A stretch of DNA of 64,000 bases from Terriglobia bacterium. Its GTDB lineage: Bacteria; Acidobacteriota; Terriglobia; JAIQFV01. The stretch spans positions 376,875-440,874 of the forward strand of contig JAIQFV010000002.1 in NCBI GenBank assembly GCA_020073085.1, given 5' to 3'. Positions within the stretch are counted from its first letter, which is position 1. Every line of letters begins with the position of its first letter. The notes beneath the pieces are model-generated. The model was given only the letters and a program-made list of their open reading frames with translations, was not told the DNA's origin and searched no databases. Both the position numbers and the translations under genes were made by a program. Positions 1 to 64,000 of the stretch are shown here, one piece after another.

Positions 1-1
1 T

Positions 2-316
2 GGCGGTGCGCTTCTTGTCATTGCGTTGATTCTCCAAAGCCTGCTGCCTGGTCGTGAGAAAGTGGTCCAAATCACAGTATGGACTTTGGCCGTGCTGACA
101 ACGGCTATTTTGGGCAATTACGAGCATTTTCGAGAGAAATGGTTCTGGAAGGGACTTCTGCTTGGATCATTGGTGCACATCCTTGTTGTCTACAGCTATA
201 GATCTTCGCTGCCATTCTCAAGTTTGGGAATTGCAGGCTTGATGGGTTTTCTTGAGGCATTGGTCTGGCAGGTCATATTCCGAAGGCTATCGGCGACACC
301 AAGTGGCATGATGTAA
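2..316 (+). CDS. hypothetical membrane protein, 5' end probably outside the window
   Basis: Frame is open from the window edge to the stop at 316; first in-window start is TTG at 26; hydrophobic stretches (VWTLAVLTTAILG, LLLGSLVHILVV); no family recognised. Confidence 0.3.
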   Translation, partial: GGALLVIALILQSLLPGREKVVQITVWTLAVLTTAILGNYEHFREKWFWKGLLLGSLVHILVVYSYRSSLPFSSLGIAGLMGFLEALVWQVIFRRLSATPSGMM

Positions 317-450
317 ATCCAGTCTTTGGCAAAAAAGAATTTTTGAAATTTTAGGGTCACACATCTGTGCGCCAAGGAAGCTTGGCGTCAGCTAGCCGGG
401 TGAGAGTCCCGGCGGGGAAAGGCCTAGCCAGCCACCCGTAGAAAAGATGT

Positions 451-747
451 TTGGGATGTTTGGGGTCGGACCAAGGCAACTCACTGAAATCGACTGGGTG
501 GCGCACATATCGCGTTTCTTGCGATGTGTGCGGGGGAGAGTCGAATTGCACTTCACCCTCAGAAGGAGATCTCCTTCAGAAAATGCCGCACACATGCCAA
601 GAGCGCATGTGTGCGCCACCCGCCCATATTGTTCGGGATAGGGATTCCTTAAGGGCTTTTGAGGATTACATTCAGCAAAATCCAGTCCGAGCGGGATTGA
701 AACGAGGCTCGTATGTCCTGGGTCGAGGAAAAGCTCGGTTTGAATGA
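451..747 (+). pseudogene. decayed REP-associated tyrosine transposase (RAYT / IS200-like Y1 transposase) fragment
   Basis: C-terminal translation HIVRDRDSLRAFEDYIQQNPVRAGL matches the conserved C-terminal motif of RAYT/IS200 TnpA (HxIRxExD...YIxxNPVxxGL); the N-terminal HuH region is not recognisable; REP-like palindromes follow immediately. Confidence 0.45.
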
Positions 748-748
748 T

Positions 749-879
749 GTGGGGCAGACGTCCCGTCTGCCGCTGTGACTTTTGAGCAAAAAAGAGAAGA
801 CTGGATAGCGAGCTGTTCTGAATTTCCTTTATGTTTGTCCTCTTTATAAAATTGGGCAGACGGGACGTCTGCCCCACAG
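749..879. repeat. REP-like palindrome pair (GGCAGACG-N3-CGTCTGCC) in inverted orientation, about 85 bp apart
   Basis: tggggcagacgtcccgtctgcc at about 749-771 and its reverse complement ggcagacgggacgtctgcccca at about 855-878. Confidence 0.7.
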
Positions 880-907
880 CTAATCCACGTCTGATGCTGG
901 CGAGCAT

Positions 908-1486
908 TTACTGCTTCCACAGGGTGCCTACCGCAGTTCCACCCACCTGAAAATAAGGAAGTCCGGTTACCGGCTTTCCAAGCAAAGTAGCCCTCACCTG
1001 TTTGCAGTTGTCAAACAGTACCCCATAGATCACAAGCGGAAACTTTCCAAAGGGCGCGAGATCAATCACGCCGGAGACGGTAAGGGTTCCATCAGGGTTT
1101 ACTTGGTAAGTAGCCTGGAAGGAGTATTGGAATTGGGTCCCATTGTAAGTCTCAATGAGGGATCCGGTGAGGCCTCCCCTCCCGTCCGCGACCACCCTAC
1201 CGGTGGCACAGTAGGGCCCGTTCAACGCAGATAGAGGACTGCCGGCAGGGACGGGAAGATTGGTCGTTCCCGTCCATTGGGACGCAAAACTTCCATAAAA
1301 ATCTGCATTTTTGTAACCCTCTGCCAGATCCGACATGCATTGGCCTTTCCCATCCCAAGCGATTTCAGACCGGTCAATAGCACTCTTTGTGGTTTGAGCC
1401 ATCGCCAACGGTGGATTCACAAATTTAAAACCAACCCAGGCCAGGCCCAGCAAGACTAAAACAATGAGGAATGTTCTTTGACGCAT
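908..1486 (-). CDS. hypothetical secreted protein
   Basis: N-terminal signal-peptide-like segment (MRQRTFLIVLVLLGLAWVG...AMAQ); no family recognised. Confidence 0.5.
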   Translation of the reverse strand: MRQRTFLIVLVLLGLAWVGFKFVNPPLAMAQTTKSAIDRSEIAWDGKGQCMSDLAEGYKNADFYGSFASQWTGTTNLPVPAGSPLSALNGPYCATGRVVADGRGGLTGSLIETYNGTQFQYSFQATYQVNPDGTLTVSGVIDLAPFGKFPLVIYGVLFDNCKQVRATLLGKPVTGLPYFQVGGTAVGTLWKQ

Positions 1487-1889
1487 GATGTCTTCTCCTT
1501 TCCGAAATTGACGGTCGTTTCACTTTCGAGGTTCGGTTATAGTTTTGATGGAGGACAAAGTATCTATTGGAGTGGACTCCTGCAAATCAGATGAACGCTT
1601 CAACCCTCTACTCCAATTTCTAAAGAGACTTCGGATCATTTCGGCGAGATACGACAGGAAGTGTGGCTTCATCATTTCGCCTGGACCATTTCTCGACGGG
1701 GTAGGCGCCTCAAGATGAGATGGTTTCTGCATGATCTGGGTCCTTCGGTAATGAACAATCTCAATGGTCCGAGTTCGCTTCATGCTCCACCCGCTCGCAT
1801 CAACAGGCTCATAAGCGGTCTTTCAAATACTTGGACTCACACGCGGAACCGTATCAACTGGCCGGATGATTGTCTTGATGAAGGCGTGA

Positions 1890-1895
1890 TATAAT
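1890..1895 (+). promoter_or_regulatory. possible -10 box (TATAAT) for the regulator gene
   Basis: TATAAT about 35 nt upstream of the ATG at 1932; no good -35 at canonical spacing. Confidence 0.2.
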
Positions 1896-1931
1896 GCTGA
1901 TCAATCCGTGAGCCCCCTCGGGGCAGGCTTT

Positions 1932-4403
1932 ATGCTCAGTAAAATCACCAGTTATCAATTCTCCGAGTTCGTTTTAGACGTCGCAGAACGCTGTCTGAAA
2001 AAGGAAAGCCAGCAGATCTATCTGCCCCCGAAGACCTTTGCAACCCTCTTGTACTTAATTGAACGGCCTGGCCGCCTCGTCAAGAAAGAGGAACTTCTCG
2101 ACGACCTCTGGCCGGATGCCGAGGTGACCGAGAACGCGTTGACCCGATGTATCAAGGAAGTCCGCGAGGCGCTTCAGGATGATGTGCATGACCCCCGCTA
2201 CATCAAGACCGTCCCCCGGGTGGGATACAAGTTCATCGCTGAAGTGGAGCCGGTTCGAGAAGCCACTCCCGTCACGGTCGTCGAGGAGGAACTGACTGCG
2301 ATGAGGGTGAAGGTCACGGATGAAGTGAATGGGGAGTTGCCATCCCCTCCTGACACCCGGACGCTCCCTGCGGAATCGTCCATGCTCGCGCTACCTGCCG
2401 CACCCGAAGGCCGGCTGAATCGATCCCGTTGGAAGGGCGCCGTTGGCATTGCCTTGACAGTTTTCACGGTATTGGCAGGGGCCTGGTATTACACCCGCGG
2501 ACGCAAGGCCTCCTTGGGTTTTGCGGAACGCGACTGGGTCCTGATCGCGGACTTTGAGAATCTCACCGGGGAAAAGGTGTTTGACGCGGCACTGCGAACG
2601 GCGTTGGAACGTGAACTGAGCCGCTCTCGTTACGTAAACTACGTGCCTCAGGGAAGAGTCTTCGACACCCTCGCTCTGATGAAACGCAGTGCCGATACCC
2701 GGGTTAATGAATCCGTGGGCCGAGAAGTGTGCTTGCGAGACGGGAATATCCGGGCACTTCTGGTGGGTGCCATCCAGCAGATCGGTGGTATCTACGCCAT
2801 CAACTTGAAGGTGATCGATCCGAAAACAGGGGTAGCGGTGAACAGTCTGGCCGAAGAAGCGGCGAATTTACAGGGGGTTCTCCCCGCGATTCGCCGACTG
2901 GCGGTGACGCTGCGAGAGACACTGGGCGAATCACTGGCTTCCATTTCCAAATCGGATCAGCAACTGGAACGGGTGACCACGCCTTCACTGGAGGCGTTGG
3001 AGGCTTATTCGAAGGGATTGCGTTTGAACGAGCAAGTTCAGTGGCCACAGGCGCTGGTTTTTCTTGATCAGGCTGTTGAACGGGACCCCAACTTTGCCAT
3101 GGCTCACTGGGCTCGCGGCTGGACGCATCATTGGACGCGAAGGCCATTCGTGGCAGATTTCAATCGGGCCGCCGAGCTGGTGGGTGGGGTCACCGATCGG
3201 GAGAAGTACACCATTCTGGGAACGCAAGCGCTCTACTGTTTCGGCGATCTCCCTCGGGCCATTGAAATCCAGGAACGCCTTCTTCAGTTGTATCCCGACG
3301 ATTACCATGCGAACGAGACCGTCGGTCGGCTCTATCTGGCGTTGGGAGATATGTCGCGATGGAGAGAGTGCTCTAAAAAAAGCGAGCGCATCCGTCCCAA
3401 CTTTACAGGCAATCACTTTGAGAACGCCGTCGTCGCACTCTTTTCGGAGAGTGACGTCGAAAGGTATTATTCGGAATCCATGCAAGTTCTCGCCCTGAAC
3501 CCCAATTACCCCGGAGGAGGCCCGCACGTGGCGGACCCCGTTCGGGACTGGATGCGTGGTGACGTGGCTCAGGCGCAGGAGAAAATTTCCAAATTCCGTG
3601 CGGGGGAAATGGCTTCGGCCTTGGGCCCGGCCTTTCAAATAAGCGTCCGCCCCTTTCTGGCCCGCTTCTATCTCTTCATCGGAAAACCGGAGGTGGCACT
3701 CGAGCTGCTTGAAACGACCCGTGGAATGGCGCCGCTAAACGCGACCGTCGATTTTTCAAAATACTGGCAACTGGAAAGAGCACTCATCTATCGAGAGCAA
3801 GGCAATGTCCGTGAATTTGAGCGCTTGGCCGGTAGCGCCGCATCGGAAGGAGTGGGAATCTCCCGGGTGGAAGCCCTCGGATGGCTGGCCATTGCTTCGG
3901 CCCAATCAGGTCGCTCCAATCAGGCCCTTGCCTTTCAAAATGAGCTTCTGAAAGAAGACCGCCTCCCGCCCGTTGGTTTTTTTAGTCCGCCGTTGCCTCG
4001 GGAGTTGGAACGTGCCAAACGCGCCTTTAGCCTTCAGATCGAGGGAGAAGTCGCGCTGAAAGACGGAAACCTGGATCAGGCAATTTCTCGCTTCAAGGGA
4101 GTGATCGATCTGGTTCCGCCTCAAGGGGTGTTTTTCACGACCAACCTTCAACCGCAGTTGTTTTTCGTGGCAAATCAATCACTGGCCGAGGCATTCGAAA
4201 AGAGAGGCGAGTGGGGGGAGGCGGTCAAAGCCGACGAAGCGATTCTCGCACAAAAGACTCAGACTATCGGAGTTACTGGAGCAGCACAGATTTGGGTGAA
4301 GGCGTTGAACTCCGCGGGCGAGGCCCTTGAGAAGATGGGAGAGACGTCACGGGCGGCCGTCTACCACGAGCAGTATCGCCAATTGCGGCCGGGGAGCAGC
4401 TAA
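1932..4403 (+). CDS. membrane-anchored winged-helix transcriptional regulator (CadC/ToxR-like, OmpR/PhoB-type DNA-binding domain) with periplasmic TPR-like domain
   Basis: N-terminal sequence with conserved W and RVGYKF typical of trans_reg_C winged helix; single TM segment (AVGIALTVFTVLAGAWYY); long C-terminal region; alternative GTG start at 1908. Confidence 0.7.
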   Translation: MLSKITSYQFSEFVLDVAERCLKKESQQIYLPPKTFATLLYLIERPGRLVKKEELLDDLWPDAEVTENALTRCIKEVREALQDDVHDPRYIKTVPRVGYKFIAEVEPVREATPVTVVEEELTAMRVKVTDEVNGELPSPPDTRTLPAESSMLALPAAPEGRLNRSRWKGAVGIALTVFTVLAGAWYYTRGRKASLGFAERDWVLIADFENLTGEKVFDAALRTALERELSRSRYVNYVPQGRVFDTLALMKRSADTRVNESVGREVCLRDGNIRALLVGAIQQIGGIYAINLKVIDPKTGVAVNSLAEEAANLQGVLPAIRRLAVTLRETLGESLASISKSDQQLERVTTPSLEALEAYSKGLRLNEQVQWPQALVFLDQAVERDPNFAMAHWARGWTHHWTRRPFVADFNRAAELVGGVTDREKYTILGTQALYCFGDLPRAIEIQERLLQLYPDDYHANETVGRLYLALGDMSRWRECSKKSERIRPNFTGNHFENAVVALFSESDVERYYSESMQVLALNPNYPGGGPHVADPVRDWMRGDVAQAQEKISKFRAGEMASALGPAFQISVRPFLARFYLFIGKPEVALELLETTRGMAPLNATVDFSKYWQLERALIYREQGNVREFERLAGSAASEGVGISRVEALGWLAIASAQSGRSNQALAFQNELLKEDRLPPVGFFSPPLPRELERAKRAFSLQIEGEVALKDGNLDQAISRFKGVIDLVPPQGVFFTTNLQPQLFFVANQSLAEAFEKRGEWGEAVKADEAILAQKTQTIGVTGAAQIWVKALNSAGEALEKMGETSRAAVYHEQYRQLRPGSS

Positions 4404-4645
4404 GGTGTCAGGTATCAGGTGCCGGGTGTCAGAATGGAGCTATCAGCGATCAGCGCTCAGCTTTCAGCGGTCAGCTATCAGCTTGCAAGTTCAAAGCAGC
4501 CCTTGCAATGTCCAGCGGTTGGCTCCGGGACTGGAAGCCCGCTCTTCTAAAATATACCTCCCTAGTTTGTACAGGGGGCAGATGGCTGAGATCTGGTAGT
4601 GATCGCTGATAGCTGACGGCTGACCGCTGAAAGCTGACCGCTGCC
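4404..4645. repeat. bipartite intergenic element: inverted low-complexity arms (CAGCTATCAGC flavour) around a unique core
   Basis: Left arm about 4434-4482 (tatcagcgatcagcgctcagctttcagcggtcagctatcagc) pairs with right arm about 4597-4643 (gtagtgatcgctgatagctgacggctgaccgctgaaagctgaccgctg); fills the whole gap between convergent stops at 4403 and 4646. Confidence 0.75.
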
Positions 4646-5119
4646 TCACGGAATCCTACAATGTGCCAGCCCGCGCTTTTCGAGATACTGTTGATGGTAT
4701 TCTTCGGCCCGGTAAAATTTTGAGGCCGGGACGATTTGCGTGACGATGGGTCGGCGGAATCGTCCGCTTTCTTCCAGGCTCTGCTTCGAGGCAAGGGCCG
4801 CAGCCAATTGTTCCGGGGTGTGATAAAAAATCGCCGAGCGATATTGCTCGCCCACGTCCGGCCCCTGTCGATTGAGGGTCGTGGGGTCATGATTTTCCCA
4901 GAACACATTCAGTAATTCTCCATAGGAAACCTGGGCCGGATCATAGTCGATCTCAACGGTCTCCGCGTGGCCGGTGGTTCCTGAACAAACGACTTCGTAA
5001 GTAGGGTTGGGGTAGTCTCCCCCTTCATACCCAACCGCAGTTGAGACAACCCCCTTGACCTGGCGGAAAGCCGCTTCGACTCCCCAAAAACATCCGGCGG
5101 CAAAATTCGCTTTTTCCAT
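4646..5119 (-). CDS. msrA: peptide-methionine (S)-S-oxide reductase MsrA
   Basis: GCFWG active-site motif near the N-terminus; length and overall sequence typical of MsrA; GGAGG ribosome-binding site 8 nt upstream. Confidence 0.9.
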
Positions 5120-5171
5120 CTCGATCCTCCAAATGTTATTCGTGATTCAGCAAGGCTTCCGGAAAAGTGGC

Positions 5172-5672
5172 TCAGGATCCAACTTCGAGCCGGGCGTCAG
5201 GCGTCCTTGGAACCACCTGGACAACATAGCGGCCGTTAAAAGCCACGGCGACCTCTCCCGCCTGGCGTATCTCGGCGGAAAGAGCGATGCGGGCCTTCCC
5301 TTTCTTTTGCAGAGTGCTGAGCATCTTTTCCAAAGTGGCGGCGTCAGGCTTACAGCAGCACGCCTTGAAGTCCCTCGTCACGGGTTGCCGGTAGTGGATT
5401 CCACTGTCTTGGATGACAATGCCTGCCTCAATGTTGGCTTCCTTCAAGATCAGCCACACGAGGCTCCAACCCGCCAGGGTGAGAGTGGCGTTGAGACTTC
5501 CAGCGAAGGCTGTCCCCTGCTGGTTGATATTCTTTCCCAGGGGAACGCTTAGAGTGAGGCATCCGTTTTCGTACCGCTCAATGGTGAGCCCGATGACGCT
5601 GGAAATAGGTATCTCGGTCTTGAGTCTCTCGATGAGCTCCTTCAAAGGGCCTTTCATTCTGAATTGGTCCAC
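5172..5672 (-). CDS. hotdog-fold thioesterase-like protein (YiiD C-terminal / DUF4442-like)
   Basis: About 165 aa with composition and length resembling the YiiD C-terminal thioesterase family; GTG start with AAGGGGAG ribosome-binding site. Confidence 0.4.
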   Translation of the reverse strand: MDQFRMKGPLKELIERLKTEIPISSVIGLTIERYENGCLTLSVPLGKNINQQGTAFAGSLNATLTLAGWSLVWLILKEANIEAGIVIQDSGIHYRQPVTRDFKACCCKPDAATLEKMLSTLQKKGKARIALSAEIRQAGEVAVAFNGRYVVQVVPRTPDARLEVGS

Positions 5673-5799
5673 CGCTCCCCTTCATATAGCTTAGCATGCA
5701 GCCGACGATTCGTGATCGGAAGAGACTTCCGCAAAAAGTACTACAGGGGACTTTGAAGCTGTCGGCTCACTGGCGAGAAATTGCGGTCCTTCGGCCGAT

Positions 5800-6309
5800 C
5801 TACTTCTTCTCAGAATCTTTTTTCGTCCCCTCCGATGGCTCTGAGGCCATCTTCTGAATTTCAGGCATCAAGGCCATGACCCGTTTCTGGGTGACCTGCA
5901 TCGTCTTTGCAGTCAGATCCGGGGTTTTCTCGAGGAGCTTCTGTCCGATCGGTGATTTATAAAACGAGGTCAGCTCCTTCATTTCTGATTCCGTGAACAC
6001 CTCCATGTAAGCTTCGACAAAATCCGGTTTCAGAATGTCCCAGCTCATATTCTTATAAACAAAATCCATCACCTTCGATTGACGGGCTTCGACCTCAGAA
6101 GCCTGTTCTTTGGAGACGTTCGGCATCTGGAAGAACCCCCCGATCATCTTTCGCATGGATTCCATCTGCTTTGACATCATCTGTTTCGTCTGCATGGCTT
6201 CGAGAAGTTCTTCTGCCGCTGCGCGATGGGACGCTTCATCGGCATACAACACCCTGCTCAGGTGAGTGATCATGAGCAGGCAAAATACCCAGCATAATTT
6301 CCTTTTCAT
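5800..6309 (-). CDS. DUF2059-like periplasmic protein
   Basis: Signal peptide (MKRKLCWVFCLLMITHLSRVLYA) then a helical domain resembling DUF2059; GGAGG ribosome-binding site before the ATG at 6309. Confidence 0.5.
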   Translation of the reverse strand: MKRKLCWVFCLLMITHLSRVLYADEASHRAAAEELLEAMQTKQMMSKQMESMRKMIGGFFQMPNVSKEQASEVEARQSKVMDFVYKNMSWDILKPDFVEAYMEVFTESEMKELTSFYKSPIGQKLLEKTPDLTAKTMQVTQKRVMALMPEIQKMASEPSEGTKKDSEKK

Positions 6310-6343
6310 GGGCGGACCTCCAATTGAATGGTTGCAGTTCAGA

Positions 6344-6361
6344 GCAGACGGGGACGTCTGC
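6344..6361. repeat. REP-like palindrome GCAGACG-GGGA-CGTCTGC
   Basis: Perfect 7 bp inverted repeat in the roughly 60 bp gap between the amidase stop and the DUF2059 start; same GCAGACG core as the pair at 749-879. Confidence 0.6.
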
Positions 6362-6368
6362 TCCACGC

Positions 6369-8036
6369 TTACTTGGGCAGCTCCGCACTGGCACGGAATT
6401 GCGGTGGTCGCCGGTGCTTTGTGGCCTGCTCAAACGAGAAAGCCAGTTTGAGAAGTACGGGCTCGCTGTAGGGTCTTCCAAAGAAGGAAATACCGACGGG
6501 CAGGCCAAAAACATACCCAGCCGGAACCGTGATGTGGGGATATCCGGCCACCGCAGCCGGTGTCGAACTGCTCCCGAAGGAGGCATCCCCATTGACGAGG
6601 TCGGTAAAGGGGGGTGGTCCGGCAGTCGGCGTCACGATGGCATCCAGCTTATGCTTCTCCAGGGTGGCATCAATTCCTTTTTCCCGGGAAAATTCCAGAT
6701 CCTTGGCCAGCGCTTTCCGGTAATCCTCGCTATCGAGCGCCCCTTTTTTCTCCGCCATCAGGAGAATTTCCTGGCCGAAGAAGGGCATTTCCCGGGCGCT
6801 GTTGCGCTGATTAAATTCAATGATGTCCTTGATCGAGCGGACGGGCGCGTTGGGCCCAAGGCCCGCCAGGTATTTGTTGAGGTCCGCTTTGAACTCGTAC
6901 AGGAGAACCTCGAACTCGGAATCGTCAAACTGTCCGGCCGTCGCAATGTCGGCGGGGTCCACGATCACGGCTCCCTGCTGCTTCATCACATCGATGGCCG
7001 ACTCGATCAAATGAACGGTCGCCCCGTTGTAGTCGAAGAACTTCGAACGGGCGATACCGAGACGTGCCCCACGCAATCCATCCGGAACCAGAAATCTCGT
7101 ATAGTCGTTGAGGGCCTTGCCGGCGCTCTCATCCGTTGCTTCATCCAGCAGGTCGACGCCGGTCATGGCGCCCAGCAGGATGGCGGCATCGGTCACGGTG
7201 CGGGCCATGGGCCCTGCGGTGTCCTGGCTGTGGGCGATCGGAATGATGCCGGAGCGGCTGATGAGTCCGACCGTGGGTTTGATCCCGACGATGGAGCAGG
7301 CTGAGGAGGGTGAAACGACCGAGCCGTCTGTCTCTGTCCCCACGGCCACGGCGCAGAGGTTCGCGGCCACGGCCGCAGCGGAGCCTGAACTGGAGCCTGA
7401 AGGCGTGCGATCCAATGCGTAGGGATTACGGCACTGGCCTCCCCGCCCGCTCCATCCGCTGGAGGAATGCGTCGATCGGAAATTGGCCCATTCGCTCATG
7501 TTGGTCTTTCCCAGCAGGATCGCACCCGCATGCCGGAGCCGCGCCGCCACAAACGCATCCCGCGCAGGAATGGAACCCGCCAACGCAAGGGAGCCGGCGG
7601 TGGTAGTCATTTTATCTGCAGTGCCAATATTGTCTTTGAGCAGGATCGGGATGCCGTGAAGCGGCCCTCGGGGTCCTTTGGCCTTGCGTTCGGCATCCAG
7701 GGCGTCGGCCGCGGCAAAGGCTTCCGGGTTGATTTCAAGGACTTGATTGAGTACGGGCCCACGATGGTTCAAGGCATCGATCCTCGAAAGGTAGGCTTCG
7801 ACAATCTTGCGAGCCGTGTACTTTCCGGACTGCATACCATCCTGAAGACTCCGCAGGGTCGCTTCCTCCAGTTCAAAAGGAGCGAATGCTGATTTCTCTG
7901 CGGTCCTCTGAGCAAATTCCAGGTGCGGTAAGAAAGGTTCAGCGACAGCGAGGGCTCCTCCCAGCAGACCGGAATTGACAAACACCCTTCGAGTCATGTG
8001 ATGGCGAGCAGTGGCACGTTCTTCATCATGCGGCAT
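6369..8036 (-). CDS. amidase (amidase-signature family), probably Tat-exported
   Basis: GGSSGGS signature motif and conserved K/S/S catalytic context; N-terminal twin-arginine-like TRRVFVNSGLLGGALAV; AAGGAG ribosome-binding site before the ATG at 8036. Confidence 0.85.
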   Translation of the reverse strand: MPHDEERATARHHMTRRVFVNSGLLGGALAVAEPFLPHLEFAQRTAEKSAFAPFELEEATLRSLQDGMQSGKYTARKIVEAYLSRIDALNHRGPVLNQVLEINPEAFAAADALDAERKAKGPRGPLHGIPILLKDNIGTADKMTTTAGSLALAGSIPARDAFVAARLRHAGAILLGKTNMSEWANFRSTHSSSGWSGRGGQCRNPYALDRTPSGSSSGSAAAVAANLCAVAVGTETDGSVVSPSSACSIVGIKPTVGLISRSGIIPIAHSQDTAGPMARTVTDAAILLGAMTGVDLLDEATDESAGKALNDYTRFLVPDGLRGARLGIARSKFFDYNGATVHLIESAIDVMKQQGAVIVDPADIATAGQFDDSEFEVLLYEFKADLNKYLAGLGPNAPVRSIKDIIEFNQRNSAREMPFFGQEILLMAEKKGALDSEDYRKALAKDLEFSREKGIDATLEKHKLDAIVTPTAGPPPFTDLVNGDASFGSSSTPAAVAGYPHITVPAGYVFGLPVGISFFGRPYSEPVLLKLAFSFEQATKHRRPPQFRASAELPK

Positions 8037-8152
8037 TGTGATTCTCCTTGGTGTGCTTGCTTTTTCGACGACAAGCGATTGCATCGCAGCCCCCCGCTCA
8101 AGCGGAAGACGTTTCAAGATTTATTGCAGCGGGGAGTCTTTGCACAGATTTT

Positions 8153-8282
8153 CGATATTAATACAAACGTCTTTGAACATGTTACAAAATTGTGCATGAT
8201 TGAACGTGGGGGCGTCCGCAGCGGCGGACGCCCCTAATCCGAAAATTTCGCAATTACACCTTGTAACTCTATTTCCAACGTT
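8153..8282. repeat. about 130 bp repeat, copy 1 (contains an 11 bp-stem GC hairpin)
   Basis: About 80% identical over about 130 bp to 61073-61205, including ...aatac-aacgtc-ttgaa-atg-tacaaaat-gtgc...gattgaacgt, the hairpin GGGGCGTCCGC-agcg-GCGGACGCCCC and tgtaactcta. Confidence 0.7.
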
Positions 8283-8611
8283 TGGGCTAGCCGTAAACGG
8301 GGCCGTTTGCAAAACATTCAGTTCAGCCTCGATTGGGCCTGCTCCCACATGAGTGACCCGGTTGGATGACGCGCTGCAGCGGCGACCCATGATAATCACC
8401 TGAAACCGAGAGTTTGGCCGATCGTCAGTCGCCTCCGGCCCTGGCATGGTCCGGAATGCGGAAATCGGTCAAGCTTGTCCCTGGATTTTGCTCCTCCTTG
8501 CCTTCTTCGGTGAAAACCACGCGGATCTGAAGTAGAATGCCGAGGGAGCGTTCGTCCATTTGGACCTCGTGCTCCCTCCACAAACTAAAAATTAACACAG
8601 AGAGAATCACT

Positions 8612-9037
8612 ATGAATGATCATTCACAAAAGAAAACGATCTGGCGGCTTTTTTCACTGGCACTCTCATTCGTCATGATAACTGTACTGGCCGCAAGTTT
8701 ATCGCCGGCCCAGGGAAGGTACGGAGGAGAGAGGGAGAAGGACAAGAAGAAAGAAGAGGAGAAACCGCAGTTTCCTTTTCAGAGGTTTAAAGGCACGATC
8801 AACACCGTCAAGCTGGAAGAACGACGATTTCTGCTGGACACCAGTGAAGGGTTCACGGTGCTCGTCCAGGTCGACGATAAGACCAAGATCAAGCACCGGA
8901 AGGAAAAGAAAGGCGGACCCGGCGTGCTCTTTGCCGATTTGAAGAAGGGCGACATCGTGGAGGTCAGCGGGCAATTACCTCCAACCCGCATCCTGCAGGC
9001 GGAGAAAATCTTTCTTGAAGCGGCGGACAAAAAGTAA
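8612..9037 (+). CDS. hypothetical secreted protein
   Basis: Signal peptide (LFSLALSFVMITVLAASLSPAQG), Lys/Glu-rich linker, small C-terminal domain; start chosen at ATG 8612. Confidence 0.45.
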   Translation: MNDHSQKKTIWRLFSLALSFVMITVLAASLSPAQGRYGGEREKDKKKEEEKPQFPFQRFKGTINTVKLEERRFLLDTSEGFTVLVQVDDKTKIKHRKEKKGGPGVLFADLKKGDIVEVSGQLPPTRILQAEKIFLEAADKK

Positions 9038-9153
9038 TCTTCAGCGTGAATGGGTTTTCCCGGGGCACGAAAAGGCATCAGGGAACAGCATTCGCGGGTC
9101 TTGTGCATGCTTGTGACAGAGAACTTGGTGTTTCTTGTACACGGAGGGAGCTG

Positions 9154-10590
9154 ATGCGGAAATTCATTCTCGGGGTGATTTCGATATGCTTGTCTTTGCG
9201 TCTGATCGGTGCTCAGCCGGCCACTGCTTTATCTCCGGTCGTGAGGGCATTCGTGAGCGTCGATGCGCCGGTCTTCGCGTTGACGCATGTCCGGGTGATC
9301 GATGGGACCGGCGCAGCCGCCGTGGAAGATCAGACTGTTGTCGTTGAGAGCGGACGAATCAAGGCCATCGGAAGGTCGGCGGATATCAAGGTCCCCGAGA
9401 ACGCCAAGGTCCTCGACCTCAGTGGAAGCACCGTGATCCCCGGCATCGTTGGGATGCATGATCACATTTTCTATCCCTCGGGCGGGGGGAGTGCGCTCTA
9501 TAACGACTTGGCGTACAGCGCGCCACGGCTTTATCTGGCCGGCGGAGTGACAACCATCCGCACTACCGGCAGCCTGGAGCCTTACACGGACTTGAATCTG
9601 AAGAAGTCGATCGATGCCGGAAGAGTTCCGGGACCCAAAATGCACGTGACTGGCCCGTATCTCGAAGGTCCGGGGGCATTCACCCTGCAGATGCACGAGC
9701 TGACCAGTCCTGAGGATGCGCGGCGAATGGTCGAGTACTGGGCCGACCAGGGCGTGACCTCGTTTAAGGCGTACATGAACATCTCGCGCGCGGAGTTGGC
9801 AGCAGCCGTCGGGGCGGCGCATCAACGCGGATTCAAGGTCACCGGGCACCTGTGTTCGGTCGGATTTCGTGAGGCGGCCGGCTTGGGCATTGACGACCTG
9901 GAACACGGGTTATTGGTGGATGCCGAGTTTGTCGCCGGCAAGAAGCCCGACACATGTCCTCCGCCCCAGGAAGCCAGAGACAGCATTGCCAAGCTTGATC
10001 TGGAGAGCGCCCCGGTTCAGGAGATGATTCGCGACCTGGTCGAGCATCATGTGGCGATCACTTCAACGCTGCCGGTGTTCGAGATTTCCGTGCCCAATCG
10101 CCCGCCGTTGGACCAGCGTGTTCTTGATGCATTGTTGCCCGAAGCGCGGATAGATTACCTTTCCATACGCGCGCGGATCGGCCAGTCCCCTTTGCCGGGC
10201 CGAGAGGCGGCCTTCAGGAAAGAGCAGCAGTTCGAACGCGAATTTGTAAAGGCCGGAGGGATGTTGATTGCGGGGTTGGACCCGACCGGGTACGGAGGCG
10301 TGATCCCCGGATTTGGGGATCAACGCGAAATCGAATTGCTGGTTGAGGCAGGATTCACACCCCTTGAAGCGATCAAGATAGCAACGTCCAACGGAGCGCA
10401 GTTTCTGGGTGAATTGGATCATATCGGCACACTCGCGGCGGGGAAGCAGGCGGATCTGGTCGTGATCCAGGGGGATCCCTCTAAGAACATTTCCGACATC
10501 AAGAAAGTTACTCTTGTCTTCAAAGATGGCATCGGCTATGACTCGGGAAAGTTGATTGAATCGGTGCGGGGGATGGTGGGATTGCGGTGA
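9154..10590 (+). CDS. amidohydrolase family protein (metal-dependent hydrolase), secreted
   Basis: Amidohydrolase-like N-terminal segment ...VIPGIVGMHDHIFYP... with metal-binding HxH; signal peptide from MRKFILGVISICLSL; GGAGGGA ribosome-binding site. Confidence 0.8.
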   Translation: MRKFILGVISICLSLRLIGAQPATALSPVVRAFVSVDAPVFALTHVRVIDGTGAAAVEDQTVVVESGRIKAIGRSADIKVPENAKVLDLSGSTVIPGIVGMHDHIFYPSGGGSALYNDLAYSAPRLYLAGGVTTIRTTGSLEPYTDLNLKKSIDAGRVPGPKMHVTGPYLEGPGAFTLQMHELTSPEDARRMVEYWADQGVTSFKAYMNISRAELAAAVGAAHQRGFKVTGHLCSVGFREAAGLGIDDLEHGLLVDAEFVAGKKPDTCPPPQEARDSIAKLDLESAPVQEMIRDLVEHHVAITSTLPVFEISVPNRPPLDQRVLDALLPEARIDYLSIRARIGQSPLPGREAAFRKEQQFEREFVKAGGMLIAGLDPTGYGGVIPGFGDQREIELLVEAGFTPLEAIKIATSNGAQFLGELDHIGTLAAGKQADLVVIQGDPSKNISDIKKVTLVFKDGIGYDSGKLIESVRGMVGLR

Positions 10591-10795
10591 AACAGGTGCC
10601 AGTTGTCGGTGAAGAGCAGTCAGCATTCAGCTCTCAGCCATCAGAAAACCCTATTGGGGCGACTAACGGGGTCTATTTCGAATTCTAGGCTGATCAGTCT
10701 CCCATTCAGATTCTTGGTCTACTGGTGTCAACTGATCGCTGAGGGTTGAGAGCTACCCACGGGCAACTGACAACTGAGAACTGACAACTTTCTTC
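10591..10795. repeat. bipartite intergenic element (CAGTTGTCAG / TCAGC flavour)
   Basis: Left arm about 10591-10645, right arm about 10724-10795 (caactgacaactgagaactgacaactt); the right arm overlaps the last roughly 13 codons of the ORF ending at 10753. Confidence 0.65.
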
Positions 10796-11286
10796 AGAAT
10801 CTCTTCCCGCTCCGCAGCCGTTGTCACCCGGTCCAGGGTCGGGTACAGAATCTGCTTTTCGCGCTCGTCGTGATGTTCGATGAGCCAGCGAAACATCGCT
10901 TCCTGGTAAAGGATCTCGATTGCCTGACGGGTGGCTTTCTTCCCTTGAATTTTTCCTCGGGGGAGCAGCTTCTTGAGGCGGTCGATGAATTCCACGATGC
11001 GCTGGTGCTCACCCAGAAAGAGCTGGGGGTCGCCCCCCGGCACCTTTCCGGCCCTCGAATAAACGGGCATGAGCAACCCTTCCTCCTCCCGAATGTGACG
11101 CTTGATCTTCCGCTCGTAGCTCTTCAGCCTCCGCAACGCCAGAGGAAAATCCTGGCGGAGCAAGGCTTCCTGGTGCTCGAGAAACACCTCGAAAATGTCA
11201 TGATGCGTATTCAATAGATCAAGGAATGAAGCCGCTTGACCGGCGTCCCTTTCCCGATCCCTACCCTTTATGGTTTTTATGCGCAT
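10753..11286 (-). CDS. hemerythrin-like (HHE cation-binding) domain protein
   Basis: Multiple H/E-rich motifs (HHDIFEVFLEHQE, EHHDERE); GAGGAG ribosome-binding site before ATG 11286; C-terminal residues KKVVSSQLSVARG are encoded by the repeat arm. Confidence 0.4.
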   Translation of the reverse strand: MRIKTIKGRDRERDAGQAASFLDLLNTHHDIFEVFLEHQEALLRQDFPLALRRLKSYERKIKRHIREEEGLLMPVYSRAGKVPGGDPQLFLGEHQRIVEFIDRLKKLLPRGKIQGKKATRQAIEILYQEAMFRWLIEHHDEREKQILYPTLDRVTTAAEREEILKKVVSSQLSVARG

Positions 11287-11530
11287 TGATTCTCCTCGAG
11301 AGGTCAATCCAAGAAAGAAGTGTCATAAGAGAGAACGCCGGGTCCCTGCAACCTGCCGCCACCAAAATTCCCTCACCATTTCACCGGGATTCTGCTAGTA
11401 TTTTTGGCTCGCATTCACCTGAAATCAAGACTCAAAAGCAAAAAGTTATCACTGCCGTCTTGAAGCCGTCACCATCGGAAGCCGACCGCTGAATCTCATC
11501 CTGACCTGCGGGCCCGACAAGGGAGGAACA

Positions 11531-12517
11531 ATGGAGCGTATTCTGTCGCACGAGTTTCTTAGAGTTGTGGAGCAGGCGGCCATTGCCACGGCTCACACCA
11601 TGGGACAAGGGGACCGACATCTGTCCGACCAGGTCGCCGTCGAAGAGATGCGAAAGGTCATGGACACCCTCGAGATCGACGGAACCATTGTAATCGGAGA
11701 GGGAGAACGGGATGAAGCCCCCATGTTGTATGTGGGCGAGCGGGTGGGCCTGGGGGCGAAAAACGACGATCGAAACATGCCTCGAATTGACATTGCCGTC
11801 GACCCCCTGGAAGGAACGAACCTGTGCGCCATGGGTGCTCCCAACGCCATCGCAGTGCTGGCGGCCTCCGAAGGGGGGGGATTGCTCAATGCCCCCGATA
11901 CTTACATGGAAAAGATCATCGTGGGCCCCTCATGCAAGGGGGCGGTGGAACTCGATGCTCCCCCCAAGGACAATCTCAGAGCCATCGCGCGGCGGCTCGA
12001 CCGCGATGTGGAAGACCTCGTGGTCATCGTACTGGACCGCCCCCGCCATCAGAAACTCATCGACGCCATCCGAGAAGCGGGGGCCCGCATTCGCCTGATC
12101 GGGGATGGAGATCTCTCGGCCGGAATTTCGGCCGCGGTCGTCGGGACGGGCGTTCACGCCGTCATGGGGATAGGCGGCGCCCCCGAAGGGGTGCTGACCG
12201 CCGCGGCCTTGCGCTGCTTGAATGGGGAGATCCTGGGCCGCCTGGTGGTGGCCAAGGAGGGACAGCGCGAGCGGATGGAGGCGATGGGGATCAAGGATTT
12301 GACCAGGATTTACTCGACGGAAGACCTGGCCCCGGGAAAGAAAATCATCTTTGCGGCGTGCGGGGTCACGGACGGGAACCTCTTGAAGGGGGTCCGTTAC
12401 TTTGGCGAGGGCACACGTACTTCCTCCCTGGTCATGACCCTGGAGGATCACAAGGTACAGTTCATCGATACCGTGCACTTGGAAAAACGGCCGGATATTA
12501 AAGTGCGGTTCTTTTGA
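11531..12517 (+). CDS. glpX: fructose-1,6-bisphosphatase class II (GlpX)
   Basis: Conserved GlpX blocks ([30 protein letters not shown]); GGGAGG ribosome-binding site. Confidence 0.9.
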
Positions 12518-12752
12518 AAGAAGTTGTCAGTTCTCGGTTCTCAGTTGTCGGTAAGAGCTTTCAGCTATCAGCCACCAGCTTTTGGCGGGAGGCTTACTGG
12601 GGGTTGTAAGCATGGTTCGAAGCAGCAATTGACCGCTGATTGGAAATCAGGTCCTTGAACAAGAAGGCGATCCTCTGGTTCGGTTGCTGATAGCTGACCG
12701 CTGATAGCCATTACTGAGAACTGACAACTGAGAACTGACAACTTACTTCAGG
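12518..12752. repeat. bipartite intergenic element (CAGTTGTCAG flavour), best-preserved example
   Basis: Left arm 12518-12579 (aagttgtcagttctcggttctcagttgtcggtaagagctttcagctatcagcc) is the near reverse complement of right arm 12684-12752; unique core about 12580-12683. Confidence 0.8.
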
Positions 12753-12763
12753 ATTGAACCAGA

Positions 12764-13309
12764 ATGACCGAGCAACACAAAACCCAAACAGTTTACGGGA
12801 TCCTTCTCGCCGTCGCCATTCTCTGGAACCTGGCGTTCATTGCGGCGCCGTGGAGCTGGGCACAAGGGCATACGATTGTGGCTACAGGGTTGTACTTGAT
12901 GTTTTCTCCGGTGTGTCATCAGCGGGCGGACCGGTCTTTCTTTGCATTCGGTCACCATCTGGCGGTGTGCCATCGCTGCACCGGGATTTACCTGGGGGCG
13001 CTGGCAGGCCTCTTGTTGGTTCCGCTGCTGAGCCTGGCGCGGCCCGGGAAAAGGGAGGGACTGGTTCGAGTTCGAATTCAGAACCGGGCATTGTTGTTGC
13101 TCGCCCTGGCGCTGATGGCCGCGGATGTGGGAGGCGAACTTTTGGGAATACGCCACAGCACCCCGATGTCTCGATTTTTGACCGGTGCCTTTTGTGGTAT
13201 AGTGGCAACGTTCTATTTACTGCCAGCCATTTTCGATATCTTTATCAAGGTTTCCAAAGAGTCCAGACCCGCCGTCGCCACTGATGTTTCCGGAATCAAA
13301 ATATTCTGA
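12764..13309 (+). CDS. DUF2085-like membrane protein
   Basis: Multi-TM protein with conserved CHQR...CHRCTGIY cysteine/histidine motif. Confidence 0.55.
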   Translation: MTEQHKTQTVYGILLAVAILWNLAFIAAPWSWAQGHTIVATGLYLMFSPVCHQRADRSFFAFGHHLAVCHRCTGIYLGALAGLLLVPLLSLARPGKREGLVRVRIQNRALLLLALALMAADVGGELLGIRHSTPMSRFLTGAFCGIVATFYLLPAIFDIFIKVSKESRPAVATDVSGIKIF

Positions 13310-13437
13310 ATGCAACCACGGCATTGAAAGCAGGGAGTTGTCATTGGAGACTGGGAACCGAGTGAAAACGCTGAGTGGGAGCGGCTTCAAGGCGCCAGTC
13401 AGGGTTCACTGAGTAGCCAAGACCAAGGAGGATCTTT

Positions 13438-14196
13438 ATGGCTCTATTTTGCTCAAAGTGCGGGACCGCTATCGTCACGGGATCAAAATTCTGTCAGGCG
13501 TGCGGGGCGCCGGCGCCTCAACCGATGCAAGCTGCGCCGCCTCCCCCAGCCCAACCACAGCAGCAATGGGCCGCACCTCCGCCGGTTCCACCCCCTCAGC
13601 CACAACAGCAGTGGGCTCCACCGCCATATGCAGCCGGTCAGCCCGGACCTCCGACGAAGAAGACCGGAGGAGCCCTCAAAGTTATCTTGATCGTTCTTGG
13701 GGTCATCGTCATCCTCATCGTGGTGGCCGTCGTAGGCGTTAGCCTGTTTATCAAGAAGACCGTGCTCGATAACGTCTCGGTAAAAGAGGGGCCGGGAGGG
13801 AGAGCCGAGGTCTCCATCAACACCCCCAAGGGACAGATCAAACTTAACTCGAAGGCGGACATTTCTGAAGAAAAGCTGGGTGTCCCGATTTATCCGGGCG
13901 CCAGGGCCGAGGAAGGGTCAGGCTCTTTCAGCATCTCCGGGGGGGAAGGGGAGAAGGGCGGCACTTTGGGCGGCGCCACCTTCACCACAACCGACAGCAT
14001 CGACAAGGTGGTCGAGTTTTACAAGAGCCGGCTGGGTAACAAGGTCAGTGCCTTTGATTCCGCTTCCGGAGGAAAACACACGGTCGTCTTGAATGTGGCG
14101 ATCCAGAACGGCTGGAAGATGATCACGATCGAGGATGAAGGGACAGGCGTGACCAAGATTGCGGTCGCGAGCCTTTCCGGGAATTCGCCGCAGTAA
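13438..14196 (+). CDS. zinc-ribbon domain membrane protein with Pro/Gln-rich linker
   Basis: N-terminal CxxC-N12-CxxC zinc ribbon (FCSKCG...CQACG), PPPPAQPQQQW low-complexity linker, one TM helix, C-terminal globular domain; AAGGAGG ribosome-binding site. Confidence 0.55.
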   Translation: MALFCSKCGTAIVTGSKFCQACGAPAPQPMQAAPPPPAQPQQQWAAPPPVPPPQPQQQWAPPPYAAGQPGPPTKKTGGALKVILIVLGVIVILIVVAVVGVSLFIKKTVLDNVSVKEGPGGRAEVSINTPKGQIKLNSKADISEEKLGVPIYPGARAEEGSGSFSISGGEGEKGGTLGGATFTTTDSIDKVVEFYKSRLGNKVSAFDSASGGKHTVVLNVAIQNGWKMITIEDEGTGVTKIAVASLSGNSPQ

Positions 14197-14286
14197 TCTA
14201 TTCGGCGGAGTGTTCTAACTGGTGATGCAGATATGCATCGGGTTTCCAGAAACAGAGCGATAGACACTTAATCAAGGGAGAGTGAC

Positions 14287-15003
14287 ATGGCCGCTTTTTG
14301 CCCGAATTGTGGAAACACGATTGATGAAGGAGCGAGGTTTTGCCAGAAGTGTGGAGCCGCATCGCCGCAGCCTGCCGCAGCGGCCCCTCCGCCCCCACCG
14401 CCACCTCCTGCTCCGGAACCACAGTGGACTCCCCAACCCCCTCCTCCACCCCAAGGACAATGGACGCCACCTCCCTCGGGGTTTCCTGCGGCGCCTGCGG
14501 GCGCCCCTTCAAATAAGATGAAAGCAGCACTGTTGGGAGGGCTGGTGGGGGGCCTTTTGTCAGGTCTTCCGTTTATTAAGGCCGGCAACTGTTGCTTCTG
14601 CCTTTGGGTCATGCTCGGCGGGGTCATCGCTGTCTATATATACAGCAAACAGCTTTATGCAATGACGGGGGGCACGGCGGCTCTCCTGGGTATGCAGAGC
14701 GGAATGGTCTCGGCAGTGGTCTCCACGATTATTTCCATCCCTTTTCAGCTCATCATGACCCGTGTGGCGGGGGGATTCCAACGGGAGATGATCGAGAAGA
14801 TGATGGAACAAAATCCCGACTTCCCACCTCAGTTTCGGGACTTTATGCTCAGGATGTTTTCTCCGGAATTTGCTGTCGGATTGATTATTTTCGGTTTCAT
14901 CATCTCGCTGGTTGTTTTCTCACTCTTTGGCGCCCTTGGCGGGATCATTGGGAGGTCGCTATTCAAATCCCATATGGTCGGCGATGTGAAGAGACCGAGT
15001 TGA
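14287..15003 (+). CDS. zinc-ribbon domain multi-pass membrane protein (paralogue of the preceding gene)
   Basis: Same N-terminal zinc ribbon (FCPNCG...CQKCG) and Pro-rich linker, then several TM segments; AAGGGAG ribosome-binding site. Confidence 0.55.
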   Translation: MAAFCPNCGNTIDEGARFCQKCGAASPQPAAAAPPPPPPPPAPEPQWTPQPPPPPQGQWTPPPSGFPAAPAGAPSNKMKAALLGGLVGGLLSGLPFIKAGNCCFCLWVMLGGVIAVYIYSKQLYAMTGGTAALLGMQSGMVSAVVSTIISIPFQLIMTRVAGGFQREMIEKMMEQNPDFPPQFRDFMLRMFSPEFAVGLIIFGFIISLVVFSLFGALGGIIGRSLFKSHMVGDVKRPS

Positions 15004-15169
15004 ACTGACAAGGGCCTTCGAAGACCCGGCTGAAGCGGGTCATGACAAGGGTTCCGAGGGGTTCAAGCCTTGAATTGCTTTGGGAACTGATCCTTAGGGA
15101 AATTACTTTTTTAAGGACGGGCCTGAGAATTTTGAATCCCGGTTGTTTCTACTGGTCAACTCCAAGTGC

Positions 15170-16873
15170 ATGATGAGGAACTTGGACGCCGCGAGCTTTT
15201 GCGATCGATATTCAAGGGCGTTCGTTGTCCTCTTGCTGCTCCTTTTCTTCTTCCACGCCGTAACCCAGATTCCCCGGAAATCTCTGACCGTCGATGAGCC
15301 CGCCAACGTTGCGGTGGGCTATGCATTCCTGAAAACCGGCGATGTCAACCTGGGGGAAGACACTCCGCCGCTGGTGCGTGTGATCAGTGCCCTGCCGCTG
15401 CTGGCCCTGCACCCCCGGCTGCCGCTGGAAGATGCGAGCTGGCGCGACCGAATCCACTGGAAATTCGGAAACGTGTTTTTCGATTCCAACCCGCCCCCGC
15501 TCTACTTCCGGATGATTTTTTGGTCCCGGGTGCCTATGGTGCTTATTGCCTGTGCCCTGGGAGGATGGGTCTATTTTGTGGCGCGTCGTTTCTTCGGGAG
15601 CTGCGCCGCTTTGGTTGCGCTGTTTTTGTTTACCCTCGAGCCCAACATCCTCGCCAACGCGATGCTGGTCAAGAACGACCTCGCCTCGGCTCTCGTTTAC
15701 TTGTGGTTTTTCTATGCGGCATGGCTCTATCTGCTTTCTCCCGATCTGCGGAGAGCATTGCACGTGGCCGCGGTGCTGGCGATCGGGATGATGACAAAAT
15801 TCTCATTGTTGTTGCTTTTCGGCCTCGCAGGGATCGTTTTCATCACTGCATTTCTTCTCCATCGGGAGAGGAGATCCTCGAAACCCACCATCGCTCACCC
15901 CACTATTCTCAAGAACCACCTGATGCATGGCCTGGCAGGGGCGGTCCTGATTATCGGGATCGCGAACCTCGGATATGGGCTGGAGCTGTTCCGCCCGCAC
16001 CTTTCGCATGTACCGCTCCATTCCAGTGTATCTCGAGTTCTGGTGCATCTTCTTCCCATAACGCTGCTGGCAGGAATCGAGAGCGTGTTTCAAGTCACGG
16101 GTACGGGTTGGCCGGCCTTTCTGGCGGGGCACTATTCGAGTACCGGTTGGTGGTATTACTATCCGCTTGCCCTTGCCATCAAACTCCCGATCCCGATCCT
16201 TGTTTTTTTCATCTCCGGGTTTGTCTACGGTCTCTATGTGGTCGTCCGGGACAGGGATTGGCGGTGGTTTCTTCTTTTGCTCGCCGTAGTCATCTATCTC
16301 GTTCCCAGCCTGGGCAGCAAGGTGAACGCCGGCCTGCGCCATATTCTCCCGATCTTCCCGCCGATGTGCATCCTGGCGGGCGCGATGGTCGCACGGATCC
16401 TTGAGCGGGGTCGGAAACCCGTGAAGGTGGCGGTTGCAATCTTACTGGTGGCGCTGCCGATTTTGGTGTTGAGGACATATCCGGATTATCTGGCCTATTT
16501 CAACGAGATCATCGGAGGACCACGGAACGGATGGAAATACCTGAGCGATTCCAATTTGGACTGGGGGGAAGAACTCCCTCGCCTGGCTTCCTATGCTCGT
16601 GAGAATCAGATCGATGATCTCAAGCTGGCCTATCTGGGCGGGGGCAATCCGGAGTTTTATGGGATGCACGCTACGATGTTGGAGGTTCCTTACGCCTGGG
16701 AGCCGCACGATCTCCCTCCGAAAATGTCTCCCTCATCAGGAACTTATGCGATCAGCGTGACGCTTCTCCAGGGCACTGTCTTCGGAGATCGTCGTGACTA
16801 TTTTCAATATTTTCGGGATCGAGAGCCGATGGCTCGGCTGGGGGAGTCGATTTTTGTTTTTCAAGTGCATTAG
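15170..16873 (+). CDS. glycosyltransferase family 39 / ArnT-like membrane glycosyltransferase
   Basis: About 12 predicted TM helices with a conserved DEP motif in the first loop (LTVDEPANVAVGYAF), typical of ArnT/PMT-type enzymes. Confidence 0.7.
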   Translation: MMRNLDAASFCDRYSRAFVVLLLLLFFFHAVTQIPRKSLTVDEPANVAVGYAFLKTGDVNLGEDTPPLVRVISALPLLALHPRLPLEDASWRDRIHWKFGNVFFDSNPPPLYFRMIFWSRVPMVLIACALGGWVYFVARRFFGSCAALVALFLFTLEPNILANAMLVKNDLASALVYLWFFYAAWLYLLSPDLRRALHVAAVLAIGMMTKFSLLLLFGLAGIVFITAFLLHRERRSSKPTIAHPTILKNHLMHGLAGAVLIIGIANLGYGLELFRPHLSHVPLHSSVSRVLVHLLPITLLAGIESVFQVTGTGWPAFLAGHYSSTGWWYYYPLALAIKLPIPILVFFISGFVYGLYVVVRDRDWRWFLLLLAVVIYLVPSLGSKVNAGLRHILPIFPPMCILAGAMVARILERGRKPVKVAVAILLVALPILVLRTYPDYLAYFNEIIGGPRNGWKYLSDSNLDWGEELPRLASYARENQIDDLKLAYLGGGNPEFYGMHATMLEVPYAWEPHDLPPKMSPSSGTYAISVTLLQGTVFGDRRDYFQYFRDREPMARLGESIFVFQVH

Positions 16874-16904
16874 TGTATTTGACGGGAAATTGGAACGGCC
16901 GGAG

Positions 16905-17105
16905 AGTAGAGGTGATAGGTAATAGGTTATAGGAAGAAACAGGAAACCTGACGTTGGCTGTTTGAGGAATGAAGCGAGCGTCGTTGTCTGTTGCGGAGAG
17001 TTCAACTCCCGTACCGAGCTTCTAAGACCTCTCGCCGACCTCTGTCTTTGTAGTTCATTGGGTGAAACCTAACACCAAACACCTAATACCTATCACCTCT
17101 TTCCT
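16905..17105. repeat. bipartite intergenic element (GGTGATAGG / AATAGG flavour)
   Basis: Left arm gaggtgataggtaataggttataggaagaaacaggaaacc pairs with right arm ggtgaaacctaacaccaaacacctaatacctatcacctc. Confidence 0.7.
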
Positions 17106-17124
17106 CATTAGAAACCTATCTCTT

Positions 17125-17883
17125 ATGCAACAGCGACGTGGGGACACCACAAAAATTCCTGGAGACTATCAATACTGCGCATTGACTCGGGGGAATCCGG
17201 TCCAGCGGTTCTGGCATTACAGCAAACAGCTGGCGATAAAGAGATATCTCCCGCCTGGGTCCGGCGAACGCATCTTGGATGTTGGATGCGGCTCCGGCGT
17301 GATCACTTCTTTTCTGGGGGAATCCGGCGCATCGGTTCTGGGAATTGACAGCAGCGAAGACGCCATCGCATTTGCCTCTCAAGAATTCTCCGCCCCGAAT
17401 GTGAGGTTCGAGCGACTACTGGTTGACGACCTGGTCGGTCTGGATCACTTGTCGTTCGACAAGATTTATTGCCTGGAGCTCATTGAGCACATCTACCGGA
17501 ACCAAACCCGGGAGTTGTTCCAGCAATTCCGGACACTGGTCAAGCCCGGGGGAAAGGTTTTTGTCACCACGCCGAATTACCGATCTCTTTGGCCTCTGAT
17601 CGAATGGATCATGGATACGGCGCGGCTTGCGCCTCAGATGTCGGAGCATCAGCATGTGGAATTCTTTAATGCCCGGAAGCTGCAGGACACAGGCCTGGAG
17701 TGCGGATTTGAAATGGAGGAAAGTGTCTCCATGTGCTTTCTCGCCCCCTGGCTCGCCCCCCTGAGCTGGCGCCTGGCCGAAAAAGCGGACGTACTCGAAA
17801 GCCGTTTACCATTCCACATGGGATCGATTTTGATTGGAGTGTTCGCAAAAAAGGAAGCTGGACAGGGATTAGCTTCTGCTTGA
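17125..17883 (+). CDS. class I SAM-dependent methyltransferase
   Basis: SAM-binding motif I (ILDVGCGSGVITSFL) and downstream motifs; start placed after the repeat arm at ATG 17125. Confidence 0.75.
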   Translation: MQQRRGDTTKIPGDYQYCALTRGNPVQRFWHYSKQLAIKRYLPPGSGERILDVGCGSGVITSFLGESGASVLGIDSSEDAIAFASQEFSAPNVRFERLLVDDLVGLDHLSFDKIYCLELIEHIYRNQTRELFQQFRTLVKPGGKVFVTTPNYRSLWPLIEWIMDTARLAPQMSEHQHVEFFNARKLQDTGLECGFEMEESVSMCFLAPWLAPLSWRLAEKADVLESRLPFHMGSILIGVFAKKEAGQGLASA

Positions 17884-17983
17884 CTCGAATGCGATTGAAA
17901 TGACGGTAAAGGGCGCAGAGATGTTTGGCGGGGGCGCATCTTTGCTCCATTTGGCGGAAGCGCAGGCTTGATTCGTAGCCGTC

Positions 17984-18017
17984 CGCAGACATGGACGCTG
18001 GGGCGGTCATGTCTGCG
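17984..18017. repeat. REP-like hairpin CGCAGACATG-N14-CATGTCTGCG
   Basis: 10 bp perfect inverted repeat sharing the GCAGAC core with the palindromes at 749-879 and 6344-6361. Confidence 0.5.
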
Positions 18018-18069
18018 CCACCAGACGATTCAATCATCCGAAGGGCAGTTGCTGTCAGAAGAGAACGGA

Positions 18070-18106
18070 TCGCTATTGCTGACAACTGACAACTGACAAC
18101 CGGCAA
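18070..18106. repeat. single low-complexity arm (GACAACTGACAACTGACAAC), no clear partner
   Basis: CAGTTGTCAG-type motif directly downstream of the htpX stop. Confidence 0.5.
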
Positions 18107-18973
18107 CTATTCCAACCGCCTGCCCGTCAGGCGTTCAATGCGCTTGGCGATGGGAGGGTGGGTCGAAAAGAGATTTCCGATAGCGCTCATCAGGCCCCCG
18201 CCGGTGAAGGGTTGAATGATAAACAAGTGGGCCGTCGAGGGGGAAGCCACCATCGGAATCCGCTTCGAGTAGGCATCCAGCTTTTGAAGCGCGCTCGCCA
18301 GTCCCTCAGGGTTGTGCGTCATTTCAGCGCCACTGGCATCGGCCTGGTATTCGCGAGACCGTGAAATCGCCAGTTGGATCAAGAGGGCGGCAATCGGCGC
18401 TACGATAATCATCAACAGACCGGAAAGCACGCCGCCACCCCGTTCGTTGTCGCTGCTGCGTCCTCCAAAACCCCCAAACAACTCAGCCCAGTAAGCCATG
18501 CGTGCAATCATCGTTAACGCGCCGGCAATGGTCGCTGCCACGGCGCTGATCAGGATGTCGCGGTTCTTCACATGGCTGAGTTCATGGGCCAGCACACCCT
18601 CAAGTTCCCGCTCGTCCAGGATTTTCAAAATACCCTGGGTGACGGCAACTGAGGCATGGTCGGGATTCCGTCCCGTGGCAAAGGCGTTGGGTGAATCCGT
18701 CGGAATCATATAAATCTTCGGCATCGGCAGTTGATTGTTGGCCGCGAGCCGTTCGCAGATGCGATAGACCATGGGCGCTTCTTCGCGTGAAATGGGAACG
18801 GCGCCATTCATCGCGAGGGCGATCTTGTCGGACCAGAAATAACTTGCGAAATTCATCACAACGGCGAGTCCGAGGCCCAGCATCAAGCCGTTTTGACCGC
18901 CAACGGCCTCACCTACAAACAACAGCAAGCCTGTCAGCAAGCCCAACAGTAAAACCGTTTTCAGTCCATTCAT
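18107..18973 (-). CDS. htpX: zinc metalloprotease HtpX (M48 family)
   Basis: HELSH zinc-binding motif, several TM helices, conserved C-terminal region; ATG 18973 (MNGLKT). Confidence 0.85.
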
Positions 18974-19083
18974 AGTCGTGCGTGCCTTTCGTTCCTGCAA
19001 TGGATTGGATTTGTGCAGGTGGCCAGAGGTTGTCTCCAAGATGTTAATAGTAAGATTCAAAAGCGAATTGTCAATGAAGCGAA

Positions 19084-19270
19084 GGTATCAGGTGTCGGGC
19101 AAGCTGTCAGCTTTCAGCTCTCAGCCATCAGCAATCAGCTTCGGACTTATTGAATGGGTGTATCCAAAGATGAATAGGCTTCTAATTTCATGAAATCCCG
19201 TCTCATTAAGCAGCAGCTCCTCTTCCTTGTGTTATCTGACAGCTGATAGCTGATCGCTGAAAGCTGGTCT
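19084..19270. repeat. bipartite intergenic element (CAGCTATCAGC flavour)
   Basis: Left arm ggtatcaggtgtcgggcaagctgtcagctttcagctctcagccatcagcaatcagc pairs with right arm gttatctgacagctgatagctgatcgctgaaagctggtc. Confidence 0.7.
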
Positions 19271-20608
19271 TCAAAAACAATCCATAAATGCGCTGACTGA
19301 AAACACGGCCTTTCCAATTCCGGGCTCACCATAGCCGGGAGGAGGCGTCAGCTTGTACTTACGCAAAATGCGGTGGTAGGTTTCCAGCAAGCGCACGTGG
19401 TACTGAAGCGGTGCGCCCTGCGGGTTTGTTTTTCCCAGCACGCTCAACGGCTCCGGACACCACGTGGTGAACCGCGGTTTGATCCCCTGAGACATGAAAA
19501 ACTCCAGTCCCTCGGCCGTCGATGCCATGGCGTCTTCAACCTCAGTGAAGCCGTGAGGCTGCGCCATTTCGATGCCGGCAACGAAGTTCGGGATCACGTG
19601 GTCGGGACCAAACACCCGGGCGGCTTCCACAATCCGGCGGTGCCACTCCTCGCGTCCCACGTACCGGCCCTTTCCCGCACAGATGATTCCGAACAACCGG
19701 TCATCCCAGATTTCATAATTGGGATGATAAATTTGCACGCCGGCATCTTTGAAACGTTTCACGTCGTCCAGGGGCAGCGCCTGCACCACCAATTTAGAGA
19801 TCCAGCGGCGCGGAAATCTTTTCTCAATGGCGAGGGGATAGCGTTCGTAAAAGTCCGCCTCCGTTTGGCCACGGAGCTTGGAGGTGATCGATCCCCCCGT
19901 CACCGTGTAAGCCCTTGCTTCCTGGTCCGTCTCGGCGATGATCTCCAGCGCTTCAAGAATCTCCTCGGGGGTTTTAACAATCTGATACGGGCGCCCGGCG
20001 GATATCTGTTGGCGATAATTTTCGTTGATGTCGCAAAACTGGCACTCTTCTTCAAATCCGAAATACTGGCACTTCCGATAGACCGTCAAATAGAGCAGAT
20101 AACCCCACTCGATATTGGGTGCTACCTCGTCGAGCGGCCGTCCGCTGGAGAGAGCGCGGTCGTAATACCGTGGCCGGGGCCGGTATTGAACCTCACAGAG
20201 AACCTCCCGGCGCGAATCCGCCATTCCATCCTCGCGCTGTCCGGCTTGAATAGTAAGGGCAAGCTTGCCGTTCGTATCAATCTCGACGCGATAGGGGGAG
20301 TGTGGATTGAGCCGCACCGACACAATCGTCTTCCGAAATCCTCTGGGTCCTTCTGTCAGGCAAATCTCTTCGGGGGCGCTCAGATCCTCACGCCGCTCGC
20401 CCATCTCTTTGATGGGAATCATGTCAAATGAAAAAATGAAGTAGGACTTCGGCTGCATCCCCGCCGCCACGCGCAGGGCATCGTCGCTGAACGACACCCC
20501 CCCGCGCAGAAGGTCCTCTTTGACGATGGCCTCCGGCGGGATCGTGGGATGGTCAGCAATAAGCTGTTCGATGAGATCTATCCTGGGGGTCTCGACTGAC
20601 TTCGTCAT
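19271..20608 (-). CDS. uncharacterised Fe-S / radical-SAM-like protein with a non-canonical cysteine cluster
   Basis: CQYFGFEEECQFC (C-x8-C-x2-C) followed by a TGGS glycine-rich segment; not the canonical CxxxCxxC; family not recognised. Confidence 0.3.
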   Translation of the reverse strand: MTKSVETPRIDLIEQLIADHPTIPPEAIVKEDLLRGGVSFSDDALRVAAGMQPKSYFIFSFDMIPIKEMGERREDLSAPEEICLTEGPRGFRKTIVSVRLNPHSPYRVEIDTNGKLALTIQAGQREDGMADSRREVLCEVQYRPRPRYYDRALSSGRPLDEVAPNIEWGYLLYLTVYRKCQYFGFEEECQFCDINENYRQQISAGRPYQIVKTPEEILEALEIIAETDQEARAYTVTGGSITSKLRGQTEADFYERYPLAIEKRFPRRWISKLVVQALPLDDVKRFKDAGVQIYHPNYEIWDDRLFGIICAGKGRYVGREEWHRRIVEAARVFGPDHVIPNFVAGIEMAQPHGFTEVEDAMASTAEGLEFFMSQGIKPRFTTWCPEPLSVLGKTNPQGAPLQYHVRLLETYHRILRKYKLTPPPGYGEPGIGKAVFSVSAFMDCF

Positions 20609-20679
20609 GCAACCATGGTCCCTTCTCTGCTTCCTGGGATGCGGAGAGAACGGCAACTCGCTAGCATATCATTGGGATC

Positions 20680-20899
20680 AGGGGGAAGGGAATAGATGAT
20701 AGGGAATAGGGAATAGGTGGAGAAGCTGGCAGCAAATAGGCGATTAGGGTTAGATAATAAGTGCCATGACCTCGTGCACGAATTCTAGTGAGACGTGGTG
20801 CAGCAACGGTCAAACCATTTGAACTCCATACCTAAAACCCATTCTCACTCACCCGTCACCTACCTGCTATTTCCTATCACCTATCATCTATTCCCTCAC
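20680..20899. repeat. bipartite intergenic element (GGGAATAGG flavour)
   Basis: Left arm gggaagggaatagatgatagggaatagggaataggtg pairs with right arm cacctacctgctatttcctatcacctatcatctattccctc. Confidence 0.75.
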
Positions 20900-23574
20900 A
20901 CCGCTCGAGCTTTTTTCGACGAGACGTCCTTCTCCGACTGGGGTTGAAACAGCATGACACCCCTTTCGAGGTCGGCATCGACCTGCAGCATGTCTCCCGT
21001 ATGGACAATCCCTTCCAGCAGCTGCATCGACAACGGATTGACGATCAGGCGCTGGATGGCCCGTTTCATGGGACGGGCCCCATACTGCGGATCAAATCCC
21101 TCGCGCAACAGCAGCTCGCGGGCAGGGTCGGTGAGGGAGATCCCGATGTTGCGTTCCGTCAGCATCCGCTCGAGGTGGAAGATCTGGAGGTCGATGATCT
21201 TCTGGATTTCGTTCCGCCCCAGCGAATGGAAAATAATGATGTCATCCACGCGATTCAGGAACTCGGGCTTGAAGTTTTCCTGCATGATCTGCATCACCTG
21301 TTCCCTCAGGCGCGACTCGATGTCGCCTGCGGAGACTCCATGTTTCCGGTCCTCTTTGTGCGAGCTGCTGAACCGCGCCTGAAATTCCTGGATCATCGAG
21401 GAGGCGAGGTTCGAGGTCATGATCAGGACGGTGTTTCTGAAATCGATCGTCCGCCCTTTGCCGTCAGTTAGTCGGCCATCATCGAGGATTTGCAGCAGCA
21501 CGTTGAACACGTCGCTGTGCGCTTTCTCAATTTCATCAAACAAAACGACGGAGTACGGGCGGCGCTTGATCGCTTCCGTCAGCTGCCCCCCTTCCTCATA
21601 TCCCACGTAGCCGGGCGGCGCCCCGATCATGCGGGACACGGAATGTTTCTCCATGTACTCGCTCATGTCGAGGCGCACCATGGCATGTTCGTCGTCGAAG
21701 AGGAATTCCGCCAGGGCGCGGGCCAACTCCGTTTTTCCCACGCCGGTCGGCCCCAGAAAAATGAAGGACCCGATGGGACGCTTGCGGTCCTGCAGCCCCG
21801 CCCGACTCCGCCGGATGGAATTGGAAACCGCCACCAGGGCTTCTTCCTGTCCGATGACCCGGGCCCGGAGGCGATCCTCCATCTTGATCAGCTTGGCCAC
21901 CTCTCCTTCGAGCATCTTGGAGACCGGGATGCCGGTCCAGCGCGAGACGACCGCCGCAATATCCTCTTCGTCCACTTCCTCCTTGAGGAAACGCCCATTC
22001 TCAGACCGGGCCAGGAGTTCGGCGTTCTGTTTCTCCAGCTCTCTTTGAGCGCCCACCAGCGCGCCGTAGCGGATTTCTGCCACCCGCTGGTAATTCCCCT
22101 CGCGTTCCGCCTTCTGCTCTTCCAGCCTGAGGCCCTCGATCTGTTCTTTCAGCTGCCGAATCCGGGCGATGTGCTCCTTCTCGGACTGCCAGCGCAGCTT
22201 CATCTGGCTGGACTTTTCCCGGAGTTCGCTGAGCGAGAGCTCGATCTTCTGCAGCCGCTCTCTGGAGGCCGGATCGTCCTCACGCTTCAACGCCTGCTTT
22301 TCGATTTCGAGCTGCATGATATCGCGTTCGAGCTGATCGATCTCCGTCGGCATCGAATCAATCTGAATCCGCAGGGAGGATGCGGCTTCGTCGACCAGAT
22401 CGATGGCCTTGTCCGGCAGAAAACGGTCGCTGATATAGCGGTTCGACAGGGTAGCCGCCGCGATGATGGCGCTGTCCTTGATTTTCACGCCATGATGAAC
22501 CTCGTAACGCTCCTTCAGTCCCCGCAGAATCGAGATCGTATCCTCGACTGTGGGCTCTCCGATATAGACCTGCTGAAAACGCCGTTCGAGGGCGGCGTCT
22601 TTCTCAATGTATTTCTTGTATTCGTTAAGGGTGGTGGCGCCAATGCAGTGCAATTCGCCGCGTGCCAGGGCCGGCTTCAACATGTTGGAGGCATCGATGG
22701 CGCCCTCGGCGGCGCCCGCGCCGACCACGGTGTGGAGTTCGTCGATGAAGAGAATCACCTGGCCCTCGGCTTCATTGATCTCCTTCAAGACGGCCTTGAG
22801 CCGGTCTTCGAACTCGCCCCGGTACTTGGCGCCTGCCACGAGCGCCCCCATGTCGAGGGCCACGATCCGCTTGTTCTTGATCGTCTCCGGGACATCTCCC
22901 GCCACAATGCGGCGGGCGAGTCCCTCCACGATGGCGGTTTTTCCGACGCCCGGCTCGCCGATCAAAACGGGATTGTTTTTCGTGCGGCGCGACAGGACCT
23001 GGACCACGCGCCGGATCTCATCATCGCGGCCGATGACGGGGTCCAGCTTTCCCTTGCGTGCCAGTTCGGTCAGATCGCGGGCGTACCGCTCCAGGGCCTG
23101 GTATTTGTCCTCGGGATTCTGATCGGTCACCCGCTGTGAACCACGGATGGTTTGAAGCACCTTGAGAATCGCATCCCGGGTGACGCCGTGCCGCTGGAGG
23201 ATCTTCTGGGCGGCGTCGTTTTTCTGGTCAGCAATGGCCAGCAGCAAGTGTTCTGTGGAAACATACTCGTCCTTGAACTGATCGGCTTCCTTGAATGCCT
23301 TTTCAAACACCTGGTTGAGCGTGGGGGCGATGAATTGCTCGAAGCCGCTCGTGACCTTGGGCAGGCGCGACAGTTCGGTCTCCACCTCGCCCAGCACAGC
23401 GTTGGTCGAGACCCCGAGCTTCTGCAGCGCCGGCACCACCACGCCTTCGGGCTGCAGCAGAAGCGACATCAGCAGATGGATTGGCTCCAACTGCTGATGG
23501 CCTTGCTTGGAGGCCACGTCCTGCGCCGCCTGAACGGCTTCCTGACCTTTCAATGTGAATTTATCGAATCGCAT
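20896..23574 (-). CDS. clpB: ATP-dependent chaperone ClpB
   Basis: Two AAA+ modules with Walker A motifs ([16 protein letters not shown]), coiled-coil middle domain, Clp N-terminal domain. Confidence 0.95.
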
Positions 23575-23709
23575 AAGTAAATAGAGTCAACGAATAGTAT
23601 AGGAGAAAACTTGTGGCTTTCCCCTCTCCTTTTCATGCAAGATCAACTCGGCTCCCCGGAGGCGGGTGTCCCCGCCCGAGGGTCAATCCCGGGCCTGCTG
23701 GCCGGAGGA

Positions 23710-24159
23710 TCAGCTGATGTTCACCTTGATTTGTTTTGACTTGGTCTCCACCTTCTTCGGCAAAGTGATTTTCAAGACCCCATCTTTGTACTCGGCACTG
23801 ATTTTGTCTTGGTCGACCGAAGTGGGGAGAGTGAAGGATCGCGAAAAGGCCCCGTAGGCCCGCTCCACGCGATGGTAGTTTTCCTCCTGGGTTTCCTTTT
23901 CGAACTTGCGCTCCCCTTTCAGGGTCAGGGTGTTGTTCACCAGCCGGATGTCAAGGTCCTTCTCCTTCATTTCGGGCAGTTCCGCCTTCACCACGATGTC
24001 GTGGTCGGTTTCGTAAATGTCCACCGCCGGCGACCAGGCCCCCGAATCCATGGATTCATTCCCGGTCCGCAGCCGGCCAAACCGCTCATCCAACAATCGA
24101 TTCATACGGTCCTGCAACGTAATCAGGTCGCGAAACGGTTCACACCGGACGATTGCCAT
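23710..24159 (-). CDS. small heat-shock protein, Hsp20/alpha-crystallin family
   Basis: Alpha-crystallin domain (AVDIYETDHDIVVKAELPEM...GVLKITLPK); AAGGGAGG ribosome-binding site. Confidence 0.9.
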   Translation of the reverse strand: MAIVRCEPFRDLITLQDRMNRLLDERFGRLRTGNESMDSGAWSPAVDIYETDHDIVVKAELPEMKEKDLDIRLVNNTLTLKGERKFEKETQEENYHRVERAYGAFSRSFTLPTSVDQDKISAEYKDGVLKITLPKKVETKSKQIKVNIS

Positions 24160-24199
24160 GATGACCTCCCTTGTCGCCCAATACCTGCCGTGCAATCCG

Positions 24200-24228
24200 A
24201 TACTAAGATTCGGGTTTTGTGCTGTCAA
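24200..24228 (-). promoter_or_regulatory. sigma70-like promoter for the Hsp20 gene (TTGACA-N17-TAGTAT)
   Basis: On the minus strand, TTGACA at 24223-24228 and TAGTAT at 24200-24205 with a 17 nt spacer, about 40 nt upstream of the start codon. Confidence 0.4.
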
Positions 24229-24236
24229 GGGAAGCG

Positions 24237-24440
24237 AAGAGTTGTCAGTTCTCAGTTGTCGGTTCTCAGAATGCAGTAGCTAGTTCTAAGCCCTCATTTA
24301 CTGATCGGCGGGGAGAGTGAGGCACAATATCGCCAAGGTCAAGGGCTCATCGGTTACAACCAAATCTCTTGTCCTGGCCTTTGCTGACAACTGGGAACTG
24401 ACAACTGAGAACTGCTTTCCGGCAACTGAGGACTGACAAC
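24237..24440. repeat. bipartite intergenic element (CAGTTGTCAG flavour)
   Basis: Left arm gttgtcagttctcagttgtcggttctcag pairs with right arm ctgacaactgggaactgacaactgagaactg...gactgacaac; lies between the rlmI-like stop and the Hsp20 promoter. Confidence 0.75.
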
Positions 24441-24441
24441 T

Positions 24442-25626
24442 TCACTCCACCGCCTGCAGGACCACGCACTTGAGATACAGCGTTTCCGGCATGGACAGAA
24501 GAAACGGATGATCGCTGGACTGGGTTCGTTTTTCAATCACAGCAAAATGGCGGTGCGCGTCGGCGGCGGCTTCTGCGAGTAAGTTGAGGAAGTCAATTTC
24601 GGAAACATGTTGGGAGCAGGAGCAGGAAATGAGAATCCCGCCAGGGGCCAGCATTTTCATGGCGCGAAGGTTGATTTCTTTGTAACCGCGCCGCGCGTTT
24701 TCGAGATTCGTTCGCTTCTTTGCAAAGGCGGGGGGATCGAGGACAATCGTGTCAAATCTTGCCTTCATGGTATCGAGGGCCTTTAATTCGTCAAAGACAT
24801 TGGCTTCCTTGAATTGCACGTTCTTCACCTCGTTGAGCTGGGCGTTGCGCTCACCCAGGTCCACGGCGGAGGCCGAGCTGTCGATGGCCAGGACATGTTC
24901 TGAGCGAGCAGCGATGTTCAAGGCAAATCCGCCCGCGTAGGAAAAGCAGTCCAGGGCGACCCCGCGAGCATATCCCCTTGCCATCAGATGATTTTCACGC
25001 TGATCGAGAAAGGATCCGGTTTTCTGCCCCTCAAGAAGCCGGGCGATGAACCGGATGCCATTTTCCCGGTAAATGATCTCTTCGGGCACCTCTCCATCGA
25101 CGAGACCGCATTTCAGGTCCAGGCCTTCCAGTTCGCGAATGCCGGCGTCGTTGCGTTCCACGATCGCCCGGGGATGGAACTCTTCCTTCAGAATCCGGAT
25201 GATCCACGGCTTGACCTTGTCGGCACCCTGGCTGAGCGTCTGGAAGACCAGGATATCGACAAACCGATCAATGATGATTGAGGGCAGCCCATCGCCTTCC
25301 GCGTTCACCAGCCGGTAGGCTTCAGTCTCCTGCAAGGAGGATTCCCGGCGGTGCACTGCGGCCAGAATTCTCTTCCGGAAAAACGCCTCATCCACGACCT
25401 CGGTCTCGCGCGCCGTCAAGAGACGCAAGGCGATTTGTGATGTTGAGCTGTAAAAGGCACGACCTAAGAACCGGCCACGGAAGTCCCAGACTTCAACCGT
25501 CATCCCCGGTTCCACACTCTCCGGACGCTCGAGGTCGCTCTTGTAAATCCAGAGATGGCCCGCCTCGACGCGCGCCGCAGCCTTGTGGTTGACTCGGATG
25601 GTGGCCGATGGAGTGGTATTCGACAT
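24442..25626 (-). CDS. rlmI: 23S rRNA (cytosine-C5) methyltransferase, RlmI-like (PUA domain plus class I methyltransferase)
   Basis: N-terminal PUA-like region, SAM-binding motif (VLDCFSYAGGFAL) and conserved catalytic Cys region (ILISCSCSQH). Confidence 0.75.
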   Translation of the reverse strand: MSNTTPSATIRVNHKAAARVEAGHLWIYKSDLERPESVEPGMTVEVWDFRGRFLGRAFYSSTSQIALRLLTARETEVVDEAFFRKRILAAVHRRESSLQETEAYRLVNAEGDGLPSIIIDRFVDILVFQTLSQGADKVKPWIIRILKEEFHPRAIVERNDAGIRELEGLDLKCGLVDGEVPEEIIYRENGIRFIARLLEGQKTGSFLDQRENHLMARGYARGVALDCFSYAGGFALNIAARSEHVLAIDSSASAVDLGERNAQLNEVKNVQFKEANVFDELKALDTMKARFDTIVLDPPAFAKKRTNLENARRGYKEINLRAMKMLAPGGILISCSCSQHVSEIDFLNLLAEAAADAHRHFAVIEKRTQSSDHPFLLSMPETLYLKCVVLQAVE

Positions 25627-26275
25627 TTTTCCCTACTTTATCACACAACCGGGAAGTCTCCATGTCTCGCGGAGCATCGTTAGCGTCTCCGGTGTTTGTC
25701 GGTATCACTGAGGGCCTCGACGCGGTGGGTGCTCAAGCCTCCACTTCTCTCTGGGGCGCCTGCCGGTTTCATGGAGATGAAAGCATACCACGGTTTTCTC
25801 AGGTCTGGCCGGCAGGTGTGGGGCCGAAGCCGATCGGGTCATTGCACGGTCTGGTGGAAATAATCCTTAAATTTGGTTTTCACGGAAAGCGGTTGCGAAG
25901 AACTTCTGAAGTCACAGGGAATAAAAAAGCGCTCGCGTGGTCTTATAGATAGTGGCCGATCGAAGGGTTTAATAAAAAAAGTTTATTTGAAGGGAGTCTA
26001 ATAATCGTTCGGCGGCATCAAAGTATATGCTAGTATGAATCAAGATTAAGCGATGAATGCCAATTGTGGCAGAGTTCGTGGCTTGGGAGGGCCGGGAATA
26101 GCACGAGGATGAGCAGGGCAAATCTGCCCCGACGTTCCGTGCCACTTCATACATCCCGGGGATCCATTACGGTCCAGCTCCTGCATCTGATACTGGTTTT
26201 TTGCCCGCGATTCCAGACTAGCTTTCGAGTGCTTGCGCTGTCTATTTTGGTTTTGTTCGAAAGGGGGACCGAAAC

Positions 26276-26542
26276 ATGAACAAAAGGATGACGCAGCCGT
26301 TCTGGTATAAGACCTCGACGGGAAGGTATGTGGCGAGGGACAATCGGGCCCGCCTGGACGCCTCAACCGTAGCGCTTGTCCGGGACCTGTTGAAAGAAGA
26401 CCGGGAACTTGAACCCGCCCGGCCACCGGCGCAAAAAAGTGATCCGACCATTCCACTCGGAATTGCCGAATCGCCGCTTCCTTTTGAAGCCGTCCACCAG
26501 TGGGTGACCTGGGCAATCCGGGGAAATAATCACAGCCATTGA
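26276..26542 (+). CDS. hypothetical small protein
   Basis: 88-codon ORF with AAGGGGGA ribosome-binding site 8 nt upstream; no family recognised. Confidence 0.25.
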   Translation: MNKRMTQPFWYKTSTGRYVARDNRARLDASTVALVRDLLKEDRELEPARPPAQKSDPTIPLGIAESPLPFEAVHQWVTWAIRGNNHSH

Positions 26543-26917
26543 TCAACTGTAACCGTCGCACCTCATTCCGGGGCCGGACGACTCTCGGGTCATCGGGATG
26601 CCCGCGCTGGTATCGGGGTGTGGAAGAATTGAAGATGACCGTATCCACCCGGCACGCCATCAGCGGCAGAGGGATGACCCTGCCTGTTGGCTTGGCTTTC
26701 CCCGCCCAGAGTCCTTCCATCCTCGATTCATCTGTTGGCCCGGTGCCCCCTGACAGGGAGCGGACGGAAAAGAATTGGTAGAACGATGAAATCCTGCCCT
26801 TAGATCCCTCGCTTGATTTGCCTCATCGGAGAATGATAGATTAAATGGACTCTTCACCCAATCGAAGAATCTGTTTGGATTGACTCACCTCACTGCCAGA
26901 GAGCGTCCGGGTTTCCT

Positions 26918-27832
26918 ATGAAGAAGGAGGCTTCATCGCACCCACGGCCTATCGCTGATGGAGTTCCTTCCTCGAACCAGCAATTCAGACTGCGCGATGG
27001 AAGGGTGTTGGGATTTGCGGAGTTCGGCGACCCGCGGGGCAAGCCTGTTTTCTATTTTCATGGGTTCCCCGGCTCGCGTCTTGAAGCGCAGGTCGCTGCC
27101 GATCTTGCCTCCCGGCACATGGCACGCCTCATTGCGGTGGATCGCCCGGGGTACGGTCTTTCGGATTTCAAGCCCGATCGCTTGATCGGGGAGTGGCCGG
27201 CGGACGTCCTTGAATTCGCAGACTCGCTCCGGCTGGGCCGGTTTATCGTCCTCGGACTCTCGGGGGGAGGCCCTTACGCCGCGGCCTGTGCCTTGAAGAT
27301 CCCCGACCGCCTGATTTCTGTCGGCATCGTCAGCGGCATGGGGCCGCCCGAAGCCCTGGCGCAATCAGGCTCGATGACGTGGATGAATCGCGCCGCCCTC
27401 TTCCTCGCGCGGCGCATACCGGTTCTCGTGGATTGGGCTTGTGCAGGATTTGCAAGGTCCATCCGCCGCCGGCCCGACCGCGTGATCTCCCGTCTGAGGC
27501 GCCTGGTATCCCCGGTCGACAGGGAAGTCCTCAACCGAAAGGAATTTCAGGAGACCCTCTGCCGTTCATTTCGGGAGGCCGTGCGCCTTGACTCTCGAGG
27601 ACCCGCGAGGGATTTGTTTCTTTATGCGCGACCGTGGGATTTTCGACTTCAGGATATTAAGATGCCGGTGCATCTATGGCACGGTGAACTTGACAGGATC
27701 GTTCCGCCCTCCCTGGGCCGGTTCCAGCAGGGCGCAATCCCCAATTGCCGGGCAACCTATTACGGGCAGGAGGGACACTTTTCCCTGATTATGAATCACA
27801 TGAAAGATATTTTCGACACCCTGACCGCCTAA
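26918..27832 (+). CDS. alpha/beta-hydrolase fold protein
   Basis: HGFPGS oxyanion region and nucleophile-elbow-like GLSGGG motif. Confidence 0.75.
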   Translation: MKKEASSHPRPIADGVPSSNQQFRLRDGRVLGFAEFGDPRGKPVFYFHGFPGSRLEAQVAADLASRHMARLIAVDRPGYGLSDFKPDRLIGEWPADVLEFADSLRLGRFIVLGLSGGGPYAAACALKIPDRLISVGIVSGMGPPEALAQSGSMTWMNRAALFLARRIPVLVDWACAGFARSIRRRPDRVISRLRRLVSPVDREVLNRKEFQETLCRSFREAVRLDSRGPARDLFLYARPWDFRLQDIKMPVHLWHGELDRIVPPSLGRFQQGAIPNCRATYYGQEGHFSLIMNHMKDIFDTLTA

Positions 27833-27956
27833 TTGGACTCTGGGCGCGTTCGTGCTAAATAAGGTCGGCACGGGCGGAGGCACCCCAAAGCGGGGATCAT
27901 CCGTTTTCCAGTCTGCTTCCTGAATTCCACTCATACCGATACCGAGGAGAGGTCCG

Positions 27957-28499
27957 ATGGGTCTCACAAGTGAGTTTGTCGATTCGTTGAACAAAGCAAG
28001 CGGGGCAATCATCGCCATGGCCACGGCCACTTCAGCGGCGGCGACGGTCGCTCTGATCTACTGGACCATCAAATACGTTCGTTTGACTCGCCATCTGGTC
28101 GCCTCAACGGCCGAGCATGTGCAACACACGATTCGGGAGCAAAAGGAGAAGCTCGATGCCAACCGGCAGGGCCTGCATGAACTGACAAAGATCATTCTGA
28201 TTACGCTGAACAAATTGCCCACTTCCAGCGAGAGGGTGGTCGACATGATGGGGGTGACCCTGTGGACCGAAGGGGATCTGCTGGATATGAGGCATTTGGC
28301 CCGCGGTCTGAGTGGCAAGGTGATTGGAAATGTTTTCTGGGCGATCTACCACTTGAATGGCATTGGGGAATGGGTGCGTCAGGTCCAGCAGGATCATCCC
28401 GAAAAGGAGAAGGACCTGACCCGGTTTGCCTGGGAGGACTACGTCGGGACTCTCCAGCAGGCTAAGCAGGAATTGAGTCACCTGCTCGAACTGTTGTAG
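27957..28499 (+). CDS. hypothetical membrane-associated protein
   Basis: One N-terminal TM segment (AIIAMATATSAAATVALIYWTI); GAGGAG ribosome-binding site. Confidence 0.4.
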   Translation: MGLTSEFVDSLNKASGAIIAMATATSAAATVALIYWTIKYVRLTRHLVASTAEHVQHTIREQKEKLDANRQGLHELTKIILITLNKLPTSSERVVDMMGVTLWTEGDLLDMRHLARGLSGKVIGNVFWAIYHLNGIGEWVRQVQQDHPEKEKDLTRFAWEDYVGTLQQAKQELSHLLELL

Positions 28500-28513
28500 C
28501 GATTCTAATCAAG

Positions 28514-29581
28514 ATGAAAGTCGCCGATTTTGATTTCGAACTGCCCCAGGATCTGATCGCGCAATATCCGCTGCCGGAACGCGACCAGGCTCGGTTGATG
28601 GTGGTGGACCGCAAGAGCGGACAAATCTCCCACCACTATTTTCACGAATTGAGCGAGTTTGTTTCGGCGGGAGATCTCCTGGTATTGAACAACACCAAGG
28701 TGTTGCGGGCGCGATTGTTTGGCCATCGTTTGGGGACCACGGCAGACCCCCACACCCGCAAATCCAGCATCCGGTCGCCGATTGAAGTATTGCTGGTCAA
28801 AGAAATTCAACCCTTCCTTTGGGAAGTCCTGGTAAGACCGGGAAGAAAAATGCGGGTGGGCGAAGTTGCGGTGTTTGGAGATGGAGAACTACGGGGAGAA
28901 GTCGAATCCCGCAGTGAATTCGGGTTGAGATCGATGCGCTTTGAGTGCGCCGGGGATCTGATAGAGACCATTCAGTCTTTGGGACATGTCCCTCTCCCCC
29001 CGTACATCCGGCGAAAGGATGTTCCAGCTGATGCGGCTGACTATCAGACCGTCTATGCGCGTCAGGTCGGGGCGGTGGCCGCCCCTACAGCGGGATTGCA
29101 TTTTACGGAAAACCTGTTGAACCGGCTTCAGGCGAAGGGCGTTGGACGGTGTGAAATTACTCTTCACGTCGGCCTCGGAACGTTCCGGCCGATCCACGTG
29201 GAAGAGGTGGAACAGCACCTCATGCATAGCGAGCGCTATGAAATCCCCGCAGTCGCGGCCAAGAAGATCAGCAATGCCCGGCGAGATGGCGGTCGCATCG
29301 TTGCCGTGGGAACCACAGCGGTCCGTACCCTGGAACATGTGGCCCGCGAAGCGCGCGGAGACATTCCAGAGAGCCGCGGAGAGACCGATCTCTTCATCTA
29401 CCCGGGTTTTCGATTTGAGGTGATCAGCGCCCTGATCACCAATTTCCACTTGCCGCGCTCCACGTTGTTGATGCTTGTTGCCGCCTTTGCCGGGCAGGAT
29501 CTGATCTTGAAGTCGTATCGTTGTGCGATCCAGGAACGGTACCGGTTCTTCAGCTATGGCGACGCCATGCTGATCCTCTGA
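28514..29581 (+). CDS. queA: S-adenosylmethionine:tRNA ribosyltransferase-isomerase QueA
   Basis: Characteristic QueA N-terminus (FDFELPQDLIAQYPL) and overall length and conservation. Confidence 0.9.
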   Translation: MKVADFDFELPQDLIAQYPLPERDQARLMVVDRKSGQISHHYFHELSEFVSAGDLLVLNNTKVLRARLFGHRLGTTADPHTRKSSIRSPIEVLLVKEIQPFLWEVLVRPGRKMRVGEVAVFGDGELRGEVESRSEFGLRSMRFECAGDLIETIQSLGHVPLPPYIRRKDVPADAADYQTVYARQVGAVAAPTAGLHFTENLLNRLQAKGVGRCEITLHVGLGTFRPIHVEEVEQHLMHSERYEIPAVAAKKISNARRDGGRIVAVGTTAVRTLEHVAREARGDIPESRGETDLFIYPGFRFEVISALITNFHLPRSTLLMLVAAFAGQDLILKSYRCAIQERYRFFSYGDAMLIL

Positions 29582-29882
29582 AACGAAGGGATTCAAGTTA
29601 TATCAGCTGCAAATCGGCCGCGCCGGCGCCGAGATCAGACCTTACCCGGTCGCCAGGAAGCCGGAGGATGCGTCAGCGGGGAAAACTCCGCCGCGGCGGG
29701 ATCATCAGGTTCCCTTCGGAATGCGGGTTTGTAACTTCCTGTGTTCCTGGTCGCCTAATCCAGGGTTTGTCTTTGCCATGATCGGCACAAGTTTTGTTGA
29801 TACGGGGTTACTGGGAGACCTTTACACGGCCTTTGTGGCGAATTTGGAAGATGTTTCACAAGGGTACCGCGCCGTTTTTCCC

Positions 29883-29909
29883 TTGACAAGGCCCTCCACG
29901 GGGTATAAA
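29883..29909 (+). promoter_or_regulatory. sigma70-like promoter upstream of nrdJ (TTGACA-N15-TATAAA)
   Basis: TTGACA at 29883-29888, TATAAA at 29904-29909; the 15 nt spacer is shorter than optimal. Confidence 0.35.
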
Positions 29910-29943
29910 ACAACCCAGCATCTAGTGTTCCAGAGCGGCAAGC

Positions 29944-29983
29944 ATACAATATATTAACATTCCTGAAACAATATCTTAATATT
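29944..29983 (+). promoter_or_regulatory. two AT-rich direct repeats resembling NrdR boxes
   Basis: atacaatatattaacat and aacaatatcttaatatt, 23 bp apart, just downstream of the putative promoter in the nrdJ leader. Confidence 0.3.
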
Positions 29984-30165
29984 CACTTTCGCTGTAATCT
30001 GACATTCCCCGGGCCCCCTTGCCGCATTGATTCGTTGATTGAAGATGTGGAGTTGGTGTTGAGGCTTCCATTTCTTCGGCCAACTTTTTTCGTCTTCCTT
30101 CAGGGTTGATGATTTGAACCGACGAGATGATAAAAAAATAAACATGAAGAAATTCAGGAGGGTTC

Positions 30166-32547
30166 ATGGCTAGTACCGAGATCGAGCACAAGATTCAACC
30201 TTCGGAGATATTTCCGCTTTCATCCGTCCCGTTTGAGCCCAAACTTTCGGACAACGCGATCAAGGTCCTGGAACGCCGGTACCTTATCAAAGGGGCGGAC
30301 GGAAGGGTTGTAGAAACGCCGGCGGAAATGTTTCGAAGGGTGGCCATTAACCTATCCCAGGCGGAGTTGCTCTATGGCGCCACCGAGGAACAGCGCCAGG
30401 ACATCGAGAATCAGTTCTATGCCTCCATGGCCGCTTTGGACTTCATTCCCAATTCCCCCACGATGATGAATGCCGGGCGAGAGCTGCAACAGCTCTCCGC
30501 GTGCTTTGTGTTGCCGGTTCCGGATTCCATTGACGGGATTTTTGAGGCGGTTAAGCAGGCGGCCCTCATTCATAAGACCGGCGGAGGGACGGGCTTCGCC
30601 TTTTCGCGCATCCGGCCGGCCAACGACATCGTCATGACCACTCGTGGCGTGGCCAGCGGGCCCGTGAGTTTCATGAAGGTGTTTGACGCAGCCACCGAAA
30701 CCATCAAGCAGGGCTCCACGCGCCGCGGGGCCAACATGGGAATCCTGCGAGTGGATCATCCCGATATTCTGGAGTTCATCGCGATGAAGGCGGACATGAA
30801 GACGCTGACCAACTTCAATATCTCCGTGGCCATCACGGAGAGATTCATGGAGGCGGTGGAAAAGAATGAAGATTACGAACTCGTCAATCCCAAGACGAAG
30901 GAGTTGGAAGGGAAACTCAATGCGCGGGACGTGTTCAACCTGTTAGTCCGGAATGCGTGGAAGAACGGAGATCCGGGGATCATCTTCCTCGACCGCATCA
31001 ACCGCGCCCACACGACTCCGCACGTGATGCCGATTGAGTCCACGAACCCGTGCGGTGAGCAGCCGCTGATGCCGAACGAGAGCTGCAACCTGGGTTCGAT
31101 TAATCTCGGGAACATGTTGAACGAAAACAGCAGCCGCCTCGACTATGAACACCTGCGCCGGGTCATTCAGCTGTCCGTTCGCTTTCTCGACAACGTGGTG
31201 GACATGAACCGGTATCCGGTCGACGCCATCCGCGAGGTGACGCTGGGCTCCCGGAAGATCGGGTTGGGGGTCATGGGTTGGGCCGATATGCTCTATCGGA
31301 TGGAGATCCCCTATAACAGCGAAAAGGCCATTCAACTGGCGGAGACGGCGATGGCGTTCATTGAGGATGAGGGGCATCGCTGCTCTCAAATGCTGGCGGA
31401 GGAGCGGGGGGTCTTCCCCTACTGGAAGGGCTCCACTTACGAAAAGCGCGGAATCAAGATGCGCAACTCCACCGTCACGACGATTGCCCCCACTGGAACG
31501 ATTTCGATTATTGCCGGCTGCTCCGGTGGAATCGAGCCCCAGTTTGCATTGGTATTTTTCCGCAATGTCATGGACAACACCAAGCTTCCGGAGGTTCACG
31601 GGTACTTCAGGCAGGTGTTGGAACGCGAAGGCCTCTACTCGGAAGAACTGATGGAAAAGATCGCCGAGCACGGTTCGGTCCAGGACATGGAGGCCATCCC
31701 GGAAGCGCTCCGCCGGGTCTTCGTCACCTCGCATGACATCACGCCGGAATGGCACATTCGGATGCAGGCGGCGTTCCAGAAATACACCGACAACGCGGTT
31801 TCGAAGACCGTGAACTTCCCCTCCAGCGCCACCCCCGAAGAGGTGGAGCGGGTTTACATGCTGGCTTACGAGCTGGGCTGCAAGGGCGTCACGATCTACC
31901 GCGATGGAAGTCGCGACAATCAGGTCCTCAATGTGGGCCGGATGAAGGAAGGAAAGGTCGCCAAGGAGGCGGCCCAGCCCCCCGTTGCGGTCCAGGAACC
32001 GGCGACGAAAACGATCCCGTCCGGAGCGTTCGTCCGCCCGGACTCGATGGATGCCAGCCCGACGTTGAAACCGCGCCCGGATGTCGTCAATGGGAAAACC
32101 TATCGACAGCAAACCCCCCTGGGGACGGCGTTTGTCACGGTGAATTCGAACGGGCATTTGGAGCCCTTTGAGGTTTTTACGAATGTGGGCAAGGCGGGCA
32201 GCGATACCGCGGCGGTGGCCGAAGCCATCGGGAGGCTGGTGTCGCTCGTGCTCCGACTGCCATCCAGTCTTTCACCCACTGATCGGATGAAGGAAATTGT
32301 CAAACAGCTTTCCGGCATTGGTGGAAAACACTTCGTCGGGTATGGTCAGAAAAGCGTCCGGTCATTGCCGGATGCCGTGGCACAGGTGCTGGCACAGCAT
32401 CTCGGCCTGGTGGAGCCGGATCTGCCGGCGACGAATGGAACCATTTCCACGCGGATTGGTGATCTGTGTCCGGTATGCGGAAATGCGACGTTCGTCTATC
32501 AGGAAGGCTGCCAGAAGTGTTATTCCTGCTCTCATTCTGAGTGTTGA
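30166..32547 (+). CDS. nrdJ: adenosylcobalamin-dependent ribonucleoside-diphosphate reductase (class II, NrdJ)
   Basis: Class II RNR N-terminal region and active-site blocks (NPCGEQPL, CNLGSINL), C-terminal Cys-rich tail; CAGGAGGG ribosome-binding site. Confidence 0.9.
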   Translation: MASTEIEHKIQPSEIFPLSSVPFEPKLSDNAIKVLERRYLIKGADGRVVETPAEMFRRVAINLSQAELLYGATEEQRQDIENQFYASMAALDFIPNSPTMMNAGRELQQLSACFVLPVPDSIDGIFEAVKQAALIHKTGGGTGFAFSRIRPANDIVMTTRGVASGPVSFMKVFDAATETIKQGSTRRGANMGILRVDHPDILEFIAMKADMKTLTNFNISVAITERFMEAVEKNEDYELVNPKTKELEGKLNARDVFNLLVRNAWKNGDPGIIFLDRINRAHTTPHVMPIESTNPCGEQPLMPNESCNLGSINLGNMLNENSSRLDYEHLRRVIQLSVRFLDNVVDMNRYPVDAIREVTLGSRKIGLGVMGWADMLYRMEIPYNSEKAIQLAETAMAFIEDEGHRCSQMLAEERGVFPYWKGSTYEKRGIKMRNSTVTTIAPTGTISIIAGCSGGIEPQFALVFFRNVMDNTKLPEVHGYFRQVLEREGLYSEELMEKIAEHGSVQDMEAIPEALRRVFVTSHDITPEWHIRMQAAFQKYTDNAVSKTVNFPSSATPEEVERVYMLAYELGCKGVTIYRDGSRDNQVLNVGRMKEGKVAKEAAQPPVAVQEPATKTIPSGAFVRPDSMDASPTLKPRPDVVNGKTYRQQTPLGTAFVTVNSNGHLEPFEVFTNVGKAGSDTAAVAEAIGRLVSLVLRLPSSLSPTDRMKEIVKQLSGIGGKHFVGYGQKSVRSLPDAVAQVLAQHLGLVEPDLPATNGTISTRIGDLCPVCGNATFVYQEGCQKCYSCSHSEC

Positions 32548-32591
32548 TGTAGTGCCCCGATGTAGTGCCGATGTAGTGTCGATGTAGTGCC
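32546..32591. repeat. 4 x 11-12 bp tandem repeat (GATGTAGTGCC) overlapping the nrdJ stop codon
   Basis: gatgtagtgcccc gatgtagtgcc gatgtagtgtc gatgtagtgcc. Confidence 0.7.
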
Positions 32592-32604
32592 GACTTCAGT
32601 CGGC
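32589..32604 (+). terminator. short hairpin (GCCGAC-TTCA-GTCGGC) after nrdJ, possible terminator
   Basis: Perfect 6 bp stem with 4 nt loop followed by an AT-rich but not U-run sequence. Confidence 0.25.
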
Positions 32605-32831
32605 TATATAGGCCTCTAAATCAGACCGTCGGGAAGAACGGAACCACTCCCGCTTCCCAACCCTTCCTGTCTCGACACCGGCTACCCGCCTCTGCTGTGG
32701 TGGTCCGGTGTCATACCCCTCCTTCGATTTCTCCTGAACCCGGATTCTCTGTTCTGCGAAAACACTCAACTTGTCGTATCATAGCAAGAGGTTCGGGGCA
32801 GGAGGTTCATTTACCCCAGGAGGCCCACTCA

Positions 32832-34583
32832 ATGAGACTGTCACACGTCGTAATCTTTTTTATTGTTTTTTCTTTCATCGGAATCACCCCCGGCAAGGCA
32901 CAGAGTTCCGGCACTTGGTCACTCGACAAGGATGGTGAGAAATGGGTGGAGGCTACGCTGAAAACGCTCTCACGCGACGAGAAGATTGGCCAACTCCTCA
33001 TTCCGGTCACAACCGGGCAATTCACTGCCCTCGACAGTGATGCATTTGCGAAGATCAAGGAAAACATCCAAAAATACCATGTCGGGGGATACCACGTTTT
33101 TGGAAATGAACTGGTCAGCGGCGCGTTGCTGATCAACCGCATGCAGGACCTTGCACAAGTCCCTTTGATGATCACGGCGGATTTCGAAGGGGGAGTAGGG
33201 TACCAGTTCCGGGATGCGACACGGTTGCCGCGAGCCATGGCCATCGGGGCCACCGGGGATCCCAACTTTGCTTACCAGGCAGGCAAGACGGCCGCCGAGG
33301 AAGGGCGGGCATTGGGCGTGCTGGTGAATTTCTATCCGGTCGTGGATGTAAATAACAATCCCCGCAACCCCATCATCAATATCCGCTCATTCGGGGAGTC
33401 GGTCGACGCGGTAGAGAAGATGGCGGTGGCCTACATTCAGGGAACCCATGACGGCGGCATGATGGCAACCGCCAAGCATTTTCCCGGCCATGGAGACACC
33501 AGCGAGGACACGCACTTGATGTTGCCCACTTTGACGATCGACAAGGATCGGCTCGAAAAGGTGGAACTTCCCCCCTTCAAGGCCGCCATACACGCCGGGG
33601 TCGATGCCGTGATGAGCGCGCATATTTATTTTCCGGCCCTCGAACCGGAAAAGGGCGTTCCCGCGACCCTCTCAAAAAACATCCTCACCGGACTGCTGCG
33701 CGATGAGCTGAAATTTTCGAATCTGATTTTCACTGATGCGATGGATATGCATGGTGTGACGGCCTCGTTTTCCCGGGAGGAAGCCACGGTTCGCGCGGTC
33801 CAGGCGGGGGTTGATTTTGTCCTCTTTATTCCGGACGTTGCAACCTCCTTCAATGCGCTGAAAAAGGCATTGGAGACCGGGGTCCTCGACGAAGCCCGAA
33901 TCGACCAGTCCGTCCGGCGAATCCTCCGGGCCAAGGCGGCCATGGGCCTTCACAAGAACCGCTATACCGACATCACCCACCTGGATATGGCTATTTCTAC
34001 GAAGCCACACCTCAAGGTCGCACGCGACATCGCTGAGAATGCCACGACGCTCATCAAGGATGAGAAAAACGTCCTGCCGCTCCAACTGAAGCCCACGGAC
34101 CGGGTCCTGATCCTCAACGTTTACGACAGCGCCACAGGCTGGCGCGAGGGCAAGCCGGGAGGCGTCTTTGTGCGGGAATTTCAGACGCGGCATCCCGGCA
34201 GTTTGGTGATTGAACTTTCGGATTTGACGACGCTGCCGGAATTCGAATTAGTCCGCAAGGTGCTCCCGGATTTCAACATCATTCTGATCAACACCTTTGC
34301 CCGGGTCGCTGCCTACCGCGGCTCGATCAACCTGACCGAAAACGAAACTTTTTTCTTAAAGCAACTGGCCACTGTGAACAAACCCGTGATCACCACGGTG
34401 TTTGGTAACCCTTATATCCCGATGTCGGTTCCGGAGTTGCCGGCGTTTGTCCTGACATTTGAAATCTATCCCGACGCGGAGCTCGCGGCGGTCGAAGCCC
34501 TGACAGGCGAGATCCCGTTCCGGGGAAAACTCCCGATCAGTTTGCCGGGTATGTTTGAGTTGGGATGGGGGATGAAGAAGTAG
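32832..34583 (+). CDS. glycoside hydrolase family 3 protein (beta-N-acetylhexosaminidase / beta-glucosidase-like), secreted
   Basis: GH3 N-terminal domain motif KHFPGHGDTSEDTH; signal peptide from MRLSHVVIFFIVFSFIG; AGGAGG ribosome-binding site. Confidence 0.85.
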   Translation: MRLSHVVIFFIVFSFIGITPGKAQSSGTWSLDKDGEKWVEATLKTLSRDEKIGQLLIPVTTGQFTALDSDAFAKIKENIQKYHVGGYHVFGNELVSGALLINRMQDLAQVPLMITADFEGGVGYQFRDATRLPRAMAIGATGDPNFAYQAGKTAAEEGRALGVLVNFYPVVDVNNNPRNPIINIRSFGESVDAVEKMAVAYIQGTHDGGMMATAKHFPGHGDTSEDTHLMLPTLTIDKDRLEKVELPPFKAAIHAGVDAVMSAHIYFPALEPEKGVPATLSKNILTGLLRDELKFSNLIFTDAMDMHGVTASFSREEATVRAVQAGVDFVLFIPDVATSFNALKKALETGVLDEARIDQSVRRILRAKAAMGLHKNRYTDITHLDMAISTKPHLKVARDIAENATTLIKDEKNVLPLQLKPTDRVLILNVYDSATGWREGKPGGVFVREFQTRHPGSLVIELSDLTTLPEFELVRKVLPDFNIILINTFARVAAYRGSINLTENETFFLKQLATVNKPVITTVFGNPYIPMSVPELPAFVLTFEIYPDAELAAVEALTGEIPFRGKLPISLPGMFELGWGMKK

Positions 34584-34606
34584 GGAGGGTTTACGATTTC
34601 GTTGGA

Positions 34607-34632
34607 GGGGCGCCCGCCGCGGCGCGCGCCCC
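34607..34632. terminator. GC-rich hairpin between convergent genes, possible bidirectional terminator
   Basis: GGGGCGC...GCGCCCC stem followed by CTTT on the plus strand; lies between stops at 34583 and 34653. Confidence 0.35.
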
Positions 34633-34652
34633 CTTTGAATTCGAATAATCCC

Positions 34653-35852
34653 CTAACCCACCGTCGTAGGTTCCCGCCTCTCTACCAGTCTCGGTTCCAT
34701 CGAAGCAGACTCCTTAATGAGACTCCGGGCAATGACCAACCGCTGAATCTGATTGGTTCCTTCGTAGATCTGCGTGATCTTGGCGTCCCGCATATACTTT
34801 TCGATGGGATAGTCCTTGCAATATCCGTACCCCCCGAAGAGCTGCACCGCATCAGTGGTCACCCTCATCGCGGTGTCGGTGGCGAAGACCTTGGCCATGG
34901 CCGCCACTTTGGAGACGTTCTTGGCTCCCGTATCGAGCAATCGCGCGGAGTAATAGACCAGCTGACGGGCCGCTTCGACCTGCGTCGCCATGTCGGCCAG
35001 CATGAACTGGAGACCCTGAAAAGAAACGATGGGTTGCCCGAACTGCTCGCGGCCCCGTGCATACTCCAGCGCCAGATCGAGGGCGCCTTGCGCTAATCCC
35101 ACCGCCTGGGCCGCGACACCCGGCCGCGCATTATCGAGCGTCTGCATCGCCAGGGCGAAACCAATCCCTTCCTTGCCTCCCAGCAGATTCGCAGCCGGAA
35201 TGGAACAATCCCGAAAGTGCAGGTTATGAACGCTGACGCAGCGGATCCCCATGAGATCTTCCTTTCGGCCGATCACAAACCCGGGGGCGCCCTTCTCCGC
35301 CACGATGGCGCTGATGCCGCGCGTGCCTCGTTCCGGATCGGTGACGCAAAAGATGGTATAGATCTCCGCCGCCCCGCCGTTCGTGTTCCACTTCTTGTCT
35401 CCATTGAGGACATAGCCCTCCCCGCGTTTTTCAGCGCGAGTTTTCAAGCTGGCCGCATCACTGCCGGCCGTGGGTTCCGACAGCCCGAAGCTGATTAACC
35501 GCTTCCCGGTGGCGATATCCGGCAACCAGCGGCCTTTCTGTTCCTCGGTGCCTCCGAAAATAATGGGGAAGGATCCCAACGCGTTGACGGCATAAGCAAC
35601 CCCAACGCCGCCGCAGGCGCGCGAGAGCTCTTCAACAATCAGGCACAGATTCAAGACACCGCCCTGACCCCCGCCGTATTCCTTCGGGATCCACTCGCCC
35701 ATGAGTCCGTATTCCTTCAACTTTTCAATGATCTCCCAGGGATAGCGGGCCTCACGATCCAATTCTGCGGCAAGCGGGCGCACAAATTTCTCGGCTACCT
35801 CACGGGCGCGGGCACGGTAGTCAAGGTTTTCTGCGGTCAGCAGTTCATTCAT
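34653..35852 (-). CDS. acyl-CoA dehydrogenase
   Basis: Acyl-CoA dehydrogenase signatures in the middle and C-terminal domains (GLSEPTAGSD, QLFGGYGY) and a near-C-terminal catalytic Glu (IYEGT); GGAGGAGG ribosome-binding site. Confidence 0.9.
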   Translation of the reverse strand: MNELLTAENLDYRARAREVAEKFVRPLAAELDREARYPWEIIEKLKEYGLMGEWIPKEYGGGQGGVLNLCLIVEELSRACGGVGVAYAVNALGSFPIIFGGTEEQKGRWLPDIATGKRLISFGLSEPTAGSDAASLKTRAEKRGEGYVLNGDKKWNTNGGAAEIYTIFCVTDPERGTRGISAIVAEKGAPGFVIGRKEDLMGIRCVSVHNLHFRDCSIPAANLLGGKEGIGFALAMQTLDNARPGVAAQAVGLAQGALDLALEYARGREQFGQPIVSFQGLQFMLADMATQVEAARQLVYYSARLLDTGAKNVSKVAAMAKVFATDTAMRVTTDAVQLFGGYGYCKDYPIEKYMRDAKITQIYEGTNQIQRLVIARSLIKESASMEPRLVERREPTTVG

Positions 35853-36115
35853 AAACGCCTCCTCCACGGATTCGAAAGATGTGATGACGGGCTCAGAGCC
35901 TTTTCGGCAGTTCAAAAGTGGTCAAGCTCTTGGCGAGACGATCGATTCAAAAGGGGCAAAAGCGCCCTATGATAAGACCACAGTCGAGACCTTTTCAATG
36001 GGAATCTCTTGGGCCAGCAGCCCTGTTCATGGCCTTGGCGCCGGCGCACCTGGATTTGAAATAAAGAAATATATCTTGTGAATCTTGTGCATCCTTGTAG
36101 TTCCCGATGATGCCC

Positions 36116-36856
36116 CTATTCTGGAATCACCACCTTGGAAACGTTCTGCTTCTTATCCCGGACCAGTTTCACGACTCCCTTGCGCTGAGCCGCTTCCAGA
36201 AATTTACCGAAGGATTTGTAGCCCAGGGCGCTTTCATCGAAGGCGGGATTCTTGCGGAGTAGAACTTGTTTAACATGAGAGAAGTGTGGCTCGCTGATCC
36301 CCTCGCGGCCAAGGGCTTGGAGGGCGTCCCGGAGCAATTCGAAATCCGGTTCGATGGGGGCGGCCGCTCCACTCCGGGGGGCGGGTTTGCGCGAAGATTG
36401 GGCCCGCACCAGGGCATCATAAAAGATGAATTCGTCGCATTGATCGATCAAGAGCCGGTTTGTGGTCTTCTGATGCCCGAAGCCGATCACCGTCTTGTTG
36501 TATTCCCGCAGTTTGGACACCAGGGGCGTGAAATCGCTGTCTCCGGACACGATGGCGAAGATATCCACATAATCCCGCGCAAAGGCGGTCTCCAGCGCGT
36601 CGATCACAATCTTGATGTCAGCGGCGTTCTTCTGCTGGATGCCACGGGTGGGCATTTCGATCATCTCGACGCCATTTTCCTGAAGCTCCCGTTGGTATTT
36701 CTGAAATCGCGTCCAGTCCGAATAGGCGCGTTTCAGGAGAATTTTACCCTTCTCTTTGAGGCGATCCAGGATCAGAGAGAGGCGAAACGTCTCGTCCTCC
36801 CGCATGCTGAGCGCCATGTTGTCAAAGTCGATAAATACGGCAATGCGGCTGTCCAT
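36116..36856 (-). CDS. NYN-domain (LabA-like) protein with C-terminal OST-HTH/LOTUS-like domain
   Basis: N-terminal NYN/LabA motif (IAVFIDFDNM...DIFAIVSGDSDF); C-terminal helical domain. Confidence 0.6.
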   Translation of the reverse strand: MDSRIAVFIDFDNMALSMREDETFRLSLILDRLKEKGKILLKRAYSDWTRFQKYQRELQENGVEMIEMPTRGIQQKNAADIKIVIDALETAFARDYVDIFAIVSGDSDFTPLVSKLREYNKTVIGFGHQKTTNRLLIDQCDEFIFYDALVRAQSSRKPAPRSGAAAPIEPDFELLRDALQALGREGISEPHFSHVKQVLLRKNPAFDESALGYKSFGKFLEAAQRKGVVKLVRDKKQNVSKVVIPE

Positions 36857-37017
36857 AGGCCACCTTCTCTAGATGGAATTGGTCCTTGTTTTCACAATCT
36901 TAATCTGGTAGAGTCAGATTCGCAAGCGAGGAAGTTTCAGTCCCCCCACTTTATTACCCCCCTCAACGTGTTCGTCCCGCGACACCAGAGTCATGGCTGT
37001 CGCCCAAGGAGCGTGTC

Positions 37018-37413
37018 ATGAAAAAAATGGGGTCTCTCTTCGTAATTTTACTTCTCATCGTATTTCTCTCCGCTTCGACCAGTCCGGCCTTCTGGGGGAG
37101 CAGTCAAGGGCAAGATGAAGCCACAAAAACAACGGCAAAACGGGCTCAGGCTTCCTCCGGTCCCGCCTTGGATGATGCCGGCATTGCTTCCGTCATCAAA
37201 GGGAAGTTTGCCAAGTCCAACTTGACGAAAGATGCGGCGATTGAGGTGGACGTGAAAGATGGCGTGGTCACGTTAAAAGGGAAGGTGCAGCACGGCTATC
37301 AAAAGGGAGGCGCCACCCGGATGGCCAAGACCGTGCGCGGCGTCAAGAGCGTGAACAATCTGATTGAGGTCGAAAGCGCTTCCGGATCAGGATCCTCTTC
37401 AAAGGGCAAGTAG
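37018..37413 (+). CDS. BON-domain (OsmY-like) periplasmic protein
   Basis: Signal peptide and BON-like segment (DAGIASVIKGKFAKSNLTKDAAIEVDVKDGVVTLKGKV); AAGGAG ribosome-binding site. Confidence 0.6.
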   Translation: MKKMGSLFVILLLIVFLSASTSPAFWGSSQGQDEATKTTAKRAQASSGPALDDAGIASVIKGKFAKSNLTKDAAIEVDVKDGVVTLKGKVQHGYQKGGATRMAKTVRGVKSVNNLIEVESASGSGSSSKGK

Positions 37414-37694
37414 GAGAGGATCGCTTTGGCAATAAAACCGTGATGGCGTGGGAGAGAGAAGGCATGATCCGAAAACTGCTGGAAACCGCGTTCACAAAAG
37501 CCCTTTGCCTTTGCTCTCCCTCCGTCCTCTATGTTGCACCCGCCACATTCTCGTTACGTGCTTCCGCTTTTCAGAACAGGGAATGGGTCGCACCCAAAGC
37601 GTCTCCACAATCGGATTCCGGCTTCTGGCGTCCGGCTTCTGACCTCAATTACACAGCTTCAGGACCCCCGCTGTCGCTTCCCTCTTCCCAAACT

Positions 37695-38702
37695 TCAAAC
37701 GGATTTGATCTTCCTCAGCACCGCTTCCGTGAACTGCTGCGTATTGGCCGTTCCTCCCAGGTCCCGGGTGATCTGATTGCCTTCGGCGTAGACGCCCTCG
37801 ATGGCGGAACGCAGGCGGCGGCCGGCCTCGAGTTCGTTGAGATGTTCGAGCAGGAGGGCCGACGACAACATCACCGCCGTCGGGTTGGACACGCCTTTGC
37901 CCGCAATATCCGGAGCAGAACCATGGACCGCTTCAAAGATGGCCCCATCGACGCCGATGTTGGCTCCGGGAACCAGACCGAGTCCCCCGATCAATCCCGC
38001 GCCCAGGTCCGAGATAATATCGCCGTAAAGGTTTTCCAGCAGCAGCATATCGAATTGCTGCGGGTTGATCACGAGTTGCATACAGGTGTTATCGACGATG
38101 AGCTCCCGGTATTTGATTTCCGGATACTGGCTGGCGACGATGCGGACACAATTGAGAAAAAGGCCGTCGCTCATCTTCATGATATTGGCCTTGTGGACCG
38201 CGCACACTTCGTGGCGGCCATGCTTTCTAGCGTATTCGAACGCGAACCGCGCAATGCGGGTGGACGCGCGTTCGGTGATGATTTTCAAGCTCTCCACCAC
38301 GCCGGGGACCACTTCGTGTTCCAGGCCGGCGTAGAGATCCTCCGTGTTTTCCCGGACGACGATGAGATCAATGTCGCCGAACCGACAGGGAACATTCGGC
38401 ATGTTCTTAATGGGCCGGAAATTTGCGTAGAGGTCAAACATCTTCCGAAGGCGGACGTTCAGGCTGGGGAATCCTTCGGCCACCTGGGTGGTGATGGGAC
38501 CTTTGAGCGCCACCCGGTTTCGCTTGATCGATTCAATCAGCGCATCAGGTAGAAGGGTCCCGTATTGTTTGAGCGCTTCTCCTCCGGCGTTGATTTCTTC
38601 CCAGTGAATAGTAACGCCGGTCGCCTCGATGACGCGTCGCGCGGCGCTGATCACCTCGGGACCGATCCCATCGCCCGGAATCAGAGTGACATTGTGAATC
38701 AT
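37695..38702 (-). CDS. isocitrate / isopropylmalate dehydrogenase family protein (likely NAD-dependent isocitrate dehydrogenase)
   Basis: N-terminal GDGIGPEV motif and conserved metal and substrate-binding blocks of the beta-decarboxylating dehydrogenase family. Confidence 0.8.
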   Translation of the reverse strand: MIHNVTLIPGDGIGPEVISAARRVIEATGVTIHWEEINAGGEALKQYGTLLPDALIESIKRNRVALKGPITTQVAEGFPSLNVRLRKMFDLYANFRPIKNMPNVPCRFGDIDLIVVRENTEDLYAGLEHEVVPGVVESLKIITERASTRIARFAFEYARKHGRHEVCAVHKANIMKMSDGLFLNCVRIVASQYPEIKYRELIVDNTCMQLVINPQQFDMLLLENLYGDIISDLGAGLIGGLGLVPGANIGVDGAIFEAVHGSAPDIAGKGVSNPTAVMLSSALLLEHLNELEAGRRLRSAIEGVYAEGNQITRDLGGTANTQQFTEAVLRKIKSV

Positions 38703-38707
38703 GGTGT

Positions 38708-40123
38708 TCAGGCTCCTCGCGCTGGAAGAGCGCCCGTCAAGCTCTCCTGCAAGGGCTCGAAGCGCGCGGTGAAATGGCGCAAGAAGGGCGCCTGATAGGT
38801 CATCTTCAAGCCCCGGATGTCCTGGCGCCGCTCCCAGACCCCCAAGATCGCTTCCACGACATAATCGATGTGCGATTGTGTGTACACCCGCCGGGGGATG
38901 GCCAGCCGCACCAGTTCCATGGGGGAGGGGATCTCCTCGCCGGTTTTGGGGTCCGCCTTGCCGAACATCACGGAGCCGATTTCAACCGCGCGAATGCCCG
39001 CTTCCAGGTACAGCTCTGCGACCAGGGTCTGACCGGGGTATTGCGACCGGGGAATGTGGGGGAGGAAGGCTGCCGCGTCGATGTAAATCGCATGTCCACC
39101 CGGAGGCTGAACAATGGGCACCCCCTCACGGGCAATGTGGTCGCCCAGGTAGTGGGTCGAGACGATCCGATAATTCAGGTAGTCCTCATGAAGCACTTCA
39201 TTCAATCCTACGGCAATCGCTTCCAGATCGCGGCCCGCGAGCCCGCCATAAGTGGGGAAACCCTCCGTCAGGATCAACAGGTTCTTCTCCTGCTGCGCCA
39301 GGGCGTCATCTTGAGTCGCCAGGAACCCGCCAATATTCGCCAGACCGTCCTTCTTCGCGCTCATCGTGCATCCATCAGCAGATGAGAACATTTCGCGGGC
39401 AATCTCACGGGGAGACCGGCCGGCATAACCCTCCTCGCGGAGTTTGATGAAATAGGCGTTTTCGGCAAAACGGCAGGCGTCCAGATAGAGCGGAATTTTG
39501 AATTCATCACACACCCGGCGCACCGCGCGAATATTTGCCATGGAGACCGGTTGACCGCCGCCGGAATTATTCGTCAGGGTCAGCATGACCAACGGAACGC
39601 GCTCGCGCCCGGCGCGCTCGATGCACTGGCGCAAGGCGTTCACATCCATGTTCCCCTTGAACGGGTGCAGCGTGGCGGGTTGTCGCCCTTCGGGGATCAC
39701 CAGGTCCACGGCCTCTCCGCCCACATATTCAATGTTGGCGCGCGTCGTGTCAAAATGGGTGTTGTTCGGTACGACATCCCCTTTCTTCACCATGCAGGAG
39801 AACAAGATGCGCTCCGCGGCACGTCCCTGATGGGTGGGGATGACGTGCTTGAAGCCGAAAATATCTTGAACGGACGCCTTGAAACGGTTCCAACTCCGGC
39901 TGCCGGCATACGCCTCGTCGCCCTGGGCCAAGGCCGCCCACTGATCGGCGCTCATCGCGGCGGTCCCGCTGTCCGTCAGCAAGTCGATGATTACATTCTC
40001 CGCGTCGATGAGAAAAGGGTTGTATCCCGCCTCGGACAGGAAATGTTCCCGGTCCTCCCGGGTCGTCATTTTGATCTGTTCGACTACTTTGATCTTAAAG
40101 GGTTCAATGATGGACTTGATCAT
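38708..40123 (-). CDS. tryptophanase / tyrosine phenol-lyase family (beta-eliminating lyase)
   Basis: Overall match to PLP-dependent beta-eliminating lyases (conserved N-terminal FKIKVVE...EDRE region); start chosen at ATG (MIKSI). Confidence 0.8.
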   Translation of the reverse strand: MIKSIIEPFKIKVVEQIKMTTREDREHFLSEAGYNPFLIDAENVIIDLLTDSGTAAMSADQWAALAQGDEAYAGSRSWNRFKASVQDIFGFKHVIPTHQGRAAERILFSCMVKKGDVVPNNTHFDTTRANIEYVGGEAVDLVIPEGRQPATLHPFKGNMDVNALRQCIERAGRERVPLVMLTLTNNSGGGQPVSMANIRAVRRVCDEFKIPLYLDACRFAENAYFIKLREEGYAGRSPREIAREMFSSADGCTMSAKKDGLANIGGFLATQDDALAQQEKNLLILTEGFPTYGGLAGRDLEAIAVGLNEVLHEDYLNYRIVSTHYLGDHIAREGVPIVQPPGGHAIYIDAAAFLPHIPRSQYPGQTLVAELYLEAGIRAVEIGSVMFGKADPKTGEEIPSPMELVRLAIPRRVYTQSHIDYVVEAILGVWERRQDIRGLKMTYQAPFLRHFTARFEPLQESLTGALPARGA

Positions 40124-40409
40124 AGGGCCTCGGGGAGTCAGTGATTCGTCGGATCGACCTCTTTGCGGACACACGGCGCTTTGTTTGGAATCCAGCCTAA
40201 GGACGAGGAGTGGTTCTGACCGAAGTACTCTCAGACAGGCGCGCTGAGTTTGGATCGGGGGCTCGTCGCCCCGCAGACGGCCCGACGACAAGGTCCCATC
40301 ATGATGATATCGGAATCGGCTCGAATTTTCACCTGTTGAAATTCCTGAGCTTTACAATTGCATCAGACATGAGTTTGCGTTAGATTGATTCATTAGCTGT
40401 CCCCTACTT

Positions 40410-41162
40410 ATGCGCTACCTGATCATAACTGACGTGCACTCCAACCTGGATGCCCTGGACGCGGTGTTCCAGGCCGAGTCGGAGAACTACGAACAGGTCC
40501 TGTGTTGTGGCGACGTGGTGGGCTATGGGCCAAGCCCGAACGAGGTGATCGAGCGGTTGATTGCCTGTGAGGCGACGGTCATCCGCGGGAACCACGACAA
40601 GGTCGCTTGTGGCATTGATGATACGGCATGGTTTAACGAATCGGCAGAAAGGGCGATCCTTTGGACGCGCAGAGAGCTCACCCCGGACTACCAGAAGTTT
40701 CTTCTGGATTTGCCGGAAGGGCCCTGGATTTCATCGCACCACGGATTTCAACTCGTTCACGGCTCCCTCCTCGATGAAGACCAGTATCTTTATGACGAAG
40801 GCGATGCCTACGACGCCTTGAAAGCCACCACGGTGCCCATCACGTTCTTTGGCCATACGCATCTGCCTTGCTTCTTTGCCCTGAACAGCCGCGGGGACCT
40901 CATTTCCGAATTTATTGACGAGACCACCCCGCAAAGCAGAGCCACCATTCGACTGGATGAAAGCACTCATTATCTGATAAATCCCGGCTCCGTCGGACAG
41001 CCGCGTGACCGGGATCCCCGGGCAGGCTATGCGCTCTTTGACCCCGACAAAAGGACTGTGGAATTGAAGCGGGTTGAGTACGACATTGAAGCGGTGCAGG
41101 AGAAAATGGAGAAAAAGGGGTTGCCTGAATATCTTATTCAGCGTCTCGCGGTCGGAAGATGA
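40410..41162 (+). CDS. metallophosphoesterase (calcineurin-like)
   Basis: DVHSN, GDVVGYGP and GNHD metal-binding motifs. Confidence 0.75.
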   Translation: MRYLIITDVHSNLDALDAVFQAESENYEQVLCCGDVVGYGPSPNEVIERLIACEATVIRGNHDKVACGIDDTAWFNESAERAILWTRRELTPDYQKFLLDLPEGPWISSHHGFQLVHGSLLDEDQYLYDEGDAYDALKATTVPITFFGHTHLPCFFALNSRGDLISEFIDETTPQSRATIRLDESTHYLINPGSVGQPRDRDPRAGYALFDPDKRTVELKRVEYDIEAVQEKMEKKGLPEYLIQRLAVGR

Positions 41163-41226
41163 ATTTCCGGGGATGTCCGCCGCAACCGGCCGGGGCCGCT
41201 TCGGAGAGCTCCAAGGACGTCCAACT

Positions 41227-41751
41227 TCAGGGCCGGTAACCTTCCGGATAGCGCCGGGCGAGGTCCACGTAAATTTCCTTGAAACGCGTCCACTCCTGCT
41301 TGTAATTCTCATCGATGGTTTTTTCGAGCAGCTTTGCGGGAACCCCGACGGCGATGCGCTCCGGCGGAATTTCCATGCGTTGCCGCACGACCGCCCCTTC
41401 GGCCACCACCGCCCATCGACCTACCCGGGCCCAGTCACTCACGATCGCGCCCATCCCCACCACGACATAGTCGTCGATGAGGGCGACGTTATGGATGATG
41501 GACGCGTGACCCAGGGTCACCCAGTTGCCGAGGGTGGTCTGCTCTCCCGGGCGTGCATGGATCACGCAGTTGTCCTCGACACTGGTGAAATCACCAATGA
41601 CGATCCGCCCGTAATCGCCACGCAGCCGGGCGCCCGGCCCGATCCAACATTGTTTTCCGACCTGAACGTTTCCAAAAACATCCGCACTGGGGTGAATGTA
41701 AGTCCCCTCTCCGATGACGGGGACGTGCTCCTCAAACCGAAAGACAGCCAT
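41227..41751 (-). CDS. gamma-class carbonic anhydrase-like / hexapeptide-repeat protein
   Basis: Left-handed beta-helix hexapeptide repeats with conserved His residues; GGAGGG ribosome-binding site before ATG 41751. Confidence 0.8.
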   Translation of the reverse strand: MAVFRFEEHVPVIGEGTYIHPSADVFGNVQVGKQCWIGPGARLRGDYGRIVIGDFTSVEDNCVIHARPGEQTTLGNWVTLGHASIIHNVALIDDYVVVGMGAIVSDWARVGRWAVVAEGAVVRQRMEIPPERIAVGVPAKLLEKTIDENYKQEWTRFKEIYVDLARRYPEGYRP

Positions 41752-41904
41752 GGGATTCCCTCCGCGGTTCAGACGGGCCATCATACCAGAGGTGGGGGCG
41801 GGCGAGGGGAGGAAGCCCGGAAGCCGACATGGAAAAGGAGGCGAGGCAAGCACACTCAATAAGCGTCCTTGCCCCGCGATGAAGTCAATATGAAGAGCGT
41901 AGGA

Positions 41905-42246
41905 TCATTTGGCTGCTTCAATGGAAACGACGTCAATGGTCTTCCCATCCTTTTCGAGCGAACCCTTTACGACCACCGCTTCGCCCGCAAAGGCCTTGGG
42001 CTTTTGCTGGTCTGAAAGTGCGTAAACCTTCTTGTGGGTCTCATCCGCCAGGATGTACTTTGCACCCTTGCTGACGCAAGCTTCCGTACACTGCTTATCG
42101 GACAAGTCCGGCATCATGTGCTTGAGGCCGCACATGCTGTCGCCGATCTTTCCCGTGAAGGTCGCATCTTTGGCGAATACGGCGGTCGCAAGGGAAAGCG
42201 TGAAAGCCGCCACCACCACAAGGACAGTCAGAGTTTTTCTGTTCAT
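41905..42246 (-). CDS. hypothetical secreted protein
   Basis: Signal peptide (MNRKTLTVLVVVAAFTLSLATAVFA); AAAGGAG ribosome-binding site. Confidence 0.4.
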   Translation of the reverse strand: MNRKTLTVLVVVAAFTLSLATAVFAKDATFTGKIGDSMCGLKHMMPDLSDKQCTEACVSKGAKYILADETHKKVYALSDQQKPKAFAGEAVVVKGSLEKDGKTIDVVSIEAAK

Positions 42247-42318
42247 CTTTTTCTCCTTTTCGAATCTTATCGGAGAGGGACAACGTGCAAGCCCGCCCGT
42301 TACTTGCCCGAATCTCAT

Positions 42319-42338
42319 GGGTGTCAGGCCTGACACCC
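42319..42338. promoter_or_regulatory. perfect 20 bp palindrome GGGTGTCAGGCCTGACACCC (possible operator or terminator)
   Basis: Perfect dyad symmetry in the divergent promoter region between the genes starting at 42246 (minus) and 42603 (plus). Confidence 0.3.
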
Positions 42339-42602
42339 TCTCCAAATTGTGTTCGCTACAAGTAAAGCCTATCTCACTCCGGGCGGATATGACTGTGAGT
42401 ATTCTTACAGCCGATGCAAATTGATGTAACCGGCGTTTGCGAAAGGCGGGGTGGCATCAGCCGGGGGCGATCCTTCACTCGATGGCCCCGTGGGAGGACG
42501 GCAGAGGGGATCCGCGGTATCTTCCCCCTGTAACGGGTTGCATTTGAAATCTGTTTACGGACGATGTCATGATAGGAGATACTCTTTCGAAATTGGTGGA
42601 CT

Positions 42603-43484
42603 TTGATGAATGAGCGATTCGTTGTGAACCCCTGCCTTTCGCGAAAAGGGCACTCTGCGCCCCACCTGCAGCGTCGCACGAGTGCATCGGACCATGTCTC
42701 ATGCGCCTTGTGGTTGCTTTGTGCGTTGCTGCTGGGCACCATGCCGGGCCTCCCCGCCCAAACGGGGCCTTCCACTGAAAAACCTCTCCCTGACCTTCAG
42801 TCGATCTTGACAGGGATGGCGAAGCACAACCAATTTCGCGATCACACCCTCCAGACGTATTCTGTCGATCGGATTTACAAGGTCGAAAACAAACGATTTA
42901 ACAAATCGGCTGAAGTGGTCGCCAGGATGATCTTTGTCGCCCCCGGAGAGAAGCTCTTCGAAATTCATTCCACCGCGGGCACCGGGTTTATGCGCAAGGG
43001 TGTGATTAACCGCATCATCGAAACCGAGCAGAAAAATGCGGTGCCGGACCAACAGTCCAAATCCGCGATCAGTCCCGACAACTACACGTTTCAATTGCTG
43101 GGCCGAGAGGTGCGCAAGGGGCGTGAGCAGTATGTGCTGCATGCGAAGCCCCGGCGAAAGGATCTGCTGCTCTTCGATGCCAAAATCTGGGTGGACGCCG
43201 AGGATTTCGCAGTCACCCGGATCGAAGGGCGCCCCGCGAAAAACCCCTCCTTCTGGACCCGCAAGGTTGATTTCACTCACGAATATGAGAAGTTCGGACC
43301 CTATTGGATGCCAGTTCGAAACCGCTCCATGACCCAGGTGTTCATATTCGGACAGACCACCACCGAAATCGTTTATTCGAATTATCAAATCAACAAGCCG
43401 GAGCTAGCGGAGCGAGCCGCAGAGATCCGAAGACGAGGGGACAAGCTGGAAATACAGATTGATTCGAAAGATAAGAAACAGTAA
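42603..43484 (+). CDS. hypothetical secreted protein (possibly LolA-like fold)
   Basis: Signal peptide (ALWLLCALLLGTMPGLPAQ); no firm family assignment. Confidence 0.35.
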   Translation: MMNERFVVNPCLSRKGHSAPHLQRRTSASDHVSCALWLLCALLLGTMPGLPAQTGPSTEKPLPDLQSILTGMAKHNQFRDHTLQTYSVDRIYKVENKRFNKSAEVVARMIFVAPGEKLFEIHSTAGTGFMRKGVINRIIETEQKNAVPDQQSKSAISPDNYTFQLLGREVRKGREQYVLHAKPRRKDLLLFDAKIWVDAEDFAVTRIEGRPAKNPSFWTRKVDFTHEYEKFGPYWMPVRNRSMTQVFIFGQTTTEIVYSNYQINKPELAERAAEIRRRGDKLEIQIDSKDKKQ

Positions 43485-43489
43485 AAGCA

Positions 43490-43675
43490 AGTTGCCAGTT
43501 GCCAGTTTTCAGTTGTCAGTGGGAAGGTGCAAGAGTCGGCGGCCGGAAGACGGGAACCGGAAGCCAGAAGTCAGAGGTCAGAAACAAAAGGCGTGGAATT
43601 GTAGACTTTGAACTTTGAACCTGGAACTTTGAACCGGGGTTTCAGGACTTTGAACTTGAAACTTTGAACTGTTCT
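43490..43675. repeat. low-complexity intergenic block (GTTGCCAGTT, GGAAG/CCAGAAG and CTTTGAAC motif runs)
   Basis: Three different simple-motif runs fill the gap between convergent stops; arms are not clearly complementary. Confidence 0.6.
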
Positions 43676-43680
43676 TAATC

Positions 43681-45480
43681 TTAGGAAATTTGGACTACCT
43701 CATCCCCCACCAATCGTTCATCCCTTACGGCATGCCCAACTGAGAAGTGATAGACCACCTGGCCACGGTCCGGGGTGAGCTGAAGGAATTCATGGACGGC
43801 GTCATCATAGAAAGCCCCGATGCCGGTCGCATTGAATCCGAGCGCTTCAGCGGCCAGGTAGAGCTGTTGTCCGATGAACCCGGCTTCATTGTGGCAGTAC
43901 CGGTAGGCGCGATTGCCGAAGGCCTTCAGGGCTATGTCGAGATCGGCCACCATCGAAAACGTAACGCACGAATTTCCGGCGAGCGACTGCTCCAGACTCA
44001 GGTAGGCAGCGGCGTGTTGTATATTAGCCTTGGCGTATTGCTCCAGGGCGTGCTGCCGCGGATGGTAAAGATAGAGGCCCGCCTCCAGATCCCGGACCCG
44101 GTGCACATAAAGATAGAGACGGATCCAGTCACGACCCCGGATTGCTTCTTCCAGGACCGTATGATCCTTTGACGGCAGATTCATTTTCCAGTCCGCACAA
44201 AACCCCGCCTGCGCAGCCGACATTAACGCGGAGAATTGTTCGAAAGTGATGTCTCCTTTTTGCGGATCGTAATTCAGAGCGGAGCGGCGTCGCCTCACCA
44301 CGGTCCCGATAATCTCGCAGGGTAGGGCGACAGCCGGGAGATTGATCCGCGGATGTTCGAACTCCTCACCCGCTCTCTCGGGCTCCGGCGTCAGTGCTTG
44401 GGAAGGGAACTCATCAACATCAAGAAGCAGGGTCGATTGATGCACGGCGTCAATCAGGGGATACGGGACGACCTGGTCCGAAAGTGCATTCGGCGTTCCC
44501 ACGATCGGCGTGAGGCAGACGTCCTTGTCTGCCTCCATTTGCGAATTTCCGGAGACGCGCTCTCCGCGATCCGGCGAATTTCTTGCCGGAGGTCTTTCTA
44601 AATCCTCCCGCCGCGGCCAAAGTGGCAGGATTAACATTGGCCATTCGTCTGTCTGATCGATCCCCAGGATTTCTGCGACGGCTCCGTCAGGAAAATTGCC
44701 GACCAGGCATCCGTTGAAACCGAGCGCTCGGGCGGCCACGAGAATGGAGGCCGTTGCGTGACCCAGATCATGATTGCAATACCGGTAAGCGCGGCTGCGG
44801 TATTTCCAGGCCTCACGCCAGAAGATGGACGTGAGGACAACAATGATCGGGCATTGGGCGATCCAGGGCTTCTTGACCAAGCCCGCAAGGGGGGCCGACA
44901 GGCTGCCTTGCCGGCGGCATTCCAGCTCATGCTCGAGCACGAAATAGTGATAAATCCCGTCTCGTAAGCCCTGGCAGCCGTTCGTGATGAGATGGGCTTC
45001 GGTGGGATGCAAGTTTCCGGACGAAGGATTGACGCGCAGGGAATAGCGGATGTCTGTCCCCCGGATCTGCTTCCACGCGCTGATCGCCATGGAATGCCAC
45101 AACAGGTTGCCCAGCAGGACGTTCCCGTGGATCGGGCTACCGCCGCTGGTTGCATTCGCCTCTGGGAAGGAACGCGGGTTTCTCAATTGGGAATGGCTCA
45201 GCAAGATCGGCAGCGTCTCGATGACAGGCAACTTCGAATCACGCGGCAACCTGATGGTTTCCGCACCTCGGTAGGAGCGAAAGGGGTTGGGCTGATTTGC
45301 CCAATCGAGGTAATGTGCATGGGTTCGAACGGATTCATAAGTGTGTTTAGTGTTCTCGTGGTAAGAGAGCGCCCGAAGAATCTCTCCGTTTAGAGATTTC
45401 ACCCGGTTTCCCGGCGTTGAAATGGTCATAGAAGGATCCGCTGCAGCGACTTTCTTCGGCGCGACAGGGCGGTCAATCAA
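43681..45480 (-). CDS. SagB/ThcOx-type dehydrogenase (tandem nitroreductase-like domains)
   Basis: Two nitroreductase-fold halves with the conserved RxxxSxG...YRYxxH region typical of SagB-type dehydrogenases; start uncertain (TTG 45480 or ATG 45429). Confidence 0.6.
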   Translation of the reverse strand: MIDRPVAPKKVAAADPSMTISTPGNRVKSLNGEILRALSYHENTKHTYESVRTHAHYLDWANQPNPFRSYRGAETIRLPRDSKLPVIETLPILLSHSQLRNPRSFPEANATSGGSPIHGNVLLGNLLWHSMAISAWKQIRGTDIRYSLRVNPSSGNLHPTEAHLITNGCQGLRDGIYHYFVLEHELECRRQGSLSAPLAGLVKKPWIAQCPIIVVLTSIFWREAWKYRSRAYRYCNHDLGHATASILVAARALGFNGCLVGNFPDGAVAEILGIDQTDEWPMLILPLWPRREDLERPPARNSPDRGERVSGNSQMEADKDVCLTPIVGTPNALSDQVVPYPLIDAVHQSTLLLDVDEFPSQALTPEPERAGEEFEHPRINLPAVALPCEIIGTVVRRRRSALNYDPQKGDITFEQFSALMSAAQAGFCADWKMNLPSKDHTVLEEAIRGRDWIRLYLYVHRVRDLEAGLYLYHPRQHALEQYAKANIQHAAAYLSLEQSLAGNSCVTFSMVADLDIALKAFGNRAYRYCHNEAGFIGQQLYLAAEALGFNATGIGAFYDDAVHEFLQLTPDRGQVVYHFSVGHAVRDERLVGDEVVQIS

Positions 45481-45567
45481 ATTGGATAACGGTCCGTCAA
45501 GATTTTAACAGATGAGGGGGGCAACCCGATTGGATTCTTCCAGAAGGCCGTCAAGGACCGGTCCTTC

Positions 45568-48500
45568 TCATGCCTGTTTCTTCCGATGTCGGGTGAGTGG
45601 CAGCGGATTCGGCGGGCTGGGAGTGCCACTGTCCAGAATTTCGCGAACCTTGCGTACGAGAGTATCCGGCGTGAACGGCTTTTCAAGGAAGTGCGTGGAC
45701 GAATCGAGGATGGAATGGTGACCGATGACATCATCCGTGTAACCGGACATGAACAGCACTTTCAGGTCCGGACGGCGCGAGTGGAGGAGTTTGACTAGTT
45801 CAGGGCCATTCATCTCCGGCATGACCACATCGCTGAGGATCATTTGAATCGGGACCGGGCTTTGTTCACAGAGTTCAACGGCTTCCTTGGAGTTGCGGGC
45901 TTCCTGGACGGTATAACCATTCATCTCCAAGGTCTCACGCACCAGGGCACGGACCCCCACTTCGTCCTCAACCAGAAGGATGGTCTCGGAGCCCCGCCGC
46001 GGGAAGGCAAGGGATTCCTGTTTAAGGGTCTCTGAGAGCGCTTCTTCAACGCGTGGCAGATAAATCTTGATGGTCGTGCCGCGCCCCGGCTCGCTGTACA
46101 CACGCACATTGCCGGCACTTTGTTTGATGATTCCAAACACCGTGGAAAGTCCGAGGCCGGTCCCTTTCCCGCGCTCTTTGGTCGTAAAGAACGGCTCAAA
46201 GATGCGATCCTGTGTTTCCTTGTTCATTCCCGTCCCGGTATCACTCACCGCCAGCATCACGTAGGGGCCCGGATGGTAGGCCAGATGCCGGTGAGCAAAG
46301 CTCTCTTCAAGCTCGACGTTCCGGGTTTCGATGATTAACCTCCCGCCCTGGGGCATGGCGTCGCGCGCATTTACTACCAGGTTCATGATCACCTGTTCCA
46401 ACTGCCCGGCATCGGCCTTCACGCGGCCCAGGGCGGGGTCGAGGTGGGCGACCAACTTAATGTCCTCCCCGACCAGCCGATGCAGCATCCCTTTCATTCC
46501 CTCTGCGATCGCGTTCAAATCCAGGATGGTCGGCTTGAGAACCTGTTTCCGGCTGAAGGTGAGCAGTTGCCGCGTCAGGGCCGTGGCGCGGTCAGCGGCT
46601 TTCTTGATCTCATCCAGGCTTCGACGGTGAGGGTCTTCCTCGGGGAACTGCATCGCAAGCAGGTTGGAGTACCCTGCAATGGTCGTGAGGATATTGTTAA
46701 AGTCGTGGGCCAAGCCTCCGGCCAGTCTGCCCACCGCTTCCATCTTTTTCGAATGTTGAAGTTCCTCTTCGAGGGCGCGACGCTCGGTCACGTCGCGGGC
46801 GATGACCTGAACCCCGATGGTCTCTTTGCCGTGGTGAATGGGACGGCTGCTGATTTCCAGTTTGATCCGACGCCCGCCCTTCGCGATGACGTCCAGTTCC
46901 TGCGTGCGGGCGGAGCCCTCCGCGGATTCCTGTTCGAGGATGTGGCGGGCGACCTCCGCGCTTTCCGGATCGACCAACTGGGCAATGTTCAAGGTGCGAA
47001 GGGCCTCCTGCCGGGTGTATCCGAATATATTTTCACCGGCCTTGTTCAAGGAAATGAAGCGGCCCTTCAAATCGGCCGTGAAAATGATATCGTTGGCATT
47101 CTCAAATAGCTCACGGTAGCGAAGGGCGCTTTCGGTGAGCGCCTCTTCGGCCTGACGTCTCTTGCTGATGTCCTCCACCACGCTGATAAAGTGCCTGGGC
47201 TCCCCTGAGGAATCCCGCCGCAAGGAGACCGTCATATGCACCCAGATTGTGGAACCATCCTTGCGGCGATAGCGCTTTCCTGCGCTGTAGGACGGGATCT
47301 CCCTCATCAGGAGTTGCCGGCGGGCCGCAAGGTCGGCCTCAACCTCTTCGGGGTAAGAAATATCCTGGAACCGCATCGAGAGTATCTCATCCCGGGTATA
47401 CCCGAGGATGTCGCAGAGGCGTCGGTTCACCACCAGAAATTTGCCGTCCATCCCGGTATGGGTGATGCCGACCGGCGCTTCGTCGAAGGTCGCCAGGTAA
47501 AGTTCTTCGCTTTCACGCAGCGCTTCCTCCGCACGCTTGCGCTCGGTCACGTCTGCAAGCGTCCCGGAGACGCCGATGATCTTATTTGTTGGGTCGACCA
47601 TGGGCCGGGCATGAGTTTCGATCCACTTAAACGCTCCACCGCGAGTCAGGTATCGGACTTCACAACGGCAATCCTCCCCGGGATGTTCAAAGAGGGTCTG
47701 AAATTTCTCTGTAATGTAATTTCGGTCTCCGGGATGAACATAGTCCAGGAGATGCTTCCCCAGGCTCTCTTCCACCGTGAAACCGGTAATCTCCGCCCAT
47801 GCCGGATTCAAAATGACCCATCGACGACTGGGATCGACCTGGAAGATCACCTCTCTCACACTATCGACGAGCAGCCGATACCTTTGCTCGCTGTCCTGCA
47901 GGTCGCGGGAGGCGGTAGAGCGGGAGGCTTCGAAGTGTCGGTTCAGAGTCTCCAGTTCAGCCATCCGCGCTTCCAAGTCCTGGTTGAGTGTCTGGATTGT
48001 TTCATCGGCTCGCTTTCGCTCGGTCATATCCCGGGTCACTTTGGAGAACCCTCGCAACCTTCCCTGTCGGTCGCGCAAGGCGGTAATGACCACATCGGCC
48101 CAGAACTCCGATCCATCCTTCCTGACCCGCCATCCTTCGTCTTCGAGCCAGCCTTCCCGGGCGGCGGTTCGAAGCTGCAGCTGTGGCTTGCCGGCTCGAA
48201 CGTCTGCCTCGGTGTAAAAACACGAAAAGTTGCGCCCGATGATCTCTTCCGCCCCGTATCCCTTGATGTGCTCTGCGCCCGGGTTCCAGCTGGTGACATT
48301 CCCCGTTCGATCCAGCATGAAGATGGCATAATCCCTGACGCTCTCAACGAGCAAACGAAAACGCTCTTCGCTCGTCTGTAACGACCTGGTCTTGAGGGCC
48401 AGGCCAGAATCAGAACGGGGTTTACCCTGGGTTTGAAGATCACCCTGATACGCTCTCCTGCGGGATCTTCCTGTGCTTTTCCCGCCTTCCTTTCGCAGGA

Positions 48501-48927
48501 CTTCACGAACAGCGGAAGAGACCTTCTTCACACTGGATATAAGGGTCGCGTCAGGTACACCCGGGCCCTTCATCCTCCTGCGCGCTTCTTTGCGGTGGGG
48601 GTCGGTAATGAGGATCCAGGGGATATCGGTTTTCTCTGACGGGATAATTCGAGCAGCGTGGGCTGCTACGGACGGGGGTCTCTTCTCCATGGCCAGAATG
48701 ATGTTGGGGGCGAAGTCTTTGATATGCTTGGCGAAAGCCCGCTCACTTCTGACCCGCTTCGCCGTGAAATCGATCCGGGCGCGGCGCAGTTGGCGCTCGA
48801 TCAACTCCGCATCAGTCGGGCTGGTCCGAACCAGGAGAATCCGCGCTTCGTGGTTCATCGGCGAACCTTCCACTTTCCCCGTCATAGGCCGCGAAATGAC
48901 GGGTGTGCCCAGGACTTGCAGCGGCAA
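45568..48927 (-). CDS. hybrid sensor histidine kinase with multiple PAS domains and C-terminal receiver domain
   Basis: Repeated PAS modules, HisKA phosphoacceptor His (LAHDFNN), HATPase_c motifs, C-terminal receiver (LLVEDE...D...K); start uncertain (48927, 48885 or 48858). Confidence 0.85.
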   Translation of the reverse strand: MPLQVLGTPVISRPMTGKVEGSPMNHEARILLVRTSPTDAELIERQLRRARIDFTAKRVRSERAFAKHIKDFAPNIILAMEKRPPSVAAHAARIIPSEKTDIPWILITDPHRKEARRRMKGPGVPDATLISSVKKVSSAVREVLRKEGGKSTGRSRRRAYQGDLQTQGKPRSDSGLALKTRSLQTSEERFRLLVESVRDYAIFMLDRTGNVTSWNPGAEHIKGYGAEEIIGRNFSCFYTEADVRAGKPQLQLRTAAREGWLEDEGWRVRKDGSEFWADVVITALRDRQGRLRGFSKVTRDMTERKRADETIQTLNQDLEARMAELETLNRHFEASRSTASRDLQDSEQRYRLLVDSVREVIFQVDPSRRWVILNPAWAEITGFTVEESLGKHLLDYVHPGDRNYITEKFQTLFEHPGEDCRCEVRYLTRGGAFKWIETHARPMVDPTNKIIGVSGTLADVTERKRAEEALRESEELYLATFDEAPVGITHTGMDGKFLVVNRRLCDILGYTRDEILSMRFQDISYPEEVEADLAARRQLLMREIPSYSAGKRYRRKDGSTIWVHMTVSLRRDSSGEPRHFISVVEDISKRRQAEEALTESALRYRELFENANDIIFTADLKGRFISLNKAGENIFGYTRQEALRTLNIAQLVDPESAEVARHILEQESAEGSARTQELDVIAKGGRRIKLEISSRPIHHGKETIGVQVIARDVTERRALEEELQHSKKMEAVGRLAGGLAHDFNNILTTIAGYSNLLAMQFPEEDPHRRSLDEIKKAADRATALTRQLLTFSRKQVLKPTILDLNAIAEGMKGMLHRLVGEDIKLVAHLDPALGRVKADAGQLEQVIMNLVVNARDAMPQGGRLIIETRNVELEESFAHRHLAYHPGPYVMLAVSDTGTGMNKETQDRIFEPFFTTKERGKGTGLGLSTVFGIIKQSAGNVRVYSEPGRGTTIKIYLPRVEEALSETLKQESLAFPRRGSETILLVEDEVGVRALVRETLEMNGYTVQEARNSKEAVELCEQSPVPIQMILSDVVMPEMNGPELVKLLHSRRPDLKVLFMSGYTDDVIGHHSILDSSTHFLEKPFTPDTLVRKVREILDSGTPSPPNPLPLTRHRKKQA

Positions 48928-49273
48928 CGAGCACAGGGGCCATCAAAAATCATTCTCAACGGTGATCAGGGGGCGGGGGAGATTATAAGTGGGACGTTCA
49001 AAGGGTGCACGAAAGCCCACCGAAAAATATGATTTGGATTTCTGCGACGCAGACTCTATTCCCCAGAAGAGCCCATCGGCCGCTTTCGGGCAACGAAAAA
49101 TTGCCCTCTACCCCGGACAGTCACCATTGTTTGATGTCCTATTCTACACCTCTTCTTGAACTAAAGCCTGGAATGCTCAAGAGATAATTTTCACAAATGG
49201 GAAGAGTGAGTGCGGTGGGTGAGGCGAGGGCGCGGGCCACGGCTCAATCGCATGGAAGGGGAATGTAGATCCG

Positions 49274-50509
49274 TTAATCCAGGACCAGCACGGCCATCTT
49301 GCCGTCGGTGATGAGTTTGTCGCCCGTGGCGTTACTGCTCTCCTTGGGAACGGCCGGCCGATCAACCAGGAAGTAGCTCTTGGCCTTGCCGGAAAGAAGC
49401 AGATCGTACATCACCTTGGAGCGCTCGCGGTCAATTTGGGAATCGATCTTGTGGATGAAAGTTCTGTTTTCGGGTGAAAACTCGATGGCGATATCATGGG
49501 TGGCGGCACAAACCCAGACCCCTTTTCCTTCAAAAGTATCGGGACGCCTCCAGATGCGGAGATGGTGGCGTTTGGAGAAGGTGTTGTTTTGCTTTTGAAA
49601 GACCAGGTCGGGCTTATTTCCATCGAGCAAGAGGATGGACATCGGGGCTTCTTTGTACCCCCGGTTTTCGACGACCGCACGGACTGTTTCCAGACCCGAT
49701 TGGGAATTCAAAGCGGCGGCAGCGACCCACCCCGCCGCTGTGAAGGCTGCTTCGACTTGCTCCTGGGATCCCACGTACATCAGGTTCGTCATGTCCGAGG
49801 GTTTGGGCGGTTTTTCCGCGATCGTTTGAAACGGCTCAGCATTGACGAGCCTGGTGAGTTGAGGATCAGGGGAGCCGGAACCGTCCTTGTAGCCACCCGT
49901 TGCCCCTGCCAGACCGCTCAAATCCGGCTTGTCGAGGATCTGCAGCGTCATCTCTACGCCCGGTGAATAATCGATCTCCGGCTGCGGCTCCTTGATAATG
50001 GCTCCCTTTGCGGCAGTCAAGATATCGGCCAGTCCCGCCAATTTACCGCCCATCTTTCCCAAGCCTTCATCCATTCTTGAAGCCAGGGTTTCTGAGGCAA
50101 GAATGCCTACAATCCCTCCCTTGTCATCGACGGTCTCCCGGGCGTTATCCACGCCAACGACCTTAGTTGTCAGCTTAATCTTCTTGCCGCTCGACACTTC
50201 CAGTTGGTTGAAATCCAGGAGCAGGTATGCGCGTTGATCGGCTTTCCCGTCGGTCGACTTGACCTCTTTGATCTTTCCGTACAACTTCGTGCCCGGCGGG
50301 ATGACAGATTTGGTTCCCATCCGGACCGGGGCGAGAACGACCCCCTCGACGCTGTCTCCAGCCTTGGAGCTATTGCTGGCGACCTTCGAGGCGAGTCGAA
50401 TGTCCATTTCCGTCTTGGACGAAGGCTTGATAACGATGGGCAGTGTCAGGGTAGAAGACACCGCAAGAATGAACCCAGCGGCGAGAAGTCTTCGAATAAG
50501 CATAAGCAT
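49274..50509 (-). CDS. secreted protein with LssY-C-terminal-like domain
   Basis: Signal peptide; C-terminal region with conserved HH...W...HDI...HKID motifs reminiscent of the LssY C-terminal family. Confidence 0.35.
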   Translation of the reverse strand: MLMLIRRLLAAGFILAVSSTLTLPIVIKPSSKTEMDIRLASKVASNSSKAGDSVEGVVLAPVRMGTKSVIPPGTKLYGKIKEVKSTDGKADQRAYLLLDFNQLEVSSGKKIKLTTKVVGVDNARETVDDKGGIVGILASETLASRMDEGLGKMGGKLAGLADILTAAKGAIIKEPQPEIDYSPGVEMTLQILDKPDLSGLAGATGGYKDGSGSPDPQLTRLVNAEPFQTIAEKPPKPSDMTNLMYVGSQEQVEAAFTAAGWVAAAALNSQSGLETVRAVVENRGYKEAPMSILLLDGNKPDLVFQKQNNTFSKRHHLRIWRRPDTFEGKGVWVCAATHDIAIEFSPENRTFIHKIDSQIDRERSKVMYDLLLSGKAKSYFLVDRPAVPKESSNATGDKLITDGKMAVLVLD

Positions 50510-50556
50510 CCACTCTACTCGGAGTTCCGACTTTAACGATCAATAATCTTACCCAA

Positions 50557-50780
50557 CAAGTCTTAAAATCCAAAATCCAAATTCCAAAATCCAAACAAAA
50601 CCCAAAAAGAACAAATTCCAAGAGGCAGAAGACCGACAATCCAGTGAGGGCATTAACGGAAAAATGCCGCTTCACCTGTTGTCACGGTTTTGTGCTGTTC
50701 CGTCTAAGATTTGTTATTTGGGGTTTGAGAACTTGCTGGGCAATTAATACTTGTTTGGAATTTGGTATTTGGATTTTCCG
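50557..50780. repeat. bipartite intergenic element (AAATCCAAAATCC / TTTGGAATTTGG flavour)
   Basis: Left arm cttaaaatccaaaatccaaattccaaaatccaaac pairs with right arm ttgtttggaatttggtatttggattttcc. Confidence 0.7.
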
Positions 50781-50822
50781 AATCGACATATCGTCCCTGC
50801 TGACCCGGAGGCAGTCTGCTTT

Positions 50823-51662
50823 TCAAACGGTTTTTGCCGGTGCCGCCGGAATGTTCGGCAGCGGCTTTCCCTGGCCCGGCCCGTGCAATTTCTGGCACGG
50901 TTTTTTGCGGCGTGCGAGGTGAAGGTAATCCAGCACGAGCTGGCGCTTCAGATACTGAATGGCCTTGGCGGGATCGACTCCCTTGGGGCACGCGCGGGAG
51001 CACTCGCCGGCATAGTGACAGCGGAAGGCGCCGTGTGAGGTACCCGTGAACTCGTTGCGGTCGCGCCGGCCCTCATCGCGGGTATCCTTGTCGTATCGCT
51101 CTGCCGCAGCCAGAGGCATGGGTCCCAAATACCGCGCGTCGGTGGCGAGGGTGGGGCAGGCGGCCATGCAGCAGCCACACTTGATACAGTAGGCGAATTG
51201 AAGATAGGCCTCAAGCTCCTCGGGGGACTGGTAGAACTCCCCCTCCGCGGTATTGATCTCGGCTTCATCGGCGCGCACGATAAAAGGTTTTATGGAACGG
51301 TGTTTATCAAACATCGTCATCAGATCGGGGACCAGGTCGCGGATGATTTCGAAGTTGGGCAGGGGCCCCACGGTCAGATCCGTGTTGGCGATGTGCAGGA
51401 TCTGGGTGTTGCAGGCGAGCGTCGGCCGGCCGTTCAGAAGCATGCCACAGGAACCGCAGACCCCCATGCGGCACGAATAGCGCCAGGCCAGGGTGGGATC
51501 CACATTCTCCTTGATGTAGTGCAATCCGTCCAGCACCGTCATCCCTTCGCGGACCGGGATCCGGTACGACTTCACGTAGGGGGTTCGATCGGTTTCAGGA
51601 TTGAATCGCGTGACGTGGAAATTGATCTCTCTGGTGGTCTTGTTGTTTTCCGGCATGGTCAT
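50823..51662 (-). CDS. sdhB: succinate dehydrogenase / fumarate reductase iron-sulfur subunit
   Basis: 2Fe-2S (CRMGVCGSCG), 4Fe-4S (CIKCGCCMAACP) and 3Fe-4S (CHYAGECSRACP) cysteine clusters. Confidence 0.9.
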   Translation of the reverse strand: MTMPENNKTTREINFHVTRFNPETDRTPYVKSYRIPVREGMTVLDGLHYIKENVDPTLAWRYSCRMGVCGSCGMLLNGRPTLACNTQILHIANTDLTVGPLPNFEIIRDLVPDLMTMFDKHRSIKPFIVRADEAEINTAEGEFYQSPEELEAYLQFAYCIKCGCCMAACPTLATDARYLGPMPLAAAERYDKDTRDEGRRDRNEFTGTSHGAFRCHYAGECSRACPKGVDPAKAIQYLKRQLVLDYLHLARRKKPCQKLHGPGQGKPLPNIPAAPAKTV

Positions 51663-52042
51663 CCCCTTCCTCCCGCGATCGCGATGGCATGTGTTGCAAT
51701 GGCCGCCCAAGTGCCCAGGCCGAACAGTCCCAGCCCCACCACCAGAAGCACAAAGGTGATGGCCTTTTCGACGGCGGGCTTCAGCGTCAGCTCAAACAGG
51801 ATGGTCCGCAGCCCGTAAAGGCCATGGTAGAGCGCCACGCCGAGGAGAAGAATGTAAGTGACTGTAAAGAAGATCCGGCCGTCACGATAGAGGCTGTTTT
51901 CTTTGGAAATGGCCTCGCCGCTATTAGGAGCAAAGAGGTGAGTGATACCCCCCACGTGCATGATGAGCATGTGAAGGCCGAGCAGGAAAAGGATGACCAC
52001 TCCCGCCGTCATGTGCCAGGTCCAATATTTTGTTTCGTGCAT
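51659..52042 (-). CDS. sdhD: succinate dehydrogenase hydrophobic membrane anchor subunit (SdhD-like)
   Basis: Small three-TM protein with conserved His, between sdhC and sdhB; 4 nt overlap with the sdhB start. Confidence 0.55.
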   Translation of the reverse strand: MHETKYWTWHMTAGVVILFLLGLHMLIMHVGGITHLFAPNSGEAISKENSLYRDGRIFFTVTYILLLGVALYHGLYGLRTILFELTLKPAVEKAITFVLLVVGLGLFGLGTWAAIATHAIAIAGGRG

Positions 52043-52050
52043 TTCTCCTC

Positions 52051-52488
52051 CTACTTTCCCAATCCTAGGAATTCAGAGCCGCCCGCAGCGAGAAGAATCG
52101 CTGCCAGGATCATCATGACGATCAGCAGGGGCCGCTGGACGTTCAATGAGGTCTTGTAGGGATAAATCGGTTCGATAGGTTTGCCTACGGCAAATCCAAG
52201 TTCCACCAGCACCAGGCGGACACCGTTCAGGGCGTGATACGCAAAAGCGGCGAAAACCAGGAACTCCCCGAATTTGAAGATGGGCTGGTGGAAGAATCCC
52301 CCTTCGACCCAGAGGTACTGGCCGGTGGCGCGCAGGCTGGTCACTACAACGTGCATCAGAAAGTATAAGAGAATGGCCAGTCCGGTGAGGCGATGCAGGA
52401 TATAAGCGTAGCGCTCAATGCCCCAGCGCCCGCCCCCGAGCCATCCCCATACCCCGAGGCGATTGTCGTGTCTCTTGATTTCGGCCAT
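52051..52488 (-). CDS. sdhC: succinate dehydrogenase cytochrome b subunit (SdhC-like)
   Basis: Three TM helices with haem-ligand His context (HRLTG...H...NG); AGGAGG ribosome-binding site. Confidence 0.6.
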   Translation of the reverse strand: MAEIKRHDNRLGVWGWLGGGRWGIERYAYILHRLTGLAILLYFLMHVVVTSLRATGQYLWVEGGFFHQPIFKFGEFLVFAAFAYHALNGVRLVLVELGFAVGKPIEPIYPYKTSLNVQRPLLIVMMILAAILLAAGGSEFLGLGK

Positions 52489-52510
52489 GCCAGCCTCCTT
52501 GAGTCGAATT

Positions 52511-52735
52511 CAGGTAATAGGGGATAGGTTTTAGGTGATAGGGAACAGGTTCCAGGCAATAGGGAAACAAGACGAGCGATCAATCCTCGGGACCAATAAC
52601 TCAGCCCGAACGATCAGTCGACGGCACATCTCTTGCATCGTTCCCCCAAGCCACCCCTGCCACCGATCATCAATTACCTACTACCTATTCCCTACTACCT
52701 ACCACCTATTTCCTATCACCTACTACCCATCCCTA
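52511..52735. repeat. bipartite intergenic element (GGTAATAGG / AATAGG flavour) between sdhA and sdhC
   Basis: Left arm ggtaataggggataggttttaggtgatagggaacagg pairs with right arm cctactacctattccctactacctaccacctatttcctatcacc. Confidence 0.75.
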
Positions 52736-54448
52736 ATACTTCCTCTCCACCGGTTTCCAGTTGGTAATCGTCACGGGCTTGTATTCCAGCCGCGGCTTAC
52801 CACCGGTGCAATACACCATGGAATGTGCCAGGAACTTTTCATCATCACGCTTCGAGAAATCCGTCCGGGAATGGGCCCCGCGGGATTCCTGGCGTGCCTG
52901 ACCGGCGAAGAGCAGCACCTCCGCCAACTCGAGCATGTTTTCAGTTTCCAATGCCTGGATGAGGTTGGTGTTGTAGATGCGGGTCTTGTCCTGGATGGAA
53001 ATCTTTCGAAAGCGTTGCCTCAGATCGGCAATCTTGTCCAGGCCTTCCTTCATGGAGTCGCCGGTGCGGTAAACCCCGGCGTGCTTGTCCATCAGTGTCC
53101 GAAGTTCACGGCGGATGAGGGCCGGGTTCTCCGTTCCACTTTGTTTGAGCAGACCATCAAAAACGCGGCTCTCTTCTTCCCGGACTTTGGCCTCCGGCAT
53201 CGCACTCAGCGTGGTGCCTTTGGTCAGGAACTTTGATATTTCACCTCCGGTAATGCCGCCCCACACAAGGCATTCGGCCGTGGAATTGCATCCCAGACGG
53301 TTGGCGCCGTGCATGGAGTGGCACGCCACCTCCCCGGCCGCCCAGATGTTCTCCACCTTGGTCTGGCCGTTGATGTCGGCCTCGATCCCTCCCATGGCAT
53401 AGTGGGCCACGGGCCGGATCGGGATGGGCTGAGTGATGGGGTCGATTCCCAGAAATTTCATACACACTTCACGGATCAGCGGGAGGCGGTGGTTGATGCG
53501 GTCGGCGCCAAGGTGGGTCATATCGAGGTTAATATAATCGAGCCCCTCGGGTCCCGGAAAACCGCGTCCCTCGAGAATTTCCGTCATCTCCGATCGCGAC
53601 ACGATATCGCGGGGCGCCAGTTCCATCATCTTGGGCGCATACTTTTCCATAAACCGCTCACCCTTGTTGTTGCGCAGGTAGCCGCCTTCCCCGCGACACC
53701 CCTCCGTCATCAGGATGCCCGAGGGCACCAATCCGGTCGGGTGAAACTGCAGAAACTCCGGATCTTCCAGGGGCAGGCCGGCGCGGAAGGCGATGGCCTG
53801 TCCGTCACCCGTGACGGTTTGGGAATAGGTCGTGAACCCATAGAGGTTCCCCAGGCCTCCGGAAGCGAACAGGAGCGCCTTTCCGCGCAAAACGTAGAAC
53901 TCACCGGTCGGGGCATCGAAAAGCGTGAGGCCGGCAAACCGACCGCCCTCGAGGAGCATCGCCGTGACGAAACACTCGTCGTAGCGCTTGAAGTTGTTGT
54001 ACTTGACCAGGGTGTCATAGAGGGCCTGCATTTCCATGAAGCCGGTCTTGTCGGCGGCCATGCAAGCGCGCGGGAAAGAATGCCCGCCAAACGGACGCTG
54101 CATGATCCGCCCGTCGTCGCGGCGTGACCAGGGGACCCCCCAATGCTCCAGGCGCCGGATCTCATCCGGCGAAGTCCTGACAAACCGATCCACCGTGTCC
54201 TGGTCCGCCAGGAAATCGGCGCCTTTGACCGTGTCCCAGGCGTGCAGCTCGAGGCTGTCTCCTTCCTCGGGGCGCATCATCGCAGCGGTGCCCCCTTCGG
54301 CACACACCGAATGCGAGCGCATGATCTGGACCTTCGACACGATTCCGATGTCGGCTTTGCCCTGCGTTCGAATGCAGATTTCCACGGCGGCGCGCAGTCC
54401 GGCCAGCCCGGTGCCCAGGATTAGTACATCATGAGTTATTTGTTGCAT
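52733..54448 (-). CDS. sdhA: succinate dehydrogenase / fumarate reductase flavoprotein subunit
   Basis: FAD-binding GxGxxG ([14 protein letters not shown]), covalent-FAD His region ([10 protein letters not shown]), conserved catalytic blocks. Confidence 0.95.
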
Positions 54449-54597
54449 GCTCCATTGACTCCTTGGAATAGCGGAGGGAGGGTCCTTCAGGGTCTGCGGG
54501 TATGAAGTGAAGCCTCCTCGTTAATGCGCGATCTGCGTACGCAGTGCGCGCCCTCAATTGCCGGATATCATATCACAAGTTTTTGTTTTCGGAAGAG

Positions 54598-54815
54598 TCC
54601 AATAAAACAAATTCCAGAATCCAATATCCAAAGTCCAAATAAAAACCAAATTCCAATGCACAAACTCCAAGGGAAGCCGATTCGCAATGCTTATATTTCG
54701 GTTCCCTTAAGGGCTTCACAGATGGTGGCCGGTCGTACCCATTCCTTCGTTTTAAGTGTTTTGAATTTGGTCCTTGGAATTTATTTGGACTTTGGATATT
54801 GGATTTTGGAATTTC
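54598..54815. repeat. bipartite intergenic element (TCCAATATCCAAAG / TTTGGATATTGGA flavour)
   Basis: Left arm tccaataaaacaaattccagaatccaatatccaaagtccaaataaa pairs with right arm ttatttggactttggatattggattttggaatttcc; immediately followed by the tandem array. Confidence 0.75.
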
Positions 54816-55250
54816 CACCGATGGGATGTTCAAAATTCAGACTGAAGGTGGCGGGTTTGGAATTTGTTTATTGGGATTTGGTTCTTATTTGGGTTTTGGA
54901 GTTTGGAATTTGGATTTTCCGCCAATGGGATGTTCAAAATTCAGACTGAAGGTGGCGGGTTTGGAATTTGCTTATTGGGATTTGGTTCTTATTTGGATTT
55001 TGGAGTTTGGAATTTGGATTTTCCGCCGATGGGATGTTCAAAGTTTGGACTGAAGGTGGCGGGTTTGGAATTTGCTTGCTGGAATTTGGATTTTGGAGTT
55101 TGGAATTTGGATTTTCCGCCGATGGGATGTTCAAAATTCAGACTGAAGGTGGCGGGTTTGGAATTTGCTTGCTGGAATTTGGATTTTGGAGTTTGGAATT
55201 TGGATTTTCCGCCGATGGGATGTTCAAAATTCAGACTGAAGGTGGCGGGT
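54816..55250. repeat. tandem array: five copies of a 36 bp core at 93-104 bp spacing
   Basis: Core GATGGGATGTTCAAAATTCAGACTGAAGGTGGCGGG recurs at about 54820, 54924, 55028, 55121 and 55214; inter-core sequence is low-complexity TTTGGAATTTGG...GGATTTTCC and nearly identical between units. Confidence 0.85.
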
Positions 55251-55257
55251 AGGCGGC

Positions 55258-56031
55258 TCAGGGTAGCTGTTGCTTCAAGGCGGCAATGAAATCACCCAAC
55301 TCTTTAGGGTTGAGATCGGAGACTGCCCAGTAAGTCATTTTTGACTTCGCCCAGTGGACCACATGGTAACCCTTTTGTGAGAGGGCTGTTTCGGTCGCGT
55401 TCGCATCCTCGGGCGACGGCCAAATGAACAAATTGATAAAATGTTGCCGTCGCTGATAGATTAGGGCAGCCACCGGTTTTCCGCCGAGGTAGTCGATGCG
55501 GCCTCCGATGAGGCGAAATCCGTGGTCTGCCAGGTCGACGACGGTGGGTGAGAAATCAACCTTTCCGTTGAACCAGGGCTTCACCGTATGCTGATCGGAG
55601 GAGGGCACATCGGTCAAATGGCTGAGCATCAGCGAACGAACATGGCTGTCGATGATCTCCTGGGTCAGGATCTCGTCAGCGGACTGTCTGGAAAAGTGCG
55701 GCGCCACATTCCATGTGATTAATGCAACCAGCACGAGAGAGGCCGCCACACTCGCCCACCGCAGGGGCGACCACCCTCCCGACAGCCATACGCGGCGCCC
55801 TGAAGGCGATTTGCCACGGATTGTATCCTGAACGCGGTGATGCAGGGTGCCGGGTGCCTTGAAGTAAAGGGAATTGGAGCCGAGCACGGACCGCAATTCT
55901 TGCAGTTTCTGGTATTCGGTGGAACACGCCGAACACTCTTGAAGGTGCGCCTCGACCTCAACACTTCTGACGAGGTCAAGTTCGCCGTCAAGATAGCCCT
56001 CGAGGAGGGGTTGTACTTCCTTGCAGCTCAA
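55258..56031 (-). CDS. anti-sigma factor (zinc-finger type, transmembrane)
   Basis: N-terminal HxxxCxxC zinc-binding anti-sigma motif (VEVEAHLQECSACS), TM helix, periplasmic domain; directly follows the ECF sigma gene. Confidence 0.7.
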   Translation of the reverse strand: MSCKEVQPLLEGYLDGELDLVRSVEVEAHLQECSACSTEYQKLQELRSVLGSNSLYFKAPGTLHHRVQDTIRGKSPSGRRVWLSGGWSPLRWASVAASLVLVALITWNVAPHFSRQSADEILTQEIIDSHVRSLMLSHLTDVPSSDQHTVKPWFNGKVDFSPTVVDLADHGFRLIGGRIDYLGGKPVAALIYQRRQHFINLFIWPSPEDANATETALSQKGYHVVHWAKSKMTYWAVSDLNPKELGDFIAALKQQLP

Positions 56032-56032
56032 A

Positions 56033-56554
56033 TCACGACTCCTTCTTCATCGCTTTGAGGAGGTTTTGACGGAGCCGTTTGCGGGCCCGCGCCAGGCTTG
56101 ACATGACGGTCCCGATGGGAACTCCCGCTATATCGGAAATCTCCTTGTAGGACAATCCTTCCAACTCACGCAAAACCAGGATCTCTCGAAAGGTCACCGG
56201 CAATTCTTCCATCGCCTGCTGAAGCATCCGACCATCGGCATTCGCCAGGAGCGGCTTTTCCGGGCTGAAGACCTGAGCATCACTGGTGTGCACCTCTTCG
56301 TCAAAGACGGTTTCCAATTCCTGCCTCCGGTTCCTTTGCAGCCATGAATAGCAGGTATTCCGCACTATCGTGAGCAGCCAGGAACGGCTGTCCCCGCCCT
56401 TGAATCCCCCAAAAAACCGGAATGCACGTAGGTACGATTCCTGCACGAGGTCTTCCGCATCATGCCCGTTGCGGGTTAACCATCGGGCGAGGTTGTGAGC
56501 GGCATCCAGGTGCGGCAAAAACATCTGCTCAAACCGCGCACTTGCCTCGTCCAT
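56033..56554 (-). CDS. ECF-family RNA polymerase sigma factor (sigma-70 group 4)
   Basis: Region 2 (DLVQESYLRAFRFF) and region 4 helix-turn-helix (LSYKEISDIAGVPIGTVMSSLARAR). Confidence 0.9.
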   Translation of the reverse strand: MDEASARFEQMFLPHLDAAHNLARWLTRNGHDAEDLVQESYLRAFRFFGGFKGGDSRSWLLTIVRNTCYSWLQRNRRQELETVFDEEVHTSDAQVFSPEKPLLANADGRMLQQAMEELPVTFREILVLRELEGLSYKEISDIAGVPIGTVMSSLARARKRLRQNLLKAMKKES

Positions 56555-56725
56555 CGGCAGCGATTCGCTTTCCGTCTCCTACACCTTCGTAGGCTAAGAC
56601 TGGATTGGATGTGATTTTATTCCCACCTTCAGAATAACACGATTTATGGGAATATTCGTGGACTTCCAAGAGTTTAGGTCGCTGAAGAGAGCAAGAAAGG
56701 GATTTGAAGTTAAAAGGAGAAACCC

Positions 56726-57727
56726 ATGAAATCATCACTGAATCGACGATCCTTTATGAAAGTGGCCGGCGCCTCCTTAGGGGTGGGGGCGATGTACCGG
56801 ATCGTTCCGACGTGGGGAAAAGACAAAGAGGGACAAGAGATGGCCCGATTGCTGGGGAAGGCCAATGGTGAATCGGTCTCCCCCTTTTCTTTTGTTCAAC
56901 TGAGCGATACCCATGTCGGGTTCAGCGGGCCTCCGGACCCGCTGGGCACGAAGGCCTTCGAACTCGCCGTTGAGAAAGTCAACCAGTTGCCTGAAAAGCC
57001 GGAGCTGGTTCTTTTCACCGGTGATTTGACTCACGACAGTGAGAATCCGGAAGAGCATGCGAACCGGATGAGGCTCTTTCAAAAGATCTCCAGCCGGCTG
57101 AACGTGGCCAAGATCAAACATGTGCCGGGCGAACATGACGCCGGACTCGATGGCGGCAAACTCTTCCACGAGTTCTTTGGCGAGAGCTCTTATTCCTTCG
57201 ATCATCGCGGCATCCACTTCATCGCGCTCGACAATGTTTCTCGCGCCAGGCCTGAAGTCGGGGAAGAGCAGCGGGCCTGGCTCAAGAAGGATGTGGCACG
57301 CTTTTCAAAGTCCTCCCCCATGGTGGTATTCACGCACCGCCCGCTGTTTGATTTGAAGCCGGAGTGGGAATGGTTCACGAGCGATGGGGATGAAGTCATG
57401 AATGTGCTGGCCCCTTATGAAAATGTCACGGTGCTGTATGGGCACATTCACCGTCAGAACAGTCAGAAGCTGGGCAATGCTACTCATTATGCGGCCCGGT
57501 CACTCATTTTTGCATTTCCCGATCCTGAAAGCGGCGCGGAGAAGAAGCCGATCCCTTTCGATAAGGATCAACCGTTCAAGAACCTGGGAATCCGGCAGAT
57601 CACGGGAAAACAGGACCAGGTTCCATCATCGGTTTCACTTTCCATCAATGACGTCGAGTTGAGCGTGCGTGAGTTCGCCGGCACGGCGGGTATTCAACAA
57701 TTCTCAAAAAAAGGAGTAAGTCTATGA
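56726..57727 (+). CDS. Tat-secreted metallophosphoesterase
   Basis: Twin-arginine signal (NRRSFMKVAGASLGVGA); calcineurin-like GDLTHD and GEHD motifs; AAAGGAG ribosome-binding site. Confidence 0.75.
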   Translation: MKSSLNRRSFMKVAGASLGVGAMYRIVPTWGKDKEGQEMARLLGKANGESVSPFSFVQLSDTHVGFSGPPDPLGTKAFELAVEKVNQLPEKPELVLFTGDLTHDSENPEEHANRMRLFQKISSRLNVAKIKHVPGEHDAGLDGGKLFHEFFGESSYSFDHRGIHFIALDNVSRARPEVGEEQRAWLKKDVARFSKSSPMVVFTHRPLFDLKPEWEWFTSDGDEVMNVLAPYENVTVLYGHIHRQNSQKLGNATHYAARSLIFAFPDPESGAEKKPIPFDKDQPFKNLGIRQITGKQDQVPSSVSLSINDVELSVREFAGTAGIQQFSKKGVSL

Positions 57728-58089
57728 AAAGCTTTCTGAAGTCACCCTTGTCTTTATTGGTCGCGGCAGGAATGATCCTGTCAGGTACAGTCCGCACCCA
57801 GGCCACCGACACCCCGCGGGAGGTGGTCATCACAGCGAAACGGTTCGAGTTCTCACCCAAGCAAATTACGCTAAAAAAGGGCGAAACCGTGACCTTGAAG
57901 TTGACCAGCGAAGATGTCACCCACGGATTCTTTGTCAGGCCCCTGAAGATCGACACGGAGATTGTCCCCGGAAAAACCACAGAGGTCACCATCACGCCCC
58001 AGGCAACAGGCAAGTTCACAACCATTTGTGACCACTTTTGTGGAGTCGGTCACGGCAACATGATGATGACCATCGTCGTGGAGGAGTAA
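57724..58089 (+). CDS. cupredoxin-like copper-binding protein
   Basis: Signal peptide; type-1 copper ligands (H...CDHFCGVGHGNM); 4 nt overlap with the upstream gene. Confidence 0.7.
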   Translation: MKSFLKSPLSLLVAAGMILSGTVRTQATDTPREVVITAKRFEFSPKQITLKKGETVTLKLTSEDVTHGFFVRPLKIDTEIVPGKTTEVTITPQATGKFTTICDHFCGVGHGNMMMTIVVEE

Positions 58090-58280
58090 GAAGATGTTTC
58101 CCCCCAAGGAATTAAGGAGGCGTTGTTTTCAAAGAGGAACAAAGTGGCGGGGTGCCGCAGGCATGTCCACCGAGGCGGATGCCTGCGTCTGCCGTCCTGT
58201 AGACAATCGGTGGGCGTGGCCCTCAGGGCAATTTTCGGGCTCCCTCGGACAGAGAAGGAACGCGTGACGGACCAGTCTTC

Positions 58281-58310
58281 GCAGACATGCAAAAAACACA
58301 TGCGTGCGAC
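58281..58310. repeat. REP-like imperfect hairpin (GCAGACATGC...CATGCGTGCG)
   Basis: GCAGAC-core imperfect inverted repeat, same family as 17984-18017. Confidence 0.35.
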
Positions 58311-58325
58311 ACCCAGTATTTTCCT

Positions 58326-58440
58326 GGATTGGAAATTGGAAAGGTCTGACCCGAGAATTGGGATTGGAAATTGGAAAGGTCTGACCCGAGAATTCTTGCT
58401 GGATTGGAAATTGGAAAGGTCTGACCCGAGAATTCTTGTT
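58326..58440. repeat. 3 x about 40 bp tandem repeat (GGATTGGAAATTGGAAAGGTCTGACCCGAGAATTCTTGCT)
   Basis: Three near-identical units at about 58326, 58361 and 58401. Confidence 0.85.
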
Positions 58441-58575
58441 GTACATGCCTGCGTCTGGGTGGTGCGCGCCTTCGGGATACTCAATGACGACGAGATGTGG
58501 ACTATCGTCCATTACATCCGGCACCTTCCTGCGAAGGGCAGTCTCGGCGAGCCCAGAGTCTATAACTCGGCTTTT

Positions 58576-59823
58576 TCACTTGGTCGGCACCCAATTCTCC
58601 AGGAACCCTTTTCCTCCGGCTTTTTCCCGCTCTTCGACGAGAGCCTGAAAGATGGCGCGCAACTGGGCATAGGGCAGAGTTCCGATGATCATCCGGTTAT
58701 TGATGATCAGGGTAGGAGTGGAGCGGATGCCGTGTGCGTACTTTTCTGAGGTCTTTTCGTACTCGCTGCCGGTATTAGTAATCCGCTGGACGAGCTCCTT
58801 CGTCTTCGGGTCATTAAGTGCACCTTCGACCTGGTATCTCTTCGCCAGGGCAATTCGCCAGACCGGATCCTTGGCTTTTTCGAAATTCGCGAAGATCTCA
58901 TCATGGATTTGCGTAAACTTGGCCGGGTCGTAGGCCGCCAGGTAGGCGAGATCGCAGGCCCCCGGATGCTTGTCCTTCTCGACCACCTGGTTACACCGGG
59001 CCTCCAGCGGGAAGAACTGGTAGGCGACATTGATCTTCCCCTTGAATTCCTCCTTGAGCTTCCCCATCTGCTGCGTCAGAAAAAGACAGTCCGGGCAGAG
59101 AAAATCGGCGTACTCGATGATCTGGATGGGGGCGTCCTCAAACTTATCGGTCGACCGGATGGTTCGGTACGGTGAAATCAGGCTGGGGGACTTCACCACG
59201 GCCAGATTGTAGTATTGAGTCACCACCCGCGCGGCCACACCACCGGATTGCGCATCCCGCCGGGCATGATGAAAAAGAACCATCCCGTAAGCGCCGAGCA
59301 GCGTGACAATGGCAAACGTCGCCAGATGCTTCAGGGAGGGGCTGACATATCTCGAGATCCATCCTGGGCTCTCACGGTCGATTCCGTATCTCCAAAAAAG
59401 GGCGAAGCTGGCGATGGAGAAAAGATAGTAGCCGGTACACAGAAGACACAAGCTCTTGAGATAAAGGACCGAGAAGAGAAACAGCCCGGCCACACCTGCA
59501 AAATTGGCGATCGAAAGCGTCCTGTTGGTTCGTTCCAGATCGGCCGAGGGGAATACTGCTCCCAGGGAGACCAGGGCCCCGACGAGAAGACCAAAGTATC
59601 CCAGCGGGACGCCTCGCACTTGAGAGATGACTGAAAATGCGGAACTTTCGCAGTTAAAGAAGGAATTGATGTCACAAAACGAACCGGCATAGATGGAGGT
59701 CGGGTAGTTTGCCAGGAAGAAATGCCGGATCGTCAGGACAGAGAAAACCATCATTCCCAATCCGAAGAGAAAGCTTAGCATTCGAGACCAGGCCTTGCCA
59801 TTCAGGGTTAAGGATTCTTGCAT
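58576..59823 (-). CDS. vitamin K epoxide reductase (VKOR) family protein fused to a DsbA-like thioredoxin domain
   Basis: N-terminal multi-TM VKOR-like region with Cys pairs (CDINSFFNC, CLLC); C-terminal thioredoxin fold with CPDC active site. Confidence 0.7.
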   Translation of the reverse strand: MQESLTLNGKAWSRMLSFLFGLGMMVFSVLTIRHFFLANYPTSIYAGSFCDINSFFNCESSAFSVISQVRGVPLGYFGLLVGALVSLGAVFPSADLERTNRTLSIANFAGVAGLFLFSVLYLKSLCLLCTGYYLFSIASFALFWRYGIDRESPGWISRYVSPSLKHLATFAIVTLLGAYGMVLFHHARRDAQSGGVAARVVTQYYNLAVVKSPSLISPYRTIRSTDKFEDAPIQIIEYADFLCPDCLFLTQQMGKLKEEFKGKINVAYQFFPLEARCNQVVEKDKHPGACDLAYLAAYDPAKFTQIHDEIFANFEKAKDPVWRIALAKRYQVEGALNDPKTKELVQRITNTGSEYEKTSEKYAHGIRSTPTLIINNRMIIGTLPYAQLRAIFQALVEEREKAGGKGFLENWVPTK

Positions 59824-59961
59824 GTGGACCTGCCTGATGATGTTGGATTGGAACAACTTGGCAATGCCGAAGAGGCTTAGGAGAGGAGTTCCTAGATTCG
59901 TCCGGACCGCCGCGCTCGCTTACTGCGTTCAATCAGAAGATTGAATTTCATACACCCCCAT

Positions 59962-60475
59962 CAGGCCCGAAGGGCTGTCAGACTGTAGCCCCACCTGAAG
60001 CTCCGTCCCGCGTTCTTTGCGGGGCGGAGCGAGGGTGGGGTGCCAGTCTCCCCAATGATATCCGAGCCCCGCTGGCGGGGCGAAAGAATCTACCGAATGG
60101 TTCTTCGGACAACCCTACAATAATCCCCTGGCATGTTCCTCTCCGCACTGCTTTCTCTACCCCACGTTACCCTTACTCGTTTCACGAATTAGTGGACCCC
60201 AATTTCACCAGTCGAATTCTCGCAACGATATCGGAACAGTCGAGTTCTTCCTGGCAGCGGGAGCGCCCTCGGAAGATCTTGTTTCAGTGAGAGTGGCGTC
60301 CTCATTCCGAGTGCATGGAATCGAATATGTCATTCGGTGTACTTCGACCTGACGACATTGTTTCGCCCCGCAAGCGGGGCTCTCACATTTTCTCACCTCG
60401 GTACCCCACCCTCGCTCTCCGCCTACGGCGGACGGAGCTTCAGGTGGGGCTACAATCTGACAGCCCTTCGGGCCT
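59962..60475. mobile_element. about 515 bp non-coding element bounded by about 85 bp near-perfect terminal inverted repeats (MITE-like or structured RNA)
   Basis: Left end ggcccgaagggctgtcagactgtagccccacctgaagctccgtcc...cggagcgagggtggggtgcc is the reverse complement of the right end (60400-60475) apart from a few mismatches and one indel; each end also folds locally; sub-terminal hairpins GCCCCGC-tgg-CGGGGC and GCCCCGC-aa-GCGGGGC; no credible ORF. Confidence 0.5.
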
Positions 60476-60658
60476 AAAGGGCCAAAAGGGTTACTCGAGA
60501 AGCATCCACTAATGGGAATCGAATCTTCCTCCGACATTGATCGTGGCCTTCAACTTTGGAATTCGGGTCAACAGCGTTTCACCTCTTTGCTCGATCCCGT
60601 TCAGGGCGACCAGGCTGGTCGCCCTACCGCAGGGGTTCCAGCAACCGCTTGTGTCCCC

Positions 60659-61048
60659 TTATTTTTCCCGGTGATTTGAGTCCTTCCCCTCCGATTCCTT
60701 TGCTGAATCCAGCTTCCAGCCCTCCCGGATCGTGGTGCCCCCGCAGTAGGTCTTCGGGCAGCGGACATCATTCAGGCATTGCAGGATGGGGTTGCACGCA
60801 TCTTCCGCCGACTCGTCTTCCTTCATCGGGGCAGACTCTTTGCACGCGCCTGAATAGGCCGGATTGGTGAAAGTGCACATCGCCGTGGTGGCATTCGTAC
60901 TCAAACGCGGCAAAGGGACAGGACAAGAGCCGCCAAACAACGGGGTGGCGGCCACAATCAGGACCAGACAAGCCGCCATCGTGATAAGGAATGGGGATGT
61001 GTTGATAGATTTTGAGTCAACTGAAAGAGAATGACAAACACGCTTCAT
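60659..61048 (-). CDS. hypothetical Cys-rich secreted protein
   Basis: Signal peptide (MKRVCHSLSVDSKSINTSPFLITMAACLVLIVAA), ten or more Cys in the mature part; AAGGAGGAACC ribosome-binding site. Confidence 0.4.
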   Translation of the reverse strand: MKRVCHSLSVDSKSINTSPFLITMAACLVLIVAATPLFGGSCPVPLPRLSTNATTAMCTFTNPAYSGACKESAPMKEDESAEDACNPILQCLNDVRCPKTYCGGTTIREGWKLDSAKESEGKDSNHREK

Positions 61049-61072
61049 GGTTCCTCCTTTGAATCCCGGTCC

Positions 61073-61205
61073 TCGACTAATACGAACGTCGTTGAAAATG
61101 TACAAAATCGTGCGCGATTCAACGTAGGGGCGCATAGTCCGCCGCGGCGGACGCCCCTACAGCGAAGATTCCACAACTACCCCATGTAACTCTAATTCTA
61201 ACGTG
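61073..61205. repeat. about 130 bp repeat, copy 2 (GC hairpin with 5 nt bulge)
   Basis: Aligns with 8153-8282; hairpin GGGGCG-catag-TCCGCCGC/GCGGCGGACGCCCC and shared tgtaactcta; begins about 25 bp upstream of the start codon of the 60659-61048 gene. Confidence 0.7.
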
Positions 61206-61337
61206 TGTATTAAAAGGCCAGTAAAATCTCACAGGATACACGTGAATGAATGGCCATAATCAAATTGTTCCTGGAGGGACACCTCATCGACCAACCATGA
61301 AGAAGACCGCTCATTCAGCGTGACCGCATTCAAGGAT

Positions 61338-62933
61338 TCAACTTATCGCATCCCTTGAAAAAGTCCCGTCGACCATCCGTGAGATCCCCAGCGGGTTATT
61401 GTCCTTGAGTTCGTCGGGCAGGGCCGTCTCCGGAAAGGATTGATAGCACACGGGCCTTACAAAGCGATAGATGGCTCGAGCACCGACGGAAGTTGTACGT
61501 CCATCTGAGGTTGCGGGATAGGGTCCCCCGTGCACCATGGCGTTCGAGACCTCGACGCCCGTGGGGAAGCCATTGAAGATCAGCCGGCCCACCCTGGTTT
61601 CCAGGATCGCCAGGAGGTCCCTGAACTCTTCGAGATCCTTCTCGGTCCCATGGAGCGTCGCTGTGAGTTGTCCCTCCATCGTCCGCGCTACGTCCAGCAA
61701 TTGCTCCCGGTTTGAATGCATAACCAGCAGTGTCGTGGGACCGAAGATTTCTGCGCTCAGTTCGGGATGAGAGAGGTACGATGCTGCGTCGACAAGAAAA
61801 AGAGCCGGGCCGGCCTGGCAGCCCCCAGGTGCAGTGCGGATCGTATGCCCGACGACAGTCTTGACGCCACGGCGTTCCGACCGGGCTGACACTGCGGCAT
61901 GATACGCGGAGGAGATGCCCGGCGTGAGCATGGTGAACTCCCCGAAATTTCCCATCAGGGCCCGCATTTTTTCCACAAAAGCATCCCCCTCCGCGTCCTT
62001 CGCCATCACTACCAATCCTGGATTCGTGCAGAACTGGCCCGCGCCCAGTGTCACCGAACTGCTCAATCCTGCCGCGATTTGATCCCGTTTTTCCCGCATC
62101 GCGCCGGGAAGAATGAAAACAGGGTTGACGCTGCTCATTTCGGCGAAGAACGGAATGGGAACGGGTCGGGATGAAACCGCACCCATCAATGCAAGGCCAC
62201 CGGAGCGCGATCCCGTAAAGGCGGCAGCCCTTACCAACGGATGTTTGACGAGCGCTGTCCCGATTTCAAATCCGGCATCGTACAGAAGCGAGAAGACACC
62301 TTCGGGGAGGTGGCAGTCGCGCACGGCATCCTGGACTGCCCGTCCCACCAGTTCGGAGGTTCCGGGATGGGCGGGGTGTGCCTTCACGATGACGGGATTC
62401 CCCGCTGCCAGCGCCGAAGCGGTATCGCCGCCCGCTACCGAAAATGCCAGAGGGAAATTGCTCGAACCAAACACGGCCACCGGACCCAGGGGCCTAAACA
62501 GGGACCGGACATCCGGCCGGCGTTGAGGCTCGCGGTGGGGGTCGCCTCGATCGATCCGGGCATCAATCCACGAGCCCTCTTCAACCAGATCAGCAAAGAG
62601 CCGCAGCTGATGGCAGGTGCGACCGATCTCGGTTTGAATCCGAGCCGCCGGCAAGCCGGTCTCCTGGGGAGTGCGCACGAGAAGAAGTTCTCTAAGGCCG
62701 TCAACACGATCTGCAACCATGCGGAGAAACACTGCTTTCTCTCGGCCTGAAGCGTGGCTGTAAACCGCGAATGCTCGAGCTGCCAGCTCCACGGCTTCGC
62801 CGACTTCCTCCAGACTGGCGGAATAATAGGCCGGGGGGATCTGTTCACCGGTCGCTGGATTAATGCCATACAGGACCTTGCCTTGAAATGTCCCAGGGTG
62901 AAATCCGATGATCGACCTGCCAGTGAGTTCCAC
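61338..62933 (-). CDS. NAD(P)-dependent aldehyde dehydrogenase (alpha-ketoglutarate-semialdehyde dehydrogenase-like)
   Basis: Aldehyde dehydrogenase family with catalytic Cys region (GAGQFCTNPG) and Glu region (FAEMSSVNP); GTG start with AAGGAGGG ribosome-binding site overlapping the upstream stop. Confidence 0.85.
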   Translation of the reverse strand: MELTGRSIIGFHPGTFQGKVLYGINPATGEQIPPAYYSASLEEVGEAVELAARAFAVYSHASGREKAVFLRMVADRVDGLRELLLVRTPQETGLPAARIQTEIGRTCHQLRLFADLVEEGSWIDARIDRGDPHREPQRRPDVRSLFRPLGPVAVFGSSNFPLAFSVAGGDTASALAAGNPVIVKAHPAHPGTSELVGRAVQDAVRDCHLPEGVFSLLYDAGFEIGTALVKHPLVRAAAFTGSRSGGLALMGAVSSRPVPIPFFAEMSSVNPVFILPGAMREKRDQIAAGLSSSVTLGAGQFCTNPGLVVMAKDAEGDAFVEKMRALMGNFGEFTMLTPGISSAYHAAVSARSERRGVKTVVGHTIRTAPGGCQAGPALFLVDAASYLSHPELSAEIFGPTTLLVMHSNREQLLDVARTMEGQLTATLHGTEKDLEEFRDLLAILETRVGRLIFNGFPTGVEVSNAMVHGGPYPATSDGRTTSVGARAIYRFVRPVCYQSFPETALPDELKDNNPLGISRMVDGTFSRDAIS

Positions 62934-62947
62934 GAGGTTCGCCCTCC

Positions 62948-63847
62948 TTAAATCACGGGCCGATTGTTGAGCGTTTCGTGAATAACTGCCAAGACCGCTT
63001 CCCGCTCCTCGCCCACTAGCTCCAGACGGGGCGGCCGCACGCGTGCATTGCCCATGCCAACCTCCTGCTGCACCAGCTTGATCAATTGAACGAACTTCGG
63101 GACGGTGTCCATTCGGAGCAGAGGCAGGAACCAGTGATATAACGGGTCCGCTTTCGGGCGATCGCCTTTCATGGTGTGGTTGAACAGATCCACGGACTCC
63201 TTGGGCAACGCGTTCGCAAGGCCTGCGATCCATCCCGCCGCACCCATGGTAATGCCTTCGACAATGGCATCATCGACACCCACAAAAATGGCCAGACGAT
63301 CACCGGTCAACGCCCGGATAGCGGTCACACGCCGGATATCGGTGCTGGATTCCTTGACGGCGTCAAGGTTTCCGTGCTCTGAAGCCAGTTCGTGAATATG
63401 TTCCGGCAAGAAATCGGTACCGTACGCGACCGGATTGTTGTAAAGCATGCAGGAAAGCCGGGTGGCGGAGAGAATGGAGGAGACATAAGCCTTCATTTCG
63501 CGCCAGTCACCTCGATAGACATAAGGAGGCAACACCATCAATCCGCGGCAACCCTGGTCCGCAGCGAGCCGGGCCATCGTCATACCTTCAGCGGTGCTCA
63601 ACGCCGAAATTGCTGCAACGACCGGCACGCGATCTCCCACGGCCCGCACGCAGGTGCGCCAGAGGTCGCCTTTCTCGCTGCCGGTCAGCGTGGCCCCTTC
63701 GCCCAGCGACCCGGGCGTTACCATGCCCGTGCAACCGTGTTCGACCAGCCATTGACAATGACGGGCGACAAACCCGTGGTCCACACTCAGATCTTCCTTG
63801 AAGTTGGTCGTGATAGCAGGCATCACGCCTTTCCATTGCAGAGTCAT
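62948..63847 (-). CDS. dihydrodipicolinate synthase family aldolase/dehydratase (DapA-like)
   Basis: DapA/NAL-family TIM barrel; GxxGE-type motif (TPGSLGEG) and conserved Lys/Tyr region. Confidence 0.85.
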   Translation of the reverse strand: MTLQWKGVMPAITTNFKEDLSVDHGFVARHCQWLVEHGCTGMVTPGSLGEGATLTGSEKGDLWRTCVRAVGDRVPVVAAISALSTAEGMTMARLAADQGCRGLMVLPPYVYRGDWREMKAYVSSILSATRLSCMLYNNPVAYGTDFLPEHIHELASEHGNLDAVKESSTDIRRVTAIRALTGDRLAIFVGVDDAIVEGITMGAAGWIAGLANALPKESVDLFNHTMKGDRPKADPLYHWFLPLLRMDTVPKFVQLIKLVQQEVGMGNARVRPPRLELVGEEREAVLAVIHETLNNRPVI

Positions 63848-64000
63848 AATTCACCCTCGACAGACGACGCCTTTCGACTTTCGGGGACACCGGACGTCGA
63901 CGCCAGACTGTCCAATCGGACAGGAAAGATTGGAGGCCGAACCGACTTCGGAATCCAATGAAACAGGAACTCAACCGCCGATCCGCAGATCCGTCCCTGG

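What the first reader, a model, noticed from the sequence alone, without database searches (positions are those of the whole stretch)
52489..52732. Bipartite element splits the succinate dehydrogenase cluster
Gene order on the minus strand is sdhA, then a 244 bp gap filled by a GGTAATAGG-flavour element, then sdhC-sdhD-sdhB, which are tightly packed or overlapping. This may divide the cluster into two transcription units or place a large RNA structure between the flavoprotein and membrane-anchor genes, affecting subunit stoichiometry. A second element plus the tandem array sits directly upstream of sdhA (54598-55250).
Basis: partly seen in the sequence, partly recalled or inferred. Interest (0 to 1): 0.5.

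Follow-up and report, generated by a model that had tools for sequence, protein, structure and literature searches.

The report
Heptamer-repeat hairpin inside sdh operon
The 244-bp gap between sdhA and sdhC of this soil acidobacterium holds a young non-coding hairpin built from two inverted runs of 7-base repeats, one of at least a dozen in the window; it most likely sits inside one sdhACDB transcript and does not cut the operon in two.

Summary
On the minus strand the order is sdhA, a 244-bp gap, then tightly packed sdhC-sdhD-sdhB. The gap holds two inverted arrays of degenerate heptamers (nnnTAGG / CCTAnnn on the mRNA strand) around a 97-nt unique centre.

This is one copy of a genome-wide class: 24 period-7 arrays in 64 kb against 0.03 expected. 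All 12 elements lie just 3' of a stop codon. Each has its own heptamer flavour and its own centre.

In 129 distinct acidobacterial sdhA-sdhC junctions the ancestral spacer is 12-20 nt. The window's lineage filled it with heptamer hairpins of many flavours, some nested, some carrying toxin-antitoxin genes.

Arms match within a locus (median 19/21) but not between loci (12/21).

The element has no promoter-like or terminator-like signal, and the sdhC ribosome-binding site lies outside the hairpin. The mRNA strand folds at -104 kcal/mol (z -5.5). The centre is more conserved against the nearest relative (90%) than synonymous sites (73%).

Best reading: a heptameric simple-sequence quasi-palindrome, as known from Xanthomonas and cyanobacteria, transcribed within one operon, with a possible intercistronic RNA role. 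That role is inferred, not shown.

The parts
52733..54448 (-). sdhA (571 aa), succinate dehydrogenase flavoprotein. Its stop codon TAG (52733-52735) together with the preceding codon forms the first heptamer-like unit, TATTAGG.
   Evidence: Pfam FAD_binding_2 6.7e-98 and Succ_DH_flav_C 3.1e-44; stop-codon context
52673..52739 (-). 5' arm on the mRNA strand: about 8 degenerate heptamers nnnTAGG (TAGTAGG, TGATAGG, AAATAGG ...), starting at the sdhA stop codon.
   Evidence: TRF period 7/14/21 at 52673-52739; inverted repeats I1-I3
52565..52661 (-). Unique 97-nt centre, the apex of the hairpin. It forms two small stem-loops. It is 90% identical to L001, against 73% at four-fold degenerate sites.
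52512..52566 (-). 3' arm on the mRNA strand: about 8 degenerate heptamers CCTAnnn, complementary to the 5' arm.
   Evidence: TRF at 52512-52566; inverted repeats; fold
52494..52500 (-). Shine-Dalgarno AAGGAGG of sdhC, 5 nt before the ATG. It lies outside the hairpin and is identical to that of the compact ancestral spacers.
52051..52488 (-). sdhC (145 aa), membrane-anchor / cytochrome b subunit.
   Evidence: Pfam Sdh_cyt 5.1e-12
51659..52042 (-). sdhD-like second membrane-anchor subunit (127 aa).
   Evidence: Pfam Sdh_cyt 9.4e-5, below the curated cutoff; conserved position in 120+ loci
50823..51662 (-). sdhB iron-sulfur subunit (279 aa by public gene calls; the longest ORF runs to 51710).
   Evidence: Pfam Fer2_3 9.4e-35; gene calls
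54604..54821 (.). Second bipartite element upstream of sdhA: arms AAATTCC.. at 54604-54646 and ..TTTGGAT at 54779-54821, mirrored unit by unit (21/21).
54885..55250 (.). 93-nt tandem array x3.8. Each unit is a heptamer arm plus a CCGCC...GGCGG stem-loop. Copy number differs between assemblies.
   Evidence: TRF score 558
50556..50780 (.). Third bipartite element, downstream of sdhB (AAAATCC / TTTGGAA arms).
54449..54580 (-). Conserved 5' region of sdhA (93-95% identical to L001). It is the likely promoter/leader of the operon and contains the palindrome CTGCGTACGCAG.

Best explanation
The gap is filled by a lineage-specific, non-coding quasi-palindrome made of heptameric simple-sequence repeats. 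Two inverted arrays of degenerate 7-nt units surround a unique 97-nt centre.

Origin. It arose in a spacer that was ancestrally 12-20 nt, starting at the sdhA stop codon. The arrays gain and lose 7-nt units, as expected for replication slippage. The two arms are kept complementary, by intra-hairpin template switching, by selection, or by both (inferred).

Effect. The element carries no promoter or terminator signal and leaves the sdhC ribosome-binding site free. sdhACDB therefore most likely stays one transcript in which the element folds into a long imperfect hairpin of about 89 predicted pairs. Its probable effect is post-transcriptional. It could be a barrier to 3'-exonucleolytic decay, or a double-strand-specific (RNase III-type) processing site that uncouples the stability of the sdhA part from the sdhCDB part. 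REP/BIME elements and phage T7 intercistronic hairpins work this way.

Shown: anatomy, family, evolutionary history, absence of canonical signals, and constraint on the centre. Inferred: co-transcription and any RNA-level effect.
For: Period-7 arrays are very strongly over-represented and period-specific (24 against 0.03).

Twelve bipartite elements lie in the window, all directly 3' of a stop codon: 8 between co-directional genes, 4 between convergent genes, none in a clearly divergent spacer.

The centres are unique. No copy occurs elsewhere in 1.5 Mb of related DNA.

Among 129 distinct junctions, compact spacers dominate in distant relatives (7 of 11 at SdhA identity of 80% or less). Heptamer fillings dominate near the window (26 of 33 above 88%).

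Arms are complementary within a locus (median 19/21) but not between loci (12/21; p=6e-11), across at least 7 flavours. The window and L001 (nnnTAGG/CCTAnnn) and L002 and L003 (GTGTCGG/CCTGACA) share boundaries but have switched flavour on both arms.

There is no promoter-like or terminator-like site in 52489-52732, and the sdhC ribosome-binding site is conserved and unpaired.

Sense fold: -104 kcal/mol, z -5.5.

The centre is 89.9% identical to L001, against 72.8% at 573 four-fold sites (p=2.6e-5), and against 58-77% in two other spacers (49259-48841 and 50764-50519).

The sense consensus fold has 35 pairs at -28.4 kcal/mol, and all 6 one-sided changes keep the pair. The antisense fold has 23 pairs at -16.3 kcal/mol.

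Precedent: inverted pairs of GGGAATC heptamer arrays in Xanthomonas, placed close behind the upstream ORF and mostly between co-oriented genes (PMC4692102).
Against: No transcript data exist, so co-transcription, hairpin formation in vivo and any processing are all inferred.

Across 32 non-redundant junction elements, the apparent preference for the sense strand (25 of 32 more stable) disappears after correction for base composition (z-scores: 14 of 32, p=0.19). The class as a whole therefore shows no RNA-specific signal.

Several relatives' spacers fold no better than shuffles (z about -1), and some have non-complementary arms (L026, L033).

Constraint on the centre rests on one pair of genomes. 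It could instead reflect a recent local recombination event.

The centres of the two neighbouring elements evolve about neutrally (73-84%).
Confidence: 0.55

Rival explanations
1. Purely neutral or selfish DNA. The heptamer quasi-palindrome is a by-product of slippage and template switching. It accumulates wherever it does no harm, that is, in 3' flanks and operon spacers that keep their ribosome-binding site. It has no effect on sdh expression.
For: Flavour, length and centre turn over quickly between close relatives. The same junction tolerates anything from 12 nt to 4.4 kb, including toxin-antitoxin genes. There is no class-wide strand-specific folding signal once composition is corrected. 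The centres of the neighbouring elements diverge about neutrally.
Against: The centre of this element is much more conserved than synonymous sites (p=2.6e-5). All one-sided substitutions in predicted stems keep pairing on the sense strand only. Arm complementarity is maintained across flavour switches, although template switching alone could do that.
Confidence: 0.3
2. The element splits the cluster into two transcription units: it terminates the sdhA transcript and supplies, or precedes, an internal promoter for sdhCDB.
For: A 244-nt untranslated gap holding a very stable hairpin could stall RNA polymerase. Relatives with kilobase inserts suggest that sdhCDB can be expressed at a distance from sdhA. 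Promoter consensus sequences in Acidobacteriota are poorly known.
Against: No T-run follows the hairpin, and no sigma-70-like hexamer pair was found (0 found; shuffles give 2.7). The candidate -35/-10 seen by eye is not conserved in L001. All inserted genes in relatives lie on the same strand, as expected for read-through. The ancestral state is a translationally close-packed operon.
Confidence: 0.08
3. A mobile non-autonomous element (MITE or REPIN type) inserted by a transposase that recognises the heptamer arms.
For: The same few flavours (TCAGCnn, ATAGGnn, TCAGTTn, AAATCCA, CGATTGn, GAATAGT) recur at many loci and in many genomes. Hairpins are nested inside the loops of other hairpins (window 12518-12756, L003, L110). 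A gene sits inside the loop in L021.
Against: Centres are unique and no second copy of any element was found. No target-site duplication is visible at the junction. About 50 ORFs of the window were scanned (the PAS kinase at 45568-48927 and four ORFs beyond 60200 were not); none matched a family named as a transposase or as the tyrosine transposase that mobilises REP elements (RAYT), apart from sub-threshold IstB_IS21/TniB hits on the ClpB ATPase. The first array merges with the stop-codon context, and its flavour tracks the stop codon, which suggests local seeding.
Confidence: 0.1
4. The arrays are binding sites for a sequence-specific DNA- or RNA-binding protein, or they form G-quadruplexes. 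Either would regulate sdhC translation or transcription.
For: Heptamer repeats near start codons were proposed as regulator binding sites in Beggiatoaceae and Nostoc (PMC4679880; bioRxiv 10.1101/2022.06.06.494920). The sense 5' arm has a GG run every 7 nt.
Against: At least 7 unrelated flavours occupy the same junction in relatives, which argues against one specific binder. G runs are mostly only 2 long. The arrays abut stop codons rather than start codons.
Confidence: 0.04
5. The centre encodes a small protein: a 35-codon ORF from ATGCAAGAG... into the 3' arm, preceded by GGGGGA.
For: The ORF is open in the window and in L001, and its first 12 codons are identical (read from the sequences).
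Against: Of the 4 substitutions inside it, 3 are non-synonymous. It ends inside a repeat array whose length differs between the two genomes (35 against about 42 codons). Its start codon lies inside a predicted stem, and the spacing from the GGGGGA is short.
Confidence: 0.03

Closest known systems
Paired inverted heptameric repeats (GGGAATC)n of Xanthomonas campestris / X. axonopodis (Rehm et al. 2015, PLoS One, PMC4692102)
   Same: Both are tandem 7-nt units with some fixed and some free positions. Both are about 90% intergenic, lie close behind the upstream ORF, and occur mostly between co-oriented or convergent genes and rarely between divergent ones. Xanthomonas has 70-75 cases per genome of two arrays in inverted orientation that could form a stem-loop. 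In both, length varies between close relatives while the type is kept, and most arrays are transcribed.
   Different: Xanthomonas has one dominant G-rich flavour with G-quadruplex potential. Here at least 4 flavours occur in 64 kb and at least 7 in the clade, most of them not G4-prone. Also seen here: hairpins nested in hairpins, small genes inside the loops, flavour switches on both arms, and a different phylum (Acidobacteriota).
Cyanobacterial STRR heptamers and TAACTGA repeats (Mazel et al. 1990, from memory; MacGregor 2015, PMC4679880)
   Same: Both are families of intergenic tandem heptamers with several flavours per genome. The TCAGTTn flavour here is the complement of (T/C)AACTGA. Copy number changes in 7-nt steps between strains.
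   Different: TAACTGA repeats are mostly single direct arrays just upstream of start codons, with only one indirect repeat reported in the BOGUAY genome. Here the arrays start at stop codons and are mostly paired in inverted orientation. Acidobacteriota are not among the phyla that paper reports (Beggiatoaceae, one Chromatiaceae, Cyanobacteria, Bacteroidetes).
REP / BIME / REPIN elements of Enterobacteria and Pseudomonas (PMC3733652, PMC3116915, PMC3337134, listed; their properties as compared here are from memory)
   Same: Both are extragenic palindromes in 3' flanks and inside operons. Both are transcribed as part of mRNAs, and REP elements are known to protect upstream mRNA from 3' exonucleases (malE-malF, from memory). 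REPINs consist of two inverted units plus a spacer.
   Different: REPs are 20-40-nt conserved sequences with GTAG/CGTC tags and an associated tyrosine transposase (RAYT). Here the arms are repeat arrays of variable flavour, the spacers are unique, and no such transposase is seen in the window.
Intercistronic RNase III processing hairpins (phage T7 early mRNA, rRNA operon stems; from memory)
   Same: Both are long imperfect double-stranded stems between cistrons of a polycistronic RNA, with the downstream ribosome-binding site left free.
   Different: Those are conserved, specific structures with cleavage shown experimentally. Here cleavage is untested and the stem is a fast-evolving repeat.

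Membership tests
Heptameric simple-sequence repeats occurring as inverted pairs (Mrazek 2007 LSSR class; Rehm 2015) | Tandem head-to-tail units of 7 nt, at least 2-4 units, far beyond chance | tested here: met
   TRF period 7/14/21 on both arms; 24 arrays against 0.03 in shuffles, and other periods give 0-2
Heptameric simple-sequence repeats occurring as inverted pairs (Mrazek 2007 LSSR class; Rehm 2015) | Intergenic, close behind the upstream ORF, mainly between co-oriented or convergent genes | tested here: met
   All 12 window elements lie 3' of a stop codon. The arrays start at the sdhA stop codon. A crude count over 1.44 Mb gives 107 of 951 co-directional or convergent spacers against 12 of 270 divergent spacers, and several of those 12 are visibly ORF miscalls.
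Heptameric simple-sequence repeats occurring as inverted pairs (Mrazek 2007 LSSR class; Rehm 2015) | Two arrays on opposite strands close together, able to form a stem-loop | tested here: met
   Arms of 49-54 nt, 70-78% complementary; within-locus 19/21 against 12/21 between loci; fold z -5.5
Heptameric simple-sequence repeats occurring as inverted pairs (Mrazek 2007 LSSR class; Rehm 2015) | GGG tracts able to form G-quadruplexes (specific to the Xanthomonas/Nostoc subfamily) | tested here: not met
   Units are nnnTAGG with mostly GG runs. Other flavours in the window (TCAGCnn, TCAGTTn, AAATCCA) have no G tracts.
REP / REPIN | High-copy conserved 20-40-nt palindromic unit, with a conserved spacer within a REPIN family | tested here: not met
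   Centres are unique. Arms share only a flavour, not a fixed sequence.
REP / REPIN | Associated tyrosine transposase (RAYT) gene in the genome | not testable with these tools
   Only 64 kb of the genome is available. None was found among about 50 ORFs scanned with Pfam.
MITE | Terminal inverted repeats plus a target-site duplication, and multiple copies sharing internal sequence | tested here: not met
   No direct duplication at the boundaries when compared with empty sites (TGA/TAG | TGGAAGGAGGC). The internal sequence is unique.
Intrinsic (Rho-independent) terminator | Short GC-rich stem-loop followed by a T-run | tested here: not met
   No such site on either strand in 52489-52732. The hairpin is followed by GAAUUCGACUCAAGGAGG.
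Any curated RNA family (Rfam 15) | Covariance-model score at or above the gathering threshold | tested here: not met
   0 hits in the window at gathering thresholds. The only hit at E up to 10 is a plant miRNA-precursor model at 17 bits against a threshold of 90.
RNase III-type intercistronic processing site | Extended double-stranded RNA (about 20 bp or more) cleaved in vivo | not testable with these tools
   A stem of about 89 pairs is predicted, with 20 G-U pairs. Cleavage needs experiments.

The most novel reading that the evidence does not exclude
The heptamer arms are a disposable, fast-evolving double-stranded 'handle', and the loop they present is the functional slot. In the window's lineage the conserved 97-nt apex would be a structured RNA released from, or acting within, the sdhACDB transcript: an intra-operonic small RNA or regulatory domain matured by cleavage in the repeat stem. 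In relatives the same loops would serve as landing sites for toxin-antitoxin and other small gene cassettes. That would make these acidobacterial heptamer hairpins a general platform for inserting and expressing new RNA or gene modules inside operons.
Probability: 0.1. Interest if true: 0.75.

Novelty: new variant of a known kind. Interest (0 to 1): 0.42.

Why it matters
Heptameric tandem repeats are the most over-represented long simple repeats in bacteria. Their origin and role are still unexplained, and the published cases come from cyanobacteria, Beggiatoaceae, Bacteroidetes and Xanthomonas.

This locus shows the same kind of repeat in uncultured soil and peat Acidobacteriota, in a very informative setting. 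A universally conserved, ancestrally close-packed operon junction can be followed across more than 100 genomes. It moves from empty, to filled with hairpins of different flavours, to nested hairpins, to hairpins carrying toxin-antitoxin genes. That series gives a natural experiment on four questions: how such repeats are born (apparently seeded at the stop codon), how the two arms co-evolve, whether the loop acquires function, and how much untranslated structure an essential respiratory operon can tolerate.

For the sdh genes themselves the practical message is modest. The cluster is most likely still one operon.

Tried and rejected
1. Strand test. I asked whether the mRNA strand folds better than its complement across 32 non-redundant junction elements. 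Raw energies said yes (25 of 32, p=3e-4). Z-scores against shuffles said no (14 of 32, p=0.19). The raw effect is G+U-rich composition, so I dropped it as evidence for RNA-level selection.

2. Rfam, at gathering thresholds and at permissive E-values: nothing real.

3. Promoter and terminator consensus scan: nothing in the element.

4. Search for other copies of the centres (blastn, words of 7-9) in the window plus 170 loci (1.5 Mb): only orthologous positions.

5. Search for closer orthologues to obtain covariation. The metagenome scan with SdhC gave nothing closer than 92%. The exact-protein look-up gave only identical copies. Structure conservation therefore rests on the window and L001 only.

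6. Spacer-type enrichment with a home-made ORF caller. Several of the 'divergent' and 'coding' hits I inspected were visibly ORF miscalls, so I quote the numbers only as crude.

7. A sigma-70-like TTGATC-16-TATTGC seen by eye in the centre is not conserved in L001, so I rejected it.

8. Small-ORF reading of the centre: the substitution pattern is not protein-like.

9. Literature. No paper in the searchable library describes heptamer hairpins in Acidobacteria. The Elhai 2008 paper on small dispersed repeats in Nostoc was not among the results listed for that search.

Full report
**What is there.**
The minus strand carries sdhA (52733-54448), then a 244-nt gap (52489-52732), then sdhC (52051-52488), an sdhD-like gene (51659-52042) and sdhB (50823-51662/51710). 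Pfam supports all four. Public gene calls on identical contigs agree.

The gap is not random sequence. On the plus strand, 52512-52566 is a run of AGGTAAT-like heptamers and 52673-52739 a run of TACCTAC-like heptamers. The two runs are reverse complements of each other (49-54-nt arms, 70-78% complementary), about 107 nt apart.

Read on the mRNA strand, the element starts at the sdhA stop codon. The last sense codon plus the stop and the next base (TAT TAG G) already reads as a unit. About eight nnnTAGG units follow, then a non-repetitive centre, then about eight CCTAnnn units. It ends 11 nt before the sdhC Shine-Dalgarno AAGGAGG (52494-52500).

A third element follows sdhB (50556-50780). The spacer is identical in ten independent assemblies, so it is not an assembly artefact.

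**It is one of a class.**
With a simple lag-7 detector the window has 24 period-7 arrays. Shuffles give 0.03, and every other period from 4 to 12 gives 0-2. The arrays group into about 12 bipartite elements: 4431-4649, 10613-10799, 12518-12756 (nested, two flavours), 16899-17111, 18070-18115 (a single array), 19096-19272, 20680-20897, 24233-24420, 43480-43641, 50556-50780, 52505-52735 and 54604-54821.

- Each element has its own heptamer flavour: TCAGCnn, TCAGTTn, ATAGGnn or AAATCCA.
- Each has a centre found nowhere else in the window or in 1.5 Mb of related DNA, apart from orthologous sites.
- All lie directly behind a stop codon. Eight sit between co-directional genes and four between convergent genes.
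- The flanking genes are ordinary housekeeping genes (glpX, clpB, hsp20, a radical-SAM gene, an M48 peptidase and others).
- About 50 ORFs of the window were scanned with Pfam (the PAS kinase at 45568-48927 and four ORFs beyond 60200 were not). None matched a family named as a transposase, apart from sub-threshold IstB_IS21/TniB hits on the ClpB ATPase.

**Organism and history of the junction.**
SdhA places the window in Acidobacteriota. The best matches are MAGs labelled Terriglobia, with Bryobacterales and Solibacter further out. The gene order sdhA-C-D-B is conserved down to 73% SdhA identity.

I collected 129 distinct sdhA-sdhC spacers from 160 genome and metagenome loci.

| SdhA identity to window | Compact (30 nt or less) | With heptamer arrays | Other | Total |
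|---|---|---|---|---|
| 80% or less | 7 | 0 | 4 | 11 |
| 80-85% | 11 | 5 | 9 | 25 |
| 85-88% | 14 | 25 | 21 | 60 |
| above 88% | 1 | 26 | 6 | 33 |

Distant relatives and many nearer ones have 9-25 nt, typically TGGAAGGAGGCYGGC, so the compact state is ancestral.

The fillings differ between relatives:
- nnnTAGG in the window and L001
- GTGTCGG/CCTGACA in L002-L004 and L016
- CGATTGn/CAATCGn, GAATAGT/ATAATTC, AGCnnTC/GCTGAnn and GTTTCGA elsewhere
- single arrays (L011, L084)
- hairpins nested in hairpins (L003, L016, L110)
- spacers of 0.35-4.4 kb in which same-strand small genes sit between or beside the arrays

The inserted genes include ParE plus an antitoxin, HicA/HicB, Gp49-like plus an XRE-type HTH protein, a 23S-rRNA-IVS four-helix-bundle protein, a MacB/FtsX permease and a DUF4268/NucS-like protein. 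The sdhC-sdhD junction is also expanded in 36 of 122 loci. In every case the sdhC ribosome-binding site and start codon are retained.

**How the arms behave.**
For 29 non-redundant spacers with two or more arrays, the best 21-nt complementarity between the first and last array is a median 19/21 within a locus. Between loci it is 12/21 (Mann-Whitney p=6e-11). In some elements the arms mirror each other unit by unit, free positions included (54604-54821: 21/21).

The window and L001, and L002 and L003, share the left boundary (AAG TAT TAG G) and the right boundary (..CACCTATT.TC...AAGGAGGCTGGC). The flavour has nevertheless changed on both arms together. This is covariation at the level of whole arrays.

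The flavour of the first array goes with the stop codon it abuts: TAG with GTGnnGG/TAGG, TGA with TGATTGn. That fits local seeding, although shared ancestry could also produce it.

I read these facts as growth in place by 7-nt slippage. The arms would be kept alike by intra-hairpin template switching, the mechanism established for quasi-palindrome correction in E. coli (from memory), by selection for pairing, or by both. Recurrence of the same few flavours at many loci, together with nesting, keeps a transposition-like spread as a rival.

**Does it split the operon?**
The consensus scans find no sigma-70-like promoter and no stem-loop-plus-T-run in 52489-52732. The mRNA strand folds into one long imperfect hairpin. 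For the 244-nt gap: -104 kcal/mol, 89 pairs of which 20 are G-U, z -5.5. The complementary strand gives -69.9 kcal/mol, z -3.8. With the last 12 nt removed and mononucleotide shuffles, the z-scores are -7.8 and -4.9. The sdhC ribosome-binding site lies outside the stem.

Nothing therefore indicates termination or re-initiation, but consensus scans are weak evidence in this phylum. The likely operon promoter/leader is the block 54461-54580 just upstream of sdhA, which is 93-95% identical to L001.

**Is there function?**
Two results point in different directions.

(i) Class-wide test. Raw energies favour the sense strand in 25 of 32 non-redundant junction elements (p=3e-4). After normalising each strand to its own shuffles the effect vanishes (14 of 32, p=0.19). 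It comes from G+U-rich composition. Several relatives' spacers fold no better than chance. The class as a whole therefore gives no evidence for RNA-level selection.

(ii) This particular element looks constrained.
- Against L001 (SdhA 95%), four-fold degenerate sites in sdhACDB are 72.8% identical (n=573; 70-80% in the 300 nt flanking the spacer).
- Two other spacers (49259-48841 and 50764-50519) are 58-77% identical.
- The 97-nt centre (52565-52661) is 89.9% identical, gaps included (binomial p=2.6e-5).
- The consensus fold of the centre on the sense strand has 35 pairs at -28.4 kcal/mol, and all six one-sided substitutions keep the pair through G-U. The antisense consensus has 23 pairs at -16.3 kcal/mol.

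With only two sequences this is suggestive, not proof. A local recombination tract is an alternative, although flanking synonymous sites show no such tract. The centres of the upstream and downstream elements evolve about neutrally (73-84%).

**Mechanism I commit to.**
The element is a heptameric simple-sequence quasi-palindrome that colonised the sdhA 3' flank. It is transcribed as part of one sdhACDB mRNA and folds into a long stem with a structured apex. It acts, if at all, post-transcriptionally. It could be a 3'-exonuclease barrier that stabilises the sdhA segment, or a double-strand-specific cleavage site that uncouples the two halves, in the manner of REP/BIME elements and T7 intercistronic hairpins. 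My confidence is about 0.55 for the whole statement. It is much higher (above 0.85) for what the element is and how it arose than for any RNA effect. The main rival (0.3) is that it is harmless junk.

**Comparison with what is known.**
The closest description is the GGGAATC repeats of Xanthomonas. They are degenerate heptamers, about 90% intergenic, on average 28 nt behind the upstream ORF. They lie mostly between co-oriented genes and rarely between divergent ones. There are 70-75 inverted pairs per genome, and most are transcribed (PMC4692102).

Cyanobacterial STRR and the TAACTGA repeats of Beggiatoaceae, Cyanobacteria and Bacteroidetes are the same kind of sequence, but mostly single arrays upstream of start codons (PMC4679880). 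The TCAGTTn flavour here is the complement of that heptamer.

Membership in REP/REPIN, MITE, intrinsic terminators or any Rfam family was tested and not met.

New here are the phylum, the many flavours per genome, the nesting, the gene cassettes in or next to the loops, the documented flavour switch on both arms at one orthologous site, and a conserved apex. I rate it a new variant of a known kind, of moderate interest.

**Limits.**
There are no transcript data. Only 64 kb of the genome is available. Gene calls outside the sdh locus are my own crude ORF picks. Structure conservation rests on two genomes.

Noticed in passing
L005, L008, L018, L019, L021, L027, L037, L060, L078 and metagenome loci L081, L089, L098, L103, L105, L121-L123, L130, L132, L143, L149 (region between sdhA and sdhC): In relatives the sdhA-sdhC junction holds inserted same-strand genes. 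They include ParE toxin plus an antitoxin, HicA/HicB, Gp49(HigB)-like plus an XRE-type HTH protein, a 23S-rRNA-IVS four-helix-bundle protein sitting in the loop between CGATTGn arms (L021), a MacB/FtsX permease and a DUF4268/NucS-like protein. An essential respiratory operon junction acts as a landing pad for toxin-antitoxin modules.
   Followed up: partly
36 of 122 loci, e.g. L005, L008, L032, L060, L076, L106 (sdhC-sdhD junction): The sdhC-sdhD spacer, 8 nt in the window, is expanded to 53-2443 nt in many relatives. The colonisation is therefore not limited to one junction of the operon.
   Followed up: no
window 54885-55250, compared with L161:1530-1650 and L162:1393-1689: The 93-nt tandem array upstream of sdhA has about 4-5 copies in the window, 2 in L161 and 3 in L162, although the flanks are otherwise identical. 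L162 also joins different upstream genes (DinB, ABC ATPase). This is either real copy-number variation and rearrangement at the array, or short-read collapse and chimerism.
   Followed up: partly
window 54461-54580 (minus strand): A non-coding block just upstream of sdhA is 93-95% identical to L001, far above neutral. On the sense strand it holds a TGnTATGAT-like extended -10 (TGATATGAT) and a perfect 12-nt palindrome CTGCGTACGCAG. It is the likely sdh promoter plus an operator.
   Followed up: no
window 58324-58438: A 35-40-nt tandem repeat x3. Each unit contains ATTGGAA heptamers plus GGTCTGACCCGAGAATT. It lies between a cupredoxin/COX2-like gene (57724-58089) and a VKOR-DsbA fusion gene (58576-59856).
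   Followed up: no
window 32546-32593: An 11-nt tandem repeat GATGTAGTGCC x4.2 begins at the stop codon of the ribonucleotide reductase gene (30166-32547). It is the only array detected at period 11.
   Followed up: no
window 12518-12756; L003, L016, L110: Nested elements: outer arms of one heptamer flavour enclose inner arms of another (window: outer GTTCTCA/TGAGAAC, inner AGCTATC/GATAGCT). This implies either insertion into hairpin loops or stepwise growth from the loop outward.
   Followed up: partly
window and all loci L001-L080: The gene order sdhA-sdhC-sdhD-sdhB is conserved throughout these Acidobacteriota, down to 73% SdhA identity. It differs from the sdhCDAB order of E. coli (from memory).
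   Followed up: partly
L026, L033, L117, L120 (sdhA-sdhC spacers): Some spacers have a 5' array of one flavour (GAATAGT) and a 3' array of an unrelated flavour (GCTGACn) that cannot pair. They look like half-elements left by deletion or by recombination between different hairpins.
   Followed up: no
window 55258-56554: An ECF sigma factor (56033-56554) and a zf-HC2 anti-sigma factor (55258-56031) lie directly upstream of the sdh cluster on the same strand. An LssY_C-domain protein (49274-50509) and a large PAS sensor kinase (45568-48927) lie downstream.
   Followed up: no

Follow-up and report, generated by a model that had tools for sequence, protein, structure and literature searches.

Introduction

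Mycobacterial MIRU minisatellites consist of tandem units of 40–100 bp that lie in intergenic spacers, within an operon or from one operon to the next, and are polymorphic in copy number between strains, and the units belong to a dispersed family that is present at many loci. Heptamer repeats have, to our knowledge, been on record since the 1990s and are still unexplained. Tandem heptamers are over-represented, for reasons that have not been explained, in cyanobacteria, Beggiatoaceae, Bacteroidetes and Xanthomonas, the described families being the cyanobacterial STRR, the TAACTGA repeats of Beggiatoaceae, Cyanobacteria and Bacteroidetes, and GGGAATC of Xanthomonas; polymerase slippage and the binding of cold-shock-type proteins have been offered as explanations (PMC4679880, PMC4692102). 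Neither of these two papers mentions Acidobacteria. The closest hairpin-forming extragenic repeats are REPINs (PMC3116915). REP, BIME and REPIN elements are extragenic inverted hairpin pairs that often lie past gene 3' ends and sometimes form tandem clusters, and REPs are regarded either as selfish or as having an effect on the 3' stability of mRNA (PMC3116915). Tandem arrays of sRNA genes are on record in cyanobacteria, in the passages of PMC4030482 that cite the work on NsiR1 (Ionescu et al, 2010).

Here we describe a tandem array upstream of sdhA in the window, that is, in the whole stretch of 64,000 nucleotides that was analyzed, which comes from an uncultured soil bacterium of the Terriglobia (Acidobacteriota). 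STRR-like heptanucleotide repeats have 7-nt units, fall into several families per genome, are nearly all intergenic, sometimes occur as inverted array pairs and vary rapidly in length and sequence between close relatives (PMC4679880, PMC4692102). The repeats of the window likewise show period 7 above other periods, an intergenic location, several families and fast turnover, and the CAACTGA/CTGACAA arrays among them are one base off TAACTGA. They differ from STRR-like repeats in that they mostly form matched inverted arms around a centre of ~100 nt, and thus hairpins, and in that one arm with an embedded clamp has been amplified into a higher-order repeat of 93–104 bp. A full-text literature search for the AAATTCC repeat string found no paper. 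In REPs, the sequence of one family is conserved at hundreds of loci and linked to RAYT, whereas the heptamer family and the centre are specific to each hairpin here and the core of the array occurs at only one locus in the 64 kb; an inverted doublet hairpin is formed by the heptamer element (z −6.4) and not by the core. The array resembles a minisatellite or VNTR in its head-to-tail units and in a copy number that varies between samples, as counted in short-read assemblies. Unlike MIRU, its unit is locus-specific and visibly derived from a heptamer hairpin arm. With NsiR1-type arrays it shares direct repeats of ~100 nt upstream of a gene, but NsiR1 repeats each have a promoter and a terminator and are conserved across species, and neither property was seen here.

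A five-copy array between the anti-sigma gene and sdhA

Every gene flanking the array lies on the minus strand, in the order ECF sigma, anti-sigma, array, SdhA. The gene calls therefore bear out the placement in the preliminary description, between the end of the ECF sigma/anti-sigma operon and the start of sdhA. The genes and the putative sdhA promoter are as follows.

56554-56033, minus strand, ECF sigma gene
56031-55258, minus strand, anti-sigma factor gene (zf-HC2), with its stop codon directly before the clamp
54567-54594, minus strand, putative sdhA promoter TTCCGA-N16-TGaTATGAT of the extended -10 type, kept in the relatives L010–L012
54448-52733, minus strand, SdhA gene, followed by SdhC, SdhD and SdhB

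The putative promoter was recognized by sequence conservation directly 3' of the right arm of the hairpin described below, and a consensus sigma-70 scan did not call it. Between it and the sdhA start lies a 26-bp near-perfect palindrome, GCGCGATCTGCGTACGCAGTGCGCGC, at 54526-54551, which is kept in L010 and partly in L011 and L012 and may be an operator or a 5'-UTR hairpin.

The 36-nt core, GATGGGATGTTCAAAATTCAGACTGAAGGTGGCGGG, is present in five copies on the plus strand (54820-54855, 54924-54959, 55028-55063, 55121-55156 and 55214-55249), with 0, 1, 3, 0 and 0 mismatches in order of ascending coordinates. These coordinates confirm the spacing of 104, 104, 93 and 93 bp that had been claimed, and no match to the core was found in 100 dinucleotide shuffles or outside the array in the 64-kb window. 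TRF reported the array with a period of 93 bp, 3.8 copies and a score of 558. The five-copy array is real. The TTCAG-A-CTGAA palindrome and the CCGCC/GGCGG clamp, which had been ascribed to all copies, are each present in four of the five: copy 3 of the core reads TTTGG-A-CTGAA, and the unit adjoining the hairpin has CCACC/GGTGG in place of the clamp. The near-identity noted for the spacers holds, and their "low-complexity" character can now be specified as tandem repetition of heptamers (7 bp), with TRF rows of period 7, 14 or 21 within every spacer.

Pairwise identity of the units ranges from 87 to 100% across the array. No difference separates the two distal units, 1 and 2 (100% identity); units 3 and 4 share 94–95% identity with them, and the proximal unit is at 87–89%. 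This gradient fits a stepwise and recent duplication away from the original arm, although the identity of copies could in principle come from selection and not from recency. The array is not a CRISPR, as had already been stated, because its spacers are near-identical heptamer repeats and not unique sequences; integron attC sites and plasmid iterons were also set aside on anatomy. ORFs across the repeat have no Pfam family above threshold, in agreement with their earlier dismissal as spurious.

Each unit is a hairpin arm with an embedded clamped segment

Reading the minus strand, we excised the core from each unit and matched what was left against the reverse complement of the right arm. From the anti-sigma stop codon onward, the order is 8 nt, CCCGCC-N30-GGCGG and a CCAAA heptamer tract; this block occurs five times and is followed by a unique centre and the right arm. 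Each unit is a complete CCAAA-type left arm with an embedded 41-nt clamped segment, CCCGCC-N30-GGCGG, and the locus as a whole has five left arms and one right arm of the UUUGG type, with the unique centre between them. The parts are listed in the order of the minus strand.

55209-55249, minus strand, core copy 1 (distal), beginning 8 nt past the anti-sigma stop codon
55157-55208, minus strand, left-arm copy 1 (93-type spacer), in the unit identical to unit 2
55116-55156, minus strand, core copy 2
55064-55115, minus strand, left-arm copy 2 (93-type spacer)
55023-55063, minus strand, core copy 3 with 3 substitutions, GTCCAAACTTTG, a variant also found in the independent contigs L003 and L004
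54960-55022, minus strand, left-arm copy 3 (104-type spacer)
54919-54959, minus strand, core copy 4 (CATTGG variant)
54856-54918, minus strand, left-arm copy 4 (104-type spacer)
54815-54855, minus strand, core copy 5 (proximal), 41 nt, CCCGCC...GGTGG, with AAATTCCAAA on both sides
54767-54814, minus strand, proximal left (5') arm of the CCAAA type, the true partner of the right arm (pair I2; 48 nt, 88% complementary)
54659-54766, minus strand, unique centre (apical domain), ~70% similar in L010 and unrelated in sequence in L011 and L012
54597-54658, minus strand, right (3') arm of UUUGG-type heptamers, ending in the U-rich GGAAUUUGUUUUAUUGG and used by all inverted-repeat pairs, I1-I25

An extra half-clamp, GCCGCC (55257-55252), precedes core copy 1. 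When the core is removed from the proximal unit, 55 of 62 positions are identical to the complement of the right arm, and AAATTCCAAA is duplicated around the core. The suggestion that the array is a satellite-like expansion of a bipartite arm was essentially right, in that the unit consists of the arm of the adjoining inverted repeat plus an embedded clamped segment.

Left arms 1–5 gave predicted duplex energies with the right arm of −42.6, −42.6, −47.7, −45.5 and −59.6 kcal/mol, respectively, against −17 to −19 ± 4 kcal/mol for shuffled arms. The stable hairpin at 54597-54814 adjoins the array, which duplicates its arm, and the hairpin region 54590-54825 folds with an MFE of −86.7 kcal/mol (z −6.4). 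When the whole intergenic region is folded, the right arm is taken up by a left arm other than the proximal one. The large hairpin ends in UUUGUUUUAUU on the minus strand, and it is outside the definition used by the terminator scan.

Neither the core with its clamp (z +0.33 on the plus strand and −0.90 on the minus strand) nor whole units (z −1.0 and −0.31) gave folds better than those of dinucleotide shuffles. Compared with the form of an intrinsic terminator, the units have a clamp of 5 bp, a loop of 30 nt and a z-score of ~0. A consensus scan of both strands of the array for promoters and terminators found no sigma-70-type promoter and no intrinsic terminator. Rfam models matched nothing in the window at the gathering threshold and nothing in 54400-55400 at E<=1, and a scan for tRNA and tmRNA found none. 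Since the folds of the core and of single units are not different from those of shuffles, the idea of a structured RNA with repeated hairpins, raised in the preliminary description, was dropped.

Copy number and unit order in independent assemblies

Exact matches to the anti-sigma and SdhA proteins were found on contigs from several other samples. Most of these short-read contigs break within the first array units. Copy counts were taken from short-read assemblies, in which partial collapse is possible: contigs L001, L002 and L090 have two units, and L091 has at least three, including a "T93" type that is absent from the window. L003 and L004 have the order C93, V104 and then a 93-type unit, unlike the window. 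At least four to five distinguishable unit types (G-arm, T104', V104 and C93, with T93 elsewhere) were thus recovered independently, which rules out an artefact of a one-copy locus. Five is a minimum-confidence number, because the perfect 186-bp duplication formed by units 1 and 2 cannot be counted with 150-nt reads. The comparison across samples that had been proposed as a check accordingly showed that copy number varies, from two to at least three, and that orders differ, and it did not independently reproduce the exact number of five. The differing unit orders point to real polymorphism, some of which multi-k short-read assembly could create. With unit orders and counts that change from one independent assembly to another, the array has the behavior of a minisatellite whose copy number varies between samples.

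In two contigs of sample ERZ27248002 (L007:2590-2750 and L091:1218-1400), array cores run directly into the interior of genes unrelated to the locus, which encode an MFS transporter and an OppD-like ABC ATPase. These joins are either chimeric assemblies or rearrangements with breakpoints in the array.

Conservation of the core and of the hairpin

The wider search for the core that had been called for covered the 64-kb window, the GTDB representative genomes and the JGI metagenomes, and it placed the core at this locus only; the two collections, neither of which contains this species, gave no match. The nearest relative, L010, has 95% SdhA identity and the same anti-sigma neighbor. Its orthologous region contains two left arms, each following a segment that ends in GGCGG, and the clamp is all that these core-like segments have in common with the core. 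In L011 and L012 (94% SdhA identity), a hairpin is found upstream of the same conserved promoter-proximal sequence of sdhA, and the core is absent. The centres of these hairpins differ (168 nt with z −10.3 and 61 nt with z −9.4, respectively). With only the clamp shared by L010 and no core in L011 and L012, the core is young and lineage-specific, and the conserved part is the hairpin.

The gene upstream of the sdhA hairpin is different and divergent in L011 (4600-4700) and L012 (4700-4800), and the left edge of the hairpin is the very point at which synteny ends. A hairpin between divergent genes is not solely a terminator for the gene upstream.

Heptamer hairpins in the window and across the clade

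TRF detected dozens of arrays of period 7, 14 or 21 in the window, usually as oppositely oriented pairs. In a period scan, nine strong tracts had period 7 and one had period 11, against none for periods 5, 6, 8, 9 or 10. The heptamer arrays form long inverted repeats that flank unique centres of ~100–130 nt, and their families differ by locus (AGCTATC, AGTTGTC/CTGACAA, AGGTAAT and TTTGGAA). Based on rough gene calls, at least one gene 3' end lies in each of the 13 intergenic gaps with heptamer tracts, and such tracts are absent from all nine divergent gaps (p ~0.02 by our own hypergeometric estimate). Further elements with paired heptamer arms, one of which lies between sdhA and sdhC, were found at the following positions.

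4438-4643, paired-arm heptamer element
12523-12743, paired-arm heptamer element
16910-17098, paired-arm heptamer element
19102-19266, paired-arm heptamer element
20687-20896, paired-arm heptamer element
24240-24414, paired-arm heptamer element
43490-43670, paired-arm heptamer element
50565-50606, paired-arm heptamer element
52512-52739, paired-arm heptamer element

The heptamer hairpins of the window have predicted energies of −60 to −110 kcal/mol, and several of the elements fold with z-scores of −6.4, −6.9, −7.3 and −5.6. A second higher-order tandem array was observed at 58324-58438, with three units of ~40 nt (GGATTGGAAATTGGAAAGGTCTGACCCGAGAATTCTTGCT) that are composed of heptamers and a short palindrome, GGTCTGACC, in a style like that of the main array.

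The junction of GGCGG with AAA(A/T)TCCAAA occurs in the window and also in L010 and in L012, at two different loci. At L012:2555 and L011:3338 the layout is like that of the array, with a stop codon, TCCGCC, a 37-nt loop, GGCGGA and a heptamer arm. A scan of the JGI metagenomes for GGCGGAAAWTCCAAAYTCCAAA returned 36 contigs with 34–65% GC, where ~0.5 were expected by our own estimate. Among the 35 non-redundant metagenome cases, GGCGG closes a CCGCC-N(<=8)-GGCGG hairpin in 11, against a background of 3%, and the clamp lies 8–25 nt past the stop codon of a same-strand ORF in 11. Long-period amplification like that in the window was found at none of the 36 metagenome junction loci and in none of 80 relatives (L010–L089), and hence amplification is not a routine outcome. 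The unusual feature of the locus is the amplification and not the module.

In four low-GC metagenome contigs (L094, L095, L099 and L104), GGCGG and an AAATTCC array lie within an ORF of 380–440 codons. As these arrays are inside long ORFs and not past a stop codon, heptamer arrays may be tolerated in coding sequence in some lineages.

The spacer between sdhA and sdhC was compared among the 80 relatives. It measures 12–37 nt in the more distant genomes and 100–280+ nt, with a strong period-7 signal, in about two dozen species that form a sub-clade, where it has grown from 15–18 nt. The expanded insert runs from the stop codon to a point just short of the ribosome-binding site of sdhC, and the stop codon often supplies the first letters of its heptamers (TAGGTGA TAGGCAA ...). 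Heptamer families at this site differ between species, and a z-score of −3 or below was obtained for the folds of 12 of the 15 heptamer-rich spacers. Because these spacers lengthen and change family and still fold, the heptamer hairpins behave as expansions into compact spacers whose hairpin character is kept during sequence turnover.

Origin and role of the array

The explanation that we favor is a local, minisatellite-like amplification of the core together with one arm of the heptamer hairpin, and we judge this account, taken as a whole and with the role included, to be reasonably probable. It builds on what was observed: the anatomy and pairing potential, a core that is not conserved, assemblies that differ from one another and hairpins that extend across the clade. 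The 3' end of the anti-sigma gene would already have carried one copy of a module made up of (i) a post-stop GC clamp, CCCGCC...GGCGG, enclosing ~30 nt, and (ii) a heptamer arm of the CCAAA type, which would pair with the UUUGG arm ~100 nt further on and produce a very stable hairpin immediately before the sdhA promoter. Because the 7-mers that make up the arm are nearly identical, heptamer tracts could mispair by strand slippage or recombine unequally, which would have duplicated blocks of core plus arm of 93–104 bp; such slippage or recombination is the most likely origin of the array. The outcome would be five alternative left arms that compete for a single right arm. The core would be a passenger with no sequence-specific job, and the hairpin, itself a member of a clade-wide class of intergenic hairpins with heptamer arms, most likely acts, on the transcript or on the DNA, as a barrier at the 3' end or an insulator that separates the ECF operon from sdhA; it probably serves, or is tolerated, as a structure of this kind. 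Besides the rarity of such amplification elsewhere and the divergent genes around the hairpin in L011 and L012, two further observations sit less well with the account: most other heptamer hairpins are without a U-rich tail, and the core shares the 10-mer CTGAAGGTGG with the highly conserved promoter region of the ECF sigma gene, which could hint at a function of the core.

We weighed five other explanations, taken here in falling order of plausibility. The number of left arms could pick the hairpin that forms, in the transcript of the ECF operon or in DNA, and thereby tune read-through into sdhA, or its promoter, in the manner of phase variation. The five mutually exclusive pairings are of similar strength, copy number and order differ between samples, and the array lies directly upstream of the putative promoter, all of which would suit such a copy-number switch; yet every alternative uses the same right arm and 3' tail, which leaves the 3' end of the structure unchanged, and relatives manage with one or two arms, so that we consider a switch unlikely. 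We are more skeptical that the 41-nt core is a tiny insertion element, on the lines of the small dispersed repeats of cyanobacteria or of REP-type palindromes, that entered the heptamer arm with a target duplication and was later amplified with it. The AAATTCCAAA copies on both sides of the core and the restoration of the arm upon its removal would agree with an insertion, but flanking direct repeats are expected anyway within a tandem repeat. The bare palindrome TCCGCCGCGGCGGA occurs within heptamer arms of L010 and L012 and recurs in the window, and L013 has TCCGCC-N8-GGCGGA in an arm. However, no second locus of the core was found in the 64 kb, the GTDB representatives or the JGI metagenomes, and pairs of TCCGCC...GGCGGA are not enriched over control clamps (16 vs 7–48), for which reason such a mini-element is kept only as a low-probability rival. 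At the corresponding position past the stop codon, moreover, L010 already carries a large-looped clamp, which makes the arrangement ancestral and not a fresh insertion.

An array of binding sites for a regulator had been among the first suggestions; such a regulator could, for instance, belong with the adjoining ECF sigma/anti-sigma pair or control sdh. Five near-identical 36-nt sites upstream of sdhA would be in keeping with it, as would the single other copy of CTGAAGGTGG in the window, at 56623-56632 in the upstream region of the ECF sigma gene (0.11 expected per window). That copy is on the opposite strand relative to the genes and the sites lie 250–650 bp from the promoter; the core is not kept in L010, even though the ECF promoter region is 96% identical there, and is absent in L011 and L012. 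Binding sites are therefore a very doubtful explanation, and the link to the ECF promoter through the shared 10-mer was set aside because the 10-mer is on the wrong strand and is not kept in L010. Tandem sRNA genes or a repeated structured RNA of the NsiR1 kind, with each unit transcribed by itself, would match the ~100-nt tandem units, in which a clamped stem is followed by UUUGGAAUUUG on the plus strand, and there is the cyanobacterial precedent cited in PMC4030482. The consensus scan for promoters and terminators on both strands was negative, though, core and unit fold like their shuffles (z +0.33, −0.90, −1.0 and −0.31), Rfam gave nothing at E<=1 and the core is not conserved in relatives, all of which makes this reading highly improbable. 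We give least credence to an assembly artefact of a locus that is truly single-copy. The perfect 186-bp duplication of units 1 and 2, the breaks of most short-read contigs in the array and the two copies in L001 and L002 could be read in its favor, but at least four distinguishable unit types were recovered independently from several samples, and L010, which comes from another study, also carries a duplicated module.

The amplification account leaves room for a broader reading of the Terriglobia heptamer hairpins, which we regard as rather unlikely. They would constitute a self-regenerating, clade-wide element with arms that change in concert, seeded by the clamp past stop codons and under a selected role, and the array would have been caught in mid-process. 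Slippage with hairpin-templated correction and a generating process that is dedicated or at least specific are details of the same reading and share its tentative standing; the clamp module itself is also seen in unrelated metagenomic lineages. If it were true, the selected role might concern, for example, mRNA 3' ends or segmental stability inside operons, such as between sdhA and sdhC. The array by itself is a hypervariable marker for strain typing and a trap for short-read assembly. The genome-wide system of heptamer hairpins is more interesting than the array, with an uncultured clade of soil acidobacteria filling its compact spacers, even in the sdh operon, with stable and species-specific 7-mer hairpins. 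The same junction hairpin in about two dozen species, with full sequence turnover, provides a natural test bed for whether such hairpins are selected, for instance for mRNA end formation or insulation, or self-generated.

Other repeats in the window

The upstream region of the ECF sigma gene (56555-56740, minus strand) is 96% identical to L010:3000-3196, and the sigma coding DNA is 90.8% identical. The palindrome TCCGCCGCGGCGGA was observed at 8215-8228, 29687-29700 and 61138-61151, and also at L001:882; for its 12-mer, ~0.004 occurrences are expected per 64 kb. The copies at 8215 and 61138 sit at the apex of a larger REP-like palindrome, GT(A/G)GGGGCG...CGCCCCTA; they have a common flank of ~100 nt and lie in two divergent intergenic regions. 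A strongly structured non-coding gap at 59857-60658 (MFE −362 kcal/mol, z ~−11.6) is without heptamers and had no Rfam match. Inverted copies of ~95 nt (~59958-60050 and ~60395-60480) flank ~340 nt within it, and on this ground the element looks MITE- or IS-like.

Follow-up and report, generated by a model that had tools for sequence, protein, structure and literature searches.

IS200/IS605 insertion sequences lack long inverted repeats at their ends, and both of their hairpins function on one and the same strand. Gene-less derivatives of this family are palindrome-associated transposable elements (PATEs) or MITEs of that family. REPtrons, or REP-RAYT systems, were reportedly described by Nunvar in 2010; their repeats are extragenic and number tens to hundreds per genome. 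In these systems, REP, BIME and REPIN repeats are associated with RAYT (TnpA-REP) Y1 transposases (Bertels & Rainey 2011, PMC3116915; Ton-Hoang 2012, PMC3333891). Binding and cleavage by TnpA-REP need GTAG and the imperfect palindrome (PMC3333891), and a REPtron, according to PMC3333891 and PMC6006769, does not transpose as one unit. The RAYT/TnpA-REP clade is class 2, with the motif Y---NP, and subclass 1.2 has been reported without GTAG-footed REP-like hairpin structures (PMC6006769). TIRtrons, as described in the passages of Di Nocera et al. (2013, PMC3733652) that deal with them, are Y1 genes with long terminal inverted repeats (TIRs) that form moderately abundant repeat families; the same passages distinguish a TIRYT group, sharply delimited and specific to Acidobacteria, in Terriglobus, Koribacter, Acidobacterium and Granulicella (tsa392, aba1552/3447, acp645, gma794).

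The window, by which we mean the whole 64-kb stretch of DNA analysed, contains only one element of the kind described here. Our analysis indicates that it very probably derives, by decay to a non-autonomous form, from a small element with a Y1 (HUH) tyrosine transposase, IS200 / REPtron-TIRtron in type, that occurs in a Terriglobia (Acidobacteriota) clade. An earlier note had offered, as the first of two options, a non-autonomous, palindrome-associated transposable element, and the multi-copy family, the unoccupied sites and the cognate transposase described below bear this out. Comparison with orthologous loci places the element at 59953-60567 (+ strand; 615 bp), and it consists of an arm, a leader, a transposase-gene remnant, a second arm and an outer extension. 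The homology of the window to the orthologous L018/L020/L023 sequences ends at 59951 and restarts at about 60568-60576, and the right end of the element is the terminus ...CTTTGGAATTCGGG that is common to L005, L006, L009 and L024. The element is therefore larger than the ~515 bp (59962-60475) first described, which had left out the 92-nt outer extension ext1 (60476-60567, +; terminal ...CTTCAACTTTGGAATTCGGG). Ext1 is part of the repeated unit: it is 81-88% identical to the outer arm flank in L005, L006, L009, L010 and L024, and is always attached to an arm. A T-arm-like stretch in ext1, GGAAGATTCGATTCC, prompted a tRNA/tmRNA scan of the window, which found none. On the other side, the window copy has lost its outer extension. 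The left flank, cagaagattgaatttcat, was considered as a degenerate ext1 and rejected, because the orthologous alignment shows it to be the native 3' end of a DJC28_CD gene.

Both arms are mosaics in which three hairpins, A, B and C, are combined. Hairpin A (GGCCCGAAGGGCT) was read directly from the sequence at 59964-59976 in the left arm (+; GGCCC-GAA-GGGCT), and lies at 60462-60474 in the right arm (-; AGCCC-TTC-GGGCC). Hairpin B is an imperfect palindrome of 46-52 nt with a conserved GTAG 5' of it, the hallmark of REP sequences. In the left arm, GTAG at 59985-59988 (+) forms the 5' foot of a 52-nt palindrome, CCCCACC...GGGTGGGG, with the "medium" interior variant (59989-60040, +). In the right arm, hairpin B (60404-60453, -) is inverted, with a 46-nt palindrome at 60404-60449 followed by CTAC at 60450-60453, that is, GTAG on the minus strand. 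Hairpin C (GCCCCGC..GCGGGGC) occurs at 60066-60081 (+; GCCCCGC TG GCGGGGC), where it adjoins the leader, and at 60365-60380 (+; GCCCCGC AA GCGGGGC). Both the folding of each end on itself (CCCCACC...) and the symmetric sub-terminal GC hairpins had been correctly recognised in the earlier note.

The inverted repeat at the two ends was confirmed by a repeat search and by a 45-nt arm probe, which had only two matches in 64 kb, one in each arm (0 expected in 100 shuffles). The outermost arm pair (59957-60013 / 60425-60481) is 57 nt long and 91% complementary, and nested pairs lie at 60027-44 / 60400-17 (94%) and 60064-89 / 60357-82 (92%). The description of the ends as near-perfect over about 85 bp holds for the outer 48 nt, of which 47 are identical, but is generous for the arms as a whole; arm identity over ~130-149 nt is 74%, the interiors of hairpin B differ and there are two 3-nt gaps. 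Assemblies often contain artefactual inverted repeats at the ends of contigs, and one contig, L022, ends inside the right arm, as might be expected of an assembly fold-back. A fold-back would give a perfect palindrome, whereas the arms here differ by ~26% overall and their interiors differ. Furthermore, the unique core between the arms is 80-88% conserved in at least six other loci from five assemblies, and L022, an independent ENA contig, is 99.9% identical over window positions 58275-60384, a stretch that runs through the left arm and the core into the beginning of the right arm. Arm divergence, the conserved core elsewhere and L022 together refute the fold-back, to which we assign practically no probability.

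The earlier note had suggested a search for further copies, and this revealed a multi-copy, dispersed family. An exact arm 22-mer occurs at 13 loci in three Terriglobia MAGs and on at least seven contigs of one MAG, and homologous copies are present in at least five other assemblies. An arm HMM identified 46 A-B units in 19 sources (~150 kb of loci), all intergenic where examined. Many arm loci lie at contig ends, where multi-copy repeats are expected. Solo arms and variable tandem arrays exist, in either orientation and at unrelated loci, and the number of units differs among close relatives (1, 3 and ~1.5 in L002, L003 and L004). In being scattered between genes as singles, inverted pairs and tandem arrays, the palindromes resemble REP, BIME and REPIN repeats. 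They also resemble REP systems in this variation of unit number and in the maintenance of their hairpins through compensatory changes. In 35 aligned units, GTAG is present in 30 (ATAG, GAAG or AAAG in the others), and the stems are 96% paired overall, with double changes in four pairs. The hairpin A helix is 96% paired, with double (compensatory) changes in two pairs (GGCCC/GGGCC vs GGTCC/GGACC), and the outer stem of hairpin B is 98% paired; in the Bvar subfamily, a compensatory change has turned an A-T pair of this stem into G-C. In contrast to REPs of 20-40 nt, the hairpin here measures 46-75 nt and the arm ~125 nt.

In a metagenome scan, an arm 20-mer gave four matches, of which only L014 was real, and the core pattern TTCCTCYCCGCA N20-40 TCGTTTCACGAA gave none. 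The arm 20-mer had no match in viral contigs, and blastn found none in plasmid and phage collections. A sequence common to the ends of L009, L010 and L001 was rejected as biology: it is a 100% identical contig-end overlap of 126-141 nt between contigs with k141 names, and is read as an assembly overlap.

Arms of the same type flank intact genes for a 150-aa Y1/HUH transposase in related Terriglobia MAGs (L011/L027, L030 and L032). This is the cognate transposase that the earlier note had proposed to look for. In the intact form, the gene and a ~110-nt leader lie between two inverted arms of ~125 nt each; hairpin C stands directly 5' of the leader in L027 and L032, and in L032 the C hairpins are about 625 bp apart. 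The encoded protein has matches to Y1_Tnp in Pfam (PF01797; 1.6e-21) and to transpos_IS200 in NCBIfam (58 bits, cut-off 55). Its motif KYIAGQEEHH is the Y---Q--HH of subclass 1.2, and the RAYT signature Y---NP is absent. The best PDB matches are ISDra2-type TnpA proteins (2FYX, 2XM3), with E. coli TnpA-REP absent among the matches at E<=1, although many homologues are labelled "RayT" by JGI. The nearest solved structures and the motif thus both set this protein apart from RAYT. The protein shares with TnpAY1 of subclass 1.2 (Quentin et al. 2018, PMC6006769) the diagnostic motif, a length of ~150 aa and an additional conserved segment at the C terminus; unlike subclass 1.2 as reported there, it occurs in Terriglobia, within hairpin arms that form a repeat family.

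The organization of the intact loci shares features with each of the described systems. As in REPtrons, a Y1/HUH gene (only its remnant in the window) is bracketed by inverted, GTAG-footed imperfect palindromes, but unlike the single-copy REPtron genes, at least two paralogues, which share 91% and 84% identity with the protein of L011, are present at different loci of GCA_041490505.1. As in IS200/IS605, the protein belongs to the Y1 superfamily (PF01797), with transpos_IS200 scoring slightly over its cut-off, each end carries hairpins, the size is similar and non-autonomous copies have arisen by decay; in contrast to IS200/IS605, the ends are inverted repeats of 125-215 nt. No target-site duplication was seen at L005, L024 or the window. 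IS200/IS605 elements insert 3' of a fixed tetra- or pentanucleotide, and none could be established here from the five flanks beside the ext1 end (TTGA, TTAA, TGAT, TGAA and CAAG), which are too few and too varied for a target motif. The loci also resemble TIRtrons, in which, according to the passages cited above (PMC3733652), a Y1 gene lies in long TIRs with self-complementary tracts and the TIRs recur as singles, dimers and clusters. The same passages call those TIRs unrelated to GTAG REPs, whereas the arms here are GTAG-tagged, and the likeness to the Acidobacteria TIRYTs is one of gene and repeat layout. These loci thus provide an Acidobacteriota example of GTAG-footed REP-like hairpins around a Y1 transposase with IS200-like (subclass 1.2) motifs. 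Ext1 is absent from all three intact Y1 loci examined, though it is part of the copied unit; therefore, the true autonomous parent of this subfamily has not been found.

The seemingly non-coding core of ~270 bp in the window is a wrecked Y1 transposase gene. Local alignment showed that the leader (60082-60176, +) is homologous to the untranslated stretch between hairpin C and the start codon of the intact Y1 genes: the family consensus aligned to the upstream regions of the L027, L030 and L032 genes with scores of 53, 35 and 45, and the maxima of 500 shuffles were 33, 28 and 23. The gene remnant (60177-60352, +), delimited with tblastn, a profile HMM and the consensus, covers residues ~70-98 and ~121-150 of a protein of 150 aa, and the ancestral stop, TGA at 60350-60352, closes it. 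The N-terminal part with the HUH motif and 23 aa with the catalytic Tyr are missing, and an in-frame stop and a 1-nt frameshift interrupt the remainder, which translates as ...SSWQRERPRKILFQ, stop and EW, and then SFRVHGIEYVIRCTST and stop. The earlier statement that there is no convincing ORF was correct, though the core is a recognisable pseudogene.

The identification draws on the related copies. With the L011 protein as query, tblastn matched the cores of L009 (E=3.8e-7), L012 (8e-4) and L005 (1e-3), and the profile HMM matched five copies at identical HMM positions. The core consensus scored 27.5 bits (E=4.5e-7), and the best of 3000 shuffled frames scored 5.9 bits. For the window copy alone, the tblastn match (60167-60349) was not significant at E=9.7, and the profile search reported no domain. 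On sequence grounds, the window core is assigned as a Y1 remnant via its 81-82% DNA identity to the copies that do match. A Pfam search with the 63-aa consensus peptide returned nothing, and a word-index search with the same peptide gave no candidate for a closer intact parent.

This ancestry bears on whether the element is a classical MITE, that is, a deletion derivative of a DDE insertion sequence that is mobilised as double-stranded DNA through its terminal inverted repeats and leaves a target-site duplication. Such an origin would fit the long terminal inverted repeats and the small, non-coding, multi-copy nature of the element, and the outermost ends of L005, the most complete copy, are indeed inverted (CCCGAATTCCAAAGTTGAAG vs CCTGAATTCCGAAATTAAGG, 18/23 positions). 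However, the core is a Y1 pseudogene, a Y1 transposase is the only gene type found between such arms, and no DDE transposase was seen in any of the loci. The target-site duplication that the earlier note proposed to look for was not seen, there being no direct repeat around L005, L024 or the window copy, and the Y1 family makes no duplication. The MITE option offered there is accordingly borne out as to a non-autonomous transposable element, with the refinement that the classical DDE type is highly unlikely.

The other option in that note was a large structured RNA gene, and a cis-regulatory RNA for the adjacent VKOR-DsbA gene with functional long helices belongs to the same reading. The element lies directly upstream of VKOR-DsbA, and its fold is very stable (z = -13 to -16; for the whole region against shuffles, -15.7 on the + strand and -13.0 on the - strand). 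Hairpins A and B stay paired through changes that include G-U-compatible ones (pair 46-108 is CG in 27 units and UG in 8; pair 9-21 is GU in 16), and REP-type hairpins are described in passages of PMC3733652 as mRNA stabilisers or attenuators. In contrast, no Rfam family matched at E<=1 (59000-61500), and neither a sigma-70-like promoter nor an intrinsic terminator was predicted in the arms. The consensus fold of six cores, a sample of low power, was without covariation, with compensatory changes in 1/88 predicted pairs and an unfavourable covariation term of +6.75. Furthermore, the core is derived from a protein gene, unrelated loci carry the arms singly or in tandem arrays and facing either way, and the same site is without the element in four relatives that keep VKOR-DsbA. 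An RNA function is thus quite improbable, and a decayed Y1 element remains our preferred reading.

The copies suggest how this decayed Y1 element spread. All seven full-length or nearly full-length copies (the window copy, L005/L012, L013, L009, L010 and L024) have the same deletions, and the other indels among them are of only 1-3 nt. Their flanks are unrelated except in orthologous pairs, and the gene-dead unit is found at at least six unrelated loci in other genomes. Therefore, the dead element multiplied after its decay. Paralogous copies are 12-19% diverged; therefore, any activity is old. In the progenitor, codons 1 to ~68, among them those of the HUH motif, and ~99-121, which include the catalytic Tyr codon, were already gone, and the window copy is unable to encode its own enzyme. 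We infer that the dead version was copied by a paralogous Y1 enzyme, itself intact, that worked in trans on GTAG hairpins in single-stranded form, by analogy with E. coli TnpA-REP and IS608/ISDra2 TnpA in vitro. Copying would have proceeded out and in via single-stranded DNA, leaving no target-site duplication. These loci revealed neither a transposition event nor an excision junction nor a rule for target sites, and dispersal may have followed another route than Y1 action in trans. Whatever the route, the gene-dead unit was copied whole to several loci, unlike REPtrons; an arm-gene-arm unit that multiplied after decay stands against the statement that REPtrons do not move as units. The TIRtron passages of PMC3733652 contain neither a multiplied gene-deleted derivative nor an interior inversion. 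As far as the sequences of a handful of metagenome-assembled loci can tell, these findings may bear on the origin of REP systems from insertion sequences.

Orthologous loci with and without the element reveal the history of the site in the window. Unoccupied sites, for which the earlier note had suggested a search, exist, together with an intact DJC28_CD gene, in four relatives that keep VKOR-DsbA (L018, L020, L023 and L025/26). DJC28_CD (PF09350) is intact and immediately precedes VKOR-DsbA in L018, L020 and L023 (111 aa as called) and in L024 (138 aa as called). In the window, where VKOR-DsbA has its called start at the ATG at 59823 (P0001), junction alignment and translation identified only the last 19 codons and stop of DJC28_CD (59892-59951, -; MKFNLLIERSKRARRSGRI and stop); the remaining gene is replaced by the element, with 92/111 codons lost. 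L024 carries the element at the same junction, with the interior inverted. The element replaces sequence that is present in L020, ~235 bp in L024 and ~565 bp in the window, so that the unoccupied sites are not clean.

Compared with L024, and with the arrangement in L005, L006, L009 and L010, the interior of the window copy is inverted. The inner part of its left arm shares 87% identity with the L024 arm on the opposite side, and all four arms have the same outer 48 nt. Where ext1 lies with respect to the core had been regarded as ambiguous, a view that was dropped since L024 shows the inversion. Between L027 and L030, too, the intact gene is inverted; thus, unit interiors were inverted at two separate loci. 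We propose that the element inserted between a small secreted-protein gene and DJC28_CD in an ancestor common to the L024 lineage. Later, in the window lineage, the stretch between the near-identical outer 48-nt arm parts was inverted, probably by homologous recombination between these parts, and a deletion took one outer edge and the first 92 codons of DJC28_CD.

Two independent inversions between orthologous loci might also point to an inverton-like DNA switch, in which the arms flip the interior and thereby toggle a neighbouring gene or the Y1 gene. However, both inversions are fixed lineage differences, with flanks that differ by 7-16%, rather than known variants within a population. Moreover, neither a serine nor a tyrosine invertase lies next to the element, the invertible part contains no predicted promoter-like site, and inverted repeats of 48-130 nt are expected to invert as a by-product of homologous recombination. 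A switch is thus very unlikely. It is also conceivable, though doubtful, that the Terriglobia subclass-1.2 Y1 units are neither domesticated single-copy REPtrons nor ordinary IS200 elements: the arm-gene-arm unit would be propagated in trans even when gene-dead, and its interior would be flipped repeatedly, possibly through cleavage and rejoining by the Y1 enzyme at the two inverted GTAG sites and not by RecA. If true, such Y1-driven flipping would make the unit an invertible cassette driven by its transposase, and the unit would stand as a living intermediate between REP systems and insertion sequences.

The window element itself is an old, truncated relic of the Y1 family, fairly ordinary but with a few unusual details, and today it is most likely inert. 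Beyond the loss of DJC28_CD and the altered region upstream of VKOR-DsbA, it would have no effects. The 800-bp "empty" intergenic region is thus explained and its lost gene identified as DJC28_CD, and VKOR-DsbA now has a foreign upstream region. A promoter/terminator scan predicted a single promoter-like site, at 59864-59837 (-), in the DJC28 remnant.

The element (59953-60567) carries inverted arms detected by the repeat search at 59957-60013 and 60425-60481 (57 nt, 91%), with two further nested inverted pairs inside them at 60027-44/60400-17 and 60064-89/60357-82. A 45-nt arm probe occurs only twice in the 64-kb window, at the two arms, with a chance expectation of none. The region folds 13-16 standard deviations better than its shuffles on either strand, and each arm contains three hairpins whose coordinates were checked: hairpin A (GGCCC-GAA-GGGCT), hairpin B (a 46-52-nt imperfect palindrome, CCCCACC...GGGTGGGG) and hairpin C (GCCCCGC..GCGGGGC). 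Thus, the inverted-repeat element with self-folding ends and GC hairpins described in the earlier note is present in the sequence. Its near-perfect ends hold for the outer 48 nt (47/48 identical), to which near-identity is confined; over ~130 nt the arms are only 74% identical, with gaps. The right boundary had been placed too far inward, as homology among copies continues for 92 nt through an extension, ext1 (60476-60567), which terminates in CTTTGGAATTCGGG and is also joined to one arm in L005, L006, L009, L010, and L024, loci of other assemblies. The asymmetry of the arms rules out an assembly fold-back artefact, as do the independent ENA contig L022, which is 99.9% identical to window 58275-60384, and the homologous copies in other assemblies.

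The further copies for which the earlier note had proposed a search exist in other Terriglobia metagenome-assembled genomes (MAGs). Scanning representative genomes with an arm 22-mer yielded 13 loci from three Terriglobia MAGs, many at contig ends, and blastn revealed full-length copies including the ~270-bp core at 80-82% identity (L005 and its orthologue L012, L013, L009, and L010), a truncated copy (L006), and many solo arms of 75-125 nt, some of them clustered (L003, L004, and L007). The metagenome collection added only L014, a shorter version with a core of ~100 nt, and no copy was found among viral, plasmid, or phage sequences; across the collections scanned, the family is rare. One orthologous intergenic site holds 1, 3, and ~1.5 tandem A-B units across three MAGs, the same behavior as that of REP/BIME arrays. 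A 126-141-nt stretch is 100% identical at three contig ends of one MAG (L009 6529-6669, L010 1-126, and L001 1-141). Given the k141 names of the contigs, we interpret this stretch as a repeat-associated assembly overlap; therefore, the likeness of the right-hand copy ends of L009 and L010 was not taken as real.

A cognate transposase, which the earlier note had suggested might be found elsewhere, is encoded between inverted arms in L011, L027, L030, and L032. In L011, two inverted arms 610 bp apart enclose an ORF called at 150 aa (192 aa in the mechanical ORF list), whose product has matches to Pfam Y1_Tnp (1.6e-21) and to NCBIfam transpos_IS200, the latter only just clearing the cut-off. The 2126 homologues of this protein at E<=1e-20 bear labels such as “RayT” (JGI) and “IS200/IS605 family transposase” (NCBI). 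Its closest solved structures are ISDra2-type TnpA, and E. coli TnpA-REP is absent from its solved-structure matches. The tyrosine motif, KYIAGQEEHH, fits Y---Q--HH, the signature of TnpAY1 subclass 1.2 (PMC6006769). Among the contexts of the closest homologues, L027, L030, and L032 display the layout A-B-C, a ~110-nt leader, the gene, and C'-B'-A', and one genome has two Y1 paralogues at different loci.

Comparison with this protein indicates that the core of the element is the wreck of a Y1 transposase gene. Using tblastn on the compared loci, the L011 protein matched the core of L009 (aa 73-150, E=3.8e-7) and those of L012 (8e-4) and L005 (1e-3); its match to the window core (60167-60349) was not significant. 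The majority consensus of six cores reads in one frame as ELVEPNSTGWIHEAISGHWSFSWQRE-RPRKISFPQEWANSFRVQGIE*DVRYTWT*, which corresponds in alignment to residues 73-98 and 122-150 of the L011 protein and terminates at the same stop codon; the 23-residue gap takes out the catalytic tyrosine. A profile of 116 homologues matched five copies at the same profile positions, 73-97 and 119-149, and scored 27.5 bits (E=4.5e-7) on the consensus, the best of 3000 shuffled frames reaching 5.9 bits. The 95-nt stretch at 60082-60176, which separates hairpin C from the remnant, shows homology to the leader of intact Y1 genes. In the window, the remnant (60177-60352) contains one in-frame stop and a 1-nt frameshift, and is translated as ...SSWQRERPRKILFQ*EW / SFRVHGIEYVIRCTST*; its status as a pseudogene rests on DNA homology to the better-preserved copies. 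Because two deletions are common to all copies, which otherwise differ only by 1-3-nt indels, the copies descend from one already-dead progenitor, the unit having been copied afterwards. The structured RNA considered in the earlier note gained no support: when the cores were folded as a consensus RNA, only 1/88 pairs was compensatory.

The arms themselves are REP-like in sequence and predicted fold. An HMM search for the A-B part identified 46 units in 19 sources, and GTAG precedes hairpin B in 30/35 distinct aligned units. In the 35-unit alignment, the three helices tested were 96% paired, compared with 40-61% when the partner was slid by 1-3 columns. Double-sided changes occur at four pairs, for example CCCCACC/GGGTGGGG versus CCCCGTC/GGGCGGGG in hairpin B and GGCCC/GGGCC versus GGTCC/GGACC in hairpin A; they represent few events, since most stem from one subfamily. 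An imperfect palindrome with a GTAG at its 5' foot is the defining feature of REPs, and E. coli TnpA-REP requires this GTAG for binding and cleavage (PMC3333891; PMC3733652). Tandem arrays of a hairpin B variant, GTAG CCCCGTCTGAGCCCCGCGC...GCGGGGCGAGGGCGGGG, were also observed at L027 1582-2353 and L030 2996-3469 with a spacing of ~97-195 nt, with six copies in one of the two genomes and three at the corresponding place in the other.

The history of the locus was traced through the contigs of VKOR-DsbA orthologues (82-89% identity). Empty sites, another check raised by the earlier note, were found in L018, L020, and L023, which lack the element and retain an intact DJC28_CD gene (PF09350; 111 aa as called) 68 nt upstream of VKOR-DsbA; in L024 this gene is called as 138 aa and the spacing is 24 nt. 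Its intact presence directly upstream in four relatives suggests that the window has lost an operon partner. The window is collinear with its relatives up to 59951 and again from ~60568, and the intervening 615 bp take the place of ~565 bp of L020 that include DJC28_CD codons 1-92; of this gene, the window retains just the final 19 codons (59892-59951, minus strand). VKOR-DsbA starts at the ATG at 59823, giving a 415-aa product that matches the database protein P0001 exactly, and not at the upstream TTG (59856) of the mechanical ORF list. In L024, the element occupies the same junction, adjoining the small upstream gene and leaving DJC28_CD intact, and replaces ~235 bp that in L020 hold another GTAGCC... 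inverted pair. No target-site duplication was visible when the junctions in the window and L024 were compared with L020, whose MAG carries the element family at other loci. At the unoccupied sites L020 3440-3545 and L025 ~2760-2920 (reverse strand), we observed a distinct inverted pair of hairpins with GTAG feet, GTAGCCGCGATCCC...GGGATCGCGG / CCGTGATCCGC...GCGGATCACGGCTAC, which looks like a second REPIN-like family; the stretch containing it is replaced by the Y1-derived element in L024 and the window.

When the flanks are used as the reference, the interiors of the L024 and window copies point in opposite directions. Ext1 lies on the leader side in L005, L006, L009, L010, and L024, and on the stop-codon side only in the window. 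The inner part of the window left arm matches the ext1-side arm of L024 at 87% identity and the opposite one at 62%, and all four arms share the same outer 48 nt; the window interior was therefore inverted, probably through exchange in the near-identical outer stretch of the arms. An orthologous locus with common flanking genes (TauE and a zinc alcohol dehydrogenase gene) in L027 and L030 (2250-3100 in each) shows an intact Y1 gene, leader, and C hairpins inverted between fixed outer arms.

We propose that, in its intact form, the unit is a member of the IS200 superfamily with ends that have turned into long inverted arms of REP-like hairpins. The enzyme would recognize the hairpin, folded from single-stranded DNA and footed by GTAG, then cut beside it and rejoin the ends, steps that are established biochemistry for TnpA-REP and for IS608/ISDra2 TnpA. 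Acting in trans, this reaction could spread arms, arm pairs, and, evidently, whole arm-gene-arm units; gene-less IS200/IS605 derivatives are a known kind. The unit would work like a REPtron with its REPs, but departs from the REPtron criteria in that its protein lacks the RAYT signature and its gene is neither single-copy nor immobile. The element fits the architectural definition of the TIRtrons of Di Nocera et al. (2013, PMC3733652), who noted a protein group specific to Acidobacteria and repeat families formed by the TIRs; TIRtron arms are described there without GTAG, whereas the present arms carry it. The protein motif matches subclass 1.2, but this subclass is described as being without such terminal structures (Quentin et al. 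2018, PMC6006769). Three details stand out: an acidobacterial gene of the subclass 1.2 type enclosed by GTAG-bearing arms, the multiplication of a gene-dead unit, and the recurrent inversion of the interior. We regard the window copy as an immobile relic because its enzyme cannot be made and one terminus is lost; its present effects, if any, would be that DJC28_CD is gone and that VKOR-DsbA has acquired a different upstream context.

Two other repeats were observed in the window. At 58149-58473, the site of an intact 168-172-aa cytochrome c gene in L018, L020, and L023, the relatives aligned over this stretch (L024 has one called at 193 aa), ~325 nt of the gene are replaced by a repeat with inverted ends CGCAGGCATGT (58156-74) and ACATGCCTGCG (58435-53) and three tandem 35-40-nt units, GGATTGGAAATTGGAAAGGTCTGACCCGAGAATTC (58326-58440); the gene looks disrupted, because no CxxCH motif is left. 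The GCCGCAGGCATG...CATGCCTGCG hairpin also occurs in ~95-nt arrays in L002 and L003. At 54750-55250, 3.8 tandem copies of a TTTGGAATTTGGATTTTGG-rich 93-nt unit, 91% identical, form an array preceded by a degenerate copy upstream; short related stretches occur in L003 and L004.
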